Below, piece by piece: positions 1 through 60,693 of a stretch of 60,693 nt of DNA. Every line of letters begins with the position of its first letter. Position 1 is the first letter of the stretch. A program made the position numbers and the translations under genes. The notes under the pieces are model-generated. The model did no database searches. It was not told the origin of the DNA and saw only the letters and a list, made by a program, of their open reading frames with translations. Source of the stretch: a virus (Duplodnaviria > Heunggongvirae > Uroviricota > Caudoviricetes); the IMG/VR virus record IMGVR_UViG_3300005077_000002, positions 128,001-188,693 of that record; one strand, written 5' to 3'.

Positions 1-37
1 TCGTCATGCTCATAGGTTGCCACAACTATTTTATTTA

Positions 38-48
38 TAGTTATGTCA
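38..48 (-). promoter_or_regulatory. Phage promoter-like motif TGACATAACTA
   Basis: Overlaps the stop of the 2532-aa gene; 24 nt before an ATG at 13 that runs off the window. Confidence 0.65.
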
Positions 49-3000
49 ACAATACAGCATCTGCACGTCTTATATATTCATCCATGGTGGCAGGACTTCT
101 GCGTATATTGCTGGTGCTAGTACGCTTCATTGGTTTAGGAGGTAATTTGAGATTAATTGGTTTGTCGGCTTTGCCTGGATTAGCCATACTCATTAACTTA
201 TCCAACAGAATAGGACTAGGTGGACGTATGGATACATGAAATCTGTTTTCGCTAGGTGTAGCATCTTCGTCTCTTAATTCAGGAAAATCTTCCGCCTCCC
301 CGCCCCTGCCGACAGGTTCAACTCCCATATTTGGAGACATAAACATTACAGCGCCAAGAGCGAGCAAACTTGTCTTGAGGGGGCCGCGCCAATTGGCATT
401 GATCATCTTCCTGGCGATATCATCTACAGAGTTGCGAATATTATCTACGCCGAACCACTCGCTGATGAGACCGGTTAAATCATTCTTAAAGAATAAAGAC
501 TTGGCAGCGTTGCGGTCGCCAAAAGCAATATCACCTGAATTCATATTGAGATAATCGACCCCGAGTCCAAGAGCTTTCTCAGCACCAAACCTGCGTATAG
601 CTATAGTGGGTGCCATCTCAGGACGCTCATCTATAAGGCTCTTTAACAATGCAGTTACCTTGCCGACACCTTCTTTTGAGAAATAATCTTTGTACTCTCC
701 ATACGGATTGCCAGTACGTATACGTTTGATCTCTGAGCTTGCCCTAAAAAGAATGTTGGCGTGCTTCAGAGCCTGGGTAGCAACATCTTCACCAGTATCA
801 GTTACAGCAGATCCGAAGAAATCTTCCGAAGTAATTGCAGCTTCATTAAGTAACAGGGTCGTATCTTTGCGGGCGAATTCTATATCAGATTCCGTAAGTC
901 GGCCTTTGCGCAGTCTATGGGATAATTCGGAAACATCAGCCAAATACATTTCAATTGGTTTGCTGCCGGTGCCTGATTTCTCCTTCATAATAGATATACG
1001 CTCAGATAACTGATTGTGCCAGAACATTAACTTTTCGTAAGCCGTTGTACGTATATCATTCTCTTCAACTGTTTTCATAAGAAAGTTTAAAGCTGTGCTA
1101 ATCTGATCATGAGATATTTGAGTACGTTTGAATAGTTCGTCAGCCAAATTCTTGTCCAGTTTTAATAGCTCAGACAAATGGGGTAAACCGGCCTGCGGAC
1201 CATACATAGATTCTATCATCTGCATGCTGGCGCCACCGATCTGTCCGGTAAACGCTTTGATAACAATACTCTGCTTTACATCTTGTACCAGGCTCTCGGA
1301 AACTTTCTCAGTCAGATCAGGAATATCCTTAGCTGTATCGAATATTATCGAAGAGGTATCCGCCATCTGAAAAACTTTACGATCACCAATGCTATCCATT
1401 TTATCCATCCGGAAGGGCCATACATCTTTCACCGGATGTTTACGCTCATTCATTCTAGCAACATGATGAAGTTGACGACGATGCACTTCGTCCATTACGC
1501 TAACAGATCGTAAATCTCCAAATATCTTGCGTAGTATCTGGTCACCGTCCAAGTCAGATCTACCGGTATATGCAGCCTGCACAGGGCTCATGTAAATGGA
1601 GGATTTCCTGGCAAGTTTACTGATACCGGCCAGATCCCATATCTCATCATCCAGCACGGACACCTGCCGGATTAAAGATACCATATATGTAAATGAAGGT
1701 TCTTTCAGAGAAAGATCAGGAAGAGTGCTGCGCCCATGTAACCATTCGGATAATCTTGTATTGAAACTTTCGTATTGGGATTTAGTAATAGATCCGGTTT
1801 CTAGTTCAGCAGTTAGGCGCTCAGTAAGAGTGGATTTGATATCTGTTGCTTCAGATTTTGTTATCACACCTTCCAGCAGACCAAATCCCTGGAATGTAAA
1901 ATGTTTCTTGTTTTTCTCGAGTAGCTTCCCGGCTTCCTGGCGCAACTCGTCAATAGTCATTTTAGCGACGCGTGCTGCTTCTTCGGTACCGCCATGCCCC
2001 AATGTAATAACATTGCGTAAGGCTTTTTCACTGACTATTTCAGGATTCTTAAGTACGTTTAGTAAGGCGGCCGGCAATTGCTGAAAGGATGAAGCATGCA
2101 GCTGATATTTATTAAGCCCGCGGAATAGATTACCTTCTTCAGACATGCGCTTAATTTGACCACCAATAAACGTTTTTAAGTAATCTTTTGTCATGTTTTT
2201 TAGAGCATCACGTTCCGTAAGCGCATCATTATATTCTTTCGTTGCAGCAGCGTCTTTAATCATGGCATTACCGGCAGCTACAATAGAGTCATGGAATCTG
2301 GTGTAAGCTTCCATAACGTCAGAGATAGACCGTAAGCTAGCATCTTTGATATACGTGGACATATTGAATTCTTTGAATTCGTGCGGCTTTAACGCCCCTG
2401 TCAACGTGGGTATCGGGATAAATCCGGTTTTAGCTTTATCAAGGCCGGCCTGCTGCAGCTTAATTTTCCATATATGCTTTTGTTCATCGCTTATTGGAGT
2501 GCCACCAGACAGCTCATTTACGATATCATCATAGTAATCAATGGATAAATCCAGCTTGGCCAGCATGTCTAAGCCAGGTGATTTCTTTATGGCTTCTGCA
2601 GAAATACCCATAGACTTTAGTATTTGTTCTCCAGTTTCAACCTTTAACAGATTTAACCTGGCTTCATTTGATTTGAATATGGGAGAGTCTTGAAGCGTAT
2701 CAACAAATATACGCGGGTCTTCAATACCAAATCTGCTGCGTACCTCTTCCGGCTGCAAGTTGTGCTGACGCGCATATTCTTCGACGAGTTCTTCAGTACT
2801 GCGTAAAGCACCGCTGGTACCTAATCTTTTATTTACTTCATTGGCAAGCGTTTCGTTACTAAGGAGCTTGCCGAGCTTCCTGGCATCCTCAAGGGTAAGT
2901 ATTCTGTACTTGTCACGACCGTGAATAGATTTGATGATAGCTTTTTCGTCGGCTTTGTCATAGTCGCTAAGCCACTCAGTGGCTTTAAACAATTCATCAA

Positions 3001-6000
3001 CATTAGATATATCAGATCCTGCATTCGGGCCTCTTTTGAGAAACTCAAGGGATTGCCTCAGCACAGATACTGTATCAGCTATAGGGCGTTCAGCCTTAAC
3101 ATTTATATAGGTAATACCAAGACCTTTGGTGATTATCTTTTCCGCATCCTCCGGAGTTGCTCCAAACTTTACAAGATTCTCTTCGAAGAATGTCGTGAAG
3201 TAAGCACGTTGCGCGAAACCGGCTGGCATTTTGGTTTCTGTTTCAACGACATCCGTTATCTTACGATCTACCAGATCGAGTACATCACCTATTACACTGA
3301 CTGAGCCATAGTCTAACGTAACCATGGATGCAGCCAACCTATTTCCGTATTTAACTATGTCAACATCAAACCAGGCTTCCACGTTTTTATCACCTGCTTT
3401 GAAATCGCCATTATTATAGTATTTACGAACTGACGTCAACAGCCTTGAATAAAAGTTCAGGGAATTGACTGCTTTAGCATGAGCTGAAGAATCTTTTGCT
3501 TGCGTGACATTAGCCTGCAATTCATGAATATGTTTTTCAAGCTGGGTTATGTGACGGCGGAATAATTCATCATAGGATTTCCATGCTTTAGACTTTTCTT
3601 GAGCGTCCGCTAACGCGTCTACTGATTCCTTAAATTTACTTTCCACATATCCAAATGTTAATCCAGCTTCACGCAAAGAATTAAGCATACCTTCTGCAGT
3701 TATACTTTTGTATTCTGCAGAAGTCTTTAGAGCCGACATTATAACTTCTAATCTGTATTTATTGCCAGACGCGAGTTTGTGCGTTACAACTTTAATGTTA
3801 TCCATGCCGAGAAAACCACGTATGCTGCGCCGGAATTCAAGTTCCATTCTCTCGGGATTAGAATTTAATCTGGGGTCCGTATCAATTTTTCGTATGATAC
3901 GGTTCAGCTGCACAGTATAAAACGATCCTATTTCCTTCCGTTTACCGCCGAATCTCATTGGAATAATCAATGCTTCTGTTCCGGAACCGAAACGCAAAGG
4001 TGCTTCAGCAGACTCGTCGGTTACAGATCCGATAAATACTTTGGCTGACTTGGTCAGATCAACACTAACTTTTGTACTGGCAGACACCTGGTTCATGGTG
4101 GCCATTGTTACATTGACCTTGCCAGTTTCCTGATCAAACCATGAATCAATTACAACAGATGGAACTTCAGATTCGTATCGTACCGGTGAGGAGTTAAACA
4201 TTGTACCGGCACGCCACATCGAATCATTCTTTGATATTAGATAATCAGATACTTTAGTGCCGTCAGGCAGTACGGCATCGATACCTTCCTTGGCATAAAA
4301 ATCAAATATCTCTCCGGCTTTATTCATGGAAATGCCGGTGTTAACTGCCGTGTGCTCTTTTGGATTTACACTAATCCTGGATTTAACAGCCCGCTGAATT
4401 GCTTTATGCAAATCATCCTTAACACCCTGGTACGCGGATGTGCCATCGAATATCTGTTCAGCAGTTAGTCCGCGCCACTTTAGAGGCAGGTCTATCTGTA
4501 TTGATTTTACATGCGGGTGGCCGTGGGAGTAAGTTGTTAATCCACTGTACGCGCTATTGAATATACCCTGATCATTATGCGTGCCGATAAAGGATTCCGG
4601 TAACCGCATAATCGGCATGACCCGGGCCGTGTGTAATCCACCTTTTTCCGGATCTGTTATATCCGGAAGATCTTCAGGATTACTTAGCAATTGGCTAAGG
4701 CGGGCAGCCTCTACAAGCTTTTTACCCTGATCAGTCGATAGATTATACCCTGGCATGTACTCTATGCCACGTTTAGCAGCTTCCTGAATAGCAGCTTCGG
4801 ATGGTTGTGTAAAATACCATGACGAGAATGCCTGGTACCGCTGACGCATCATGTTATTGAATAGTCCAAACGGCACAAGGTTCTGCATGTGCAGCATGGA
4901 ACCAATTAGTTTAGCGGCCTGTTGCTGTGAGCTGGAGAACAAGGATATGGCAAACGAATCATCTTCAGGAGTATCTGTTTTATAGAATATGCCGGGCCTC
5001 ATGGAGTCCATTGCACGGAACGGCATCTGCCAGGATGTATTGCCCTTGCTTAGTACATCCACGGCTACCCTGTGCATGGTTTCGTATTTAACCATGTCAC
5101 CGGTAATGGTACCAGATTTCTTTTGCTGCAGCATTAACAGGATGGAATCTATGGCCGTATCGAATGCGCCGTAGTGAGCAATTCCGAGTGCAGAATCCAC
5201 CGTAGCAAGTTTCATCTTACGCGTGTATTCATAAACTCGTTTTAAGTCATCCAGCTTTACATCATATTCCTTAGCTATACTTTCCAGTTCTGACAGAGGC
5301 AAACCCTCGGTAAACAATTTGCCTTGTTTAAGCACTGCTCCGAAAGCAGTTTGGTCTATATTGGTATAGCGTTTAAATGCTATTTCTAGTTTATTGCTGG
5401 CGCTGGGATCATTGATATTGAAAATATGTTCATTGAAGAATGTGTCTATATTATGATCCGTACCTTTAAATGGATCACCATTAAGATACATAGCGGCGCG
5501 CTGCTTTAGCGAAGCATACATAGCATACTGAGGATGTTTTTCATCCTTTAACAGTTCCAGCTGTTTTAGTAATAGCGGAATGTCAGCTTCACCGATATTG
5601 TGACCTACCCAACTTTGCACATTATGCTTGTGCGCCAGATCCAGCATAACGCTAAAAGCATCACCGAAACTGTTATACCGGTATCTGTTATTACCTAGTT
5701 TAGCAGGGGCACCTTTCAGTTCGTGCTCAATAAACTTATCGATATCTGCCGGATTAACACCGGCTTTGAATCTATAGAATTCTCGAATATCTTTGTAAGC
5801 CTGTTTATCCAGTGGATCAATCAGTGTATCCAGGACAGCGACTTCTTCCCAGGTTCTGGTATTTATGACCCGGGCTGAAAAGTTATATATTTTAGTACGC
5901 GGATCAGCAACAACTTTCTGTGAACCAAGCTGCTTGGCAATCATATCCGGATTGGTAAATTCCAAGTCAAACACAAGTACGTTGTAGTTGCCAGTGCCAA

Positions 6001-7639
6001 GCTTCTGCAGGGTTTGCATGGAAGGCACTGCACGTAACATCTTGCGATACTCACGTTCAGTAGCTTTGCCGACAGCCATATTTACATCATGGAACACTGT
6101 GGATAATGATGTGATGAAGTCACGGGGAGTGCCGGATACCGGTGATCCGAACGCGAAGACCTGTTTGTGAATACTGTCTATCAGACCCTGCGAACGACTT
6201 GGGTCACCTTCTTTTTCATATAAATCGCGCATGACATTATCAGACATGGCATACAGACGTTGTGCCGATAATGTCGTTACGTCCATAGTAGACAATGTGC
6301 TCGTATGACCAGTCTGTACCTGCAAAGGTGTTACGACAGGCATGGAGCTGGATCCGCGGGAAACAAAAGCACCGGACTGAATATTAATGGAAGCTCTTAA
6401 CGGATTCTTGCCTGGCACATCGCTGTATAGTTCAAACACGATGGACTTATGCGTGAAGTTGCCTACGTCTTCCCGACGCAGCAGCACACGCATTTCAACC
6501 ATGTCCATATTGGATTTTGTAACCAGGGCGCGCAGCTTATCCTGTGGATCAGCGTAATTAAAGTCAGCGCTTTTATCAGCTTGCTTCTGTGTATTCTTTA
6601 ATTTTGATTGCCATTCCCTTATGGCTTTAACGATGGATTCTGCCTGTCGTTTAGAGCGATCTTTCGGCAAGTTAGTTATACTTACAAGTTCATTCCATTT
6701 GTCACGGACCCTGACGTCATCATGTTCGATGAAACTAACTATTCTATCGCGCAGAGCAATATCGTCTAATCCGGTATTTATCTCGAGAGATGAAAGGCGC
6801 CATGGTTTTTGTCTGGTATTATCCAGCAGAGCAGCTTCAGGCTTTATATTACGTTCAAGATATTTTAAATAATGTCCGGAATCCTTGCGTATGTCATCCA
6901 GATGCTTAACATACGTTTCCCGCATACGCATGGCGGAGTAAGAGTCGCCTTTTGATGCTGCTTCATATAATTTATAATATTCATTCAGTAGCTCAGGAGT
7001 TAGATTTAGAGTTGCTATATCCTGAACTCTTACACCAAATGCTTCCTTGTAGGCCAGGAATGCGGCATACTTTCTGGTTTGTTCGATCTCGCCAAATACG
7101 GATTTCTTGGCGATATCGTTGATATACTTTGCTGAAACAGCCGGAATCGCGCCACCGGTACGTTTCGCATCGAACTGTGCGGACATAGTAGTCTTGATAA
7201 GTTCAGATGTTCGTACCTTAAGCAGATCCTTCATTAAATCTTCATGGAACTTTATCTGGCTGGCTTTAACTACACTTTCACTGCTGGCTGCTTTCCTTTT
7301 CTGCAGAATGTTTTCAGCAATCTTTGATTCTTTTGTCAGATCAGCATGCAGGGATTCAGATACTTTGATCGGCTGTTTTAATCTAGTTGCTACTGATTTT
7401 AGAAAATCAGCTTTCGGCTTGGATCCTGATATGGTTCGCAGATTACGCAGTTTAGCTGCAATAGTATTAAGAAAAGGAATATCATCGGCCTTTTCACCGA
7501 GTAATGTACTTATATCATTGGATACATTACGCAGGGCGTCCAGAACTTCTTTGCGGTATTTGGTTATACCAAGGGCTACAGGCAGTAATGTAACCGCAGA
7601 GATAATGGAATTACTTAGATCTTTTTCCTTATCAGCCAT
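41..7639 (-). CDS. Giant protein (2532 aa): putative single-chain two-barrel (DPBB) RNA polymerase with a DEDDh 3'-5' exonuclease domain; probably virion-associated
   Basis: SIYMSPVQAAYTGRSDLDGDQ resembles RpoC [20 protein letters not shown] (DxDGD at 1541-1555). STKVSVDLTKS...EALIIPMRFGGKRKEIG resembles RpoB GDKMAGRHGNKG...DIVLNPLGVPSRMNIG (~3925-4080). Exonuclease motifs VFDLEF / VGHNIGEADI / AHYGAFDT at ~5150-5980. Confidence 0.65.
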   Translation of the reverse strand: MADKEKDLSNSIISAVTLLPVALGITKYRKEVLDALRNVSNDISTLLGEKADDIPFLNTIAAKLRNLRTISGSKPKADFLKSVATRLKQPIKVSESLHADLTKESKIAENILQKRKAASSESVVKASQIKFHEDLMKDLLKVRTSELIKTTMSAQFDAKRTGGAIPAVSAKYINDIAKKSVFGEIEQTRKYAAFLAYKEAFGVRVQDIATLNLTPELLNEYYKLYEAASKGDSYSAMRMRETYVKHLDDIRKDSGHYLKYLERNIKPEAALLDNTRQKPWRLSSLEINTGLDDIALRDRIVSFIEHDDVRVRDKWNELVSITNLPKDRSKRQAESIVKAIREWQSKLKNTQKQADKSADFNYADPQDKLRALVTKSNMDMVEMRVLLRREDVGNFTHKSIVFELYSDVPGKNPLRASINIQSGAFVSRGSSSMPVVTPLQVQTGHTSTLSTMDVTTLSAQRLYAMSDNVMRDLYEKEGDPSRSQGLIDSIHKQVFAFGSPVSGTPRDFITSLSTVFHDVNMAVGKATEREYRKMLRAVPSMQTLQKLGTGNYNVLVFDLEFTNPDMIAKQLGSQKVVADPRTKIYNFSARVINTRTWEEVAVLDTLIDPLDKQAYKDIREFYRFKAGVNPADIDKFIEHELKGAPAKLGNNRYRYNSFGDAFSVMLDLAHKHNVQSWVGHNIGEADIPLLLKQLELLKDEKHPQYAMYASLKQRAAMYLNGDPFKGTDHNIDTFFNEHIFNINDPSASNKLEIAFKRYTNIDQTAFGAVLKQGKLFTEGLPLSELESIAKEYDVKLDDLKRVYEYTRKMKLATVDSALGIAHYGAFDTAIDSILLMLQQKKSGTITGDMVKYETMHRVAVDVLSKGNTSWQMPFRAMDSMRPGIFYKTDTPEDDSFAISLFSSSQQQAAKLIGSMLHMQNLVPFGLFNNMMRQRYQAFSSWYFTQPSEAAIQEAAKRGIEYMPGYNLSTDQGKKLVEAARLSQLLSNPEDLPDITDPEKGGLHTARVMPIMRLPESFIGTHNDQGIFNSAYSGLTTYSHGHPHVKSIQIDLPLKWRGLTAEQIFDGTSAYQGVKDDLHKAIQRAVKSRISVNPKEHTAVNTGISMNKAGEIFDFYAKEGIDAVLPDGTKVSDYLISKNDSMWRAGTMFNSSPVRYESEVPSVVIDSWFDQETGKVNVTMATMNQVSASTKVSVDLTKSAKVFIGSVTDESAEAPLRFGSGTEALIIPMRFGGKRKEIGSFYTVQLNRIIRKIDTDPRLNSNPERMELEFRRSIRGFLGMDNIKVVTHKLASGNKYRLEVIMSALKTSAEYKSITAEGMLNSLREAGLTFGYVESKFKESVDALADAQEKSKAWKSYDELFRRHITQLEKHIHELQANVTQAKDSSAHAKAVNSLNFYSRLLTSVRKYYNNGDFKAGDKNVEAWFDVDIVKYGNRLAASMVTLDYGSVSVIGDVLDLVDRKITDVVETETKMPAGFAQRAYFTTFFEENLVKFGATPEDAEKIITKGLGITYINVKAERPIADTVSVLRQSLEFLKRGPNAGSDISNVDELFKATEWLSDYDKADEKAIIKSIHGRDKYRILTLEDARKLGKLLSNETLANEVNKRLGTSGALRSTEELVEEYARQHNLQPEEVRSRFGIEDPRIFVDTLQDSPIFKSNEARLNLLKVETGEQILKSMGISAEAIKKSPGLDMLAKLDLSIDYYDDIVNELSGGTPISDEQKHIWKIKLQQAGLDKAKTGFIPIPTLTGALKPHEFKEFNMSTYIKDASLRSISDVMEAYTRFHDSIVAAGNAMIKDAAATKEYNDALTERDALKNMTKDYLKTFIGGQIKRMSEEGNLFRGLNKYQLHASSFQQLPAALLNVLKNPEIVSEKALRNVITLGHGGTEEAARVAKMTIDELRQEAGKLLEKNKKHFTFQGFGLLEGVITKSEATDIKSTLTERLTAELETGSITKSQYESFNTRLSEWLHGRSTLPDLSLKEPSFTYMVSLIRQVSVLDDEIWDLAGISKLARKSSIYMSPVQAAYTGRSDLDGDQILRKIFGDLRSVSVMDEVHRRQLHHVARMNERKHPVKDVWPFRMDKMDSIGDRKVFQMADTSSIIFDTAKDIPDLTEKVSESLVQDVKQSIVIKAFTGQIGGASMQMIESMYGPQAGLPHLSELLKLDKNLADELFKRTQISHDQISTALNFLMKTVEENDIRTTAYEKLMFWHNQLSERISIMKEKSGTGSKPIEMYLADVSELSHRLRKGRLTESDIEFARKDTTLLLNEAAITSEDFFGSAVTDTGEDVATQALKHANILFRASSEIKRIRTGNPYGEYKDYFSKEGVGKVTALLKSLIDERPEMAPTIAIRRFGAEKALGLGVDYLNMNSGDIAFGDRNAAKSLFFKNDLTGLISEWFGVDNIRNSVDDIARKMINANWRGPLKTSLLALGAVMFMSPNMGVEPVGRGGEAEDFPELRDEDATPSENRFHVSIRPPSPILLDKLMSMANPGKADKPINLKLPPKPMKRTSTSNIRRSPATMDEYIRRADAVLLT

Positions 7640-7641
7640 GC

Positions 7642-10600
7642 TTAATCTCTTAATCCTAGTTCGTTGATGTAATCAACGTTTGACCTATCCCTGGATACTT
7701 TTAAGTTAAGATTAATGGTATTGCTGCCACCTGGTATGTTGCGCACAACCACAGAAGCGTTGCCTAATCCAAAGTTACTCATTGCGCTCTGCAGCAATTC
7801 CTGAATATCATCCTGATCCAGATCTAGTAACTGCGGCTCTTCACTCTCTCCATTTATGTCTATAGGCTCTATATCAAATGGAGAATTACGTATTCTGTCT
7901 TCCTGCTGCCGCCAGCCTAATCCAAAATCATGTGCATCGTGTCCGTATGCCTGAATGGTTTTAAGCTGAACATCTTCCATCTTGGTAGCCGGGTGCATAA
8001 GCTGGCTGGCCATGGATGGATGCTGATACTTATGAAAGTAATCTTTCATGTCTTCAGCATACTTAGGTATGTCATTGCGGTCGCCCCATGTCGTTTCTAA
8101 TATGGCGCGCATCTGGGGATCAACCATTTTTAGGATGTTGGCTCTTTCCTCTTCGTCCGTGGTCTTTGCAAATGGGAACAAATATGGTTTGTCCCAGGCT
8201 GGCAATCCTTTTATGGACAGACCTAACATAGAATTTTCAATTTCATTTTCGACTTCTTTGTCATTTACCTGACCCTGGATAAGAGATTCAGCAACATCAA
8301 TACCCTGCCATGGTGATCCGAATCCTTTGTCAGCACCTAAACCCATCGCGCTAGGATTATGCATATGCCGTGAGTCTGCACTTATTGGACTCTCTTCACC
8401 TTTTAGCATAGTCAGAGCGACAGGGGAGCCCGCCAACATGGCTGTAAGCCAGGTCGGAAATACATCTGTACCAAGTACAGCAGATTGAGTATTAACTTCC
8501 TGGGCTTTAATCTGAGATACAGCAGTGCCTGCTACAGCATCAACAGTATCATCTATTTTATTAGTAAAGAAATTGTTATCTATCATCCGGCTTAGCGGAT
8601 CATCCTTAAGCGTGGTGCCATGTGTTTTAAAATATTCTTCTTTGCGTCTGGTTACTTCCCGGACAGCTCTATCATACAGGTCTTTATTAATATCCTTGGT
8701 GTTCATCCAGTTGTAGGCCCACAGCTCATCATCTGCACTGGCTAACTTATTTTTAGCCGCATTCTCTATATCGATCCATCGTTTAGCATTATTTTCAAGT
8801 TGAGCTAACTGCTCATCTATTGTAGTATTGACAACAGGATCTTGTTCTATTTTATTTACAAATCTTGCTTTACCTGATAACGTAGATTCAGTATTAGCAG
8901 AAAAACTACGTCTAACTGCAAGCATTTTGCTTATGTCTTTTTCTCTTCTTACTATATCATTTTCAAGTAATCTTACATATGCATTGTACCCTATTCTGTT
9001 TTGCACTATATTCTTTTTCCATAAAACAGATGCTCGCATAAGGGAATTAATAAGCTGATCATTCAGCTGATTATCGAGTTTTGGAAATGTTTTATTAACA
9101 AGCCATGATAATGCTTCTTTATTACTATTAAGATACCATGATCCTTGTTTATACTTTTCGGACGTATATGCAAATGCTTCTGATACTACTGATGTTATAT
9201 CATCAGTATCGTATCCTTTTGACTTTAAAAACTGCTTTCTTAAGTAATACTTGATTGGAGATTTTCTAAGGGCTGTATGCAATTCAAAAGAAATATAAGG
9301 TAGATCATGCTCAACTCTGGTTAGCATGTCATGAGCTCTTTCATGCATAATTATACTACGAGTTGATATTGCTTGTGATTTAGTAGCAATTAAATTCAAT
9401 ACTTTTTGTGGAATATTAGCAGCATATATTATATCTTTAGCATATTTTACGTCTTTATTGTGATCTATGTATGATAAGTATTCTGGATAATCCATTAACC
9501 GTTTTCCTAATGATACACCAACAGCTCCTGATCTACTAACAGCTGCTCTTCTCACCCCTAGTAAACCTCTCCACGGAGAACCAAATCCCTTGTCGGGACC
9601 AAGGTTCTTGGCGGCTGGATTATGAAAATGTCTGATAGCTGATGATAATGCACCAGTTTCAGCAGAAATAACTGTAGTATTATATGTGGATAGTCTATCC
9701 AGGTTACCGGCAGATTCTAATTTACTTATATCATCAGATGTACGTAGTACTTTAGATAGGTAAGCTTCCTTAGTTTTTGTTCCATGAATTCTTACCCGCA
9801 TTTTATCGGTCCAGCCAGAGAATTCTCTTTTTTGTTTGAACTTAGCGACACGATATAATTGACGGTCTCTATCGGAAACTATCTGCTGATATCCAGTAGT
9901 ACGTAGAACTTTATTCTTATAATCTTTAATTGCTCGATTAGTTATTATTATATTATTTGCTTTGTCCACAACTACTTGATTTATAGTAAGATCAGTACTA
10001 CGAAAGAAATCTTGCAGACTGTGCTCAACTCCTATATCAGCCGCTGTCTTGTTACGTATTAAATAATCTTTTGAATCAATTAGTGCTTGTTCTACAGAAC
10101 TACCAGTTTGTGGTATAACAAGAAAATCAATATCTTTTACATAACTGTCATCTAGTCCGGAGTATTTAGCTCGAGCTGCACCACCCTTAATAAATATTTT
10201 ATGACCGGTACTTTGTTCAAATTCAGTCATGAACTTTGATGCATTATTTATCTCTGCAGATGGATCTAATGCTATTCTTGAACCTCTTGGCACCCAATCC
10301 GGATTTACTTTATCCCTATCATTAATTACAGGAATGGTGTATTTATGCCCTTTTACTTTTAGAACACGTCTACCCTGCAAATCCAACATTATCTTGGAAC
10401 CAGGTATGGATGATAGCAGTTCCGAGTATCTGGCAGACAATTCTATATTATTTAGTGTACTAAAATAGTCTCCCTTAAATACTTTTTTGTTTCTCGATAC
10501 TGCTATTCTATACAATCTCTCTTCATCATCAACATACTTTGAATATTTTGAAAGCATTCGCTCTGATAGTCTTGCAAGTTTGTTACCCTTTGGCATATGA

Positions 10601-13600
10601 TACAGTTGATTAACATTTACTGCTTTTATGAATCCTCCACCAGCAGTAACAAACATATCTTGATTTTTGTCATATTTAAGATGCTGTCCTAATGTGGATG
10701 CGTTTTTAACATCATATTCCACATCATTTATAGAGAATAATCCTTTAACTTTATGTGTGTGTGCACCATATCTAACTGCATCCGGGTTTGACGCAGCATA
10801 AACGCCACCTGTTTTCCAAGCATCTCTTTTGCCTGGCATAATAACATTTTGTATTCTGTAAGGACTAGCATGCACCAATTCCATGTGTCTAAGATCACTG
10901 TAGTGTAAAGCACCTATTTCATTATACATTTGTTTGTATTTGTTAGATGCTGCTATCTGATCCATAGTCTTTTCAGCTTTGTCGACGAAATACTTTCTGG
11001 ATCCAACAGTATTAAATATAGCATCAGTGTATCTAAAGTCTGCTCCAATAGGTACTTTAGTTATAGGCTGAATAGCAGTTCCAAGCAATCTAGATAATTT
11101 AGCTGATAACGATTTAGATTGTTGAGCTTTAAAGTATAACGATCTACCAATATTAAATGAAATATCTTTTGCGATACCTTGCCATGGAGATCCAAAACCC
11201 ATGTCAGAACCAATTCCTTGAACATACGGAGTATGCTTTTTACGAGACTCAGACCGCATGCCTTCATCAGCCATGGCTGATAGAACCCAGCCCTGGGTAG
11301 TCTCTGACATCTGACGCATGTATTTCTGGTCGCGGGTGGCCAGGTACAGCATGTGAGCATTATAGTATTTTGCCCTGTCAAAGTATTCAGCTAGTTCACT
11401 TTCCTCTTCGAATTTATCCGGAATGTATTTCGTGCCGGTAATGTTTCTGTATGCGCCATGCATGAATCCATACAAAGCGCCTAAAGGCATCGTCAGAGAA
11501 CCTAGTACAGGTCCGCCAAGTAATGATCCGCCAAGACCAAAACTTATGGCACCCTGGACCGGATCAGTTACTGATGTAAGCCCGCGGCTATATGGTTCGA
11601 TCCAATGATCAATTGGTTTATTCCATAGTTTGAATTCCCGGCCGTACAGAACATTGCGTTCATACTGTTCATCAGGAGAGTACAAACCAAACAGTTTTGT
11701 GTGTAATGGACTTTTTAAGTGGGTAAACTTTTCCCATAGCGAACCAGCAACACGTTCCGCGGCGCCATACTCAGCAGCAGCTTTTATGTTTTCATTCAAT
11801 GAGTAGTTTTCATACTCAACATCAGGAGACATGATCTTAGACCACTTGAATCTGTACGGATGCATCTCCTGCTTCCACATCATAGCATTATGCTGGCGCT
11901 GCAGTTTGTCGTACTGTGCCTGTTCCTCAACATCCAGTATACCAAGCTCGTACTGTTTATCAAGTACGCGCATGTTATCTTTGAATTCCTGGCTAAACGG
12001 ATCAGCATTAAGAAGAACCCGGGCACGGTCAAGATTGCTGTAACCTTCAGCGGCTGTGCCATAACCCTGCTGCAGATATTTTGCTGCAAGGCTTCTGGCT
12101 TCATGCAATCTGTTTATACTTTCCTGATATAATGCCGGATCGTATTTAACATTGAATGATCTAATCTGGGTAGGATCATCACGATTTACATAGAGCAGTG
12201 TGCCACTTTTTGAATTAAGGATATGTGAATACAGATTTAACTGAACTTGGTGTTCGTACTTGGGTTTGAACAGTTTCTTAAAACCTTCGCCGCCAATAGT
12301 CTTTATTTCTACGGGGTGTTCACCACGCATATCCCGTATAAGAACGTCCACATAACCTTTAATGTTTTCATAAGGATCTACAACAAGGGCCTCTGACTGA
12401 ACCGAATCGCTGTATCGTGTCAGCATTTCCTGCACGATTCTGTGAGATCTGGTACCTTCCTCAAGAATCTCTTCGGAGCGTTCATCCATGTCCTGGCGCA
12501 AACCGATCATATTCAAAGCCTGGGTATACGCGTCTTTGCCTAAAGATGAAGGGCCGGATGGGAAAGTAAGTTTTACGTCATTTACACTTTCATAGCCTTC
12601 GCCAGGTAGCAGCAGCTCGCCTTGAGGTATTTTAGTATTATGAGTCAGAGCACCAGCAACGCAGAATGAGTCGTCCGAATCTACTTCAAAGCCGTATACA
12701 AATCCTTCGTAGTGCTGGGTTGTTATGGATTCTATTTTGATTTGCGCAAAGTCATAACAGGAATTATTCCTATCGTAACCAAAGGTAATAAAATCTTTTT
12801 CCGCTTCAGAAGAGAAATGGCTAACAGGAGGATTGTACCCGCACAATTGCCCGAGATACGTTGCATTAACATTTGTGTAGTATACACTGCTGCCATTGAT
12901 TCTTCCTGGAATTGCATGCTGCAGCATATATGACCATGCCTGGTAAGCAAGGTATTCATTAGGCATATCGAACCATAGATTATCGTGCTGATCCATTCTC
13001 GAGAACGGAATAAGAAACTGCAGGAATATAGGCATTGACACACCGAAGAATGCAGCAGGCAACCCGTCATTAATAAGTGATTTTACAAAGTTTTGGATGC
13101 CTTGCACACCATAATGACCACGCGCTGTTGGACTGACATTAAGTAATTCTTTTGTCAGATTTACAGCTTCTTTAGCATCAGCGCCCTTCAGCGTGAGCGC
13201 ATTACTATTTAAATCAACTGATTTTAACAGCAGACCACATAACCTGGAAAACTTGCCGGTTATATTTACACCGTTAATCATGGTCGTTCTGGAATCTTCT
13301 TCGACTAATGTTACCCAGCTGGGTACTTTTATTCGCAGTAACGGATAAAGAATTCTGTCTCTATGTGTTAACTCTTCAGCTTTGATCCACTGTTTATTGA
13401 TGTAGAAAGGGTGTTCACTTGTAACTTTTATGGGCCACGGTATACCTTTAAGCTTTATAACATAAATGTCTTCGTTTACGAATCTAGGAGCTACACGCCG
13501 CACAGGATAGAATCTACCATGCATGGTACGAATCAGATCACCTGGAACAACGTCACTTGCCGGTTTTAAACTGCCGGCTACTTCAATATAGGTATCAGGA

Positions 13601-16600
13601 GTTACGCAGTACGGATCGCCTGCCTTAAATTTGTCAGGCATCCAACCTGGCATTTTATTAGATAGCGGATTTACTTTTTCATAATTGTATCTGGGTCTCG
13701 GGAATAAACGACGGAAACCTTCGCTGAGCATGAATGTATCACCGAGATTGGAATCCCACATGGACCTTGTAAAAGAATCCATTTCACTGGCAGCAGCGAA
13801 AGCAGGTTGGTCACTGTACGGAGCATCCCCGCCCCACAACAGATTACTACCAACGAAACCGATAATACCGGCAGGTTCAGTAAACTGACGGTATAACATT
13901 TCCGATAATATCTGTCGTGTATCAAACGGAGATGCAACTTCCCCGTGCGTGTATTCCCCTATGGCACTTGGTATAGCCGCGCTGAACTGGTTATCTGATC
14001 CTTCAAGTCCAAGATACGGAGCGCCGGAATAAATACCTCCGTAACCCCACAGATTGTCCTGGCCGTCAGACACACCACCCAACAGAGCTTCAGTTGCGGA
14101 TTCTTCGTGCATAGCACTTACTTTACCAAACGGATGTATAAGATTGTACGCACGGCCAATGGTAGGTCCAAGTATGGCTCCGAGTAACGGTACTTCCGAG
14201 AATGGAACATCCGGTACAACGTACGGACGACGTTCTGCTTGTTTGTTGGTAAGATACTGTGGATTGATTATGTCACCCACACTGAAATCAATAAATGGCA
14301 AATCTTTGAATATAAGTTCTTCGAATTTGCTGCCATACAGAACATCCGTAGACTTATACTGCGATTTCAGTTTAGTGTACCATGATGGCACCCAGGCCTG
14401 GATGCGGCCGCCTTCAATCGGAGTACTACCGAGAGACCAACCGGCGCCCTTCCTGTAAGGAATGCTTTCTTTACCTGAATAGATATCTTTTAATTCATCA
14501 TAGCTTTTTGTAATGTCAGTAACAAAAGGTGCCAGCGGTGGCAGGATAGCTAAAGACGACAGCGGCGTGTCATCCAGCTGAGTCTGGGTGTAGCGGTTAA
14601 TGGCGCCACCTACTAAAGCACCCGGCAGACCACCTAGGAATAATCCGGTAACGGCTCCTGGCAGTATACTGGTTGATTTAGGCATCAAGCCTTCCATGTA
14701 TTGAGCCATATCCGTAATACCGGCTATGTCAAATACTTTGGCTGATGCCAGCCTGGCATTGACTAGCTGGTCAGCGGCTGCAACTGTAATTCCTTCATCT
14801 AGTGCAGTACCGCTGAACATTGGATTGACATCAAAGAACGTATCGGCTGATCTATAGGCAAATGCAGCAGCTGAAGCGTAAGCAAAGCGCTTACCCCACA
14901 ATCCGAGTACACTATTATCCCAATTTAATTTGTTATCTTTAAGTTTAGGCAGGAACTCACTGTACTTCTGTCTACTCCAGCCTAATCCAATAAAGTCTAA
15001 TGCTGTACCAAACGTATCGTAAATGTAGTAACCGCCAAGCTCAAGCAGCGTCTTAGGATCTTTTTCCACAGCGATATAAGGATCCCTGTGGGCAACCATT
15101 GATGCTTCCCGGAACATTTGTTCACGGTATCTATTGGGTGTACTGTACTTTACGAACGAACCTATCTCTTTTGAAAATCTCTCAAGAGTACCGGCCTCAT
15201 CAGCTTCTTTAAGTACGCTTAGCAGTCCATTAAACACTTCCGTTGGATCATTACCACTATCCGGAGAAACGACATCTCGTACGCGCATGTACTGAGAACC
15301 AACCCGGAACTTCTCACTGACGAAAAGCATTTCAGTGAGAGCGCGGTCGCGACGATTGGTCGTTGAGCCTATTACATTATTAACGACATTGACAACACGT
15401 TTAGCCAGAGTGTTGCCGGCATCCTTAATTGTTAATTCATTAACGGCGCCCTGCCCTGCTGCGGACGACATTCTGTAGTTGGCAATAAATCTTACTAGCT
15501 TATCACTTATCTGTTCACCAACCGGATTATAGAATTCGTTGTCACTGGCGTTTGCAAGATGCTTGTACAGCTGTCTGATTTCAGTGGCACCACGGGTGGT
15601 GTCAATGTACTGTGAGCCCTGTCTAAGAATAAGACCTACAGCTTCATTTGCTGTTTTAGGATTCGAAAGAATATTGTCTACACCGAGTTTACGTATTTCG
15701 GCAAACAGTTCAGCATCTACATCAGGTGAAGTTGTTTTTGCAGTAAGTGGTTTTAAAAACTCGTTGAATACTTCGCGTCTATTAATAACATGACTGGTTT
15801 GTTTATTCAGTGCGTAAAATGCTGAATCAACTGTTTCCAAATAGGATAATAGCTTATCAGTGGATTCTTTAGTGGTGTATTTCTTTATGTCAAAGCCGTA
15901 TTCCTGCAGAAAACGATTACTGTTTTTATTAAACAACCGTTTCATACTGGCGTTGCCGGTATAAACTTTTAGCAGGTCAATAGCGCTAACATCACTAAGC
16001 GAATCACCTCCAAACAAATCCAGCTTTTCATACAGGAATTTGCGGGCTTTGCCAAGCGGACCAGTACCAAATTCACGAACAGTATCAGGAACAAAACCAG
16101 GATCAATAAGTAGTTTGTGGGCCTGCGCCATAACATTACGCAATTTGCTATGGTGCATGGCTGGTAACAATGCCAGAGTAGATCTGGTGATTGGCTTATA
16201 TTCGAATATGCCGCTGCCATTGTCTCGCAGAATATACATCGTGGAGCCGCGTTTACTTTGATCACGCAAGTAAACACCGACACCTCTAAGGGCATTTTCT
16301 CTATTTTCTTTGGGCTGATAAGATTCGAACTTAACAAACTTCGGTACTGATTCTTTGTATTGTGGCAGCAGCGCATTACCAGCAATGATCTGATTATCAC
16401 CAGATACTATAAGATCAGGAGCCTGACTGCGTAATAGATTAAGCTGGAATATGGCCGGCACATCAAAACGTCTGCCAAAAGATAGAGGTTTGGTGGCCCA
16501 GTGCAATGCCCTGCGCATCATTGCACCTGGAGTTACTTCAGATAAGTCTACAAGTTTGCGGCGCTTTACATCAAAGTATACATCTTTTTTATATAATAAA

Positions 16601-17955
16601 TCTAATCTGGAACGACGCGCATTGAGCAGTTTTTCATCAGGACGTAAACCCCATATATATCTGAATGCTGCTTTCTGCGAATCACCTGTAATGGTTTCAT
16701 TTCTGTAAGCTTTACTGGCACCGGTCAGCATGGTAATATGCTGTTTGTACAGGGCAGCATCTACTTCTTTGATATGCTTTAATCTGGCCGGCACCAGTCC
16801 AAGAGCTTTTGTAAGCAGACGTCTTTTAGGTGCAACCGTTACTGATCTGTATAATCCTTCCTGTAACTCGCTGCCTACTTTATTATCCGCATTAGTATTG
16901 CGCAGTAATTCGTAGAATTCTGCATTATCTATTGTGCCACGATCGTCAAACAGGAACTGTTTATGTACAGTAGATACTCCAAACTTATTGGAAATACTGC
17001 CGCTCTGAGCTTTCCACTCTTTCTTGAATATATAAAGTCTCTCGAGAGCCGTGTTAATCGGATTCTTATTAACTCTGTATTTGAATAGTTTGGTATTATC
17101 TTTTACAAGAAATAGTCCATGACCGGACTGGCCGCCAGTCTGGTTATAGGCGTATCTGTAAGCATTGCCAACAGCATGCAGTTTAGTATCAGATTTCTTG
17201 ATAAGATTGTTGGCATTGGCCAGCAGATCCGTAATGAATTCTCCGGATGCTGTGCCTTCAAGGGATCTATTAAGTTTGTTGGAAACAATATTACGCAGAG
17301 CCGGAGCGGCTGTAGTAATTCCGCGAAACGGCAAATCAATGGCAACAAAGGACGGTAACCACTTGGCAAAGTTTACAGCATGCCCGGGTAGGTTCCACCA
17401 GTCCGGATGCCACTCTTTTTGTCTCTCAATACTGTCCCTGTTAAGAATGCCGACAGCCTGCTCACCGACATAGAACAATGGAGCGGTTACGGCCAGCTCC
17501 TTGAGATATAAAGCTCCGGCACTCTTAAGCAGATCTGTTTTCTCACTGCCTGGCATACTCCAGAAACGTTTTAGCATTGCGGTGCTGCGCAGACCGCCGC
17601 TCATCCTGGAAGAGAATTTACGGGCTTCTAAACTTGTTTCATCCAAGTATCTGGACATCTCGGCAAAAGAGCCAAGTAGGCCATCAGATGATTTGAGCGG
17701 GGATTTACGTATTAATTCGCTGACGCTGGTTATGTCTTTGGTAACGGCTGTATCACGCAGTACCTTAAGAGTACCAGTTACTTTGGGGGAATCTTTGAGC
17801 AGGGTTACCAGACGTTTGCTGGCCATGGACATGGCGCCCATACCAACCTTGGTATATAAGCCCCATGCTGCAAAGGATACCGCTAGTCCACCTACTGTTT
17901 TAAGTAGGGAACTACTGGTTTCCTGCTGTTCCATTTGATTCTCGAATTCAGCCAT
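7642..17955 (-). CDS. Giant tape-measure-position / ejected polyvalent protein (3437 aa) with intein, PD-(D/E)xK nuclease, nucleotidyltransferase, ART-like and HExxH modules
   Basis: Directly follows two tail-assembly-chaperone-like genes. Has Gly-rich hydrophobic segments (PGAVTGLFLGGLPGALVGG, GAISFGLGGSLLGGPVLG) and the embedded motifs listed separately. Confidence 0.65.
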   Translation of the reverse strand: MAEFENQMEQQETSSSLLKTVGGLAVSFAAWGLYTKVGMGAMSMASKRLVTLLKDSPKVTGTLKVLRDTAVTKDITSVSELIRKSPLKSSDGLLGSFAEMSRYLDETSLEARKFSSRMSGGLRSTAMLKRFWSMPGSEKTDLLKSAGALYLKELAVTAPLFYVGEQAVGILNRDSIERQKEWHPDWWNLPGHAVNFAKWLPSFVAIDLPFRGITTAAPALRNIVSNKLNRSLEGTASGEFITDLLANANNLIKKSDTKLHAVGNAYRYAYNQTGGQSGHGLFLVKDNTKLFKYRVNKNPINTALERLYIFKKEWKAQSGSISNKFGVSTVHKQFLFDDRGTIDNAEFYELLRNTNADNKVGSELQEGLYRSVTVAPKRRLLTKALGLVPARLKHIKEVDAALYKQHITMLTGASKAYRNETITGDSQKAAFRYIWGLRPDEKLLNARRSRLDLLYKKDVYFDVKRRKLVDLSEVTPGAMMRRALHWATKPLSFGRRFDVPAIFQLNLLRSQAPDLIVSGDNQIIAGNALLPQYKESVPKFVKFESYQPKENRENALRGVGVYLRDQSKRGSTMYILRDNGSGIFEYKPITRSTLALLPAMHHSKLRNVMAQAHKLLIDPGFVPDTVREFGTGPLGKARKFLYEKLDLFGGDSLSDVSAIDLLKVYTGNASMKRLFNKNSNRFLQEYGFDIKKYTTKESTDKLLSYLETVDSAFYALNKQTSHVINRREVFNEFLKPLTAKTTSPDVDAELFAEIRKLGVDNILSNPKTANEAVGLILRQGSQYIDTTRGATEIRQLYKHLANASDNEFYNPVGEQISDKLVRFIANYRMSSAAGQGAVNELTIKDAGNTLAKRVVNVVNNVIGSTTNRRDRALTEMLFVSEKFRVGSQYMRVRDVVSPDSGNDPTEVFNGLLSVLKEADEAGTLERFSKEIGSFVKYSTPNRYREQMFREASMVAHRDPYIAVEKDPKTLLELGGYYIYDTFGTALDFIGLGWSRQKYSEFLPKLKDNKLNWDNSVLGLWGKRFAYASAAAFAYRSADTFFDVNPMFSGTALDEGITVAAADQLVNARLASAKVFDIAGITDMAQYMEGLMPKSTSILPGAVTGLFLGGLPGALVGGAINRYTQTQLDDTPLSSLAILPPLAPFVTDITKSYDELKDIYSGKESIPYRKGAGWSLGSTPIEGGRIQAWVPSWYTKLKSQYKSTDVLYGSKFEELIFKDLPFIDFSVGDIINPQYLTNKQAERRPYVVPDVPFSEVPLLGAILGPTIGRAYNLIHPFGKVSAMHEESATEALLGGVSDGQDNLWGYGGIYSGAPYLGLEGSDNQFSAAIPSAIGEYTHGEVASPFDTRQILSEMLYRQFTEPAGIIGFVGSNLLWGGDAPYSDQPAFAAASEMDSFTRSMWDSNLGDTFMLSEGFRRLFPRPRYNYEKVNPLSNKMPGWMPDKFKAGDPYCVTPDTYIEVAGSLKPASDVVPGDLIRTMHGRFYPVRRVAPRFVNEDIYVIKLKGIPWPIKVTSEHPFYINKQWIKAEELTHRDRILYPLLRIKVPSWVTLVEEDSRTTMINGVNITGKFSRLCGLLLKSVDLNSNALTLKGADAKEAVNLTKELLNVSPTARGHYGVQGIQNFVKSLINDGLPAAFFGVSMPIFLQFLIPFSRMDQHDNLWFDMPNEYLAYQAWSYMLQHAIPGRINGSSVYYTNVNATYLGQLCGYNPPVSHFSSEAEKDFITFGYDRNNSCYDFAQIKIESITTQHYEGFVYGFEVDSDDSFCVAGALTHNTKIPQGELLLPGEGYESVNDVKLTFPSGPSSLGKDAYTQALNMIGLRQDMDERSEEILEEGTRSHRIVQEMLTRYSDSVQSEALVVDPYENIKGYVDVLIRDMRGEHPVEIKTIGGEGFKKLFKPKYEHQVQLNLYSHILNSKSGTLLYVNRDDPTQIRSFNVKYDPALYQESINRLHEARSLAAKYLQQGYGTAAEGYSNLDRARVLLNADPFSQEFKDNMRVLDKQYELGILDVEEQAQYDKLQRQHNAMMWKQEMHPYRFKWSKIMSPDVEYENYSLNENIKAAAEYGAAERVAGSLWEKFTHLKSPLHTKLFGLYSPDEQYERNVLYGREFKLWNKPIDHWIEPYSRGLTSVTDPVQGAISFGLGGSLLGGPVLGSLTMPLGALYGFMHGAYRNITGTKYIPDKFEEESELAEYFDRAKYYNAHMLYLATRDQKYMRQMSETTQGWVLSAMADEGMRSESRKKHTPYVQGIGSDMGFGSPWQGIAKDISFNIGRSLYFKAQQSKSLSAKLSRLLGTAIQPITKVPIGADFRYTDAIFNTVGSRKYFVDKAEKTMDQIAASNKYKQMYNEIGALHYSDLRHMELVHASPYRIQNVIMPGKRDAWKTGGVYAASNPDAVRYGAHTHKVKGLFSINDVEYDVKNASTLGQHLKYDKNQDMFVTAGGGFIKAVNVNQLYHMPKGNKLARLSERMLSKYSKYVDDEERLYRIAVSRNKKVFKGDYFSTLNNIELSARYSELLSSIPGSKIMLDLQGRRVLKVKGHKYTIPVINDRDKVNPDWVPRGSRIALDPSAEINNASKFMTEFEQSTGHKIFIKGGAARAKYSGLDDSYVKDIDFLVIPQTGSSVEQALIDSKDYLIRNKTAADIGVEHSLQDFFRSTDLTINQVVVDKANNIIITNRAIKDYKNKVLRTTGYQQIVSDRDRQLYRVAKFKQKREFSGWTDKMRVRIHGTKTKEAYLSKVLRTSDDISKLESAGNLDRLSTYNTTVISAETGALSSAIRHFHNPAAKNLGPDKGFGSPWRGLLGVRRAAVSRSGAVGVSLGKRLMDYPEYLSYIDHNKDVKYAKDIIYAANIPQKVLNLIATKSQAISTRSIIMHERAHDMLTRVEHDLPYISFELHTALRKSPIKYYLRKQFLKSKGYDTDDITSVVSEAFAYTSEKYKQGSWYLNSNKEALSWLVNKTFPKLDNQLNDQLINSLMRASVLWKKNIVQNRIGYNAYVRLLENDIVRREKDISKMLAVRRSFSANTESTLSGKARFVNKIEQDPVVNTTIDEQLAQLENNAKRWIDIENAAKNKLASADDELWAYNWMNTKDINKDLYDRAVREVTRRKEEYFKTHGTTLKDDPLSRMIDNNFFTNKIDDTVDAVAGTAVSQIKAQEVNTQSAVLGTDVFPTWLTAMLAGSPVALTMLKGEESPISADSRHMHNPSAMGLGADKGFGSPWQGIDVAESLIQGQVNDKEVENEIENSMLGLSIKGLPAWDKPYLFPFAKTTDEEERANILKMVDPQMRAILETTWGDRNDIPKYAEDMKDYFHKYQHPSMASQLMHPATKMEDVQLKTIQAYGHDAHDFGLGWRQQEDRIRNSPFDIEPIDINGESEEPQLLDLDQDDIQELLQSAMSNFGLGNASVVVRNIPGGSNTINLNLKVSRDRSNVDYINELGLRD
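9835..10200 (-). other. Class II CCA-adding / poly(A) polymerase-like nucleotidyltransferase head domain within the 3437-aa protein
   Basis: IKGGAARAK...KDIDF...STDLTINQ...DYKNKVLR...LYRVAKF parallels the canonical VGGAVRD...DIDI...RRDFTINA...DL..R...LRAVRF; coordinates approximate. Confidence 0.75.
12130..12460 (-). other. PD-(D/E)xK (RecB/Cas4-like) nuclease domain within the 3437-aa protein
   Basis: GTRSH...E...KGYVD...VEIKT...HQVQLNLY motif order; coordinates approximate. Confidence 0.8.
12637..13608 (-). mobile_element. Intein (324 aa) in the 3437-aa protein, with a degenerate LAGLIDADG-like middle
   Basis: Starts CVTPDTYIEV, has block B KVTSEHPF and blocks F/G VYGFEVDSDDSFCVAGALTHN, with Thr at +1. 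Exteins join as GDPY|TKIP. Confidence 0.9.
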
Positions 17956-18490
17956 TTAACTTGGATCGTTCTTTACTTAATCTAGCTAATAATTGTTTGG
18001 CGGGATCTGTTTCTTTGTGCTTATTAAATAAGCTCGTGCCAGTCATCTTTTCTACAAGAGCTGCTATCTGCAGCAGCCTTTCCATAGGTGTATCCAGTAA
18101 TTTAAGTATATCGGTATTCGGAAAGTTCTTTACTATGGCCGCGGCCAGGGCGTAAGAAGAATTAGATGATACAATACCATCAGCCCACTTATCATAGTAT
18201 TCCATATCAAAAGATCCATCCTTCAAGATCGGAATACTTGAATTCATGATAGCTTCGTGCAACACGTACATAGAGCCGACTAATTGAAAATCCAGTTGCT
18301 TCGGTTCAATAACTGCCAATGCAACCGTGGCTTCAACCCAGTCTTTTGTTTTCTGTGAGGATTCGAGTTCGGATAACACAGTTATCTCATTCGGAGTCAG
18401 GCTGCGATAATAAATGTCCGTGTCTTCAACACGTATAAGTGTGATTGGTCCGTATTTGGCTTTGAGTGTAAGTAATTCTAATTCAGTCAA
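17948..18490 (-). CDS. Tail assembly chaperone-like protein 2 (TTG start)
   Basis: LKAKYGPI...IYYRSLT is paralogous to the upstream 121-aa ORF; lies immediately before the giant tape-measure-like gene. Confidence 0.6.
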   Translation of the reverse strand: MTELELLTLKAKYGPITLIRVEDTDIYYRSLTPNEITVLSELESSQKTKDWVEATVALAVIEPKQLDFQLVGSMYVLHEAIMNSSIPILKDGSFDMEYYDKWADGIVSSNSSYALAAAIVKNFPNTDILKLLDTPMERLLQIAALVEKMTGTSLFNKHKETDPAKQLLARLSKERSKLNG

Positions 18491-18510
18491 TGCACACAGT
18501 CCTTAAAATG

Positions 18511-18543
18511 AAAAAGGCGGACCCTACAACGTAGGCCCCGCCT
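18511..18543 (-). terminator. Intrinsic terminator between the two chaperone genes
   Basis: Minus strand AGGCGGGGCCTAC-GTT-GTAGGGTCCGCC-TTTTT. Confidence 0.75.
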
Positions 18544-18582
18544 GTATAAAGTGTCCGGTGTAGGTTGTCTTTATTTGCTGTA

Positions 18583-18948
18583 TTATAACCGGATAGGAAC
18601 AGATGAAGCCGAAAATCCGGACAATTTCATCATTCCGCTTGAAAGTGTCTGCATAACGCCGGCACCAATATTATCCCAGTTTATACTGTCGTATGACGGG
18701 AATAACAGCAACGTTTTAACCGTGAATTCATCTGAGTCAGTAACGTTCTCAAGTTTACCGGTGGCTAGCAAAGCGCGGTGCTCTGCCCTGTTCATGATTC
18801 TATAAATGTAAGGTTGGCCGGCCACTTCGATCATCTCGATGAGTCCGTACTTTTTCTTCCATTCTTCAACCTGGTCCATAGTCGGGCCACCAGGGAAAAG
18901 AACATCTTGGTTAAGTTCTGTGGTTACAGTCTCTTCGGACATTTCCAT
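18583..18948 (-). CDS. Tail assembly chaperone-like protein 1
   Basis: EEWKKKYG...YIYRIMNRAE pattern, strong SD (TAAGGAG), own promoter motif and terminator. Confidence 0.65.
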   Translation of the reverse strand: MEMSEETVTTELNQDVLFPGGPTMDQVEEWKKKYGLIEMIEVAGQPYIYRIMNRAEHRALLATGKLENVTDSDEFTVKTLLLFPSYDSINWDNIGAGVMQTLSSGMMKLSGFSASSVPIRL

Positions 18949-18986
18949 ATGATCTCCTTATAAGGTTAATATTTTATGTTACGCAT

Positions 18987-18997
18987 TAGATATGTCA
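18987..18997 (-). promoter_or_regulatory. Phage promoter-like motif TGACATATCTA
   Basis: 38 nt upstream of chaperone 1. Confidence 0.7.
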
Positions 18998-19804
18998 CGA
19001 TTTGGAATTTGTAATTATATCTAATCTATAAGGTGCATTAAATTTCCAAACATATTTTGCTATAAAAGCATAATCTTCACTTACAGGATTGCCATCAGCT
19101 CCAACTGAATGACTAACACTGGTGATATGCATATCCTTGATTACATAACTGTTTGTCAAAGGTTCAATACTATTATTAAAATCATAGACATTGGCATACA
19201 TGTCAACACCACAGAAATCAATTGGAGATTGCGCATATGTTTTTGGTGTTAGGAAATCTTGGATTAAAATAGCAGATGACAGCGGCAGACTGAATAAACC
19301 ATTCACCAGCATCTGGCCTCCCATCATGGCATCCATAAGTGTGCTGGCATGATTGAACAACGGCTGCTGCCGGTAACTGCTTGACCACTGCAAAGTGGAT
19401 ATAGGTATTTCCTGTGGTTCACCAATTAAAAAGTATACTTTTACATTGCTGCCACAATAATATCCTTCCCTGGAATAACTTGGTTTTGTTCGGTCATTAA
19501 TAATTTTAGCCAAGTCAGCTTCTGAAGATGGGTTTAGGCTATTGAATGCTGGTGCTATATCAAATAATTCTAACTGTACACTATCGTTCATACCACATAC
19601 AGCAGATACTTTAGTTTCTTTGTCTTCAACATAATACATAATATCATCAACAGCTGGTATTGTAGCAACGCCCATATCATTTGTTTTAATTGAAAATGAT
19701 GGTTTGTCAGCATCAATTTCAGTTTGTTTGTACACATCTATAATTCTGTTTGGTTCAATAATTATTTCAGAATTAATTATCTTTACTGTTGTTACTGTAA
19801 TCAT
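18995..19804 (-). CDS. Tail-tube-fold baseplate/hub protein
   Basis: C-terminal half (YCGSNVKVY...QPLF...NGLF...EDYAFIAK) parallels the tail tube gene at 29478-30098. Confidence 0.55.
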   Translation of the reverse strand: MITVTTVKIINSEIIIEPNRIIDVYKQTEIDADKPSFSIKTNDMGVATIPAVDDIMYYVEDKETKVSAVCGMNDSVQLELFDIAPAFNSLNPSSEADLAKIINDRTKPSYSREGYYCGSNVKVYFLIGEPQEIPISTLQWSSSYRQQPLFNHASTLMDAMMGGQMLVNGLFSLPLSSAILIQDFLTPKTYAQSPIDFCGVDMYANVYDFNNSIEPLTNSYVIKDMHITSVSHSVGADGNPVSEDYAFIAKYVWKFNAPYRLDIITNSKS

Positions 19805-19805
19805 A

Positions 19806-20351
19806 TTACTCCGTAAACAAATATCTCATGACTGTACCATTGATTTGCATGATAGTCTTTTGAAAACTGCTGGATATCATATTTCGAATAACCAAAGGAT
19901 CTGTGGATACACCATTGTATATGGACATAAAAGGTTCAAGGCCAAGAACAGTATCAACTGGTGTTACAAGGTGTATTGCAATATTTTTGAAATTACTTCT
20001 GAACTGATTACGATCTAGCGGACTATGTAATACCTGTTCTTCAAAATTACGCTGGCGAATAGAGTGTACCTGCCTGGCATTATCCATCTTGGTTGGATTT
20101 GCTATTACAGGTATTAGAAAATACTCCATATATTTGCCGCCAGTTCGATAGATTTCGATTGATGGATTTAATCGTACATCACTGATCTGTGTCAATGTTA
20201 GTGCTTTATACTCCGGGGTGTACTTTACTTCACCAGTAACCAGACCAGGGTACTGAGCAATAACAGATGATTCCAGCGCAGCCGGATTCAAAACAAACAC
20301 AATGGGGTACGTTTTAACATTATATGTTATTTTATAACTTTCAACTGACAT
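19806..20351 (-). CDS. Hypothetical tail-region protein
   Basis: 181-aa ORF tightly packed in the operon. Confidence 0.6.
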   Translation of the reverse strand: MSVESYKITYNVKTYPIVFVLNPAALESSVIAQYPGLVTGEVKYTPEYKALTLTQISDVRLNPSIEIYRTGGKYMEYFLIPVIANPTKMDNARQVHSIRQRNFEEQVLHSPLDRNQFRSNFKNIAIHLVTPVDTVLGLEPFMSIYNGVSTDPLVIRNMISSSFQKTIMQINGTVMRYLFTE

Positions 20352-20354
20352 CTG

Positions 20355-21221
20355 CTAAGTCCTTATGGCTTCAACATATTTTGATATAAATGAGTAACTC
20401 TCACCTAATGGTTCACCGGAAGGAGTTAGTACCTGCTGCATATTTCCGATCTGCACATTGTGCATAATATATCCAGTTGTATAATTACCATCCTGGCCAG
20501 TGTACACAAGTTTTAGGGTAAGGGGCACAGGCAAAATTGCATTTTGATTAGTAATGTTAAAATTAATCTTATCCTTGGACGATATACCATCCTGATTTGT
20601 AATTATGGTATGTTGGTTGAATTGATTTGAGGTACTCTTGCCTTTAGCATATTCAAGGTAATGCTGTTGTAATTGAAATGTACCTTTAACATTCAGGGTA
20701 AAGCTGCCTTGAGCCAATAATGTTCCGGAAGCAATATCATCACTATACAGAGATTTATACCCGTACAGTGGCATCTTCAACTGGCTCATTGTGACATTAA
20801 CGGTTACAGCATCCAACTCAATGGACTCATCATTAACATTTGGTGTTATAAGTAATAACCTGGCATTAACTCCACTCAGGGGTGTGTATATTTTTGGTAA
20901 TGCCTGAATAGGTACAAAATTATTAAGAATGGATGGTGTAATCTGGTTTGGTATGTATTGCGATCTGTAAATACTCCAAGTAACTAATTGCTCATCAGGT
21001 TTATAAGGATACAGTGTATCTAATGAGATAGAATAATTAGTGGTATTAAGATATGAGTCGTCAATCGTAAAACTACCATGCGCATCAGTGCGTGTATTAA
21101 GCACCGGAATGTTGTTTGGCTTATTACTAACAATTACATTAATACCCGATGCATTAGTTCGCTTTATACCGTCTTTATTGTCAGCATCAATATATTCAAC
21201 AAAACACACTATTAATGACAC
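20355..21221 (-). CDS. Tail-tube-fold baseplate/hub protein with N-terminal beta-sandwich extension
   Basis: KMPLYGYKS...GTLLAQGSFTLN...ESYSFISK parallels the tube motifs. Confidence 0.55.
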   Translation of the reverse strand: MSLIVCFVEYIDADNKDGIKRTNASGINVIVSNKPNNIPVLNTRTDAHGSFTIDDSYLNTTNYSISLDTLYPYKPDEQLVTWSIYRSQYIPNQITPSILNNFVPIQALPKIYTPLSGVNARLLLITPNVNDESIELDAVTVNVTMSQLKMPLYGYKSLYSDDIASGTLLAQGSFTLNVKGTFQLQQHYLEYAKGKSTSNQFNQHTIITNQDGISSKDKINFNITNQNAILPVPLTLKLVYTGQDGNYTTGYIMHNVQIGNMQQVLTPSGEPLGESYSFISKYVEAIRT

Positions 21222-21223
21222 AG

Positions 21224-21655
21224 TTAAATCTCTTTGTGTATCGTAGTTGAGTTATACCTTGGATCATCCAGGCTGTTTGGGTTCAACAATCTGGACGGTG
21301 GAACAGGGTTTCTATTGGCATGTTGGATACTATTATCCGGCCGGCCTTCAACCTGTATAGTAGCGCTGTACTCTCTTATTGTGTTCGGGTTTATGGTATC
21401 TACACTGGCAGACAGTTTAACTGTTGCACTGGATGCAATAGTTGCTGCAGCGGTTAGTCCATGACCGGTGTTAACATTGGCATCAGCATTCGATATAATG
21501 GAAAGATTGTTAGTGACCGCAAAATCAATATTGGCCGTAGCTTGCGAAGTCGAAACAATGTTCACTGCGCCGGCTAACCTAACTGGTAAAGCACCGCCTG
21601 GTACGGATTCTGCGGTTACAACAAAACCGCCGGTGGTTAATGAAGTTAAATCCAT
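21224..21655 (-). CDS. Hypothetical structural protein (Ala/Thr-rich)
   Basis: 143-aa ORF, translationally coupled to its upstream neighbour. Confidence 0.55.
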   Translation of the reverse strand: MDLTSLTTGGFVVTAESVPGGALPVRLAGAVNIVSTSQATANIDFAVTNNLSIISNADANVNTGHGLTAAATIASSATVKLSASVDTINPNTIREYSATIQVEGRPDNSIQHANRNPVPPSRLLNPNSLDDPRYNSTTIHKEI

Positions 21656-22371
21656 TATACTCTTACCGATCTGTAGTCAGAAAGCAAGTCACCTATATAC
21701 TCAGATGTGACATTTAACTGGGCAATCGGGTCTATATCATTGTTACAATCCTCAGCACTGGCGTAGACTTTAATCAAAGCAGATACTGGTTTGCCGGCTG
21801 AATGCACGATATTTGTCATACGATAGTTATGTTTCATCAATCCTATCATAATTGGTATCATATCCGTCTGACTCTGTATATCAATTGCTCTGGCATCAGA
21901 TGCCCTGGTAGATATGGCAAGGTCTATACGAGCTAACTCAGTTGTCAGTTCAGATCTTACTGCTGCGGCTATTTCAGCCGGAGTTGCACCAGCACCGCCA
22001 GCCGTGTTTACTGTAATAGCTTGTACCGGTTGCTGGTAATTTATTCTTACAATAAAGTTCCCAATCGTATTAACAAACGGGTCGCCGCCGCCACTTACTA
22101 GCACAACACCACCGCTGACAGACAATGTATGGTTAGCTTCCTGTGGCTTAATGCGCCAGCCATTCAACAAAAAAGCATAGCATGGCACAGCCGTACCAGC
22201 AGTTAGATCAATATCATCACCACCTACAACAGCGAAAGCAGGGTCATACTTCATATTATCATCTTCGCGTACCCAATCCTTCCAGCGGCTGTACAAATCA
22301 ACCACGTTGAGTGTAACAGTTCCGCTGGAAAGATTAATACGCTTTGCTGCTGCATCGAAGGAAATAGCCAT
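21655..22371 (-). CDS. Virion structural / fibre-associated protein
   Basis: 238 aa, beta-rich N-terminus (VDLYSRWKDW...LLNGWRI), in the fibre cluster. Confidence 0.55.
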   Translation of the reverse strand: MAISFDAAAKRINLSSGTVTLNVVDLYSRWKDWVREDDNMKYDPAFAVVGGDDIDLTAGTAVPCYAFLLNGWRIKPQEANHTLSVSGGVVLVSGGGDPFVNTIGNFIVRINYQQPVQAITVNTAGGAGATPAEIAAAVRSELTTELARIDLAISTRASDARAIDIQSQTDMIPIMIGLMKHNYRMTNIVHSAGKPVSALIKVYASAEDCNNDIDPIAQLNVTSEYIGDLLSDYRSVRV

Positions 22372-22380
22372 TGATGCCCC

Positions 22381-23808
22381 TTATGCCTGGTAGTTCCTTT
22401 CAAGAGCTGCAGCAAGACCTGTTGATCCGGAAAGAGTAGCGCCTGATATGGTTCCGGTTCCAACCACAAACTGACCGCTGGAAAGACCCAGGGCAACGGC
22501 TGTAAACGGAACGTCTTCACCTTCAGACCCTGCGCCACGCTGGACGTTGTTATCAAAATCGTAAGATAGTTCGATCGAGGACTGTCCGCTTATCGATCCG
22601 GCCATATCACCGGCAGCGCCCATCTGGTCTATGGTTATGGCGTTTGCCGTACCGTAGTCATATCCCAGGTTACTCCCGGCATCATCATTGGTGAAGAATA
22701 CACGGTAAATAGCGTCAGGATCATTCTTCAGGTTGTCGCCAATCTGCAGTGTTAATGTGGCAGCGCGGGCATTGGTATACTGCGTGCCGTTGTCGGCCAT
22801 GTAATGCAGATAGTTATTGTCAGAAACCTTTGTGTCGTCAATATACACACCACCAGTTGAGTCAAGGCGTGTGTAAAGATCAGAGCCTACGAAGTAAAGT
22901 AACTCGTTGGTCAGATTTCCAATTTTGCTTCCAGCTCCTGCATCAATATCAATTGTCTGCCGGAGTGACCACTGCACAAATTCATAAATCTGTTGCAGTG
23001 TACCCTGGTTGCCGTCTATAATAACATGGAAATCCCTTGAAACGCCATTTACTGTTCTGGCCTGCGCTGTGCCGTACCACGTAATACTCATACCGGAATA
23101 CGGTGCCACATCAGCAGCGCCATTGGAATCAGCATCAATACCGATATCTTCTACAGATATTTTAGAATCATCTGCGTCTGATAACGGAAAACGATACACC
23201 TGATACGAAAGAGCCGTAACACCGATGTCACTCAATTGGGACGTAGCATAAGTGTTGCCCTGTTCACGCAAGAACAGTTTCAAGTATGCACCATAATCGA
23301 AATCCGGGGTGCCATCACCGTTGTCATCGCGGTAATACTGCACAGCCTGATTAACAGCGCCAGTCAGATTGAAATCATGCGCCGTATCACCGGCAGACTG
23401 CGTAAAATAAACCTGTCCACCAGTTTGAACAGAACCCAGTGTAATAACACCGCACCATCTTTCGGTTACATTTCCGGACGTATTCTTTACAGCCCATCCA
23501 CCAGTACGAATAAGATTTGGTGTATAATCTGAGCCGCTTCCGGTCTTATCAAGATTCCAGCCATCTTTAAATTCGTACTGTTCATCGGTAATAGGGGTCA
23601 TTGGAAACGGATATTTCATAGCCGAGGATTCTGCCAACCAGACATCCTTTAACTTTGAATACACTGCTTTAAGTGTAATTCCATCGCCTGACAGAGCACC
23701 AACGCGCACCAATTTGATCTTTTTGTTTGATAAATCAACAAACATCTCGGTTGTTCCCGTAGACGTTAACTCATACTGAATATCATCAGGATCTGTGATA
23801 AGAGCCAT
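22381..23808 (-). CDS. Virion structural / fibre-associated protein
   Basis: 475 aa, Gly/Asp/Thr-rich. C-terminus ERNYQA resembles DRNYHA at the end of the 1311-aa protein. Confidence 0.6.
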   Translation of the reverse strand: MALITDPDDIQYELTSTGTTEMFVDLSNKKIKLVRVGALSGDGITLKAVYSKLKDVWLAESSAMKYPFPMTPITDEQYEFKDGWNLDKTGSGSDYTPNLIRTGGWAVKNTSGNVTERWCGVITLGSVQTGGQVYFTQSAGDTAHDFNLTGAVNQAVQYYRDDNGDGTPDFDYGAYLKLFLREQGNTYATSQLSDIGVTALSYQVYRFPLSDADDSKISVEDIGIDADSNGAADVAPYSGMSITWYGTAQARTVNGVSRDFHVIIDGNQGTLQQIYEFVQWSLRQTIDIDAGAGSKIGNLTNELLYFVGSDLYTRLDSTGGVYIDDTKVSDNNYLHYMADNGTQYTNARAATLTLQIGDNLKNDPDAIYRVFFTNDDAGSNLGYDYGTANAITIDQMGAAGDMAGSISGQSSIELSYDFDNNVQRGAGSEGEDVPFTAVALGLSSGQFVVGTGTISGATLSGSTGLAAALERNYQA

Positions 23809-23811
23809 AAT

Positions 23812-23994
23812 CTATTCTCCCCTTGCTACTATTATATAATTCTGATTCGATAAAAACACATCTCCGGAATCAATCCGGATACTGTCAACAACAAAAACAA
23901 ATCCTGATCTCAGATTAATGCTATCGCCAACAGAAGGCATAGAAATTTCTTGTCCGAGATTCTTGTGGTCAGTCGTTTCAATAATTCTAAGCAT
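23812..23994 (-). CDS. Small hypothetical protein
   Basis: 60-aa ORF filling the gap between two fibre genes; overlaps the upstream stop. Confidence 0.5.
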   Translation of the reverse strand: MLRIIETTDHKNLGQEISMPSVGDSINLRSGFVFVVDSIRIDSGDVFLSNQNYIIVARGE

Positions 23995-26900
23995 GGTAAT
24001 TCCTGTCTAATACTTGTGAAACAGGTAACTCAATATTACTCTCAGAATATGTGTACAACATATAGTATTCTTGAAATCCGGTCGCCATTATGCGGATATA
24101 TCCATTTACACCACCGCTACTGTGCGTTAGGACGAATGATGTACCGGACGATTCCACTCCGCCGATTTCAACAGCAGTGGCTGGATCAGTGCCGGTATAA
24201 CATCTTACTTCGCTGCCGGCCTGCAATCCGGTAATGGTTAGCGTGTTGGTGTCAAGCACATACAAGTTCGACGACTGAGCCACAGCCGTTGTTACCGTAT
24301 CAAATCGAAGATATGTAATCGCCGTGGTGTTGGTGGTTGTCGTCGTAATGCGCACCTTCATCTTAAACCCGACAGACGGGTCAATGACTTCGGCGGACAG
24401 GTTCGCACCGCTGGCGGTTTGCCACGTTCCACTATATCCTGATCCGGTATCGATCTGGTATTCAATCGTGTAATTGCCGATAGTGCCGCCGGACATAGTA
24501 GGTGTAGAATTTCTGAAACCGGTGTGTCCTTTTCTGAACACTCTGTCTTCCCATATGGCCTGGTTACCTATTACACCCATCAAAATGCCACCAGCGGAAT
24601 TAAATTTTTGATTACCGGATACCATTGTGAAATATTGCGTGGTTTCAGCAGTTGGTTCATTACAGGCAAGAATAAATCGGCCACTAACATCACTTAGAAA
24701 CATATCCCTAAAATGTGTGCCGTATACGGATGCCTGTCCGGTTGTAGTTGTGTTTGTAACACGGCAGCCCTTGATAATAGAATTAAGCCCGGCGTCTACT
24801 TGCGCAAATACCGCCATGGCGCTCATTACATACATCCCGCCGCGAATAGATTCATAAGTCATATTCTTGTCGGAATTGATGGTCGTGAATCCACCGCTTC
24901 GCGCATTGTTATCCACATATATTCGCTGAACTTTTACTGTATTATTATTGCCGCCAGTAACATGACTGGTAGCCAGGGCATACAAATTGGGACGCCATGT
25001 GCCACAGGCCAGCGGCGCTGCATAAGTACCCGCATTTCTAAGTTTTACATTAAGAGCTGCAGCAGAATAGAATATTCCGATGTATGGATGCACATTTGGT
25101 ACTTCTCCGCCAAATCCAAAGGTAATACCATCTGCAACAATATTTGAACACCCGGCACCGATATTGATGGCATAGTATGTTGTCGTGGAGTTTGTGTAGC
25201 CAATATATCTGTCCACGTGATCATGATCATTTATAGATATATTAAGACTTTGAATAAGCGGTAAATCAGAATTAAAACTACGGCAATTATTAAACGTAAG
25301 GCCATTACAGTACGAAACATACAATCCCTTACCGTTAGTTCTGGCAAATTGTATAATACCACCCGTTACATTTGTAAATTCAATATCTTTACAATATGAT
25401 ATGTTTACGGCATGGTCGGAGGATCCTGGCGTATTACCTCTCTGAAACTTACAATCTTCAACGGTGCCCCCAGCAGAATTAGATGTAAGAAGTAGTGATA
25501 CAGCATCAAGTCCACCGAACATGGATGTATGCGTATCAAGTAGATTGATGGCCGTGGCACATTCTGTTAATACGATACTATCATATGTGCAGGAATGATG
25601 CAATTTTGCTGCATACGATTGCGCAAAATTCATATACCAACCGGAGTAAGCATACTCAATATCGATAGCTCCGGCATTAGTGACAGCCCATTCAGGGCGG
25701 CTCGCTATGGTAGGATTAACCTGATTTACGGATCGCGTTGTTGTGGCGCATTCGCGCAGAAACACATTCGGAATCCTTACCTTGCAACCAGATCGAACAA
25801 TATCACCACCATTATAATCCGTATGGGTGATGTATTGGGTGTAAGAATATTCATCGCTGGTGATAGGCGTGTACAACCTGTTATACCCGGTATCGTAGTA
25901 TGCGTTATCATTCCAGATCTCGAGACGCATGTTCCCGGAAGGCATGGTGCCTGTATAGCTTGAAACAAGATTTCCATCAATATAGAATTGCGCCCCGGTG
26001 GACAGCCGCCTTACTTCAAAACGATGCCAATCAGTAAGACTGTATCCGGATATCGCTTCATTATGTACAAGAACGGCATCTATAATAACCTGCGCCCGCA
26101 ACCCGCGTAGTTCAGAAGGATTAAGATCACTGGCGGCCCAAAACCACACACAGTCAGACAATGGCTGAACGGCATTCCACATACCGCATCCCCATGTACC
26201 TGATGGCATAGCCTGGCTAAACTTCGTCATGAATATAGCGACATCATCACCATCGTGAACAATTTGATCTTCATGGAACGATGAATCGTGATAACCACTC
26301 GATGCCGGCGCTTCAATACCATTTTGTAATAAATGGCCATAAGTGCCATCACTAACCGGACAGTTATAAAACGTGCTTCCTGCATAATACGTCCATTCCC
26401 ACAGATTAGACTGCCAGCGGAAATGATCCGTCCAGTTCGCATCCGGGAATATCTGGTCAGATGGATTTGACACAAGACCAACCGGAACGTTTCCAATTGT
26501 TTGTCTTATGGTGACGTTTCCGGAATCAGCAGCGCCATTATTATTGGCTATAATTCTGAACGTGTTGGCATTCGGTACTTCTATAATAGTATAAATTCCA
26601 TCAACGCCAGCGCCGGAAGTAAAATCAAGATAGACCCTGTTGCCCACAGCAAGTCCATGAGCTGTATACGTTATCTCGTATCTGGAATGTACAGAAACAT
26701 TACCTGATGTAACTGTAACTGCAGTTGGGTATTTTAAAAGGTACGCATTGGCTGAAGTTACGGCATATATTTCATAGTCCCCATCCACGCCGTCGCCAGA
26801 CGTAAAATCACAGTAGACCGTATCACCCACACCAAGTTTATGAGCTGTAAATGTTATGGTAAGCCCAGGACGCACCGTTACATTGCCGGCGGTTCCACTT

Positions 26901-27922
26901 CCAGTCAATGGAACTGTGTACGTGAATGCATCGATTACGGTAACTGTGTATAGCCCATCATAAGACGTAGCGCCTCCGGACGTAAAATCAAGCCCAACCT
27001 GTTGCCCGGTTTTTAACAAATGTCCGGTGTTGTATGTAATGGTAACTAAATTGTTGGCCCACGTATAAGTTGAAGAATGTGCTATAATAGCGTAAGTAGA
27101 TGCCTGTACCTCAACATTGGCATATGTGGCTGAAAGATTTGACGCTTCACCTATTTGTATTTGACCGGAGCCAATATCTTTTACAAAGTTTTGTCTTTGG
27201 TCGGTTTCTCCGTATGCGCCGCCGATATGTTGCCGTGCCCACCCATTAGTCGCACCATTAAGAGAAGGCCAATATTCGTATTCATTGGAGCCTGGACTTG
27301 TTTCTATCCAAACACCTGCAGCCCGAGTACCAGATCCACCACCATTAGTTGGTATCTGGATAACCTGGCCAACCAAGCCATTGGTATCGTCCAGGTAAAA
27401 CCAGTCCCCGCGTATTTCGTGCTCACCAAGTCTTGGCACAGTAATAGTTGATGCCGCGTCAGCAACAATTTCTATCCATCCTGCAACATCGGCATCTGTG
27501 GCTTCAGCGCCTATTCCGGTTAATGCGCCGGGCACGAATGATCCGGATACTTCACGAAATTTAATGAATCCGGTAGTTGGCATTGCAGCGCCGACTGCCG
27601 TAGGAGCTGCAGTAAATGATGAATACACCCCAAGCAAATAACTTGATGTTACGCCGGACTGCGTTATAGATGTGCCTATGCCTGGAACGGTGCCGGTACC
27701 GGACTGAAATGATAACCAGCGAACATTAGATCCGTCATAAACTATTTTACCTTCATTGATAGCCTGTGACCCGAAAGATCCCAACATGGATGCCGGGGCA
27801 TTTGCGTGCCATCGGTTGTCCGTGCGAACGGTAAACGTAGCTCCGGAGTTTATCGTCCAGGCTTCACCTGCTGTACGAGTTACCCCACCATCGAGATATG
27901 TGTTAGTAGTAATTGTTGCCAT
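23987..27922 (-). CDS. Tail fibre / receptor-binding protein (1311 aa) with three internal repeats, a lectin-like module and a beta-helix-like region
   Basis: Thr/Gly-rich. Three TITxxxHxLxxGxxVxxDFTSG repeats and a WHRFEV...FYIDGNLV ConA/LamG-like segment. Confidence 0.65.
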   Translation of the reverse strand: MATITTNTYLDGGVTRTAGEAWTINSGATFTVRTDNRWHANAPASMLGSFGSQAINEGKIVYDGSNVRWLSFQSGTGTVPGIGTSITQSGVTSSYLLGVYSSFTAAPTAVGAAMPTTGFIKFREVSGSFVPGALTGIGAEATDADVAGWIEIVADAASTITVPRLGEHEIRGDWFYLDDTNGLVGQVIQIPTNGGGSGTRAAGVWIETSPGSNEYEYWPSLNGATNGWARQHIGGAYGETDQRQNFVKDIGSGQIQIGEASNLSATYANVEVQASTYAIIAHSSTYTWANNLVTITYNTGHLLKTGQQVGLDFTSGGATSYDGLYTVTVIDAFTYTVPLTGSGTAGNVTVRPGLTITFTAHKLGVGDTVYCDFTSGDGVDGDYEIYAVTSANAYLLKYPTAVTVTSGNVSVHSRYEITYTAHGLAVGNRVYLDFTSGAGVDGIYTIIEVPNANTFRIIANNNGAADSGNVTIRQTIGNVPVGLVSNPSDQIFPDANWTDHFRWQSNLWEWTYYAGSTFYNCPVSDGTYGHLLQNGIEAPASSGYHDSSFHEDQIVHDGDDVAIFMTKFSQAMPSGTWGCGMWNAVQPLSDCVWFWAASDLNPSELRGLRAQVIIDAVLVHNEAISGYSLTDWHRFEVRRLSTGAQFYIDGNLVSSYTGTMPSGNMRLEIWNDNAYYDTGYNRLYTPITSDEYSYTQYITHTDYNGGDIVRSGCKVRIPNVFLRECATTTRSVNQVNPTIASRPEWAVTNAGAIDIEYAYSGWYMNFAQSYAAKLHHSCTYDSIVLTECATAINLLDTHTSMFGGLDAVSLLLTSNSAGGTVEDCKFQRGNTPGSSDHAVNISYCKDIEFTNVTGGIIQFARTNGKGLYVSYCNGLTFNNCRSFNSDLPLIQSLNISINDHDHVDRYIGYTNSTTTYYAINIGAGCSNIVADGITFGFGGEVPNVHPYIGIFYSAAALNVKLRNAGTYAAPLACGTWRPNLYALATSHVTGGNNNTVKVQRIYVDNNARSGGFTTINSDKNMTYESIRGGMYVMSAMAVFAQVDAGLNSIIKGCRVTNTTTTGQASVYGTHFRDMFLSDVSGRFILACNEPTAETTQYFTMVSGNQKFNSAGGILMGVIGNQAIWEDRVFRKGHTGFRNSTPTMSGGTIGNYTIEYQIDTGSGYSGTWQTASGANLSAEVIDPSVGFKMKVRITTTTTNTTAITYLRFDTVTTAVAQSSNLYVLDTNTLTITGLQAGSEVRCYTGTDPATAVEIGGVESSGTSFVLTHSSGGVNGYIRIMATGFQEYYMLYTYSESNIELPVSQVLDRNYHA

Positions 27923-27925
27923 ATA

Positions 27926-28708
27926 CTATCCGCAAGTTATCTGTAAATCGCCTGAATCATAAGCGAGAGCGTCTCCGCTAACAGGCGCTTCAGGACTACT
28001 GAATTGTGAGTATACGAGCAGATTGCCACCTGATGTGGCATCAGTTAGAAACTGATGGGTAAGCGTGCCCCAACTGCCGGTGAGACTTGGAAATGTTATT
28101 GATCCGGAATTTACGGTAACACCATTGATGGCCGCACTCCATGCATTATGGACTATGCGGCTGTAACCATTACCGGATGGTTCTACCAGGCCTGCTCCGG
28201 TATCACCAGGATTGGATGTACTTAATCCTGCATAAATATTAACTGGCGGTGTATAGTCTTCAACTTTGAATACATGCCTTAAAATGGAATTAGCGAGATA
28301 TGTGGATATGGCTCCTGTTGGAAAACTTATTACAATGGCCCCGGAATTTATTCTGGTTGTCTGCCCTGCTGCTATTACTCTTTGAGTTTGAAGCGATCCA
28401 TAGGCCAGCATATTGCCACCTGTCAGCGCATCAAACAAAGCAAAGTGTGTGATCGTGCCCCAACTCGATGTAGCTTTACTGAATATCAATTGATTAGTAT
28501 TTGCCGTCTGACGGTTGGTTGCATAATTCCATACATTGCATAATACCCTGGCATAGCTTACGGCACTAGGTTCTGTTATACCAGACCCGTCTTCAGTTGG
28601 ATCAGTTAATGACAGTGCGACGTAAATATTGGCCGGAGCAGTGAATTCAGCTGTTTTGAATATGTGGTCAAGAATACTGTTTTCAGCGTAATTGGAGAAT
28701 GAGCCCAT
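27926..28708 (-). CDS. Tail protein made of a tandem-duplicated ~130-aa domain
   Basis: SNYAENSILDHIFK...WGTITHFALFDALTGGNML repeats as STYLANSILRHVFK...WGTLTHQFLTDATSGGNLL. Confidence 0.7.
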   Translation of the reverse strand: MGSFSNYAENSILDHIFKTAEFTAPANIYVALSLTDPTEDGSGITEPSAVSYARVLCNVWNYATNRQTANTNQLIFSKATSSWGTITHFALFDALTGGNMLAYGSLQTQRVIAAGQTTRINSGAIVISFPTGAISTYLANSILRHVFKVEDYTPPVNIYAGLSTSNPGDTGAGLVEPSGNGYSRIVHNAWSAAINGVTVNSGSITFPSLTGSWGTLTHQFLTDATSGGNLLVYSQFSSPEAPVSGDALAYDSGDLQITCG

Positions 28709-28717
28709 ATAACCAAT

Positions 28718-29407
28718 CTATCTTACTGCCAGAAGATCTCGTGGATCTTCATGCTTTATATACACAGGACTTAAGTTGTCCATATACTGTTCCAGTCTAA
28801 CGGCCCCGGTATATTCAGTAATGGCTTTATTAAACTTAGCCGTCAAACTATTAGCACTTCCCATTGTAACTATATCGTCTTTGTCAATGGATATTGGTAT
28901 TTGTTCTAGTAAAGATATGTCCCTGGCTACGTATTGCATGGTTGTTTCGGTATAGGATTCTTCTGCACCAAAAACACCTCCTTCGTCAGATATATCTATA
29001 CCGGTAATACGTATGATGGAAAAGTCGGCGCCTTCACTTCTGAAAAACACAAGGATATCAAATGGCGGCAATTGGTCTGTTAAAATAGATAATGCAGGAT
29101 TATTAGAATCATTACTGTCATATTTGAAAAATTTAAATAACCTGCTTAATGCAGCCGACTGGAAATTCACAAAAACCAAAGAACCTGCTATGGTGCGAGC
29201 TCCTCTGGTGTAACCTACAGCATGCGTATGACCAAGTCTGCGTACAGGATATTTTTCACGGTGAACTGAATAACTTATTGTGTGCAGGTTGCCGAGCGAA
29301 ATAAAGGTACTACCATAGACAGCATAAGCATATCCGTCTATACCGGAATAGACATGCGGTCCAATGGTTGGATTTTCTGATCCCTGTACATTAAACGGGT
29401 GAAGCAT
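28718..29407 (-). CDS. Tail-tube-like protein (tube initiator candidate)
   Basis: YSGID...LHTISYSVHREKYPV...YTRGARTIAGSLVF...DQLPPFDI is a clear paralogue of the upstream tube gene. Confidence 0.7.
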   Translation of the reverse strand: MLHPFNVQGSENPTIGPHVYSGIDGYAYAVYGSTFISLGNLHTISYSVHREKYPVRRLGHTHAVGYTRGARTIAGSLVFVNFQSAALSRLFKFFKYDSNDSNNPALSILTDQLPPFDILVFFRSEGADFSIIRITGIDISDEGGVFGAEESYTETTMQYVARDISLLEQIPISIDKDDIVTMGSANSLTAKFNKAITEYTGAVRLEQYMDNLSPVYIKHEDPRDLLAVR

Positions 29408-29438
29408 GGCTCTGGCATTACCTGTTGTGAGTAGTTAA

Positions 29439-29468
29439 TAAAAATAAAGGCAGGGCCTAAGCCCCGCC
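29439..29468 (-). terminator. Intrinsic terminator after tail tube gene
   Basis: Minus strand GGCGGGGC-TTAG-GCCCTGCC-TTTATTTTT. Confidence 0.7.
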
Positions 29469-29477
29469 ATTATGTGA

Positions 29478-30098
29478 TTAGTACAGTGGTAAATCTTCTA
29501 CGTCTAATCCGTCTAAAGTAGTTACTTCTGCGGCTTTTCTATACATTGGTCTCCACCATTGTACCGAATGTGCCACAAATGTGAACTGCGATTCGGCGAC
29601 GTTATCATCCACGGAAATACCCTGGCCTTCTGATACCAGATGCACTGCAAAAATACGCATAACCATAGCGTTACCGAATTCGTTCATACCAACCAGAGTG
29701 ATATTGAACGGAGGAATCTGATCACTGTAGTTTGGGTGTAACGATTGTGACCCTAAATTAGTGGAGTCTCCAACTACGGCTACCAGCCCCTCTTCGTACT
29801 TATCAGCAACTTCGCTACTTTTGGCCGCGTAATATGCTTCCTTTTTAATTGTGAAAAACGCATCACGGTCAAAGGTTGTCATGACCATCGATCCTGCTAC
29901 ACCACGTTTGCCACGGCTATAGGAACGAACGTTAGGGCTGCCCATGGTAAACACCGGACGTACCTCACGGTTAACAGACAGGGAAATACCCTGCAGATTG
30001 CCAATTTCATAGTTTTCGAAATAGGCTTTGATGTCACATCCGGAGAATGTGGTCATCGTCGATGACAGATTGTCACCTTCATAGTATTTGAAAGACAT
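29478..30098 (-). CDS. Tail tube protein
   Basis: 206 aa downstream of the sheath; FSGCDIKA...LQGISLSVNREVRPVFTMG...SRGKRGVAGS...DQIPPFNI. Own promoter motif and terminator suggest high expression. Confidence 0.75.
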   Translation of the reverse strand: MSFKYYEGDNLSSTMTTFSGCDIKAYFENYEIGNLQGISLSVNREVRPVFTMGSPNVRSYSRGKRGVAGSMVMTTFDRDAFFTIKKEAYYAAKSSEVADKYEEGLVAVVGDSTNLGSQSLHPNYSDQIPPFNITLVGMNEFGNAMVMRIFAVHLVSEGQGISVDDNVAESQFTFVAHSVQWWRPMYRKAAEVTTLDGLDVEDLPLY

Positions 30099-30154
30099 GA
30101 TATAAGATCTCCATATGGAGTGAAACGGCTTCTCGTGGAAGTCTTAAATTTTGT

Positions 30155-30808
30155 TTACATAGATATGTCAAGGGTAGCCAGATTTGCCGGATACCTTTCA
30201 TAAATTGATTTGAGTTCATTCTTGGCGTGTAACAAAGTAATAGCTAACACAGCCGCACGATCGTATAAAATACCACTGTTCTTCAATAGATAATCCAGTA
30301 CAGCTTCCTGACTAATTGCTTTTCTATAGGGCCTGTCACCTGTCATGGCATCAAACACATCGGCTACAGCCAGGATTCTGGCATGCAGAATAATATCATT
30401 ACCCTTAAGACCATTAGGGTAACCTGTGCCATTAAGCAGTTCATGGTGCTGTGCTACAATTACAGCCTCCAGCAGCATGTCCATGCTTTTAAGCAAATAG
30501 GCGCCGGCAGTCGGATGATTGCGCATAACAGCCCGCTCAGATTCTGATAATTCACCTTCCTTCATCAGAATACTACGCGATATGGTTATCTTGCCAATAT
30601 CATGGAATATGCCGGCACGACCAACAACCCCGGACTGATCAGATGGTAAACCCATCCAATCCACCATCTTACGGGCTATACGAGCAACCCGTATAGAATG
30701 GTTTTTGGTGTAGTTGTTCTGTTCTGCGGCTTCTATCATGTTAAGGGCAAGATTCATGCGCTCAGCACGAAGCAGCGATAATTGTTCTCTTTTATCTTTG
30801 TGACTCAT
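30155..30808 (-). CDS. HD-GYP domain cyclic-dinucleotide phosphodiesterase (stand-alone)
   Basis: HSIRVA, FHDIGK, HPTAG, HHELLNGTGYPNGL, ADVFDAMTGDRPYRKA: the full HD-GYP motif set. Confidence 0.92.
   Translation of the reverse strand: MSHKDKREQLSLLRAERMNLALNMIEAAEQNNYTKNHSIRVARIARKMVDWMGLPSDQSGVVGRAGIFHDIGKITISRSILMKEGELSESERAVMRNHPTAGAYLLKSMDMLLEAVIVAQHHELLNGTGYPNGLKGNDIILHARILAVADVFDAMTGDRPYRKAISQEAVLDYLLKNSGILYDRAAVLAITLLHAKNELKSIYERYPANLATLDISM
30160..30170 (-). promoter_or_regulatory. Phage promoter-like motif TGACATATCTA
   Basis: In the last codons of the HD-GYP gene, 61 nt upstream of the tail tube gene. Confidence 0.7.
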
Positions 30809-30827
30809 ACTACATTCTCAACCGATG

Positions 30828-30838
30828 TAGTTATGTCA
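30828..30838 (-). promoter_or_regulatory. Phage promoter-like motif TGACATAACTA
   Basis: After the sheath terminator, 19 nt upstream of the HD-GYP gene. Confidence 0.7.
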
Positions 30839-30845
30839 CATGGCA

Positions 30846-30882
30846 ATAAAAAAGGCCCTGGCTGTTTTACCAACCAGGGCCA
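30846..30882 (-). terminator. Intrinsic terminator after tail sheath gene
   Basis: Minus strand GGCCCTGGTTG-GTAAAA-CAGCCAGGGCC-TTTTTT. Confidence 0.8.
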
Positions 30883-30908
30883 ATTATTACCATTCATCAT
30901 CTGAATCG

Positions 30909-33578
30909 TTAGGACAACGAAGACACAGCGGATGAGTCTGCCTTCAAAACAACCGGTACCTTGATGGTACGGATTTCGAATACAGGAACCAGGATGAGCA
31001 TGATCTCGATTTCACCGAGGACTTTCTGTCTGGGGTCGGATTTGACCTTGAAGTTGAAAGCCTGCAGATAATCAGGAACTTTCTTACCCAGTTCACTGCG
31101 CAGTTTTGTATCCAGAGCCTGCAACATTTCCGTGCTGGACATTTTGCCCAGGTAGTCAGCTCCGGCCATACGAACAGTTGCCATAGCGTCTTTAACAATC
31201 CAGTACGTGGTTAGACGTCTGTAATCGCTGTCAACCGCGGCTAAAGTCGGGCCATCACTGAGCTTGGTTCCGGAGGTTGTCTTAATACCAGCTATAATTC
31301 TGGAATCTGACAGCACATCCAGCTGGCTATAACCATTCTGAGCGCGTTCACTGTAGGAGTAGCGCAGGTTATAGATATTAGGAATAATGCTGACATATAT
31401 CGATTCATTGGGTTTCAGCGTAGACAGGTAACCCGCCGTACAAGCTTCACCGGTAGTTGCATATTGCACGCCGTTAGCTGTAAAGATGGGTTCGATATCA
31501 ACACCGACCATGTTAATACATTCAAACGGTGCTAAGAAGTTAGCTGCACGCAGAGGATCTGTAAGATCGGACTCGGTGAGTTTCTTTACACGGTTTGCAA
31601 CATCCAGTCTGGTAACAGCGCCGTTTAGGCCAGTACCAACCAGGGGTTTGAATCCAATTATACCTACAACTTCACCGTTGTACCGGCCAAGGAACTCGGA
31701 CATTAGGGTATGGAACCCTGCGTTAACTTCCTGCGGCAATCCGGTCATCTCGTTGTATCCGGTTTTGGTAAGATCCAGGTAAGCGCCAGGGGCAACCAGA
31801 ATGTCGAAGTTCTGATCATCCAAACGCTGATAGGCTTCATTGAGTTCATCATACAATTGGTTTGCATTCAGTTTAACGGCCGTTGTACCGTTACTCAAGC
31901 TCAGGGATGTGGTCAGAGAGAACATATCCTGGGCTACCGAATAATTAAGACCAACGATCGCATCCGAAGCTCCGATGGCTTTGCCACCAGGACCAGGCTG
32001 AATTCCATAACCAATTAACTTGAGTGTCGGCACGGTTGCGTCAACGATTTCCAGTGTACTGCCGAGTTCATAATACTGAACCACAGCGTGGCGCAATACT
32101 AGATTAGCGGGCAGAGGAGCACCGAAAAGAATTTCACGACCACGTACGAAATAATCACTGAATGCGGCTGATACGCTTTGCAGGGCTGTCAATGTGGTCT
32201 TTTCTGCCATCGGACCCACGCAAGAGTCAAACGATATACGAACCGCAGCACCGTTCAAAGCGATTAACTGATCAACAACATCTGCATCATTAACTGTAAG
32301 AGTCAATGTACCTGATGCCCACGCCAGTGTAAAGTCTGCTACTGCAAGCACAAGTTCGCTCCAGTCGTTTACGCCGGCACCCGCAGGACGATATTCTAAC
32401 TTGAACGGTTTTGTGACTGACAGATTCCAGCCGGCTTCAGCATCGCCTTCAGCACTGATTGGTTCATCGATTACTGAGGCCACTGTTGCATCACCCCATA
32501 CTGTAGCGTCAGTTGCAACTGCCGTGGCAACTGTAGCATTGTGCGCAATACCCCACGGAGCATCAGCTGTAAACACAGCAGTTACTGCATCAGATTCAAG
32601 GTTCAGCACACCTAGGCTTACATTTCTGTGGCGCAGATACGCTTCGGATCCAACGTCACCAGTGGCGTTGTTAGCCAGGGCAGCGAAAGCTCCTTCAGCA
32701 GTATGCACATCCATAAGTGTATCAAACCTGGCGTCTGTTTTGCCATCCAGAGGTTGTTTATCCAAAGTGAATTTGGCTTTACCCTGATATTGGTATTCCT
32801 TGATCTCGGAAGTTGTAATAGAGTATGCGGATTCCATCGTGATGATGGTTTTGTCAGTATCAGCGCTCTTATCAGCACTAACTGAACCATCCAGAAATTT
32901 GGTAGCCGCAACGAAGTCAGCTGTAACCAGAGCGCTCAAATCGAGTTCCGTTACCTGATCGCTGGACGATAATACAACATCTGTGTCTGTGCTGTTAACA
33001 TTGATTTCAAATTCAATGGCTTCATTGTGCGCGTAAGCAGAAATAATTCCATTGAGATTCGGGTCAGCATTGATAGCATCAGCCAGCTCACTTGAATTGT
33101 GGGCATCAACAGACGGATTTGAAGGATTGTCTGTATCCAATGAGAAAACTGAGTATGTATCAGTCTTCGGATTGTATATTTTCAGGTTACCCTCTGTATC
33201 CTGCATTATAGTAACATCATTATAGATGTCACCAGGATAAAGAGCTTCCAATGTAAGCACTTCATCACCACCAGTGTTTTCGATAGTCAAATATGCTTTA
33301 TTGGCATATTTGTTACCTATACGCACGGCCAGGATCTGGGGTGTACCGCCGGAAGTTGTCTGCGCATCAATGATTTCTTTGATGGATTTAACCAGACTGC
33401 CTTTTCCGAAAGCACCAAACACTTCTACTGCTGTACTCATATCTGAAACCAGAATAGGAGTATACACGGGGCCGTCCTCAGATGTCCCGAGCAACAGTAC
33501 GCGCTTGTTAAGCTTTTGATCTCCGGTTGGTACTTCAAGATTGTGGTCAAGAAGAGTTCTTGTGATTCTTGGTAACAT
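30909..33578 (-). CDS. Contractile tail sheath protein (889 aa, with inserted domains)
   Basis: N-terminal LLGTSEDGPVYTP...VFG and C-terminal SDYRRLTT...YLGK...LVPVFEIRTIKV are typical of sheath proteins. Confidence 0.88.
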   Translation of the reverse strand: MLPRITRTLLDHNLEVPTGDQKLNKRVLLLGTSEDGPVYTPILVSDMSTAVEVFGAFGKGSLVKSIKEIIDAQTTSGGTPQILAVRIGNKYANKAYLTIENTGGDEVLTLEALYPGDIYNDVTIMQDTEGNLKIYNPKTDTYSVFSLDTDNPSNPSVDAHNSSELADAINADPNLNGIISAYAHNEAIEFEINVNSTDTDVVLSSSDQVTELDLSALVTADFVAATKFLDGSVSADKSADTDKTIITMESAYSITTSEIKEYQYQGKAKFTLDKQPLDGKTDARFDTLMDVHTAEGAFAALANNATGDVGSEAYLRHRNVSLGVLNLESDAVTAVFTADAPWGIAHNATVATAVATDATVWGDATVASVIDEPISAEGDAEAGWNLSVTKPFKLEYRPAGAGVNDWSELVLAVADFTLAWASGTLTLTVNDADVVDQLIALNGAAVRISFDSCVGPMAEKTTLTALQSVSAAFSDYFVRGREILFGAPLPANLVLRHAVVQYYELGSTLEIVDATVPTLKLIGYGIQPGPGGKAIGASDAIVGLNYSVAQDMFSLTTSLSLSNGTTAVKLNANQLYDELNEAYQRLDDQNFDILVAPGAYLDLTKTGYNEMTGLPQEVNAGFHTLMSEFLGRYNGEVVGIIGFKPLVGTGLNGAVTRLDVANRVKKLTESDLTDPLRAANFLAPFECINMVGVDIEPIFTANGVQYATTGEACTAGYLSTLKPNESIYVSIIPNIYNLRYSYSERAQNGYSQLDVLSDSRIIAGIKTTSGTKLSDGPTLAAVDSDYRRLTTYWIVKDAMATVRMAGADYLGKMSSTEMLQALDTKLRSELGKKVPDYLQAFNFKVKSDPRQKVLGEIEIMLILVPVFEIRTIKVPVVLKADSSAVSSLS

Positions 33579-33581
33579 TTG

Positions 33582-34232
33582 CTACCTCTCCATTAATTGT
33601 GTTGCATTTTGAATACGGGCTCGCACACGCTCGATAACGTCGGACTGCTTAACCGTACTGTGTTGGAGTAATACATAATAAACCAGACTGCGCGTCTGCA
33701 GTTTATTATTAATCTTCCACAGTTCAGTGTCACGTTTTCTTTCGTAGAAACGCACTTCCTGACTGCCGAAGACTTTCGTGTAGTGGGCCATGAAGTCGAA
33801 AACAAACCATTGGGCCAAATCTTCCGCTTCTCTGGCGGTAAGTGCCCATATGTCGAAACGAATAAAAGCCTGCAGCATCTGCTCAAAGTGCTGATAAATT
33901 TTACCATCAGGCTCATTCGTGATATTACGTAATCTTGGTTTTACCTCTCTTGTTCCGCTATGCGCGTCAGGGCGGGACTTTCCGCCGAGCTGTTGCGGAG
34001 ACATATGTTCAACATCCCAGGTAATCGTTGTTTTAAACCTATCGGAGTGTTCCTGGTAATGCATAACTGTATCAGGATAAGCTGCTTCAAATATTACACC
34101 AGGAACGACTACCTGCAGAGCTGTGTTTACATTGGCTATAAACTGCATTAAGTTTATACCGGTATAGCTCTCAGTGCCAATTATTGGATGAGATAATCGC
34201 TCTATAGGAGATAGATATTCAATAAATTCCAT
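33582..34232 (-). CDS. Tail completion / terminator-like protein
   Basis: Lies just before the sheath; REVKPRLR...RFDIWA...EAEDLAQWF. Confidence 0.55.
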   Translation of the reverse strand: MEFIEYLSPIERLSHPIIGTESYTGINLMQFIANVNTALQVVVPGVIFEAAYPDTVMHYQEHSDRFKTTITWDVEHMSPQQLGGKSRPDAHSGTREVKPRLRNITNEPDGKIYQHFEQMLQAFIRFDIWALTAREAEDLAQWFVFDFMAHYTKVFGSQEVRFYERKRDTELWKINNKLQTRSLVYYVLLQHSTVKQSDVIERVRARIQNATQLMER

Positions 34233-34660
34233 TAATAGTATCCATATTCCGGAGCGCAGGTTACCTGGTAAAAAGCAATTTCACCGTTGGCACCCCGTTT
34301 TGCATCTATATCTTCTATGCGCATAACGTGACGATGCTGTGATGCCAAAACTACATTGTCAGATGTAGTCAGTGAATTTGCTGAAACTTCAATAATACAA
34401 TCATCTTTTTTGGGTTGGCACTCTGATGCCAAGTAGTATGTCGGAGCACTTTCGTAATTTCCTTTGTCACCGACGGCTGATCTGGGATTATCCCTGCACT
34501 TGACTACTGAATCTACGTGTTGCCATTTGGCTCCGCCTACACCTTCTTTAGTCACAGTATCATAGTGTGCACTTGGTTGACCAGTAAGGTACCGCCTGTA
34601 AATAGCTTTGTGACCCCATTGGTTGATAACTTTATCAAACGAAGCTTTGATATCGATCAT
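34232..34660 (-). CDS. Neck / head-closure protein
   Basis: 142 aa between connector and tail completion genes; coupled start and stop. Confidence 0.5.
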   Translation of the reverse strand: MIDIKASFDKVINQWGHKAIYRRYLTGQPSAHYDTVTKEGVGGAKWQHVDSVVKCRDNPRSAVGDKGNYESAPTYYLASECQPKKDDCIIEVSANSLTTSDNVVLASQHRHVMRIEDIDAKRGANGEIAFYQVTCAPEYGYY

Positions 34661-36027
34661 TAAGGATTAAACCTTCCGTGACGGCTATGTCTGTTCGGAT
34701 AGAGTGCTCTATCAAGATCGGGATTAGTCGTAGGATCCCTTCTGCCAACACTAGGCGTAAGAGCTATTACACCAGAACCATGTTCTGGTGCCATCAGACT
34801 ATAGTCAGGTTCATAAATAGGTTTTGTACTTACATCATTTTTACGAAGCTTTTCGCCGAGAATGTACTCCATATTTCTCAGCTGCTGAATGTCTATAACA
34901 TCACCGAACCCTGTCAGCGATGAACTTGACTGGCCAGGCATAGTTATCTTCAGATCACCCAATGAAAACGATTCAGGCGAGCCACCAACAGCTGTGGTTT
35001 TGGCATACTGTTCGATGGCGTCTATCGTCAAACGTACCATCACGTATTCACTGGCATAGTATGGAACATAACCGGGCCATACGCCGTAGCGCATCCATAT
35101 ATTATAAGCCCGCAAACTCTCCAGATAAATCATTAACCGGATGCGGTCATCCGTTTCAAATACCGTAGTAAGGGCTGATAATCTCAATTTGGCTTCGTCT
35201 ACTGTTACAAATTCCGGACCCACATGAGGCTGTACCAGAACAATCCGATAGTATGAACCGGTTGTCTCATCAGATATGGTAATCGTATACTCTCTGTTTA
35301 CAGCAAAATCGAAAAGAGCATCTATATTTTCTGCACCAACCGTATACTCAAGAACAGGTACACTGCTCTCTAGCAATACGTAGGTTGGCAATGTTGTATT
35401 AACCAGTTTCTGTTCGTAGTCTAAACTTAATAATCCATGACCAGGATTAATTGTTACCCTATAGCCGTTGACGGTGATTGTGCAGAATGATTTCCAAAAG
35501 TCCAGTCCTCCCTGCCGTCCCAACGGATGCCGCGATGTAATCGTGACTTCGGTGTCGTCAGAAAGACTGGTGTCAAATGTCAGTTCAATCTTACCCTCAG
35601 ATACTTTGCTGGACAGCAGGTTTATACTGCTCTCAAGCGGAATACCATCGGTTGGATCTTCATCTGGAACTTCCGGATCACCGGCTCCACCTGCAGCAAC
35701 TTCAGTAGTGAAGTAAAACAAGTAATCGTTAGCAAGCTTACGGCCTGTTATAGATTTTACACCAAACTCGCCACCAGCTACAACGACTACATATTTAACA
35801 TTATTAGCCAGATCGATGGCGGGCGTAAACTCAATACTGTTGGTAGCAAGCAGTGCTGTACGCCCGTCAACGCTCTGAAACGGACTTGAATCAGCAACAC
35901 CGACTGATACAACCAAATCATTAATGGACTTCGGATCGAGATCGTTATTAAATTCGATCTGGATCGTCGAGCCAATTAGAACCGACTCTGCATTAGTTAT
36001 TGGAGTGGTGGATGAGATTTGGAACAT
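34660..36027 (-). CDS. Head-tail adaptor with N-terminal Ig-like (SbsA/Big_5-type) domain
   Basis: STTP...IQIEFNNDLD...FTPAIDLANNVKYVV...YFTT Ig-like motif; C-terminal SFSLGDLKI adaptor-like motif. Confidence 0.55.
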   Translation of the reverse strand: MFQISSTTPITNAESVLIGSTIQIEFNNDLDPKSINDLVVSVGVADSSPFQSVDGRTALLATNSIEFTPAIDLANNVKYVVVVAGGEFGVKSITGRKLANDYLFYFTTEVAAGGAGDPEVPDEDPTDGIPLESSINLLSSKVSEGKIELTFDTSLSDDTEVTITSRHPLGRQGGLDFWKSFCTITVNGYRVTINPGHGLLSLDYEQKLVNTTLPTYVLLESSVPVLEYTVGAENIDALFDFAVNREYTITISDETTGSYYRIVLVQPHVGPEFVTVDEAKLRLSALTTVFETDDRIRLMIYLESLRAYNIWMRYGVWPGYVPYYASEYVMVRLTIDAIEQYAKTTAVGGSPESFSLGDLKITMPGQSSSSLTGFGDVIDIQQLRNMEYILGEKLRKNDVSTKPIYEPDYSLMAPEHGSGVIALTPSVGRRDPTTNPDLDRALYPNRHSRHGRFNP

Positions 36028-36043
36028 TCGGTCTGATTAGTCC

Positions 36044-36700
36044 CTATAAACGTGCAACTGTGTCATTACCTGAATCATCAGGAACGGAAGATACCGAACT
36101 GATAGCGGCCTTGTTAATACCAAGTCTGACGCGCATCTCCTGTATGACATCCATAACTTCTCGTCTGGAATGGAAAGCAGGATTCATGCCGGCAGATTCC
36201 AAAGCATACATATCATTGAGTACCTTTGCGGCTTCGTCTTTACCAAGCTGACTAACGGCACCATTGATGCGTTTTACCGCAATATGTGCCTGCATCTTAA
36301 TAACTTTAACAGCAATCGGACTGGCATTTTTGACCAGCATAGTACCATTACTGAATTGCGGGGCTTTCGGTATGCGCGAACCACTCTTCACATCTTTGTG
36401 TGTGAATTCCTCGGTTGTATAACGTGGCATTTGTTTTGCATTCGATTTAGCAATTACTTCCGGTGGTTGGTATGTTTCAGGATCATCTGTGAAATCCAAA
36501 ATACCCAACTTAACAGATTTGATAAGAATGGGATGCAGATCTTTCTTAACATTCTTGAAGACTGCGAACGGTTTACAACCAGTTCTGGTTCTGCTCAGCA
36601 CGAACTCTCTGCCTGGTTCGTCCAGTTCAAAATGGTTACCATCACGCAGGATAATGTATTTCTTTGTTTCAATCTCTTTGGACTTTGTTTCTTCGCTCAT
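36044..36700 (-). CDS. Hypothetical protein downstream of major capsid gene
   Basis: 218-aa ORF with SD (GGAG). Confidence 0.6.
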   Translation of the reverse strand: MSEETKSKEIETKKYIILRDGNHFELDEPGREFVLSRTRTGCKPFAVFKNVKKDLHPILIKSVKLGILDFTDDPETYQPPEVIAKSNAKQMPRYTTEEFTHKDVKSGSRIPKAPQFSNGTMLVKNASPIAVKVIKMQAHIAVKRINGAVSQLGKDEAAKVLNDMYALESAGMNPAFHSRREVMDVIQEMRVRLGINKAAISSVSSVPDDSGNDTVARL

Positions 36701-36716
36701 GGCTTCTCCGTTATTA

Positions 36717-36747
36717 ATAAAACCGGCCCCACCTATATGAGGCCGGT
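36717..36747 (-). terminator. Intrinsic terminator after major capsid gene
   Basis: Minus strand ACCGGCCTCA-TATAGG-TGGGGCCGGT-TTTATT. Confidence 0.7.
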
Positions 36748-36759
36748 GTTATTTAGCTA

Positions 36760-38058
36760 TTACTCATTAAGGGTGACCTGATTGACGTTTTCAAACGCAT
36801 AGTTGCGGTCGATGGTAATGTTGCGGGAAATACCCACGCCTTTACCTTGCTCAAACAGGGCCATACCCCAGCGTTCTTTGATCTTCATGGCTTTGATATC
36901 GCGTTCCGGATCATTCCATTCATCAAGGCTCACGCCTTCTTTGTTAAGAACGATACCACAACGTGTAGAATCAGCCATTGCGATCGAAGTCTTCGCTTTG
37001 GTGGCACCTTCCGCAGGTGTGTAGGCCATATAAGGCGTTACCAGAACTTTCAACGGAGACGGTAAGTACCGCGGTTCGATGTTGAAAGTAGCACCCATCG
37101 GATTGAGTGTAGTCACGAACGGATTGTTACCGGCAACCTTATTCGGATCTTCCAGAGAGATACCGGTAGCCGCTGTGTTCAGACCATAGCCCATGTGGCT
37201 TGTACCAAACCCTGCAGCCGCTGAGCCATTAGGCATACGGTTGCTGGACAGTGTAGCACCCTTCATCACGATTTCGCGTGTTTCAGGATCAGTCATGAAC
37301 ATCTTCCACGCCAGCGGATTCATGATCAAAGTATCAGGCGTAAATCCACGCATAGCCATGAAAGCGTACATTTCGAAAATGTCGTTTAATGACATGGTGT
37401 TGTTTTTTGCACCGGCGATGTTGCGACCAGTTGTCGAGCCGAGTTCTGAGGTGTTCGGACTGTCGTTATCAAACAGATCCAGACCGAAATCATTGACCAG
37501 CTTAAGACCATACTCTTCTTTATGACGAGCCATGGCGCGGCCGGCCATACGAAGCCACAAACCGAATACGTCGAACAAATTGTCATCGATGATCTCCTGG
37601 GATACACGCATCTTGAGACCGTGCTTCTCGATTCCGATCTGCACCATGTCGCCTTCAGCATAATTCCATTCAACCTCCGGGTATTCACTGCCTTCCGGCA
37701 CTGTAGCAGCATGGAACGCACCAATACCACCGATCTCTACGGAGCGGCTGGAACCGTTGTAATTAACGGACTGGAACAGATTCGGAATAATAACCAGATT
37801 GGGTTCAATCGCTTCACGAATAACTTTTGTTACGGTTGTTTCGATAAAGCGGTTGAGATCCTTTGTAAACACGGTATCTTTCAGCTCAACGTTAGCTTCT
37901 TTAGCCGCACGCGGCAGATCAAATACATCGGCAAACGTAAGCTGCACGATAGCTTTATCCTCAGTCGGTAATCCGCAGATACCATTGTTGGTAAATGCAT
38001 CATAGAGCATATGCTCCACTTTGGATAATACGGAATTAGGTTTTGAAATAACCCTCAT
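36760..38058 (-). CDS. Major capsid protein (HK97-like fold), start re-assigned to ATG 38058 (432 aa)
   Basis: VPEGSEYPE, KHGLKMRVSQEIIDD, GRAMARHKE, PDTLIMNPLAW, KIKERWG; SD AGGAG upstream of MRVISKP. Confidence 0.88.
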   Translation of the reverse strand: MRVISKPNSVLSKVEHMLYDAFTNNGICGLPTEDKAIVQLTFADVFDLPRAAKEANVELKDTVFTKDLNRFIETTVTKVIREAIEPNLVIIPNLFQSVNYNGSSRSVEIGGIGAFHAATVPEGSEYPEVEWNYAEGDMVQIGIEKHGLKMRVSQEIIDDNLFDVFGLWLRMAGRAMARHKEEYGLKLVNDFGLDLFDNDSPNTSELGSTTGRNIAGAKNNTMSLNDIFEMYAFMAMRGFTPDTLIMNPLAWKMFMTDPETREIVMKGATLSSNRMPNGSAAAGFGTSHMGYGLNTAATGISLEDPNKVAGNNPFVTTLNPMGATFNIEPRYLPSPLKVLVTPYMAYTPAEGATKAKTSIAMADSTRCGIVLNKEGVSLDEWNDPERDIKAMKIKERWGMALFEQGKGVGISRNITIDRNYAFENVNQVTLNE

Positions 38059-38085
38059 TAATTTAAATCTCCTGTTATTGTTATT

Positions 38086-38110
38086 AAAAGTGGGGCTAAA
38101 TGCGCCCCAC
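38086..38110 (-). terminator. Hairpin plus U-tract between decoration and capsid genes (attenuator or processing/stability element)
   Basis: Minus strand GTGGGGC-GCATTTA-GCCCCAC-TTTT. Confidence 0.5.
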
Positions 38111-38115
38111 AATCC

Positions 38116-39570
38116 TTACCGTGCGCTGAGCTGAATGTAGGCGTAGCCGAATGCGCCAGCCTGCACCAGTTCTTTTACATCCTTAGCCGGATCTTTGCCA
38201 GCGGTGAACGCGTAGCCAGAAGCGACCAAAACAGTGTACACGAAATCGTACAGATTCTCAGGAATACCTTCCGTACCAGTTCCACCTACTCGCTGTCCGT
38301 AGGCTGTCTCAACGACATCCATCAAGTCTTTCGGGAAACGTGTGTCAACATAAAGAAGTCTTCCGACGGTCTGAATGTTTTTGTCGGTATTCAATGCAAT
38401 ACCAGTGTGCGAGTCAACAGCAGCGCCCTGTGGCACCCAGTTACCGCGCAAGTCGGAACACAGATACTGACCAGACAAACCAGCATAGCTGCTGCCGATA
38501 GAATCTAAATACAGGAAGCTGTATTTGTTTTCAGCGGCCAGGTAACCAGCGTCTGCGGTAGAGCTGAATGTAGCAGTGCGTACTTTGTAACCGGTAGCTC
38601 CAGCTGCTCTGTTGACAAATGTGAGTGTCGGGAATAACTGCAACAGAACACCAAAGTCCACGAAGGGCAATTTGATATACTGTTCTGCCAGCAATCCATA
38701 GCTTTTCCACAACTCGTAGTTAAGGAATGCGCCACGGATATCCTGATACACGTCATACATGGCAACTCCAATGGGGGCGTTAGCCGGTAACACGTATGTA
38801 CCATCGACAGCCACAACAGCCGTGCTACCGAGATAATTCGGTACGCCTGCAGCTACGTCGCTGGCATCATAAGTAATTGTTCTGTCGAAACCGCCGTTTG
38901 CAGGAACCATGATACCACAGATATCGCGGCTGATGCCATAATAACTGTCATCGGCTCCAAGTGACAACGGGGTAACACCGTCGATCTGATCGATTGTACC
39001 AGTGTAAACAACACCAGACGGTACATATTGGTAGTCAGCTGAGATTACAGCATCTTCACCGGGTGCAACTGCAAATGTTATTGAGATGGCGCCGGTTGTA
39101 TAATTGATAGTACCTGTTCCTGTGGAACTGCCGTCCAGTACACCTTCACCATCGTCCGTGAACGTCTCTGTACCATCAGTGATGGTAATGGTTCCGGCAA
39201 TGACAGGTTTTTGATCGGTGGCCAGAGTGAATGTAACTGTAGCATCTTCACCAGCAGTAACAGTGTGCAGTACCTCGGCATCAACAACAGCTTTACCACT
39301 GATATTGAGAACGTCTCCTGCTACAGGGTTCTGAACTGTAATGGCACTGATGATACGGCCCTTCGGAATAACAACATACTGTTCGGTGTTGATATCCTGA
39401 AATTTCACGTCCAGATACCGCAACGGTACCATCGGGAAATGCGGACGAATGCCATCGCTTTCCTCGATGTTCGGACGAAGGGGACTTTCCTTGTAACGAT
39501 TGGGCATCGGTTTGATAGGTCTGCGGCGAGCAGTCTGACCGGAAAATGTGAGTTTAGGCATATTGAGCAA
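38116..39570 (-). CDS. Capsid decoration / minor head protein with inserted beta domain
   Basis: Lies between scaffold and capsid genes; VVIPKGRII, PIGVAMYD; inserted TFTDDGEG...GTINYTTGAI module. Confidence 0.6.
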   Translation of the reverse strand: MLNMPKLTFSGQTARRRPIKPMPNRYKESPLRPNIEESDGIRPHFPMVPLRYLDVKFQDINTEQYVVIPKGRIISAITVQNPVAGDVLNISGKAVVDAEVLHTVTAGEDATVTFTLATDQKPVIAGTITITDGTETFTDDGEGVLDGSSTGTGTINYTTGAISITFAVAPGEDAVISADYQYVPSGVVYTGTIDQIDGVTPLSLGADDSYYGISRDICGIMVPANGGFDRTITYDASDVAAGVPNYLGSTAVVAVDGTYVLPANAPIGVAMYDVYQDIRGAFLNYELWKSYGLLAEQYIKLPFVDFGVLLQLFPTLTFVNRAAGATGYKVRTATFSSTADAGYLAAENKYSFLYLDSIGSSYAGLSGQYLCSDLRGNWVPQGAAVDSHTGIALNTDKNIQTVGRLLYVDTRFPKDLMDVVETAYGQRVGGTGTEGIPENLYDFVYTVLVASGYAFTAGKDPAKDVKELVQAGAFGYAYIQLSAR

Positions 39571-39586
39571 TACTCCTGTTTAATAA

Positions 39587-40273
39587 TTAAGACTTTTTCT
39601 GCTCACTGTCGACAAGAGCCGAAATGAGAGAAGTCATGTCAGTGATTGGCTGAGTTTGTTTCTTGTCCTGGACACTTGGGTCTATGACCTGTCCATCAGT
39701 AACAACTGTCTCAGCGGGAACCTTATGGAACGTTGTTGCCATTTCGGTTTGAAGTGATTCACGTAGTGTTTTGAGATCTGCTACATTCATATCCTGCAGC
39801 TTGGCACGGTAGATGTCAGAACTTGTCTTTACAGCCTGCATATCAATTTCTTTTGTACGCAAAGCAATGGACATATCCAGGATGTGATCGATGAAAATGT
39901 CTTTTCCGACTTCGGGCGCATTATCATTTGCAGCAGCAGCAGAAGCGTCAGCAAGTTTTGTACTTAATTCAGCATTGGCATTTTTGACCGTTTCCAGTTC
40001 TGCCTTTACTGCATTAAGTTCATCTTTACTGATGGACACAGCTTCATCGATTTTAGATTGAATATAGTCACTCACTCCGTCGACTTTAAGCGCATCGCTT
40101 AACTTCGTCATTGGACTATGTTCTCCCTTCTTTGTGATCACAGCTATGAGTTGATCTTGTAGTGCCTGTGGCACGTTTGCATTCTGCACAAGCAGAATGG
40201 CCCGTTTACGCTGATACTCGTTTTCAAGTATAGAATCAAGCAGGTCTTTAATGTCTTCGAGTAATATCTTCAT
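39587..40273 (-). CDS. Scaffold-like coiled-coil protein (start re-assigned to ATG 40273)
   Basis: Helical, between protease and head genes; SD GGGAG upstream of MKILLED. Confidence 0.55.
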   Translation of the reverse strand: MKILLEDIKDLLDSILENEYQRKRAILLVQNANVPQALQDQLIAVITKKGEHSPMTKLSDALKVDGVSDYIQSKIDEAVSISKDELNAVKAELETVKNANAELSTKLADASAAAANDNAPEVGKDIFIDHILDMSIALRTKEIDMQAVKTSSDIYRAKLQDMNVADLKTLRESLQTEMATTFHKVPAETVVTDGQVIDPSVQDKKQTQPITDMTSLISALVDSEQKKS

Positions 40274-40293
40274 GGCTTTACTCCCATACACCG

Positions 40294-40304
40294 TAGTTAT
40301 GTCA
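40294..40304 (-). promoter_or_regulatory. Phage promoter-like motif TGACATAACTA
   Basis: 20 nt upstream of the scaffold-decoration-capsid block. Confidence 0.75.
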
Positions 40305-40327
40305 AAGTATGAGTATAATTTCCGGTA

Positions 40328-41923
40328 TTAAATGTTGATACGTAAATCGGCCATGATACTGTAAGCGTCATACAATTCGTCAACCTGTTCCATACCGGCC
40401 TGCTTAAGAGCATCCTTTATGGAAGTAATTGCCTGGGAATGATCGAATACGGTATCATGAATCAGCAAATACATCGCCAGAACAGCTTGGTCTACTGAAC
40501 CTAGTTCAATGCGCGTATCTTTATCAGCTGTCAATGTCATATTAAATTCAGTTTTGGACTCAGATGTATCGATGGTAGCAATGGAATCCCCTGCTATTTT
40601 GTGTGCATGACCATCCCGGGTAACATATCTTTCTGCTTTCGGATCCCATGCAGACACCTTGTTAGGCTCAATAGCATTGTTGACTACTTCGTGCCAGTGC
40701 CCGAGAACATAGTCAGTTGAACCGTTACCGGCTTCATTGGTCCACAAAACGTGACGGTGCTTTTTGGATTTGTCATCCTTGGCAAAATCAGTAAGATACT
40801 TGGATGTAGAATCAGCAATGGCGGGTAACATGCTATCAAGCAACAGAATTGAATTCTTAACTGAATTGAATTCTACGGCATCAGCAACTGCAGGAATATT
40901 GGTGGCTTCGGGTTCATCAAAAGTACCACCTAACTTAGCATAGTCCTTAAACTTTGTCAGCAGATTATCAGACACTACTGTATCCCACAGAACCGGATCA
41001 GCAGATACAATCTTTTTAGTGTCCAATGCCTTGCTTATGATTTCATCTGTAATTTCGGACGTGAAACGCCCGCCAGCCTTAACATAAGATTCAACCCTGG
41101 CTACTTCGGAAACACCGGTAATTGAGTCCCATAAAGACCTGTTAGCAATAAATTCCGGATTAATGTCCGGCATGACCGCGGCAATTACCATGTCCAAATG
41201 GCTTTGCGGCGTCCATAATGTTGATACTGGCATAAATACTCCTTTGTACTCAGTGGTATCATTGGTATTAATCTGAACTTCACCTTCAGTATCAAGGAAC
41301 TTGAATGATGTCACAGCAGCAACATGATCGTCGGACCTGTCTGCAGGGAAGTTGACAAAGGATACTTCGTTGTAATCAAGTTCACCTATATCCCAAAAAC
41401 ATAGTTTAACAACGCCGGTATCCTCGTCCTCATATTGTTTACCACGCCTATGCCCGCAGAACTGGCTGTCGGATTTAATACTGGCAAGATCTGTACCGCA
41501 GATAGAGCACTTTACATAACTGCGCGGCGTACTCGGTAAACCGTGGGTAGATACTGTTCTGTAACGGCCATCAATTATTTTAACGATGGCATCTGGATCA
41601 GTAACGAGAAGATCAAGCTGAATGAATCCTTTCAGATTGTCTCCGATATAGCGGGCACCAACAACCTGACCAAGAGGTTCTCCTTCATCATTATGATTAC
41701 GAAGTACCCATTTCTTAAAAGGATAGGTCCATGATTTGGTACCATCACGCATAGCCGATGGATTATACCTGTAATAATTACGATTAATAAATCCGGCGTG
41801 CGTGGCGTCAACAGTAACAAATAGTGCACCACTACTATCAACTTTTACTGAATTATCCTTTACAGTAAATTTGATATCGAGATTTTCTATAAGCGGTAAC
41901 ATATCAGTCCGTAGTTTTGGCAT
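40328..41923 (-). CDS. Prohead maturation protease with Zn-finger insert and long C-terminal extension
   Basis: ATHAG, VLRNHN...PLG, YRTVST, CSIC...CGH...C, EVSFVNFPAD; follows the portal region. Confidence 0.8.
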   Translation of the reverse strand: MPKLRTDMLPLIENLDIKFTVKDNSVKVDSSGALFVTVDATHAGFINRNYYRYNPSAMRDGTKSWTYPFKKWVLRNHNDEGEPLGQVVGARYIGDNLKGFIQLDLLVTDPDAIVKIIDGRYRTVSTHGLPSTPRSYVKCSICGTDLASIKSDSQFCGHRRGKQYEDEDTGVVKLCFWDIGELDYNEVSFVNFPADRSDDHVAAVTSFKFLDTEGEVQINTNDTTEYKGVFMPVSTLWTPQSHLDMVIAAVMPDINPEFIANRSLWDSITGVSEVARVESYVKAGGRFTSEITDEIISKALDTKKIVSADPVLWDTVVSDNLLTKFKDYAKLGGTFDEPEATNIPAVADAVEFNSVKNSILLLDSMLPAIADSTSKYLTDFAKDDKSKKHRHVLWTNEAGNGSTDYVLGHWHEVVNNAIEPNKVSAWDPKAERYVTRDGHAHKIAGDSIATIDTSESKTEFNMTLTADKDTRIELGSVDQAVLAMYLLIHDTVFDHSQAITSIKDALKQAGMEQVDELYDAYSIMADLRINI

Positions 41924-42251
41924 CTGTATTATCTTCCTTAATCGGGATGTCTACTATTGAGCCGCAGCGCTTGCACTTTACCTGGAGTACTGTGCCTGGT
42001 AACACTTTGGCTAGGAGTTTATTGCATTTAACAGGCTCACCAGCCTTTGCAGATTTCTTGGGGTCTATATTTTGACAACGTACTTCTACCATATTGGTAG
42101 CAATGCAATTACCGTGATAGCTGACACGGTGACATCTCTGATTGTTACATTTTATTTCGAATGCGTATGGATTGTCTGTATCTTCATATTTACATAGAAG
42201 TTTGCCGCATGGGCGCTGACAATGAAATTCTGTGAGTGTAGTTTCTTCCAT
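41904..42251 (-). CDS. Tandem Mu Com-like zinc-ribbon protein
   Basis: CQRPCGKLL...EIKCNNQRC and RC...CNKLLAK...VKCKRC. Confidence 0.7.
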   Translation of the reverse strand: MEETTLTEFHCQRPCGKLLCKYEDTDNPYAFEIKCNNQRCHRVSYHGNCIATNMVEVRCQNIDPKKSAKAGEPVKCNKLLAKVLPGTVLQVKCKRCGSIVDIPIKEDNTDAKTTD

Positions 42252-42255
42252 GGCG

Positions 42256-42266
42256 TAGTTATGTCA
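42256..42266 (-). promoter_or_regulatory. Phage promoter-like motif TGACATAACTA
   Basis: 4 nt upstream of the Com-like ATG; TACTTTGACATAACTACG is identical to the 40294 copy. Confidence 0.75.
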
Positions 42267-42281
42267 AAGTAGGTGACGAGT

Positions 42282-43811
42282 CTACATCAAATCCTCGTTG
42301 TCCTTAGACACCTTTGGTTTGACAGACTGTTTGCCATACTGGTTAGCAGGCTGAGCTTTGTTGTCTACGGAGTTGCTGGCAGCTTTCTGTGCCTGTAAAG
42401 CTTTAGCCGCACCAAGCTCTTTAGTGATCATAAAGGAGTATAATTTATCCTGTTGTCCTTCCGGTAAGGAGTCCATACCGAGTTCTTTGCGGAGTTCATC
42501 ATGAGTTATGGCATTTCCGGTAAACAGCTGCAATATATGGTTTTCTTTCTTAAGCTTATTATCCAGGTCAATCTCTGGAATGTGCAGATACACCATGTTG
42601 TCTTCATTTATCGTTTCATCCGTGTATCCGCCTTCAAGCAGCAATTCCCTTATAATGTGGTATTCGAAGTTGTCTTTTATGATTTGCTGAAACTTGATTG
42701 TCGTATTCTGCATCTCGGATGTAACTGTCTGGGCAGTTGCACGGTTGGATGTAGATCCATCACCCATACCGACTTTTGACATGCCAAGCCCGGATAATAT
42801 CCGTTGCCACCAGTATTCCAGATAAGGATCAAGATCAAGAACCTGGTCACCGCTGGCTACATTGCTTATATCCACTCTGGAACTTGTAACGATAACTCCA
42901 TCAGCAGGCAGCGTGTCGATGTATGATGCTGTGCCATCTATTTCAGGTTGGGTAGCCGGTTTATCTTTTTCACCTACTTTAGCATGATAGCGCGGGATAC
43001 TGAATTTTATGGCCTGAAGCAAGGCTAATTCTTCGGTTTCACGTAAAGCTTTAACATCTGCAATTACCGGATTAATCATGGGCATGGCGAAGAAAAACTG
43101 AGAATCAGTTACAGACGAATCTTTGAAAAATACAATATCATCAGACACCCATTCCGGTGCCTTCTTGAACATCTTCCATCCTCTGAGCGGACGCTGTTTC
43201 CATTTACGAACAACACCGTATTCATTCTTGTCAACCATGATGGTCGTCGGACTAATAATGAAATATCCTGCGACCGGTTTGAGAGTTTTACCATCAAAAG
43301 TTGTACGGATATTGCCGCCGCTGGCGTTCTCGTTACGTTTCTTTGATAAGATAACATTACCATAGGCAACGAGCGAGTAAGCTATCTGATTCATCAGCTG
43401 GTTGGTGGTTACGTTGCTGACCTGGGATATCTGCCTGAATCTTTTACGAATATAGTTGGCGGCATTCGTGTTTTTACTTACGAACTGGAATCCGTTTTTC
43501 CAGATCTGCTCTACATACTTTTCAACAGCTCTGCGCAATAATGTTTCCTTGCGCAATGCCTGTTCAACCTTATCAAAATCCCATTCTGGGTCTTCGTATA
43601 CACCACGCATTACCTGGGTAAAGAACATCATGACTTCCTGGCGTATACGTTTAATCATACGGCGGCCGCTGACCTTTACGGGAGTGGTGACTGGATTACT
43701 TTCATCATGCAGACCAAGATTGCTCATATTTGTAATCCAGTTAGAATTTATCTGGTCAAGCTTGTCATACAGGCTGGTATCAGTTTGTTTCTTCCAGAAT
43801 TTAAGATTCAT
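42282..43811 (-). CDS. Portal protein
   Basis: 509 aa between TerL and protease; LVAYGNV, PRYHAKVG, GDGSTSNRATA, GNAITHDELRKELG. Confidence 0.85.
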   Translation of the reverse strand: MNLKFWKKQTDTSLYDKLDQINSNWITNMSNLGLHDESNPVTTPVKVSGRRMIKRIRQEVMMFFTQVMRGVYEDPEWDFDKVEQALRKETLLRRAVEKYVEQIWKNGFQFVSKNTNAANYIRKRFRQISQVSNVTTNQLMNQIAYSLVAYGNVILSKKRNENASGGNIRTTFDGKTLKPVAGYFIISPTTIMVDKNEYGVVRKWKQRPLRGWKMFKKAPEWVSDDIVFFKDSSVTDSQFFFAMPMINPVIADVKALRETEELALLQAIKFSIPRYHAKVGEKDKPATQPEIDGTASYIDTLPADGVIVTSSRVDISNVASGDQVLDLDPYLEYWWQRILSGLGMSKVGMGDGSTSNRATAQTVTSEMQNTTIKFQQIIKDNFEYHIIRELLLEGGYTDETINEDNMVYLHIPEIDLDNKLKKENHILQLFTGNAITHDELRKELGMDSLPEGQQDKLYSFMITKELGAAKALQAQKAASNSVDNKAQPANQYGKQSVKPKVSKDNEDLM

Positions 43812-43812
43812 A

Positions 43813-45153
43813 TTACAATCCCAACTTTGTTAAAATCTTGGCTACACGCTGAGCAGATTGGGCTGATAGTTTATCAGCACAGTTGCCCTGAACGCTCGCA
43901 ATAGCTTTAACCCGTGCTTCAGCCTGCGGTACAGCCAGATAATGTGTTAAAAATCTTTCAAGTTCATCCGCCGTTGGTTCATTGAACAATCTGGATGCAT
44001 CTACAACCGGTACCCCATAACTGGTATTTACCTGTATCTGTTTTCCGGTAACCTGACTTATCGTACCTCCAGTTTGCACACTTCCATTTCCAGAACCACT
44101 TTGCTGGTCACCAGAAACACTGATATTTGCCAGTACATCCCCAGCATTTTCGGTATCAGTATTGGTACCAAACTCATCTGTAGATGTGTCACGATTGGGT
44201 AAATTAGCAGACGGCGTGTATTGACTATATATGTTTGGAGAGCATAATTGCCACGCGTCTATAGCTTCTATCAGCGAATTAATTATCTTAACAAGGATAT
44301 CTATAACGGACAGATTAGCCTGTACTTGCAGTTGTTTAATGGCAAGAGCGTTATCACGCTGCAATTTTAACAGCGCCATATACATTTTGGACCGCCACTT
44401 ATTAATAAAGCCATCCACTGAGTTGACCAGAAACATATACAGAGCTTTAATCAGTCTGAGAAATCCGAAGCATAATAGTAACTTAGAATTTGTTTTGGTA
44501 AGGGAGGACATAAGTTTCTGCATGATATGACTGTATATAGTACGGGTAAGAGATGTAAACAGCGATGTAAACATCTCATCCAGCATTTCCGCGATCATGC
44601 CAACTATATTAAGAGAGAATTTAATAGCTGATAGAAACAAACTTTGTTCAAGTGTCTTTCGAACCGTAAGTAATACCGTTTTTATAACGACCAGCATGCG
44701 CCTGGTATCCTGTACAGTTTTTAACTGTCCGGCCGAAATACCGTCTTTACCATCAATGGATGCTAAAGATGTAATAAGACAGCATGCGAAATCAGTTACA
44801 TCAAAATTATGAGTCAGCGCACGCAGAGCTTCGGTTTGTATACGCTGAGAATATTCAAGTTTCTTGGTCAACAACCATCTGTTGATACCATCAATATCGT
44901 TCTTCTCTAAGTGGTCTTTGAGTTCTTTCTGATCCCTAATGAATGATGCTTCAAGTCTTTCAGGAGTCCAGTCCCTATTGACAATAACATCAAGATCAGC
45001 AATAAATGAATCTATACTGTTACGCTCTGACCAGGTAACACCTATATTGCTGGCTATACTATTAATATCGGTTAGTGCAGAAACTGTGGAATCAGTGACT
45101 TTATCACCGATACTGGATACACGTGATAAAGCACTGTCAAATTCTGTAGCCAT
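43813..45153 (-). CDS. Hypothetical helical protein with hydrophobic segments
   Basis: 446-aa ORF coupled to terL and portal. Confidence 0.6.
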   Translation of the reverse strand: MATEFDSALSRVSSIGDKVTDSTVSALTDINSIASNIGVTWSERNSIDSFIADLDVIVNRDWTPERLEASFIRDQKELKDHLEKNDIDGINRWLLTKKLEYSQRIQTEALRALTHNFDVTDFACCLITSLASIDGKDGISAGQLKTVQDTRRMLVVIKTVLLTVRKTLEQSLFLSAIKFSLNIVGMIAEMLDEMFTSLFTSLTRTIYSHIMQKLMSSLTKTNSKLLLCFGFLRLIKALYMFLVNSVDGFINKWRSKMYMALLKLQRDNALAIKQLQVQANLSVIDILVKIINSLIEAIDAWQLCSPNIYSQYTPSANLPNRDTSTDEFGTNTDTENAGDVLANISVSGDQQSGSGNGSVQTGGTISQVTGKQIQVNTSYGVPVVDASRLFNEPTADELERFLTHYLAVPQAEARVKAIASVQGNCADKLSAQSAQRVAKILTKLGL

Positions 45154-47477
45154 TATAAATTCCTGTCTCCGCGTCGTGTCATGGATGCAGTCCTGTTGGA
45201 ATGTCCACGCCGCGTCATACTGATATTGGACTTATCCTTGAGTTCGTCTTCAAACTCATCTGGTGGTTCACCGGGCTTTGCATAATCGCCGTAGTCATGT
45301 ACCAGTATCCCGCCATTCGAATATTTATATCCTGCAGGAGCAGCACCCATAGTATTTATCCTGGTGGATGATACACGATGTCTTAAAGCGTTATCACTTG
45401 CGGATGTGTTCTTTATATTAAAATCGTAATGCAGGAAATTGTCATGTTCCTGGTAGTAGGCATACAAAGCTAACATCAAAGCATCCAGTTTGTGATCACC
45501 GGCCGGGCCGGCTTCATACACATCACCACGTTTGCCGCGCCTGGCAACATTATACTGGCGTAACTGTGCGACCAGACCATGATCATAATCCTCAACGGCT
45601 GTACCTTCGGTATTGACAGCCGGTACACACAGCATGTGGCTTTCAAATGTGTTTTGAGCCAGCATAACAATAAAGTTCTTGGCCTGGTGATTCAATTTGT
45701 CCTGGGTAACCGGATCAATCGTTTCTATAACAGAACTAAAATCGAGAACATTCATGTGGTCCAGTAAATGTGATAAACCAATAACTTTCATACCCGTAGC
45801 GGACTGGCCATTCTTGATAGACTGCCGCAATAATTCCCAGTTGGTATGACCGTGGCCATGATCGAACATGGACCAGTGAGGTTTAATCTCCATCATCAAC
45901 TGTAATACAGCATCAACGGCTTTAACGTTGATATAATCCAAAGCGTCTATGCTGACAGTTCTGAATATGCGAAACTTATTGAAGATCGGGGTTGTATTGG
46001 TCAGTTTCCAATCGCCACGATTATAGATGACTGATTTAATAGGTACATTTATGTGCTCGAGAATAACAATTTGTACACCATTATTAGTCTCATTCCAGTC
46101 TACACCAAGTGTATAATAATTATTTGGATTGTATTTCAAATCCTTATAATCATACACATACAAACATTCATCTACGTCTGAGTGTCTGAACACACCTTCC
46201 ATGGCCTCACCAAATTCGGCCTCGTATTCGCGGCCGTACTGGCTTCTGGTTGTGGTGGCCCGGACAAACATTTCATTTTCTTTTGTCCACTCCGGAGATC
46301 TGCTGGACGGCACGTGAAATTCATGGAAATTGAATTCTGGCCTGTGTTTGTTTACGGATACATTGTAAAAGAACTCTCTACGCCCGGATGGTGTGGAAGA
46401 AAGAATTGTTTCAGTATGGCTGAATGTGGTTGCTATAGGCCAGATATCTTCCAGTAATACTTTAACAGGAATATAGTCTGCTTCGTCTACAATCAGCTTG
46501 TCTGAGCTGTTGTGTACAAGTATGCCACCATTATGCATCTTAGATACGGAAAATCCGGATTCTTCAACTTTAGCCGGATAGAAAGCAAGAAAATGATGGT
46601 AGTCTTTTATTTCAATATCATATACCGGTAGTTTGCCGATGTGTTTTATTACAGCGACTCTGGCCCAGTTGATATTAGCGTATGGCAGATACCCTGCATC
46701 ACCAAAATTGTTGACTGTAGCTATCGCGTCAACGTATAAAGGCTGATGAGTTGCTGTCGTACGTATTTTGGATACCTCTGTCCATCCCTTGCCGCGCACA
46801 AATAAGGGATGATTATCAGTTAATATCAGCCTGCGGGCCGCGGTAGTCCGTAGTTCATAAACATCCTGTACCCCATTGGTAAATGATTTGACTACTTCAC
46901 CAACAACCATATGGTGTTTTTCAGGATGTACGGTTAATACCTTATCACCCGGAACAATCTGTTCAATAGGCTTGCACGTATTATCAGCCATAATGACCAT
47001 CGTTCCTTCAGCTAAACATTTACCGCGGATAGATGAATTGGCCACCAGGCCTCGTATGACAGATCGATTTGCGAATTCAAGTTCGAACGGTTTCTTACGG
47101 TAGGAAACTATACTGTTTTTAATATGTGGTGAATCAAATGACATACGGCGTATAAGATCAAAAAGTCCTTCTACCTGAGTTTCGTAAGCTGCTGTGAGGA
47201 GCACCTGTGCAAAACTGTGCGTGAACGCATACCATAATCCTTCTATAGCTAGGTATGTGCTTTTCCCGGTTCTACGACCAAGACGCATTATCTTTCTGAA
47301 ATGCCGATCCAGAAGCATTTTAGCCTGGTAATCGCGTAGTATCAGCGGTTCAGTTGGTCTTGACGGATTCATTAGATGTGCTTCAGCCCACATGTGTGGA
47401 TTAGCTATAACGATCATCTCCGCCATATCAACATCAGTTAATTCTGGAGGTAATATTATGCTTGACTTTGTCTCCAC
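45153..47477 (-). CDS. terL: Terminase large subunit with mini-intein
   Basis: LRDYQ, Walker A GRRTGKS, Walker B LIVDEAD, SSTP, EYEAEF, nuclease GVDWN...DHKLDALMLA. Confidence 0.93.
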   Translation of the reverse strand: METKSSIILPPELTDVDMAEMIVIANPHMWAEAHLMNPSRPTEPLILRDYQAKMLLDRHFRKIMRLGRRTGKSTYLAIEGLWYAFTHSFAQVLLTAAYETQVEGLFDLIRRMSFDSPHIKNSIVSYRKKPFELEFANRSVIRGLVANSSIRGKCLAEGTMVIMADNTCKPIEQIVPGDKVLTVHPEKHHMVVGEVVKSFTNGVQDVYELRTTAARRLILTDNHPLFVRGKGWTEVSKIRTTATHQPLYVDAIATVNNFGDAGYLPYANINWARVAVIKHIGKLPVYDIEIKDYHHFLAFYPAKVEESGFSVSKMHNGGILVHNSSDKLIVDEADYIPVKVLLEDIWPIATTFSHTETILSSTPSGRREFFYNVSVNKHRPEFNFHEFHVPSSRSPEWTKENEMFVRATTTRSQYGREYEAEFGEAMEGVFRHSDVDECLYVYDYKDLKYNPNNYYTLGVDWNETNNGVQIVILEHINVPIKSVIYNRGDWKLTNTTPIFNKFRIFRTVSIDALDYINVKAVDAVLQLMMEIKPHWSMFDHGHGHTNWELLRQSIKNGQSATGMKVIGLSHLLDHMNVLDFSSVIETIDPVTQDKLNHQAKNFIVMLAQNTFESHMLCVPAVNTEGTAVEDYDHGLVAQLRQYNVARRGKRGDVYEAGPAGDHKLDALMLALYAYYQEHDNFLHYDFNIKNTSASDNALRHRVSSTRINTMGAAPAGYKYSNGGILVHDYGDYAKPGEPPDEFEDELKDKSNISMTRRGHSNRTASMTRRGDRNL
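46509..47018 (-). mobile_element. Mini-intein (170 aa) in TerL ATPase domain
   Basis: CLAEGTMV...LTDNHPLF...VYDIEI...ILVHN followed by Ser. Exteins join as IRGK|SSDKLIVDE, just before Walker B. Confidence 0.93.
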
Positions 47478-48289
47478 ACCATCAACCCATCACATATGTT
47501 ATCAGCTTCTGTCTCGACCATGACTGTACTTTCCACACCAATTGGATCAACTTTCCATATCCAGTCATGCATAGTTTTGTCAAAGTTTATGTTTTTAAAT
47601 TGGTGAATGCCGGCAATACTGCTAAGTATCTTCAGACTTGTTTTATCAGATATGTACAAACTTGCCGTACGCCGAGTCTTTGCAACCATGCCTAATCTGG
47701 CAAACAGTTGCACGAGCAACGGCCTGCTGGCTTTATTTAACTTGTAAATATTAAACAGCTTTATGCGCAGAGCTGGTCTCATACCTTCAATCTTTAGTCC
47801 AGGAAATCGTTCTCTCATATAACTGCCAAGCGCCAGTCTGAGAGATTTTTCATCCAACAAAGTAAAATAGTCCGGTACAGCTGCCGTAAATCCTATTGGA
47901 GCTGATGCTGCAACCAGGTTAGCCCAGTTTGATGAAATGGACTCCGTACCAAATATCGGAATGTGTCTTGGTACCGTAATGATATTGCAGACTTTAATAA
48001 GTTCAGTAATTGAGGATCTGCTGGACGGATGATCAATAAAGTTCGACGAGTTATTCCACCGGCCATCCAGCATAACATCAACTGGCTCACATAGATGTAA
48101 GACACGCTGTGAACCAGTTTTATGTTCTATAACAATACTGTCTTTTGCTGGGCTTATTTCAGCAGGCGCTGCAAGAAACTTACCATCAACGTATGTTACA
48201 AGATTTGTTGTACCAATACGTTTGGAGGCCGGCAACCATGATCCATCCGGACTGAGCAGTTTTTGCCTAGCCGGTATTCTGACGATCAT
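47456..48289 (-). CDS. Free-standing degenerate intein / LAGLIDADG-like protein
   Basis: N-terminal RIPARQKLLSPDGSWLP (block A-like without Cys); central VPDYFTLLDEKSLRLALGSY...LFARLGM...LYISDKTSLK; C-terminal PIGVESTVMVE...DGLMVW (blocks F/G-like without HN). Confidence 0.55.
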   Translation of the reverse strand: MIVRIPARQKLLSPDGSWLPASKRIGTTNLVTYVDGKFLAAPAEISPAKDSIVIEHKTGSQRVLHLCEPVDVMLDGRWNNSSNFIDHPSSRSSITELIKVCNIITVPRHIPIFGTESISSNWANLVAASAPIGFTAAVPDYFTLLDEKSLRLALGSYMRERFPGLKIEGMRPALRIKLFNIYKLNKASRPLLVQLFARLGMVAKTRRTASLYISDKTSLKILSSIAGIHQFKNINFDKTMHDWIWKVDPIGVESTVMVETEADNICDGLMVWRQSQA

Positions 48290-48468
48290 TTATTTAGGTA
48301 TCTGGCTTCTTTCAGTAATCTGCGTTTTTTCGCGGAAGGCTTTTCATAGGTAAGATGTTTGCCATACTCGCCGAGTATATCAAGTTTATCTACTTTGCGT
48401 GTAAACCTTTTAAGCATGCGGTCAAACGGTTCGTTTGTTTTAGGTGTAACTGCTATATTAATAGCCAT
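48286..48468 (-). CDS. rpsU: Ribosomal protein bS21
   Basis: NEPFDRMLKRFTRKV...ILGEY...YEKPSAKKR; 60 aa; SD AGGAG. Confidence 0.92.
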   Translation of the reverse strand: MAINIAVTPKTNEPFDRMLKRFTRKVDKLDILGEYGKHLTYEKPSAKKRRLLKEARYLNK

Positions 48469-48480
48469 GTAGTCTCCTGG

Positions 48481-48810
48481 TTAATAAGTGATAGAATTAT
48501 TGAGTAGTGGCAAAACGCAGTGGCACACCTTGAATTCGCCCTGCTTCGGTTTATTGGAACAACCATTACAAGGGTCATTTGAATTATACGTCACAAAAGG
48601 TACGTACTCACCAGCATAACCAGCTGTTGTAATACCTTCAAATAACTCAAATGGGTGTGTTTTCTGTGGTGATACTGGAGGAACTATGATGATGCGGTTA
48701 GTATCATCTTCTATTAAGACTTTTACACCTTCACCATAGATATCTTTTGCAAGGATAATAAGCTTATTCAGCTTAGTAACTTCATCAAAAGTAATTACGC
48801 GTAATCCCAT
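48481..48810 (-). CDS. Hypothetical protein with C-terminal Cys cluster
   Basis: CNGC...CHC; in operon. Confidence 0.55.
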   Translation of the reverse strand: MGLRVITFDEVTKLNKLIILAKDIYGEGVKVLIEDDTNRIIIVPPVSPQKTHPFELFEGITTAGYAGEYVPFVTYNSNDPCNGCSNKPKQGEFKVCHCVLPLLNNSITY

Positions 48811-48821
48811 ACTATACCTTT

Positions 48822-49718
48822 CTATCTGTGCATCATGGCAGCCTCATTGCCAAACATGCGGTTTGCCGGATTTACCTTTGATCCGTAAACTGCCTGTAGG
48901 GCACGCTGCCTTTCAGTGGACGCTTGCTGCGTCGAAAAAGCACCTGGCAGGTAACCCTGGCCCATATGCTGATTTCTGTTATCTTTTAAATATGATTGTA
49001 CACTGCTGAAACTTGGGGCGAACCTGTCTACTGCATTGCCGGCCATCCATTTCATAATCTGATAAGGAATAGTTGCCCACGATATTGCTGACATGGCAGT
49101 ACCTAATGCTGCGCCACCTGCAAACTTCATAAGAAACCCACCTTTAGTGGAGTTCTTAGCCATAACCTGGAAAACTTTATTACCGACTTTATCCCTTACA
49201 ACACGATGGGCAACATCATCAACCTTATCACCCAAACCGCCAGCAAATCTCATAAGTGTACCGCCAGCATTACCTGTGGTTCTAATTTCCTTTGAGTATT
49301 TCAGAGCATCCTGAACTGTTGCAAACGTTCTGGATGTCATCATACCATGTAGACCAACTTCTCTGGCCAACATCATGGATGCAACTCTGCTGCTCTGAAT
49401 ACCACGGCTCCACATGGCGCGGCCGGCCATCTCGATGCCACTTAGTACAACATTACCAATTGTAGCATTAGCCGCGGCGGATCTTACACCAGTAAACAAA
49501 GTTTTATATCCGAACATACCGCCAAATTGCAAACCACCGTGGTGCACCAACGTTGCGCCAGTCATTACACCAATACTTGCGCTGTGGAGCAAATTGGGCA
49601 TAAGCAGTTCCGATGGTTTTACCCCCAGCTGCTCACCGGCAACCTGACCGGTTACAAACGCAGTTGGAGCTGCGGCCAGCTGATAGTATGGAGTTACTTT
49701 TTTTGGAATTAGCGGCAT
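48822..49718 (-). CDS. Gly/Ala/Met-rich protein, possible internal (ejected) virion protein
   Basis: 298 aa with hydrophobic Gly-rich segments; the role is inferred. Confidence 0.5.
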   Translation of the reverse strand: MPLIPKKVTPYYQLAAAPTAFVTGQVAGEQLGVKPSELLMPNLLHSASIGVMTGATLVHHGGLQFGGMFGYKTLFTGVRSAAANATIGNVVLSGIEMAGRAMWSRGIQSSRVASMMLAREVGLHGMMTSRTFATVQDALKYSKEIRTTGNAGGTLMRFAGGLGDKVDDVAHRVVRDKVGNKVFQVMAKNSTKGGFLMKFAGGAALGTAMSAISWATIPYQIMKWMAGNAVDRFAPSFSSVQSYLKDNRNQHMGQGYLPGAFSTQQASTERQRALQAVYGSKVNPANRMFGNEAAMMHR

Positions 49719-49719
49719 A

Positions 49720-50427
49720 TTATATTATAGACTGATTACGAATTTTGTGCATACTAAGAACCAGATCACCGGTCGCACCAAGATGCCCGACAGGCATTGG
49801 TCCGTTAGGTGATTTATACCAACTGCGGTATCCTGCGCCACTACCCGACGCACGATTATCCATTTTTGGCTGGTTAAGCCCATGTATCTGTTTGTGCATT
49901 TTACTGGCTACGTCAGCGGTCATGGATACTGCTTTAGCCGAGCCAAACATTCCGGCTCCGGCACCAATGGTTGTACCAAGCGCAAGTTTACCAAATGCAG
50001 ACATTTTCGTTGGGCCAAATCCACGTTTTGCGCCTATCAGCAATGTGGTAGCCAATCCGGCAGCAGCTCCGATAATAGTACCCAAACCTATTGCAGTACC
50101 ATAAACATCAGAACTGGATTTATCACCAACCACAAATGAACTTAATGATCTGTATAATTCAGATCCGAGACTCTTGGACGATACTCTTGGCAGATCTATC
50201 ATACCAAGTGGATGAGCAATGTTGGCAACTGCATTTCCAAGATTACTGCCAGTATCCATTCTATCAGGAGTGAAGATATCAACCGGCATTGCAAGTCTTG
50301 CAACCCCCAAGCTAATACCTGCTGCACCTGCGATTGCAAGTGCAGGATATTTAGAAGCTGTGGTCATAAGCTTGCTGGATTTGACAGAATTGAATAATGA
50401 TTTAGTATTTATGCCTTTTGAAATCAT
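49720..50427 (-). CDS. Gly-rich membrane-segment protein, possible ejected protein
   Basis: Gly-zipper-like stretches GTAIGLGTIIGAAAGLA and ALGTTIGAGAG. Confidence 0.5.
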   Translation of the reverse strand: MISKGINTKSLFNSVKSSKLMTTASKYPALAIAGAAGISLGVARLAMPVDIFTPDRMDTGSNLGNAVANIAHPLGMIDLPRVSSKSLGSELYRSLSSFVVGDKSSSDVYGTAIGLGTIIGAAAGLATTLLIGAKRGFGPTKMSAFGKLALGTTIGAGAGMFGSAKAVSMTADVASKMHKQIHGLNQPKMDNRASGSGAGYRSWYKSPNGPMPVGHLGATGDLVLSMHKIRNQSII

Positions 50428-51077
50428 GCTAGCTGTTTCCGTATAGATCGTACATTTTTATTTATGCCAACGAGATTCTTAGTTAAAGCACCAACTTTGC
50501 CGTTTATTTTGTTGAACTTTTCGGCACTTGGCAGTAATTTTCGATACATATATGGAGCCATTACTTTATGACCAGCGAATTTACCGGCAACACCGCCAGC
50601 AAATGTAAAACCAAGAATACGAAGCATGGATGGATCATCACCATAAGCGCTGGAAAGAAATCCGGAAGCTGAACCTAGAACAGTACCCTGGAATCCGTAG
50701 ATCTTGGTTAACATATCCATATGCCTGTGGTATAACGCTCCTTTGCCGCGCATTGCAGCATTAAGCTGTGGCATTCCAAATTTAACCATAGCTGGTTTTG
50801 AGGCCGCAGTACGTCTATTAATAATATCTGGTAACTTACTGCTGGCATGTTCTTTAAGTTGTTTTAGGGCACGGTTCTGTGTGAAGCCATGTTGCATATC
50901 AGCTATAGCTTCTTTACGCTTGGTTACATGATTGGACAAGGCAGCAGCTTCGTTAGACAGATTATTCAGTACATTTTCTTGCTTGTTAACATACTTATTA
51001 CCGGCTCTAAGTATATTAGTGATCTCTTTTTTCACATTGAGAATTTCTTTAGTGGAAGACTTGGAAAATAATCCCAT
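50424..51077 (-). CDS. Basic protein with Gly-rich hydrophobic hairpin
   Basis: 217 aa; GTVLGSASG...FAGGVAG. Confidence 0.5.
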   Translation of the reverse strand: MGLFSKSSTKEILNVKKEITNILRAGNKYVNKQENVLNNLSNEAAALSNHVTKRKEAIADMQHGFTQNRALKQLKEHASSKLPDIINRRTAASKPAMVKFGMPQLNAAMRGKGALYHRHMDMLTKIYGFQGTVLGSASGFLSSAYGDDPSMLRILGFTFAGGVAGKFAGHKVMAPYMYRKLLPSAEKFNKINGKVGALTKNLVGINKNVRSIRKQLA

Positions 51078-51778
51078 TACTTTTTGTCCCCGATTTCAGT
51101 AAATGTAGCCTCTTCAATACGGGCTTTATTCTGTTCTACAATTTGCTGATAGCGTTTGAGCTTTTCTGACTGTTCTTTGGACTCGTCCCTGGATTTATCA
51201 ATATTGTACTTTTTACGTATTTCTCTGGTAGCAAGAAAATCTTTCCTAAGCTGCGCCTTAAGACGTTTAGCGCGTTCTTTGACAGCAACGGCAGGATTCT
51301 CTTTCTTTTCATAGAATATGGTACCTGTTATGGGATCAACATTAGACACGCTCTCAACGATAAGTTGATTAATAGCCAGTTCGCGTTGTGCCCGGATCTC
51401 CTGTATTTCGGCATCGATATATTCTTCTATCATCGTTAATTCAACAATGTTTTCAGGATCTACATTAAAATCGCGAATCAGTGTGGTAACCAGCTGATCT
51501 ATAACTACCTTTTCTTCCACACACCCATGACCAACCGGGGCGAGACCCATATTGTAATACATACACACCGACGCATATGGGCACTTAGACCCTTCGCATT
51601 TAATTGGAATACGATTTTTAAGACCAAGTGCTGAATTGCCGGCAGCATGCGCTTCAAGCATTTTCAGCTGAGCAGGGGTTACCTTGATTGTCTCACGCAG
51701 CTCTTCCGGCATATTGTCCAGAATGAGCTGCACGCTAGCTGAATCCTTCAGATCAGATAGTTTGATAAGGTCTGACAC
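51077..51778 (-). CDS. Zn-binding helical protein, terminase small subunit candidate
   Basis: CEGSKCPYASVC...C cluster, then ENPAVAVKERA...FLATRE, resembling the P27-family TerS C-terminal pattern. Confidence 0.45.
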   Translation of the reverse strand: MSDLIKLSDLKDSASVQLILDNMPEELRETIKVTPAQLKMLEAHAAGNSALGLKNRIPIKCEGSKCPYASVCMYYNMGLAPVGHGCVEEKVVIDQLVTTLIRDFNVDPENIVELTMIEEYIDAEIQEIRAQRELAINQLIVESVSNVDPITGTIFYEKKENPAVAVKERAKRLKAQLRKDFLATREIRKKYNIDKSRDESKEQSEKLKRYQQIVEQNKARIEEATFTEIGDKK

Positions 51779-53185
51779 TTATATAACTATCCTTAAAATG
51801 GTCTCGCCTTCACCCATTAAATGTGCCGTACGCAATCCTGTAACATTCGATGCTGAATGAACCGGGTAGCCTTCATAACTGGTCGTGTCCTGCAAATCTA
51901 TGGGATGTGGCAGAATATCGGGCCTGCCGTTTTCATTACGTTCGATTATATAAGTATTCTGACTGACTCGTGATACTACACTAAGCCTGGAGAAATTGTA
52001 TGCATTATCCCCTACCCCAGATCCGCTCATGCCCATCATCTCTTCCAGTTTAAGGTGATGCTTATGACCGGTAATTACGTAATGTACAATCTTATCCATC
52101 TTGGCGTATTTAAGCACAAGTCTTTCAAGCGATGATCTGTTATGCCCGTGCCACAGCAATATGTTGGCCGTGTTTACATTAATAAGCAGCTCGTGGTCCG
52201 TTGTTACTTCGGCAAAGTGTACATTGGATTGATCGCGCAGTATTACGCTTAAAAAATGATGTAACAGAAAATCGAAATTATTATGAAAATCAATGGACTG
52301 GATTTCTTCATCCAGCCTGGACTCATTGCCAAAAACAGATACTACAGTGATATTAAAGTATCTGGCCAGATCCTGTATGAAGGAGGCAACCAGGTCGGCG
52401 CCTATTAAAAAGCCCTCTGACATAGCTTTCAGATTACGAAGTATTTCGTCCTTGCGTCTGCTGGAATTAAACATATCCCCGGTAATAGCAATGACTACAT
52501 TTTCTATACCGTAGGCTTTTAGTAACTCGCGGACCCTGACAGCATACTTATGCAGCCTGCGCCCGGCAATCACAAAATTATATTCATTCTTACCTTTGGT
52601 ATCGTGCAGCTGCACTTCTTCAATAATATGCCAGTCAGATAACTGTACGATAGCCACGCGATTACCGTGATTGTCACAACCTACCAGCAAATCATCGCTA
52701 AGCTTTACGGGAGTCCTGCCAGGTATGCTAGACTTAATTTCCTCGAGAAGCTGACGGGTTGCTACCACTACCCTGTCCTTCTCGCGGAACATTTTGCGCA
52801 GAATGCGGTTCTGATCCATTAGGTTTTGTCTGGACCGGCGCAACTTATGATATTGATCTATGGTTATATTGCCGTTTTCGAACTGATCATCCAGTTCTTC
52901 ATCCGGGCTAAATATGGAAGTTATTTCTTCTTCTTCGGAGTCTTCTTGCTCTTGCACATAGTCCTTGTCTCCTTTCATATTTTCATGTTTGTCAGGTAGT
53001 GGATCTAAATCACTATATCGTTCAAGTAAAGATGTCTTATCGTTAATCCATAACTTTACAATGGCTTTGGTGCCTGTAAAATTATAATCATTAACGAGTA
53101 TATTGTATACGTCTGATATATCTCGTTTGAGATCAGTTTCAAAAAGTCTTATCGCGGTCAGTTTAAGACGCGGATCATAACTCAT
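51779..53185 (-). CDS. Calcineurin-like metallophosphoesterase with N-terminal acidic/coiled region
   Basis: SDWH, TGDMFN, FGNES, WHGH, TGHKH motifs. Confidence 0.85.
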   Translation of the reverse strand: MSYDPRLKLTAIRLFETDLKRDISDVYNILVNDYNFTGTKAIVKLWINDKTSLLERYSDLDPLPDKHENMKGDKDYVQEQEDSEEEEITSIFSPDEELDDQFENGNITIDQYHKLRRSRQNLMDQNRILRKMFREKDRVVVATRQLLEEIKSSIPGRTPVKLSDDLLVGCDNHGNRVAIVQLSDWHIIEEVQLHDTKGKNEYNFVIAGRRLHKYAVRVRELLKAYGIENVVIAITGDMFNSSRRKDEILRNLKAMSEGFLIGADLVASFIQDLARYFNITVVSVFGNESRLDEEIQSIDFHNNFDFLLHHFLSVILRDQSNVHFAEVTTDHELLINVNTANILLWHGHNRSSLERLVLKYAKMDKIVHYVITGHKHHLKLEEMMGMSGSGVGDNAYNFSRLSVVSRVSQNTYIIERNENGRPDILPHPIDLQDTTSYEGYPVHSASNVTGLRTAHLMGEGETILRIVI

Positions 53186-53216
53186 ACAATTCCACCTCGT
53201 TGTTGCGTATTTACAA

Positions 53217-53227
53217 TAGATATGTCA
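53217..53227 (-). promoter_or_regulatory. Phage promoter-like motif TGACATATCTA
   Basis: 31 nt upstream of the phosphoesterase gene. Confidence 0.7.
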
Positions 53228-53230
53228 AAG

Positions 53231-53476
53231 TTATTTGGCAGAATATGAAAAAATAAGCTTAGTAAGATCGGGATTGGTCCTACATAGATTTATGCAGGCT
53301 TTTGTAAGTATGATGCAGGCAGGGCCCATTAGTGAATACATTTCGTAGAATCCAGACCAAAAATCTGTGGCCGCCACGGGCTCAGGTACTTTATCCGGAC
53401 TGGTACACCAGCTAATGAGCTGGCGGCGCAAGTCGGCCGCCTCATTAGCTATAATTTCAGATTCAATATCCGTCAA
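53231..53476 (-). CDS. Hypothetical protein
   Basis: 81-aa ORF in a tightly packed operon. Confidence 0.5.
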   Translation of the reverse strand: MTDIESEIIANEAADLRRQLISWCTSPDKVPEPVAATDFWSGFYEMYSLMGPACIILTKACINLCRTNPDLTKLIFSYSAK

Positions 53477-53478
53477 TG

Positions 53479-53874
53479 CTACACCCAGCGTGTACCATGA
53501 GTATCTTCAATAAATTCTTTCGGATGCTCGCTGATCATTTTGTGTCTCAGCGCTTCAGCTTTCTTAGATCTTATCCATGCATCATCCACTTGGCAGAAAG
53601 CCATTATGGATCTTTTTATGTGAAGTGGATTATGTTCCAGGTACTGGCTTTTTATGATACGTTCATAGTCTCCAACGGCAACCAGGTACCACTTTTTGTA
53701 CTTACGATCCAGTATAAGCTGGAATACAATTTCTTCCTCGGCAGCAAGAGACTCAAGTTCATTAAGAGTCATATCAACTATAACAGGATCATTGGCTCCA
53801 CCGGTATCAATAACTATTTCAGCCATTGTGCGTAAGGATTTCGGCAGAGAACCCAAATGATTTAAAATGGTCAT
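53479..53874 (-). CDS. Hypothetical protein (start re-assigned to ATG 53874)
   Basis: ATGA overlap with the clpP stop and SD GGAG upstream of MTILNH. Confidence 0.55.
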   Translation of the reverse strand: MTILNHLGSLPKSLRTMAEIVIDTGGANDPVIVDMTLNELESLAAEEEIVFQLILDRKYKKWYLVAVGDYERIIKSQYLEHNPLHIKRSIMAFCQVDDAWIRSKKAEALRHKMISEHPKEFIEDTHGTRWV

Positions 53875-54467
53875 AAAATCTCCGTAAGTATATTGTGTAC
53901 AAGACCATGTTGCATGGCCTCTTCTGCTGTAAGAAACGTTTCCGTCTTCAGCCATTCCATAATTTTACTTCTATCACCTAATAAAGTGCTTAATACATTT
54001 TCATAGGTTGACTGCAGCCAGTCATAATGAATTTTCGTATCATTCATCTCACGATATGATACACCTTCCGGTGGATAATATTTGACGTTATGAATAAGAA
54101 ATGAGGAGTATGGCAGGCTGTATCTGTTTGCACACGACATGAATATAAGAGCAGCACCGGAATACGCTTTGGCCAGATTAATGGCAAATGTGTTAGCATC
54201 CAGTGATTTAAGAATGGTGGATATGGCCAAAGATTCCTGCAGATCACCACCAGTTGAATCTATCAGTATATAGATATCGTCATGCGGAGTTATACGATCC
54301 TCCAGGGTATCAATGAAGGTACTTAATGTTTCCTCACTAATATCACCAAACAACTTAAACTTTATACTGTTGCGCTTTACGGGTTTGTCATTGTTCTTCT
54401 TCTTCTTCGAAGGCGTAGATGATGTTGCGTGTGTACGTGTATTTCGAGATAATTTCTGATCCTGCAT
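53871..54467 (-). CDS. clpP: ClpP-like serine protease
   Basis: IDSTGGD, AYSGA (Ser), LIHN (His), ETFLTAEEAMQHGLV. Confidence 0.85.
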   Translation of the reverse strand: MQDQKLSRNTRTHATSSTPSKKKKNNDKPVKRNSIKFKLFGDISEETLSTFIDTLEDRITPHDDIYILIDSTGGDLQESLAISTILKSLDANTFAINLAKAYSGAALIFMSCANRYSLPYSSFLIHNVKYYPPEGVSYREMNDTKIHYDWLQSTYENVLSTLLGDRSKIMEWLKTETFLTAEEAMQHGLVHNILTEIL

Positions 54468-54654
54468 ACTGTTCAGTTTCCTTTGGGGTAATTAGTGTGC
54501 TGATTTCTATGATACTTACATCACTGACGGCATGACCGTTAAAACTTGTCATACCTTCTATTGCTGCTAGGGTATCGTTCGTGAGCTTATCCAGGTCGGA
54601 TAACTGCTCGGTAGATACAGTTTTGCACCTAACCCGGGATAGTGTTTCTGCCAT
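54388..54654 (-). CDS. Hypothetical protein
   Basis: 88 aa; coupled to the upstream gene and overlaps the clpP start by 80 nt. Confidence 0.45.
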   Translation of the reverse strand: MAETLSRVRCKTVSTEQLSDLDKLTNDTLAAIEGMTSFNGHAVSDVSIIEISTLITPKETEQYAGSEIISKYTYTRNIIYAFEEEEEQ

Positions 54655-54866
54655 TAATATTCATCCTCAGTTAGTGGTTCGTCGCCCATACCCTTAGTGG
54701 CCCAATCGACCTTAAGTTTTGTCTCTGTCCAATAGATGCGACCGCATGAACAGGTTGTTGGTCCATCTGAAAACACCTGTACGATTTCACCGCAAATACA
54801 TTTGGCATTGACTTTCTGCTGATTCCATTCAAATTGCCAATTACTATGTTCAACACCGATATCCAT
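54654..54866 (-). CDS. Small zinc-ribbon protein
   Basis: CICG...CSCG; SD AAGGA. Confidence 0.6.
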   Translation of the reverse strand: MDIGVEHSNWQFEWNQQKVNAKCICGEIVQVFSDGPTTCSCGRIYWTETKLKVDWATKGMGDEPLTEDEY

Positions 54867-54867
54867 A

Positions 54868-55941
54868 TTAATTCCTTACACTTCTGTTATAGTATCTGTT
54901 CGCGTAACTTACTCTTCTCCGTGTATTAGCACGTAACTGCTCTGCTCTTTCATCATCACGCATCGTAGATGGTAGAGATATGTCTAAGTTAAACTTATTA
55001 GCCTCATGTAAATCTTGCCAATGGTCCACATTTGGACGCATAAGGATGGCTTGGGTAAGCTGGCTGCTTTCAGAAGCCGCTGCCCACTGCACCGTATGCT
55101 TGATTACCTGGGCCGCTGCTGTTACGCATTCTGAATTGGAGCCGGCTGCAATGGAATCGATATCTTTGAAGAACGCAGACATCTCACCATCCGCTACACT
55201 GTCATTGTCGAACGTCTGCCCTTTTTTAATCCAGGCCATAAGTTTCTCAGCAGGTTTATCATGCAAATTAACCCTGATCCACTTAACGGTCCGGCCGGCA
55301 ACTGGCACCTTTTCCAGTTTACTTTTCTTGATCATTTTGGACCCGAGCTGTAAACCAAAAGCCAGCAGCATTTTAAATAAGATGGCTAACAGTCCAACCT
55401 GGGATTGTTTCATACGCTGTTCCGTTGCCGACTGCAGGGATTGTTCCTGAGTTGGATCCTGGTGAGCATTGAGATCAAAATTGGCTATATCGTCGCAGGT
55501 CATGGATTCAGGGAAGTTTACACGCGGCACCATCATGCCATCTGGGGTTGATTTTGCAAATAGCATCTGGCTTGGTTCGAAACCGTATGTCGTCAGGAAA
55601 GCATTGTTCATTATCCGGAGTGATTTATCGAAGGTATTGTAGTCTATCACGCTATTCTGCTGTCCATCGGTGAGTTTTGATATGGCGGCGGACAGTATTG
55701 GATGATCATCCGGAGTAATGTTTATGCGCAGGGGCCGGCTGTGTTCTTCCAGGGACTTACGCAAGTTATCAAAACCGGCATCAGTACCAATTGCTTTATT
55801 AAGTAATTCTGAGTACTCATCGACTTCGGCTTGCAGTTCAGGATTATCGGGTGTGTCAGGGGTCTTTATATCAATGAGTACATCACCTTTAACGGGAGGT
55901 ACCGGTCTTATAATACGAGGTTTGTGTGTGAGAAGCGACAT
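54868..55941 (-). CDS. Hypothetical protein with one hydrophobic segment; first gene of the late region
   Basis: 357 aa; preceded by the promoter motif and SD GGAG. Confidence 0.65.
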   Translation of the reverse strand: MSLLTHKPRIIRPVPPVKGDVLIDIKTPDTPDNPELQAEVDEYSELLNKAIGTDAGFDNLRKSLEEHSRPLRINITPDDHPILSAAISKLTDGQQNSVIDYNTFDKSLRIMNNAFLTTYGFEPSQMLFAKSTPDGMMVPRVNFPESMTCDDIANFDLNAHQDPTQEQSLQSATEQRMKQSQVGLLAILFKMLLAFGLQLGSKMIKKSKLEKVPVAGRTVKWIRVNLHDKPAEKLMAWIKKGQTFDNDSVADGEMSAFFKDIDSIAAGSNSECVTAAAQVIKHTVQWAAASESSQLTQAILMRPNVDHWQDLHEANKFNLDISLPSTMRDDERAEQLRANTRRRVSYANRYYNRSVRN

Positions 55942-55986
55942 TAAATCTCCGACATATGCAGGAGGACTTTATTGTCCTCACTGCAA

Positions 55987-55997
55987 TAGATATGTCA
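55987..55997 (-). promoter_or_regulatory. Phage promoter-like motif TGACATATCTA
   Basis: 45 nt upstream of the first late-region gene. Confidence 0.7.
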
Positions 55998-56008
55998 AGA
56001 GTTTAATG

Positions 56009-56590
56009 TTATGAGTTACTGAATTTTGGTGAATAGGGTTCTTTATCTGTGATAATGGCGAGAAGTATAGGCATGGGTAATGAAGAATCATCCGATATGG
56101 TACTGAGTTCGATACTGACTTTAATGTACCCACCGGACTTAACGGGTATATTAATATTATACCTGCCGGATTTAGGAACATTGGTTACCGGCATCCATTT
56201 GGTTATGTCCAGGAAAGGTAAATCTTCCTTGGTATATTCTGTGATATAGGTAAAGGCTTCATTGCATTCAATGATATTGCCCTTCTTGCCAACCAGCAAC
56301 ATGGGTATGCCATGCGTGATAGACAAATTAGATGAGACAGTTCCCCAGATTGCTTTGACGACGGTGAGAATATCCTGGCAGGCTAATGGTTCTAAAAGAT
56401 CTGATACGGAGCAACTGAAGACGGAGGATAAGGAGGTTAAGGTGTTGAGTGACGGGTTACAATGTCCGTTTTCGATTCGGCTTATTTGGGTACGGTCGAC
56501 GCCGCTAAGTTGAGCCAGTTTCTCCTGGCTGATTCCAAGCTGTGTTCGCTTGGAGGTTACAGTACGTGCTATAGATAAAGACATACACAA
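56009..56590 (-). CDS. XRE-family HTH regulator with C-terminal PAS-like domain
   Basis: RTQLGISQEKLAQLSGVDRTQISRIENG..NPSL, then GNIIECNEAFTYITEYTKEDL (PAS signature). Confidence 0.85.
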   Translation of the reverse strand: MCMSLSIARTVTSKRTQLGISQEKLAQLSGVDRTQISRIENGHCNPSLNTLTSLSSVFSCSVSDLLEPLACQDILTVVKAIWGTVSSNLSITHGIPMLLVGKKGNIIECNEAFTYITEYTKEDLPFLDITKWMPVTNVPKSGRYNINIPVKSGGYIKVSIELSTISDDSSLPMPILLAIITDKEPYSPKFSNS

Positions 56591-56641
56591 TCCTTTGTTG
56601 TATGCTTGTTATAGAAAGGTTCAATTTCCGTCCGAACCTGT

Positions 56642-56667
56642 TGCACATGAGTTATTTATCATGTACA
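56642..56667. promoter_or_regulatory. Inverted repeat, candidate operator
   Basis: TGCACATGA-N8-TCATGTACA (one mismatch) between the divergent regulators. Confidence 0.4.
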
Positions 56668-56707
56668 TTACTACATAATTAATTCAATAGTAGCGATTAA
56701 TTGCACT

Positions 56708-56736
56708 AATATAATAATATGATATTTGTGTGTCAA
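56708..56736 (-). promoter_or_regulatory. Sigma70-type promoter for the XRE-PAS gene
   Basis: Minus strand TTGACA-17 nt-TATATT. Confidence 0.6.
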
Positions 56737-56820
56737 TAGATATTTTAGAAACTTTTGCATAGTGTATATACATGGATAAGTATATAATTAATATAAATTT
56801 AACTATACAAGGATGGTACG

Positions 56821-58785
56821 ATGGTAAATTTAACTAAAATACTGGGAGATGTCTACATGACAATAAAAGAGTCCGGAGCACCACCAGAATTGGATGATAC
56901 TCAGGTTTCGTCCATAAAGCATACACTAAGCCACAATGTACTGTTCCTGCGATTATACTTAGGATTCATTGCAAAATCATCACCATATGACCAGAACGAA
57001 TTTTCCAAATTACTGCAAATATCCAGCAGTGGCCTAAGACGATGGGAAAGTGGAGAAGTAATACCAAATCAGCTGTCACTACATATGTTGTGCAATCTGA
57101 CGAATAAAACACTCAATATGGAACATAGCGTTAATCCTGAAGATCTGCTCTGTAAAAATCTTGTACATGAATTACCCATTATCATAGCATCACACAGTGG
57201 GCCAGGTACCAGGGTAGATACAGACACAGGATTTCTGTCACACCTGGTTACCGAGGTATCAGACGTAACGGCAAGGGACAGTGTATTACTGAACCATTCG
57301 GTAGCTGGTATCTACATGACCGACGAGGCCATGATAATTACTTTTGTGAATCCAGCATTTTGTCGTATAACGGGGTATGACAGGTTGGATCTGCTTGGTA
57401 TTAACCTGCTGGATATTATTCACAGTGAAGACAGATCAACAATAATTGCTTTGGCGACCACATCCAAAAAACTACAGAACACGGTATGTGTTCGCATGCT
57501 TAGTACTGACAAAGGAACCAGGCATATGGAAATAATGCAGGAACGTGTATCTGGCAGGTCAGTATCATTTATAGGTAATGTTATAGATATAACGGATAGG
57601 GTTAAACATAATGTTTTAACTGAAATACGCAGTGAACTTAACAAAAGGCTTGGCCTCGTACATAGTGTAAAAGATGCAGCAAACATATTTATAGAATACC
57701 TGTGCAATATGGATGAAATAGATAGTGGATGCCTGTATCTATTTGATCAGGATAACATGTTAAAACTGTATGGTAACTATGGACTACCTGATTACTTTAT
57801 TCAACATGTGCACGAATATGACAAAGATGGTCAGCATAGCAAACTGGTTACATCTGGTATGCCTCTGTACAACGCATTGGACTATATAATAGAACATAAA
57901 TTACTGCCTGATGAGATACTATTAAATGACTTTTTTAAAGACATTACTTCTATTTCAATGGTGCCTATACAGGTAAATAATAAGTATATAGGATGTTTTA
58001 TAGTATTTTCTAAAAAGTACAAACAACTTGATGCAATGATACAACATTTTCTTAGTAGTATATCTAACACCATTGGACTATTCATCGAAAAATTAAGTAA
58101 GAATAATAAAATAAGGGAAAACGAAATATTACTAAAAACATTACTTGGATCAATAAACGATCATTGCATGCTCATTGGTGTAGACGGCTCAATAATAGTG
58201 ACAAATAAACCGTGCAAAGACTGCGACAACGATTGTGAGTACATGTGCAATGGCAAAAAATATATCACATTGCCTCAGCATATAACCAACGGGAATAGTC
58301 TGGCGCTAAACACTAAAACAATTTATCAGTCCAATACTGATGATGGCAGGATCATCAGAACAGAGATACGACCATCTACTAAAATTGATGATGTAGAGTA
58401 TTCGGTATACATAGCCAGGGATATAACAGAAATGGCATTGGAACGAGCCATGATGCAAAAAGACAAATCAATGCTGTCTGATATAATTAATTTTCTTCCA
58501 TTCGGAATAGCCATTTTCGACAACAACTCCATACTGCAGTACATTAATCGTAAGTTCACGGAGATAACCAGCTATGACAAAGATACCATACTTACAAGAA
58601 CAGACTGGGAAAACAAAGCTGAACCGAAGTCAACACTGCATTCGAATATGTGTGTACACGATACACCGGTTTACCATATTAAAAATCCACGGGGCATATT
58701 AATAAAACTGCATATAAGTGAGTATATTACTGGATATGGCCAGGTGATACTCGTAATATACAATTGCACAAAGGAGGTGAATTAA
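56821..58785 (+). CDS. One-component sensor-regulator: HTH + PAS + GAF + PAS/PAS
   Basis: QNEFSKLLQISSSGLRRWESGEVIP (HTH); FVNPAFCRITGYDRLDLLG..LLDIIHSED (PAS); DSGCLYL...SMVPI...IGCF (GAF); YINRKFTEITSY (PAS). No kinase or GGDEF output seen. Confidence 0.8.
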   Translation: MVNLTKILGDVYMTIKESGAPPELDDTQVSSIKHTLSHNVLFLRLYLGFIAKSSPYDQNEFSKLLQISSSGLRRWESGEVIPNQLSLHMLCNLTNKTLNMEHSVNPEDLLCKNLVHELPIIIASHSGPGTRVDTDTGFLSHLVTEVSDVTARDSVLLNHSVAGIYMTDEAMIITFVNPAFCRITGYDRLDLLGINLLDIIHSEDRSTIIALATTSKKLQNTVCVRMLSTDKGTRHMEIMQERVSGRSVSFIGNVIDITDRVKHNVLTEIRSELNKRLGLVHSVKDAANIFIEYLCNMDEIDSGCLYLFDQDNMLKLYGNYGLPDYFIQHVHEYDKDGQHSKLVTSGMPLYNALDYIIEHKLLPDEILLNDFFKDITSISMVPIQVNNKYIGCFIVFSKKYKQLDAMIQHFLSSISNTIGLFIEKLSKNNKIRENEILLKTLLGSINDHCMLIGVDGSIIVTNKPCKDCDNDCEYMCNGKKYITLPQHITNGNSLALNTKTIYQSNTDDGRIIRTEIRPSTKIDDVEYSVYIARDITEMALERAMMQKDKSMLSDIINFLPFGIAIFDNNSILQYINRKFTEITSYDKDTILTRTDWENKAEPKSTLHSNMCVHDTPVYHIKNPRGILIKLHISEYITGYGQVILVIYNCTKEVN

Positions 58786-58854
58786 CCGCAAGCTTTTTGT
58801 AATTAACATGCCTGTATTTCTCACGATATACTTTAATACATGCGATTTTGCCTA

Positions 58855-58883
58855 TTGACCTGGCATAAAATGCATAGTAATTT
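58855..58883 (+). promoter_or_regulatory. Possible sigma70 promoter for parAB
   Basis: TTGACC-17 nt-TAATTT upstream of SD AGGAG. Confidence 0.35.
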
Positions 58884-58934
58884 ACTTTAAAATGTGTTGT
58901 ATTTTACACTTAAGTACATATTAGGAGCATTGCA

Positions 58935-59768
58935 ATGGAGAATTACAGGATTATAGTAGCTAATCAAAAAGGCGGTGTAGGTAAAACAACAACAGTATTA
59001 AATGTTGCCGTAGAGCTGGCGCAACTGGGTAAACGGGTTCTCGTGATAGATTTGGACCCCCAGCGCAACTCGTCGAAGACACTTGGCCGGGTACATCCTA
59101 ACGAAGCAAAGTACACTGTTTTCGACCTGTTCTTCAGGGATAATATGAGCCCCACAACCTTTGTGTCGCTATGCGGCAAAGATTACCCGGAAACATTAAA
59201 GTTGATACACGGATCGTTGACACTTTCCACAGGTGATGTAACATTCATGGAATATGCCATGAAACACAAAACAGACCCATATGCCGTACTGGCCAAACGT
59301 ATGAGGAACGATGTAATCAACAGCGAGTTCGATTACATATTAATGGATACGCCCCCTACCCTATCGGCGCTTACAGTAAATGCTCTAGCGGCCGGCACGC
59401 ATATCATCATTCCGATTGAGTCCGGAGATGAGTATTCCCTGGACGGCATGGATCAACTGAATGAAACCATCGTCAATACAATTAAGAATTCAAATCCTAC
59501 TTTGAAGATATTAGGCGTACTGGTCACCAAGCACGATGGACGTTACAACACCTGCAAAGCTACATTAAGCATTGCAAAAAATACATTCCCTGATCTATTA
59601 TTTAACACAGCCATTACCAGATCACAGGAAGTTCAGAATGCACTCATGCAGTTTAATAAACCGATCGTAATGTATCGTACTCATAACCAAACAACACAAG
59701 ACTACAAACAATTAACAACAGAGATATTGGAGAGATTAAATGGACAACAGCACATCACCACGAGTTGA
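58935..59768 (+). CDS. parA: ParA/Soj partition ATPase
   Basis: NQKGGVGKTT, IDLDPQ, DYILMDTPP. Confidence 0.95.
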   Translation: MENYRIIVANQKGGVGKTTTVLNVAVELAQLGKRVLVIDLDPQRNSSKTLGRVHPNEAKYTVFDLFFRDNMSPTTFVSLCGKDYPETLKLIHGSLTLSTGDVTFMEYAMKHKTDPYAVLAKRMRNDVINSEFDYILMDTPPTLSALTVNALAAGTHIIIPIESGDEYSLDGMDQLNETIVNTIKNSNPTLKILGVLVTKHDGRYNTCKATLSIAKNTFPDLLFNTAITRSQEVQNALMQFNKPIVMYRTHNQTTQDYKQLTTEILERLNGQQHITTS

Positions 59769-60693
59769 ACGCAAGTCAAAAACACAAATCGCATTAGAGG
59801 AAAGCCTGGCAACCAGGCATAGCGACCTGGGAACCAAGTATGCTGGCATTTACCAGCAAAGACAAGAGGATCTCGAGCTGCTGAATCACCTGCAGGTTAC
59901 CAGGCGAGAAGGCATTACAGGCAAGAGACCAGCAGAGATCAAATATACTGAATTAAAACTGGTCAGCAATGTCAGAGATGATTTTTCATATATGGATCAC
60001 CCGGACATTATTGAACTGGCACATAGCATAGCGTCTGAGGGACTCAAGAGACCACTGGAAGTGTATGAAGAAGTAGATAAAACGTATACGATCTGTCATG
60101 GTCATCGGCGCTACCTGGCTATATTATTTATAATGAACAACAATGTTATTCCGGAATCAGATAATCTTACTGAATTGCAAATAAGCACTGAAATTAAAGA
60201 ACAATTCAAGTATGTGCCATGTATGGTACTCGAGGAGTCCAGAAAGTCCGGATCAGAACTAATCATCGAACAAATCGTTGAGAATTCCAAAAACAGAAGT
60301 CTGGATCAATTGGAGATGGCAGATTGTGTCAAACAATTAACTGAAGCTGGACTAAGACAGATAGATATAGCAAAAAGACTGTCATTATCAAAAACAGATA
60401 TAAATGATTTTTTGGCCATAAGCAGAATAAACGAACACATACTGCAAAAACTGCGTGAAGTAATGAAGTATGGATATACCTATGACATGTGCAAATATGT
60501 TTATGATGAAGTTAATACTCAAAAAGTTGATAAACTGCAGAAAAGTTCGGAATTCCGAACTTTTCCTATAAATGATGATAATGGGATTAATACCCAAAAA
60601 GTTGATAAACTACAGAAAAGTTCGGAATTCCGAACTTTTCCTATAAATGACGATAATGAGATTAATACTCAAAAAGTTGATAAACTACAGAAA
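59740..60693 (+). CDS. parB: ParB-family partition protein (runs off the window; absent from the ORF track)
   Basis: ATG at 59740 after GGAG. Translates to ...NVRDDF...ELAHSIASEGLKRPLEV...ICHGHRRYLA...ENSKNRSLDQLEMA...QIDIAKRLSLSKTDI (ParB CTPase motif plus HTH). Confidence 0.88.
   Translation, partial: MDNSTSPRVERKSKTQIALEESLATRHSDLGTKYAGIYQQRQEDLELLNHLQVTRREGITGKRPAEIKYTELKLVSNVRDDFSYMDHPDIIELAHSIASEGLKRPLEVYEEVDKTYTICHGHRRYLAILFIMNNNVIPESDNLTELQISTEIKEQFKYVPCMVLEESRKSGSELIIEQIVENSKNRSLDQLEMADCVKQLTEAGLRQIDIAKRLSLSKTDINDFLAISRINEHILQKLREVMKYGYTYDMCKYVYDEVNTQKVDKLQKSSEFRTFPINDDNGINTQKVDKLQKSSEFRTFPINDDNEINTQKVDKLQK
60512..60693. repeat. 75-bp tandem repeat (at least 2.4 copies) inside parB, each with a 26-bp perfect palindrome
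   Basis: Units start at 60512, 60587 and 60662; GAAAAGTTCGGAATTCCGAACTTTTC at 60540-60565 and 60615-60640. Confidence 0.95.

Follow-up and report, generated by a model that had tools for sequence, protein, structure and literature searches.

A repeated GxDxGFGSPWxG peptide brackets a variable slot in a gp145-like giant protein of an uncultured myophage

The window analysed here is a stretch of 60,693 nucleotides (positions 128,001 to 188,693 of IMG/VR record IMGVR_UViG_3300005077_000002) from a 189-kb uncultured myophage. Its minus strand, on which the scaffold features and adjoining genes described below are located, contains an open reading frame at 7642-17955 that encodes a protein of 3437 aa, P0001, whose gene lies 3′ of the terminase, portal, capsid and sheath genes and 5′ of a hub-like gene. 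Two small genes (17948..18948) precede it in the position of the tail chaperones gp143/gp144, and the 121-aa ORF before the scaffold matches the Bacillus phage 0305phi8-36 locus L001 (E 3e-13). P0001 is a distant homologue of gp145 of this phage (aa 1-2245; tblastn E 7e-9, 25% identity across 28% of the query), which is annotated as a virion protein on the basis of mass spectrometry. P0001 is likely virion-borne as well, a location carried over from this 25%-identical homologue. The preliminary description had called it a tape-measure-position protein, and the position directly after the chaperone pair agrees with that, but its identity as the tape measure is unproven: there was no tape-measure match among the Pfam and PHROG matches listed, tape-measure proteins diverge fast, and the accessible part of the published account of 0305phi8-36 assigns the tape-measure role to gp146, the neighbour of gp145 (Hardies et al., PMC2147016).

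The scaffold carries an intein (12637..13608, aa 1450-1773) with the pattern C...HN followed by T and a Pfam Intein_splicing match that stays below the cut-off (E 1.7e-6). A Cas4/PD-(D/E)XK-like nuclease domain (12085..12552; phrog_1706, E 1e-19) belongs to its constant part and was also found in P0003, P0004, P0006 and P0052. Next comes a Gly-rich hydrophobic segment (11461..11559, aa ~2133-2165), situated ~90 aa ahead of the slot considered below and kept in relatives, the hydropathy scan showing a counterpart close to the C-terminal third in 8/8 proteins; it is a candidate membrane hairpin, and a membrane role may follow from its hydropathy. The protein ends in a conserved domain (7642..8220, WD[RK]P ... 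HDFGxGW) that is common to the whole family, with 788 representatives at E<=0.001.

Three copies of the peptide GxDxGFGSPWxG are located at aa 2249, 2786 and 3207. Copy 1 (11176..11244) has its core GSDMGFGSPWQG at 11176-11211 and a basic, NP-type leader, copy 2 (9565..9633) reads RHFHNP...GPDKGFGSPWRG and copy 3 (8302..8370) reads RHMHNP...GADKGFGSPWQG. They lie in the frame of the P0001 ORF, exactly where the preliminary description had placed them, as does the RHxHNP that it reported ahead of copies 2 and 3 (9616-9633 and 8353-8370); the extended motif, approximately [RK]xx[NH]NPxxxG[ILV]GxDxGFGSPWxG, is longer than first reported. No 6-mer occurred three times in any of 3000 shuffled versions of P0001. 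The observation that the peptide is better conserved than its DNA also held: the motif DNA is 54-67% identical, and four-fold sites agree equally within genomes (20/61) and between genomes (365/1099), at 33% each. Synonymous sites in the copies are therefore saturated and selection has acted on the peptide, not on the DNA. No other ORF of the genome carries the motif, so that a general tag for packaging can be discounted, and a general capsid-targeting role was rejected on the same ground. The 'FGS domain', also considered, is an unrelated lectin fold.

The interval between copies 1 and 2 holds two domains with no motif copy between them. Cassette 1a (10621..10893) is ART-like, with the signature LxH[AT]S ... 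GVYA ... RYG. Its ESM Atlas lead was ART-PolyVal (0.81, with recognition below the mark), and it had no match in Pfam, PHROG, NCBIfam or PDB; in a search for the H-Y-E or R-S-E triad, candidate H and Y residues were kept in 2/2 cassettes, with no HMM match. A second ART-like type, found in the relative L007, has R-G and [FY]T[ST]-type strands and a variable last catalytic position. The ESM leads for the ART-like domains scored 0.81 and 0.88, the two types do not align mutually (hhalign 0.4%), and comparison of the ART-like sets with the PDB returned nothing. Cassette 1b (9736..10218) resembles the head of a class II (CCA/poly(A)-polymerase-like) nucleotidyltransferase in which GGxxR...DxD is kept. 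It matched phrog_1614 (E 1.3e-6), phrog_24229 (E 1e-5) and the NCBIfam CCA tRNA nucleotidyltransferase model (E 5e-6, 25.6 bits where the cut-off is 469), with Ppx-GppA as a competing Pfam match (E 6e-5). The catalytic head reads GGAAR...DID and GGTAR...DLD, the DxD being kept in 2/2. RRD and EDxxR, the selection motifs of class II CCA-adding enzymes, are replaced by RSTD/HSTD and DxD[RK]QLYR; judged by these motifs, cassette 1b probably works like a class II nucleotidyltransferase and not as a CCA enzyme. Cassettes 1a and 1b together are 33% identical to the second cassette of P0003.

The interval between copies 2 and 3 contains an HExxH...E domain, cassette 2a (9001..9564; HERAH at 9331-9345), a putative zincin-like peptidase that is 31% identical to its counterpart in L003 (E 8e-8); the HExxH and the downstream Glu are invariant in 3/3 cassettes. 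It is followed, again without an intervening motif copy, by cassette 2b (8386..9000), a predicted helical stretch of ~200 aa in a low-confidence model, ~165 aa of which are missing from L003 and P0004. A zincin fold with a three-stranded sheet was sought, but the model is all-helical there (mean pLDDT 40) and no zincin was among the Foldseek matches listed for this low-confidence model. AlphaFold2 reached pLDDT 31 for cassette 1 as a single sequence and 40 for aa 2767-3437 with three sequences, and Foldseek pdb, viral and VIA-wide searches with the latter model gave nothing interpretable. Neither the two cassettes nor the neighbouring gene had a tblastn match in 50,697 annotated phages. Among the enzyme-like modules proposed earlier, the nucleotidyltransferase gained profile support, while the ART-like and HExxH assignments rest on motifs, with no fold confirmed.

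Both intervals are AT-rich in this genome. Their GC contents are 0.346 and 0.355 against a scaffold mean of 0.44, and GC3 is 0.219 and 0.245 compared with 0.405 for the scaffold (Fisher p 4e-16 and 5e-10), where control windows of 400 codons span 0.34-0.44. The hand counts that first suggested this (16/60 and 33/60) were right, although the 33/60 comparator is an unusually GC-rich piece of the scaffold. In 4/5 relatives, the GC3 of the cassettes lies within 0.04 of that of their scaffold.

We then compared the site of these intervals in those 154 of 173 homologues in which both anchors were present. There were no motif copies at the slot in 118, one in 16, two in 18 and three in 2, and all inserts >175 aa (17/17) came with at least two copies. 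The 36 motif carriers form one clade (FastTree 99, 136 rows; SH-aLRT 100 for 17 of 28 rows), in which filled and empty members are interleaved. L007, with its ART-like cassette, and the empty P0020 are sister proteins with 58% identity to either side of the slot; they differ by one whole cassette, and the lone motif copy of P0020 aligns with both L007 copies. The ART-like plus nucleotidyltransferase cassette comes first in P0001 and second in P0003, and the HExxH cassette, second in P0001, is the sole cassette in L003 and P0004. The modular arrangement proposed in the preliminary description was thereby borne out, since cassettes vary in identity and number at one slot and large inserts are motif-bracketed; the sequence between the motifs is not invariant, and among these 154 homologues there was no large-insert relative without the motif. 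The slot has variable copy number and variable cargo, and selection acts at the protein level on a peptide of 23-40 residues. Neither the pre-motif scaffold nor cassette 1 retrieved relatives in scans of viral contigs. The cassette of P0127 appears kinase-like by eye and had no Pfam or PHROGs match.

The same comparison bears on a reading in which the copies are DNA scars or recombination anchors of cassette exchange and just one of them functions in the protein. The right flanks of the motif track the downstream segment (like pairs have a mean BLOSUM62 score of 0.74, unlike pairs one of -0.74), that of copy 2 resembling the flank of the copy that precedes the HExxH cassette in L003, as expected for crossovers in the motif, and some copies have drifted (GFGSKYKG, GFGSSWKG, GHQSPW). 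Yet both copies retain their core where the identity of the cargo between them is down to 57% (L011/L025) or 26-31% (the HExxH set), and the equal agreement of four-fold sites within and between genomes disfavours the DNA anchor alone that had been suggested earlier. We consider this reading very improbable.

Most two-copy relatives bracket no enzyme, a point that the preliminary description had missed. In 12/20 multi-copy proteins the copies enclose spacers of 52-115 aa only, without a recognisable enzyme, and spacer-only is the commonest two-copy state; the spacers are net basic in 9/10 counted. This is what would be seen if the slot were merely a tolerant loop, whose inserts are decorations with a role in assembly or elsewhere than in the cytoplasm, or else partly inactive passengers, and not injected effectors. 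The nucleotidyltransferase without RRD and EDxxR, the varying last catalytic position of the L007-type domain and the missing fold support fit the same explanation. Catalytic-type residues are nevertheless kept in diverged cassettes (DxD in 2/2, HExxH...E in 3/3), and enzymes that use NAD or NTP depend on substrates of the cytoplasm. Relatives of one cassette also occur in head-packaging gene clusters: genes of 215-257 aa whose C-terminal domain is of the L007 type, with matching domain borders, are present in five other viral contigs, three of them near-identical, and these free genes adjoin terminase and P22-like portal genes in unrelated phages. The N-terminal part of the free genes, for which a PT-TG pre-toxin domain was considered, had no Pfam match. 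In the available text of Iyer et al. (PMC9503650), the head-packaging context is linked to injected ARTs, and on balance the tolerant loop seems unlikely.

We favour, at slightly less than even odds, the reading that the peptide brackets a slot in a likely injected gp145-like scaffold and marks proteolytic cuts that free the cassettes. A single motif copy would first have severed the body from the C-terminal domain, and its duplication would have created a releasable compartment that may have been filled repeatedly with conflict-type enzymes (two ART-like kinds, a CCA-like nucleotidyltransferase, an HExxH peptidase and a kinase-like domain). Cassettes may move between phages through recombination inside the motif DNA at its 54-67% identity. 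Host proteins, RNA or NAD-based defences would be the targets of the freed enzymes within the first minutes of infection, when a putative virion RNA polymerase from the adjoining gene would act as well. The GC3 of the cassettes, foreign in this genome, and the status of gp145 as a virion protein speak for proteolytic release; the short spacers in 12/20 multi-copy proteins count against it, as do the lack of a copy between the two domains of either interval, the scaffold-like GC3 of the cassettes in 4/5 relatives, and P0052, whose second motif site lies within the C-terminal domain, so that cutting there would divide this domain. Candidate proteases in the window are the prohead protease (40328-41923), a ClpP-like protein (53871-54467) and the HExxH cassette, but the HExxH domain is optional cargo and therefore cannot be a general processing enzyme. 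A ClpP-family gene is present in 6/7 motif-bearing records and in 1/8 motif-less ones, namely the one complete metagenomic record, six of the eight motif-less records being fragments or incomplete. A complex of the motif peptide and three ClpP-like chains was predicted with a score of 0.00, which speaks neither for nor against. Autocleavage at Asn-Pro, of the FlhB/EscU type, is a weak candidate: the Asn of the leader occurs in 22/28 copies and the NP leader is missing from the second subclade.

The main rival to proteolytic release is a docking motif, each copy binding a multimeric partner such as the baseplate hub, the tube lumen, a chaperone or the neighbouring polymerase, so that two copies clamp an insert-tolerant loop and the whole chain, cargo included, is delivered. 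The motif is retained in the 16 single-copy proteins that have no cargo and around the short basic spacers, it moved alone to the second site in P0052, it is coil in the low-confidence model, and two aromatic anchors among glycines are typical of linear binding motifs. A copy on each side of 17/17 domain-sized inserts is more than a single tether needs, the absence of the motif from the other ORFs of the genome also counts against docking, and we regard it as possible but doubtful. Rather unlikely, in our estimate, is a bolder version of proteolytic release, in which the peptide serves as a mobile and autonomous tag for processing, ~40 residues long, that can insert itself, as in P0052, duplicate, and have any domain it brackets released separately as tail-delivered cargo. 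If that version were true, the tail locus of the clade would house a programmable multi-effector magazine next to a virion RNA polymerase family not described before, and phage particles for bacteria could be loaded with proteins of choice by means of the tag.

The polymerase candidate is the next gene (41..7639, 2532 aa), with DLDGD at 1541-1555. The DxDGD is invariant in 10/10 aligned orthologues, and in the R-x-P upstream of it the P is invariant and the R is present in most rows, with K in the window; PDB profiles of RNA polymerases were reached at E 1.8-2.2, which is not significant. Judged by these motifs, the gene looks like a candidate virion two-barrel RNA polymerase. The gp146 of 0305phi8-36 is without DxDGD, whereas the matching gene here and in nine relatives has it.

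The open-access article texts searched contained no description of the slot and motif architecture, and the motif string appeared only in an unrelated defensin study. The borders of polyvalent virion proteins are usually unmarked, so their proposed cutting and domain shuffling are hard to test; the motif clade offers explicit borders, natural pairs of empty and filled sisters, and a short mutable peptide. Position in the slot is moreover enough to point out new effector families that act early, with at least five cassette types, two of them unassigned, and a function as release tag would make the peptide a candidate part for protein delivery into bacteria with phage particles.

Among the closest known systems, gp145 of 0305phi8-36 and CDS0026 of Moorella phage MTATph1 share the homologous scaffold, the C-terminal domain and the gene order, which runs from sheath and tubes via chaperones and the two giant genes to the hub, but have neither the motif nor an enzyme insert at the site. 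In polymorphic toxins (Rhs, CDI), a conserved motif lies at the border where effector domains are exchanged, and this one motif precedes a C-terminal toxin with an immunity gene. In P0001, by contrast, the motif stands on both sides of the cargo, a conserved domain follows the cargo, and the next gene begins 3 bp downstream, which leaves no room for an immunity gene. The S8-PTS system, as far as the accessible part of PMC9424270 describes it, uses a single dibasic site and hence does not match. Polyvalent proteins are, in the available portion of PMC5512222, large late-gene products that combine unrelated enzyme domains, with proposed processing into units and early action. P0001 is likewise encoded among late virion genes and joins disparate domains in one polypeptide (the Cas4-like nuclease, the nucleotidyltransferase, HExxH...E and the ART-like lead), and the same portion describes ART, nucleotidyltransferase and zincin-like MPTase domains, the last with HExxH and a downstream Glu, in combination. 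Unlike there, all variable cargo of P0001 is confined to one slot, which is flanked by copies of a dedicated peptide; that portion of PMC5512222 names no such delimiter, and 'FGS' and 'tape measure' are absent from it. LPD and MuF Pfam models gave no match to the whole protein (E<=0.01) or its segments (E<=5). MuF-fused and head-packaged ARTs such as T4 Alt also tie ART-type effectors to myovirus virion proteins, but they are either fused C-terminally to head proteins or occur as free internal proteins (PMC9503650, available text), and are not internal, tandem, bracketed cassettes in a tail-locus protein. Thermus phage P23-45 gp96, finally, is a tape measure fused to a virion RNA polymerase (bioRxiv 10.1101/2022.12.01.518664, in the part accessible to us). 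As is predicted for our locus, it combines enzymes in a giant tail-locus protein, a DFDGD-type motif, a metallopeptidase and membrane segments, and it is delivered on infection; unlike this siphovirus protein with its one fixed enzyme, the polymerase candidate here is a separate adjoining gene and the cargo is polymorphic.

The preliminary description had located three GxDxGFGSPWxG copies, two RHxHNP leaders and HERAH in the scaffold, the 3437-aa protein P0001 (window 7642-17955, minus strand), and all were recovered at those positions; no 6-mer occurred three times in any of 3000 shuffles (0/3000). The window forms the final part of a 188,693-base virus record with overlapping ends, and it encodes terminase, portal, capsid and tail sheath. 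Matches to the scaffold are gp145 of Bacillus phage 0305phi8-36 (25% identity, E 7e-9) and genes in four further annotated phages (6 records altogether); gp145 carries a virion-protein annotation based on mass spectrometry. In 0305phi8-36 it comes after two tail chaperones and is followed by gp146, proposed as tape measure, and by gp147, the hub. Since gp145 precedes gp146, to which Hardies et al. give the tape-measure role chiefly from tail length (PMC2147016), the scaffold is placed by analogy in tape-measure territory; this much of the suggested tape-measure position stands, while its identity as tape measure is unproven.

Homologues were collected by protein searches, contig scans and a profile of the C-terminal region run against 1.84 billion representatives (the best 150 of 788 hits were used), and the set contains a few near-duplicates. 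Among the 173 proteins examined, 154 had both anchors flanking the slot, the variable site just before the conserved C-terminal domain; 19 with the downstream anchor only were dropped. No motif was present at the slot in 118 of the 154 (92 with gaps of ≤34 aa and 26 with gaps of 35-175 aa that look, by eye, like a lineage-specific helical extension), one copy in 16 (gap 63-124), two in 18 and three in 2. All 17 gaps longer than 175 aa were bracketed by at least two copies, and thus no large insert without the motif was found among them. The 36 motif carriers formed one clade (support 99) in a 136-row FastTree tree, from which homologue P0052 and short-anchor rows were excluded, and a single carrier clade was also obtained in a quick IQ-TREE run with 28 rows. 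Filled and empty members are interleaved within this clade, and the sister pair L007/P0020, with 58% identity on both sides, differs by one cassette (the segment between two motif copies) and one motif copy. As proposed, the segments between motifs vary in identity and number among homologues, with several cassette types, and these data show a polymorphic slot flanked by a peptide that is specific to one clade.

The 20 multi-copy proteins contain 22 intervals, 10 domain-sized and 12 spacers. The cassette combining an ADP-ribosyltransferase (ART)-like domain with a nucleotidyltransferase (NTase) is the first in the scaffold and the second in P0003 (33%, E 5e-53), which has an additional 258-aa cassette with no assignment; the HExxH cassette is the second in the scaffold and the sole one in L003 and P0004. 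Another kind of ART-like domain fills L007, L011 and L025, and the 279-aa cassette of P0127 is kinase-like by eye only. The 12 spacers (52-115 aa) hold no recognisable enzyme and are net basic in 9 of 10 counted. The L007-type domain also recurs in five other viral contigs, of which three are near-identical, as the C-terminal half of small genes adjoining the terminase and a P22-like portal. In the genes L063:2524-3294, L064:5707-6351 and L067:5003-5746 it is fused to a conserved N-terminal part that gave no Pfam hit and is presumably pre-toxin-TG-like; L063 carries more ORFs of similar size in tandem. Because the L007 cassette is nearer to these genes (28-33%) than to L011 and L025 (24-25%), its sequence suggests separate captures.

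The claim of enzyme-like modules holds in part. The NTase is supported by hits in PHROG and NCBIfam (E 1e-5 to 1e-6) but also matches Ppx-GppA (E 6e-5) and lacks CCA-specific motifs, and HExxH...E is invariant in 3/3 cassettes, whereas the ART calls are based on motifs and language-model leads below 0.9; functional support is uneven, and an enzyme fold was confirmed for none of the cassettes. That the inserts are non-injected or inactive would agree with the latter and less with the invariant HExxH...E, and is improbable. The AT-richness of the two intervals is borne out by GC3 (0.219 and 0.245 against 0.405 for the scaffold), although the earlier 33/60 comparator overstates the scaffold (mean GC 0.44). 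Because cassette GC3 lies within 0.04 of the scaffold's in 4/5 relatives with DNA, the contrast is a mark of recent import into the window's genome and no general trait of cassettes.

The 59 copies share the core G[FH]xS[P][WY]xG, preceded by DxG and, in the window's subclade, by a basic NP leader; core invariance is partly inherent in the search pattern, but copy numbers were identical with a profile made from the copies themselves. Four-fold sites agreed in 20/61 within-genome (8 pairs) and 365/1099 between-genome comparisons, near-duplicates L024 and L016 left out; the copies are therefore old, and selection on the peptide has maintained them. The right flank of a copy follows the segment downstream of it, a pattern that crossovers within the motif would explain, and left flanks follow the upstream segment only weakly (0.67 vs 0.53). 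A pure DNA anchor, which would suit such crossovers and not selection on the peptide, is very unlikely. The motif was not found elsewhere in the window's genome, and the strict DNA pattern lay within the scaffold in 7/7 viral, 7/25 metagenome and 0/11 prokaryote-genome stretches, the remainder having no scaffold match. An exact GxDxGFGSPWxG in a long GC-rich, bacterial-looking membrane-protein ORF (L021:3033-4979, plus strand) was taken as chance (leader absent, profile E 0.01). P0052, otherwise insert-free, has a lone copy inside the C-terminal domain (aa about 705-735), away from the usual slot, which shows that the motif module can move.

We propose that the scaffold protein would be packaged, injected and then cut at the peptide. 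A role as release site is quite conceivable, if tentative, and agrees with the motif flanking every domain-sized insert on either side and with the processing that PMC5512222 suggests for polyvalent proteins. A docking motif would fit the cargo-less members, the spacer-only members and P0052, and is a rather doubtful alternative. As general protease at a release site, the HExxH domain is excluded since it is optional. A ClpP-family gene, stand-alone in the window (53871-54467), occurs in 6/7 motif-bearing and 1/8 motif-less records, many of them incomplete, and this weak association is confounded by descent.

The scaffold further contains Gly-rich hydrophobic segments, a Cas4-like nuclease (12085-12552, minus strand) and an intein (12637-13608, minus strand). 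The nuclease, a constant domain that by alignment is also present in motif-less relatives, is a possible injected DNA-processing enzyme of the putative virion protein. Homologues P0005, P0008, L011 and L025 also carry inteins, and the family is an intein hot spot, with as many as five intein-type ends in P0008 and, in L011, one inside the HDFG motif of its C-terminal domain; the terminase large subunit (45153-47477) carries an intein as well. By pattern search, only the motif clade showed an intein next to the nuclease (23/30 motif-bearing vs 0/71 motif-less long proteins), a weak association confounded by descent.

In the neighbouring gene (41-7639, minus strand), DxDGD is invariant in 10/10 aligned orthologues. 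The gene product, for which neither Pfam nor PHROG gave a hit and PDB matches were not significant, is a candidate virion RNA polymerase; the gene holds the position that in 0305phi8-36 is annotated as tape measure, and gp146 of that phage has no DxDGD. By eye, a DEDD-type exonuclease-like stretch lies near aa 560-840. A second DxDGD protein (877 aa) is encoded outside the window (G000:C1 8258-10891, plus strand), which we take to be probably a YonO-like non-virion RNA polymerase, partly by analogy to gp99 of 0305phi8-36. Because this protein exists beside the neighbouring candidate, the phage may have two polymerases, as P23-45, whose tail-fused virion polymerase also contains DxDGD (bioRxiv 10.1101/2022.12.01.518664). 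A block of about eight genes (18995-27922, minus strand) separates the chaperones from the tube-like genes. It includes products of 1311 and 475 aa, and for its large genes neither a family hit nor a counterpart in the compared loci was obtained. The region 56009-59768 encodes HTH/PAS regulators and ParA, which may hint at a prophage maintained like a plasmid.

The motif-bracketed slot is a real observation, and its architecture was not found described in the main texts of the literature searched, although the family could be listed in supplements. Virion-borne ARTs, peptidases and CCA enzymes are described, without such a delimiter in the accessible parts of the sources (PMC5512222, PMC7824862, PMC9503650). 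The scaffold works like the phage polyvalent proteins, sharing two testable features of that class, and unlike them has a single slot, a repeated delimiter and a tail-locus setting.
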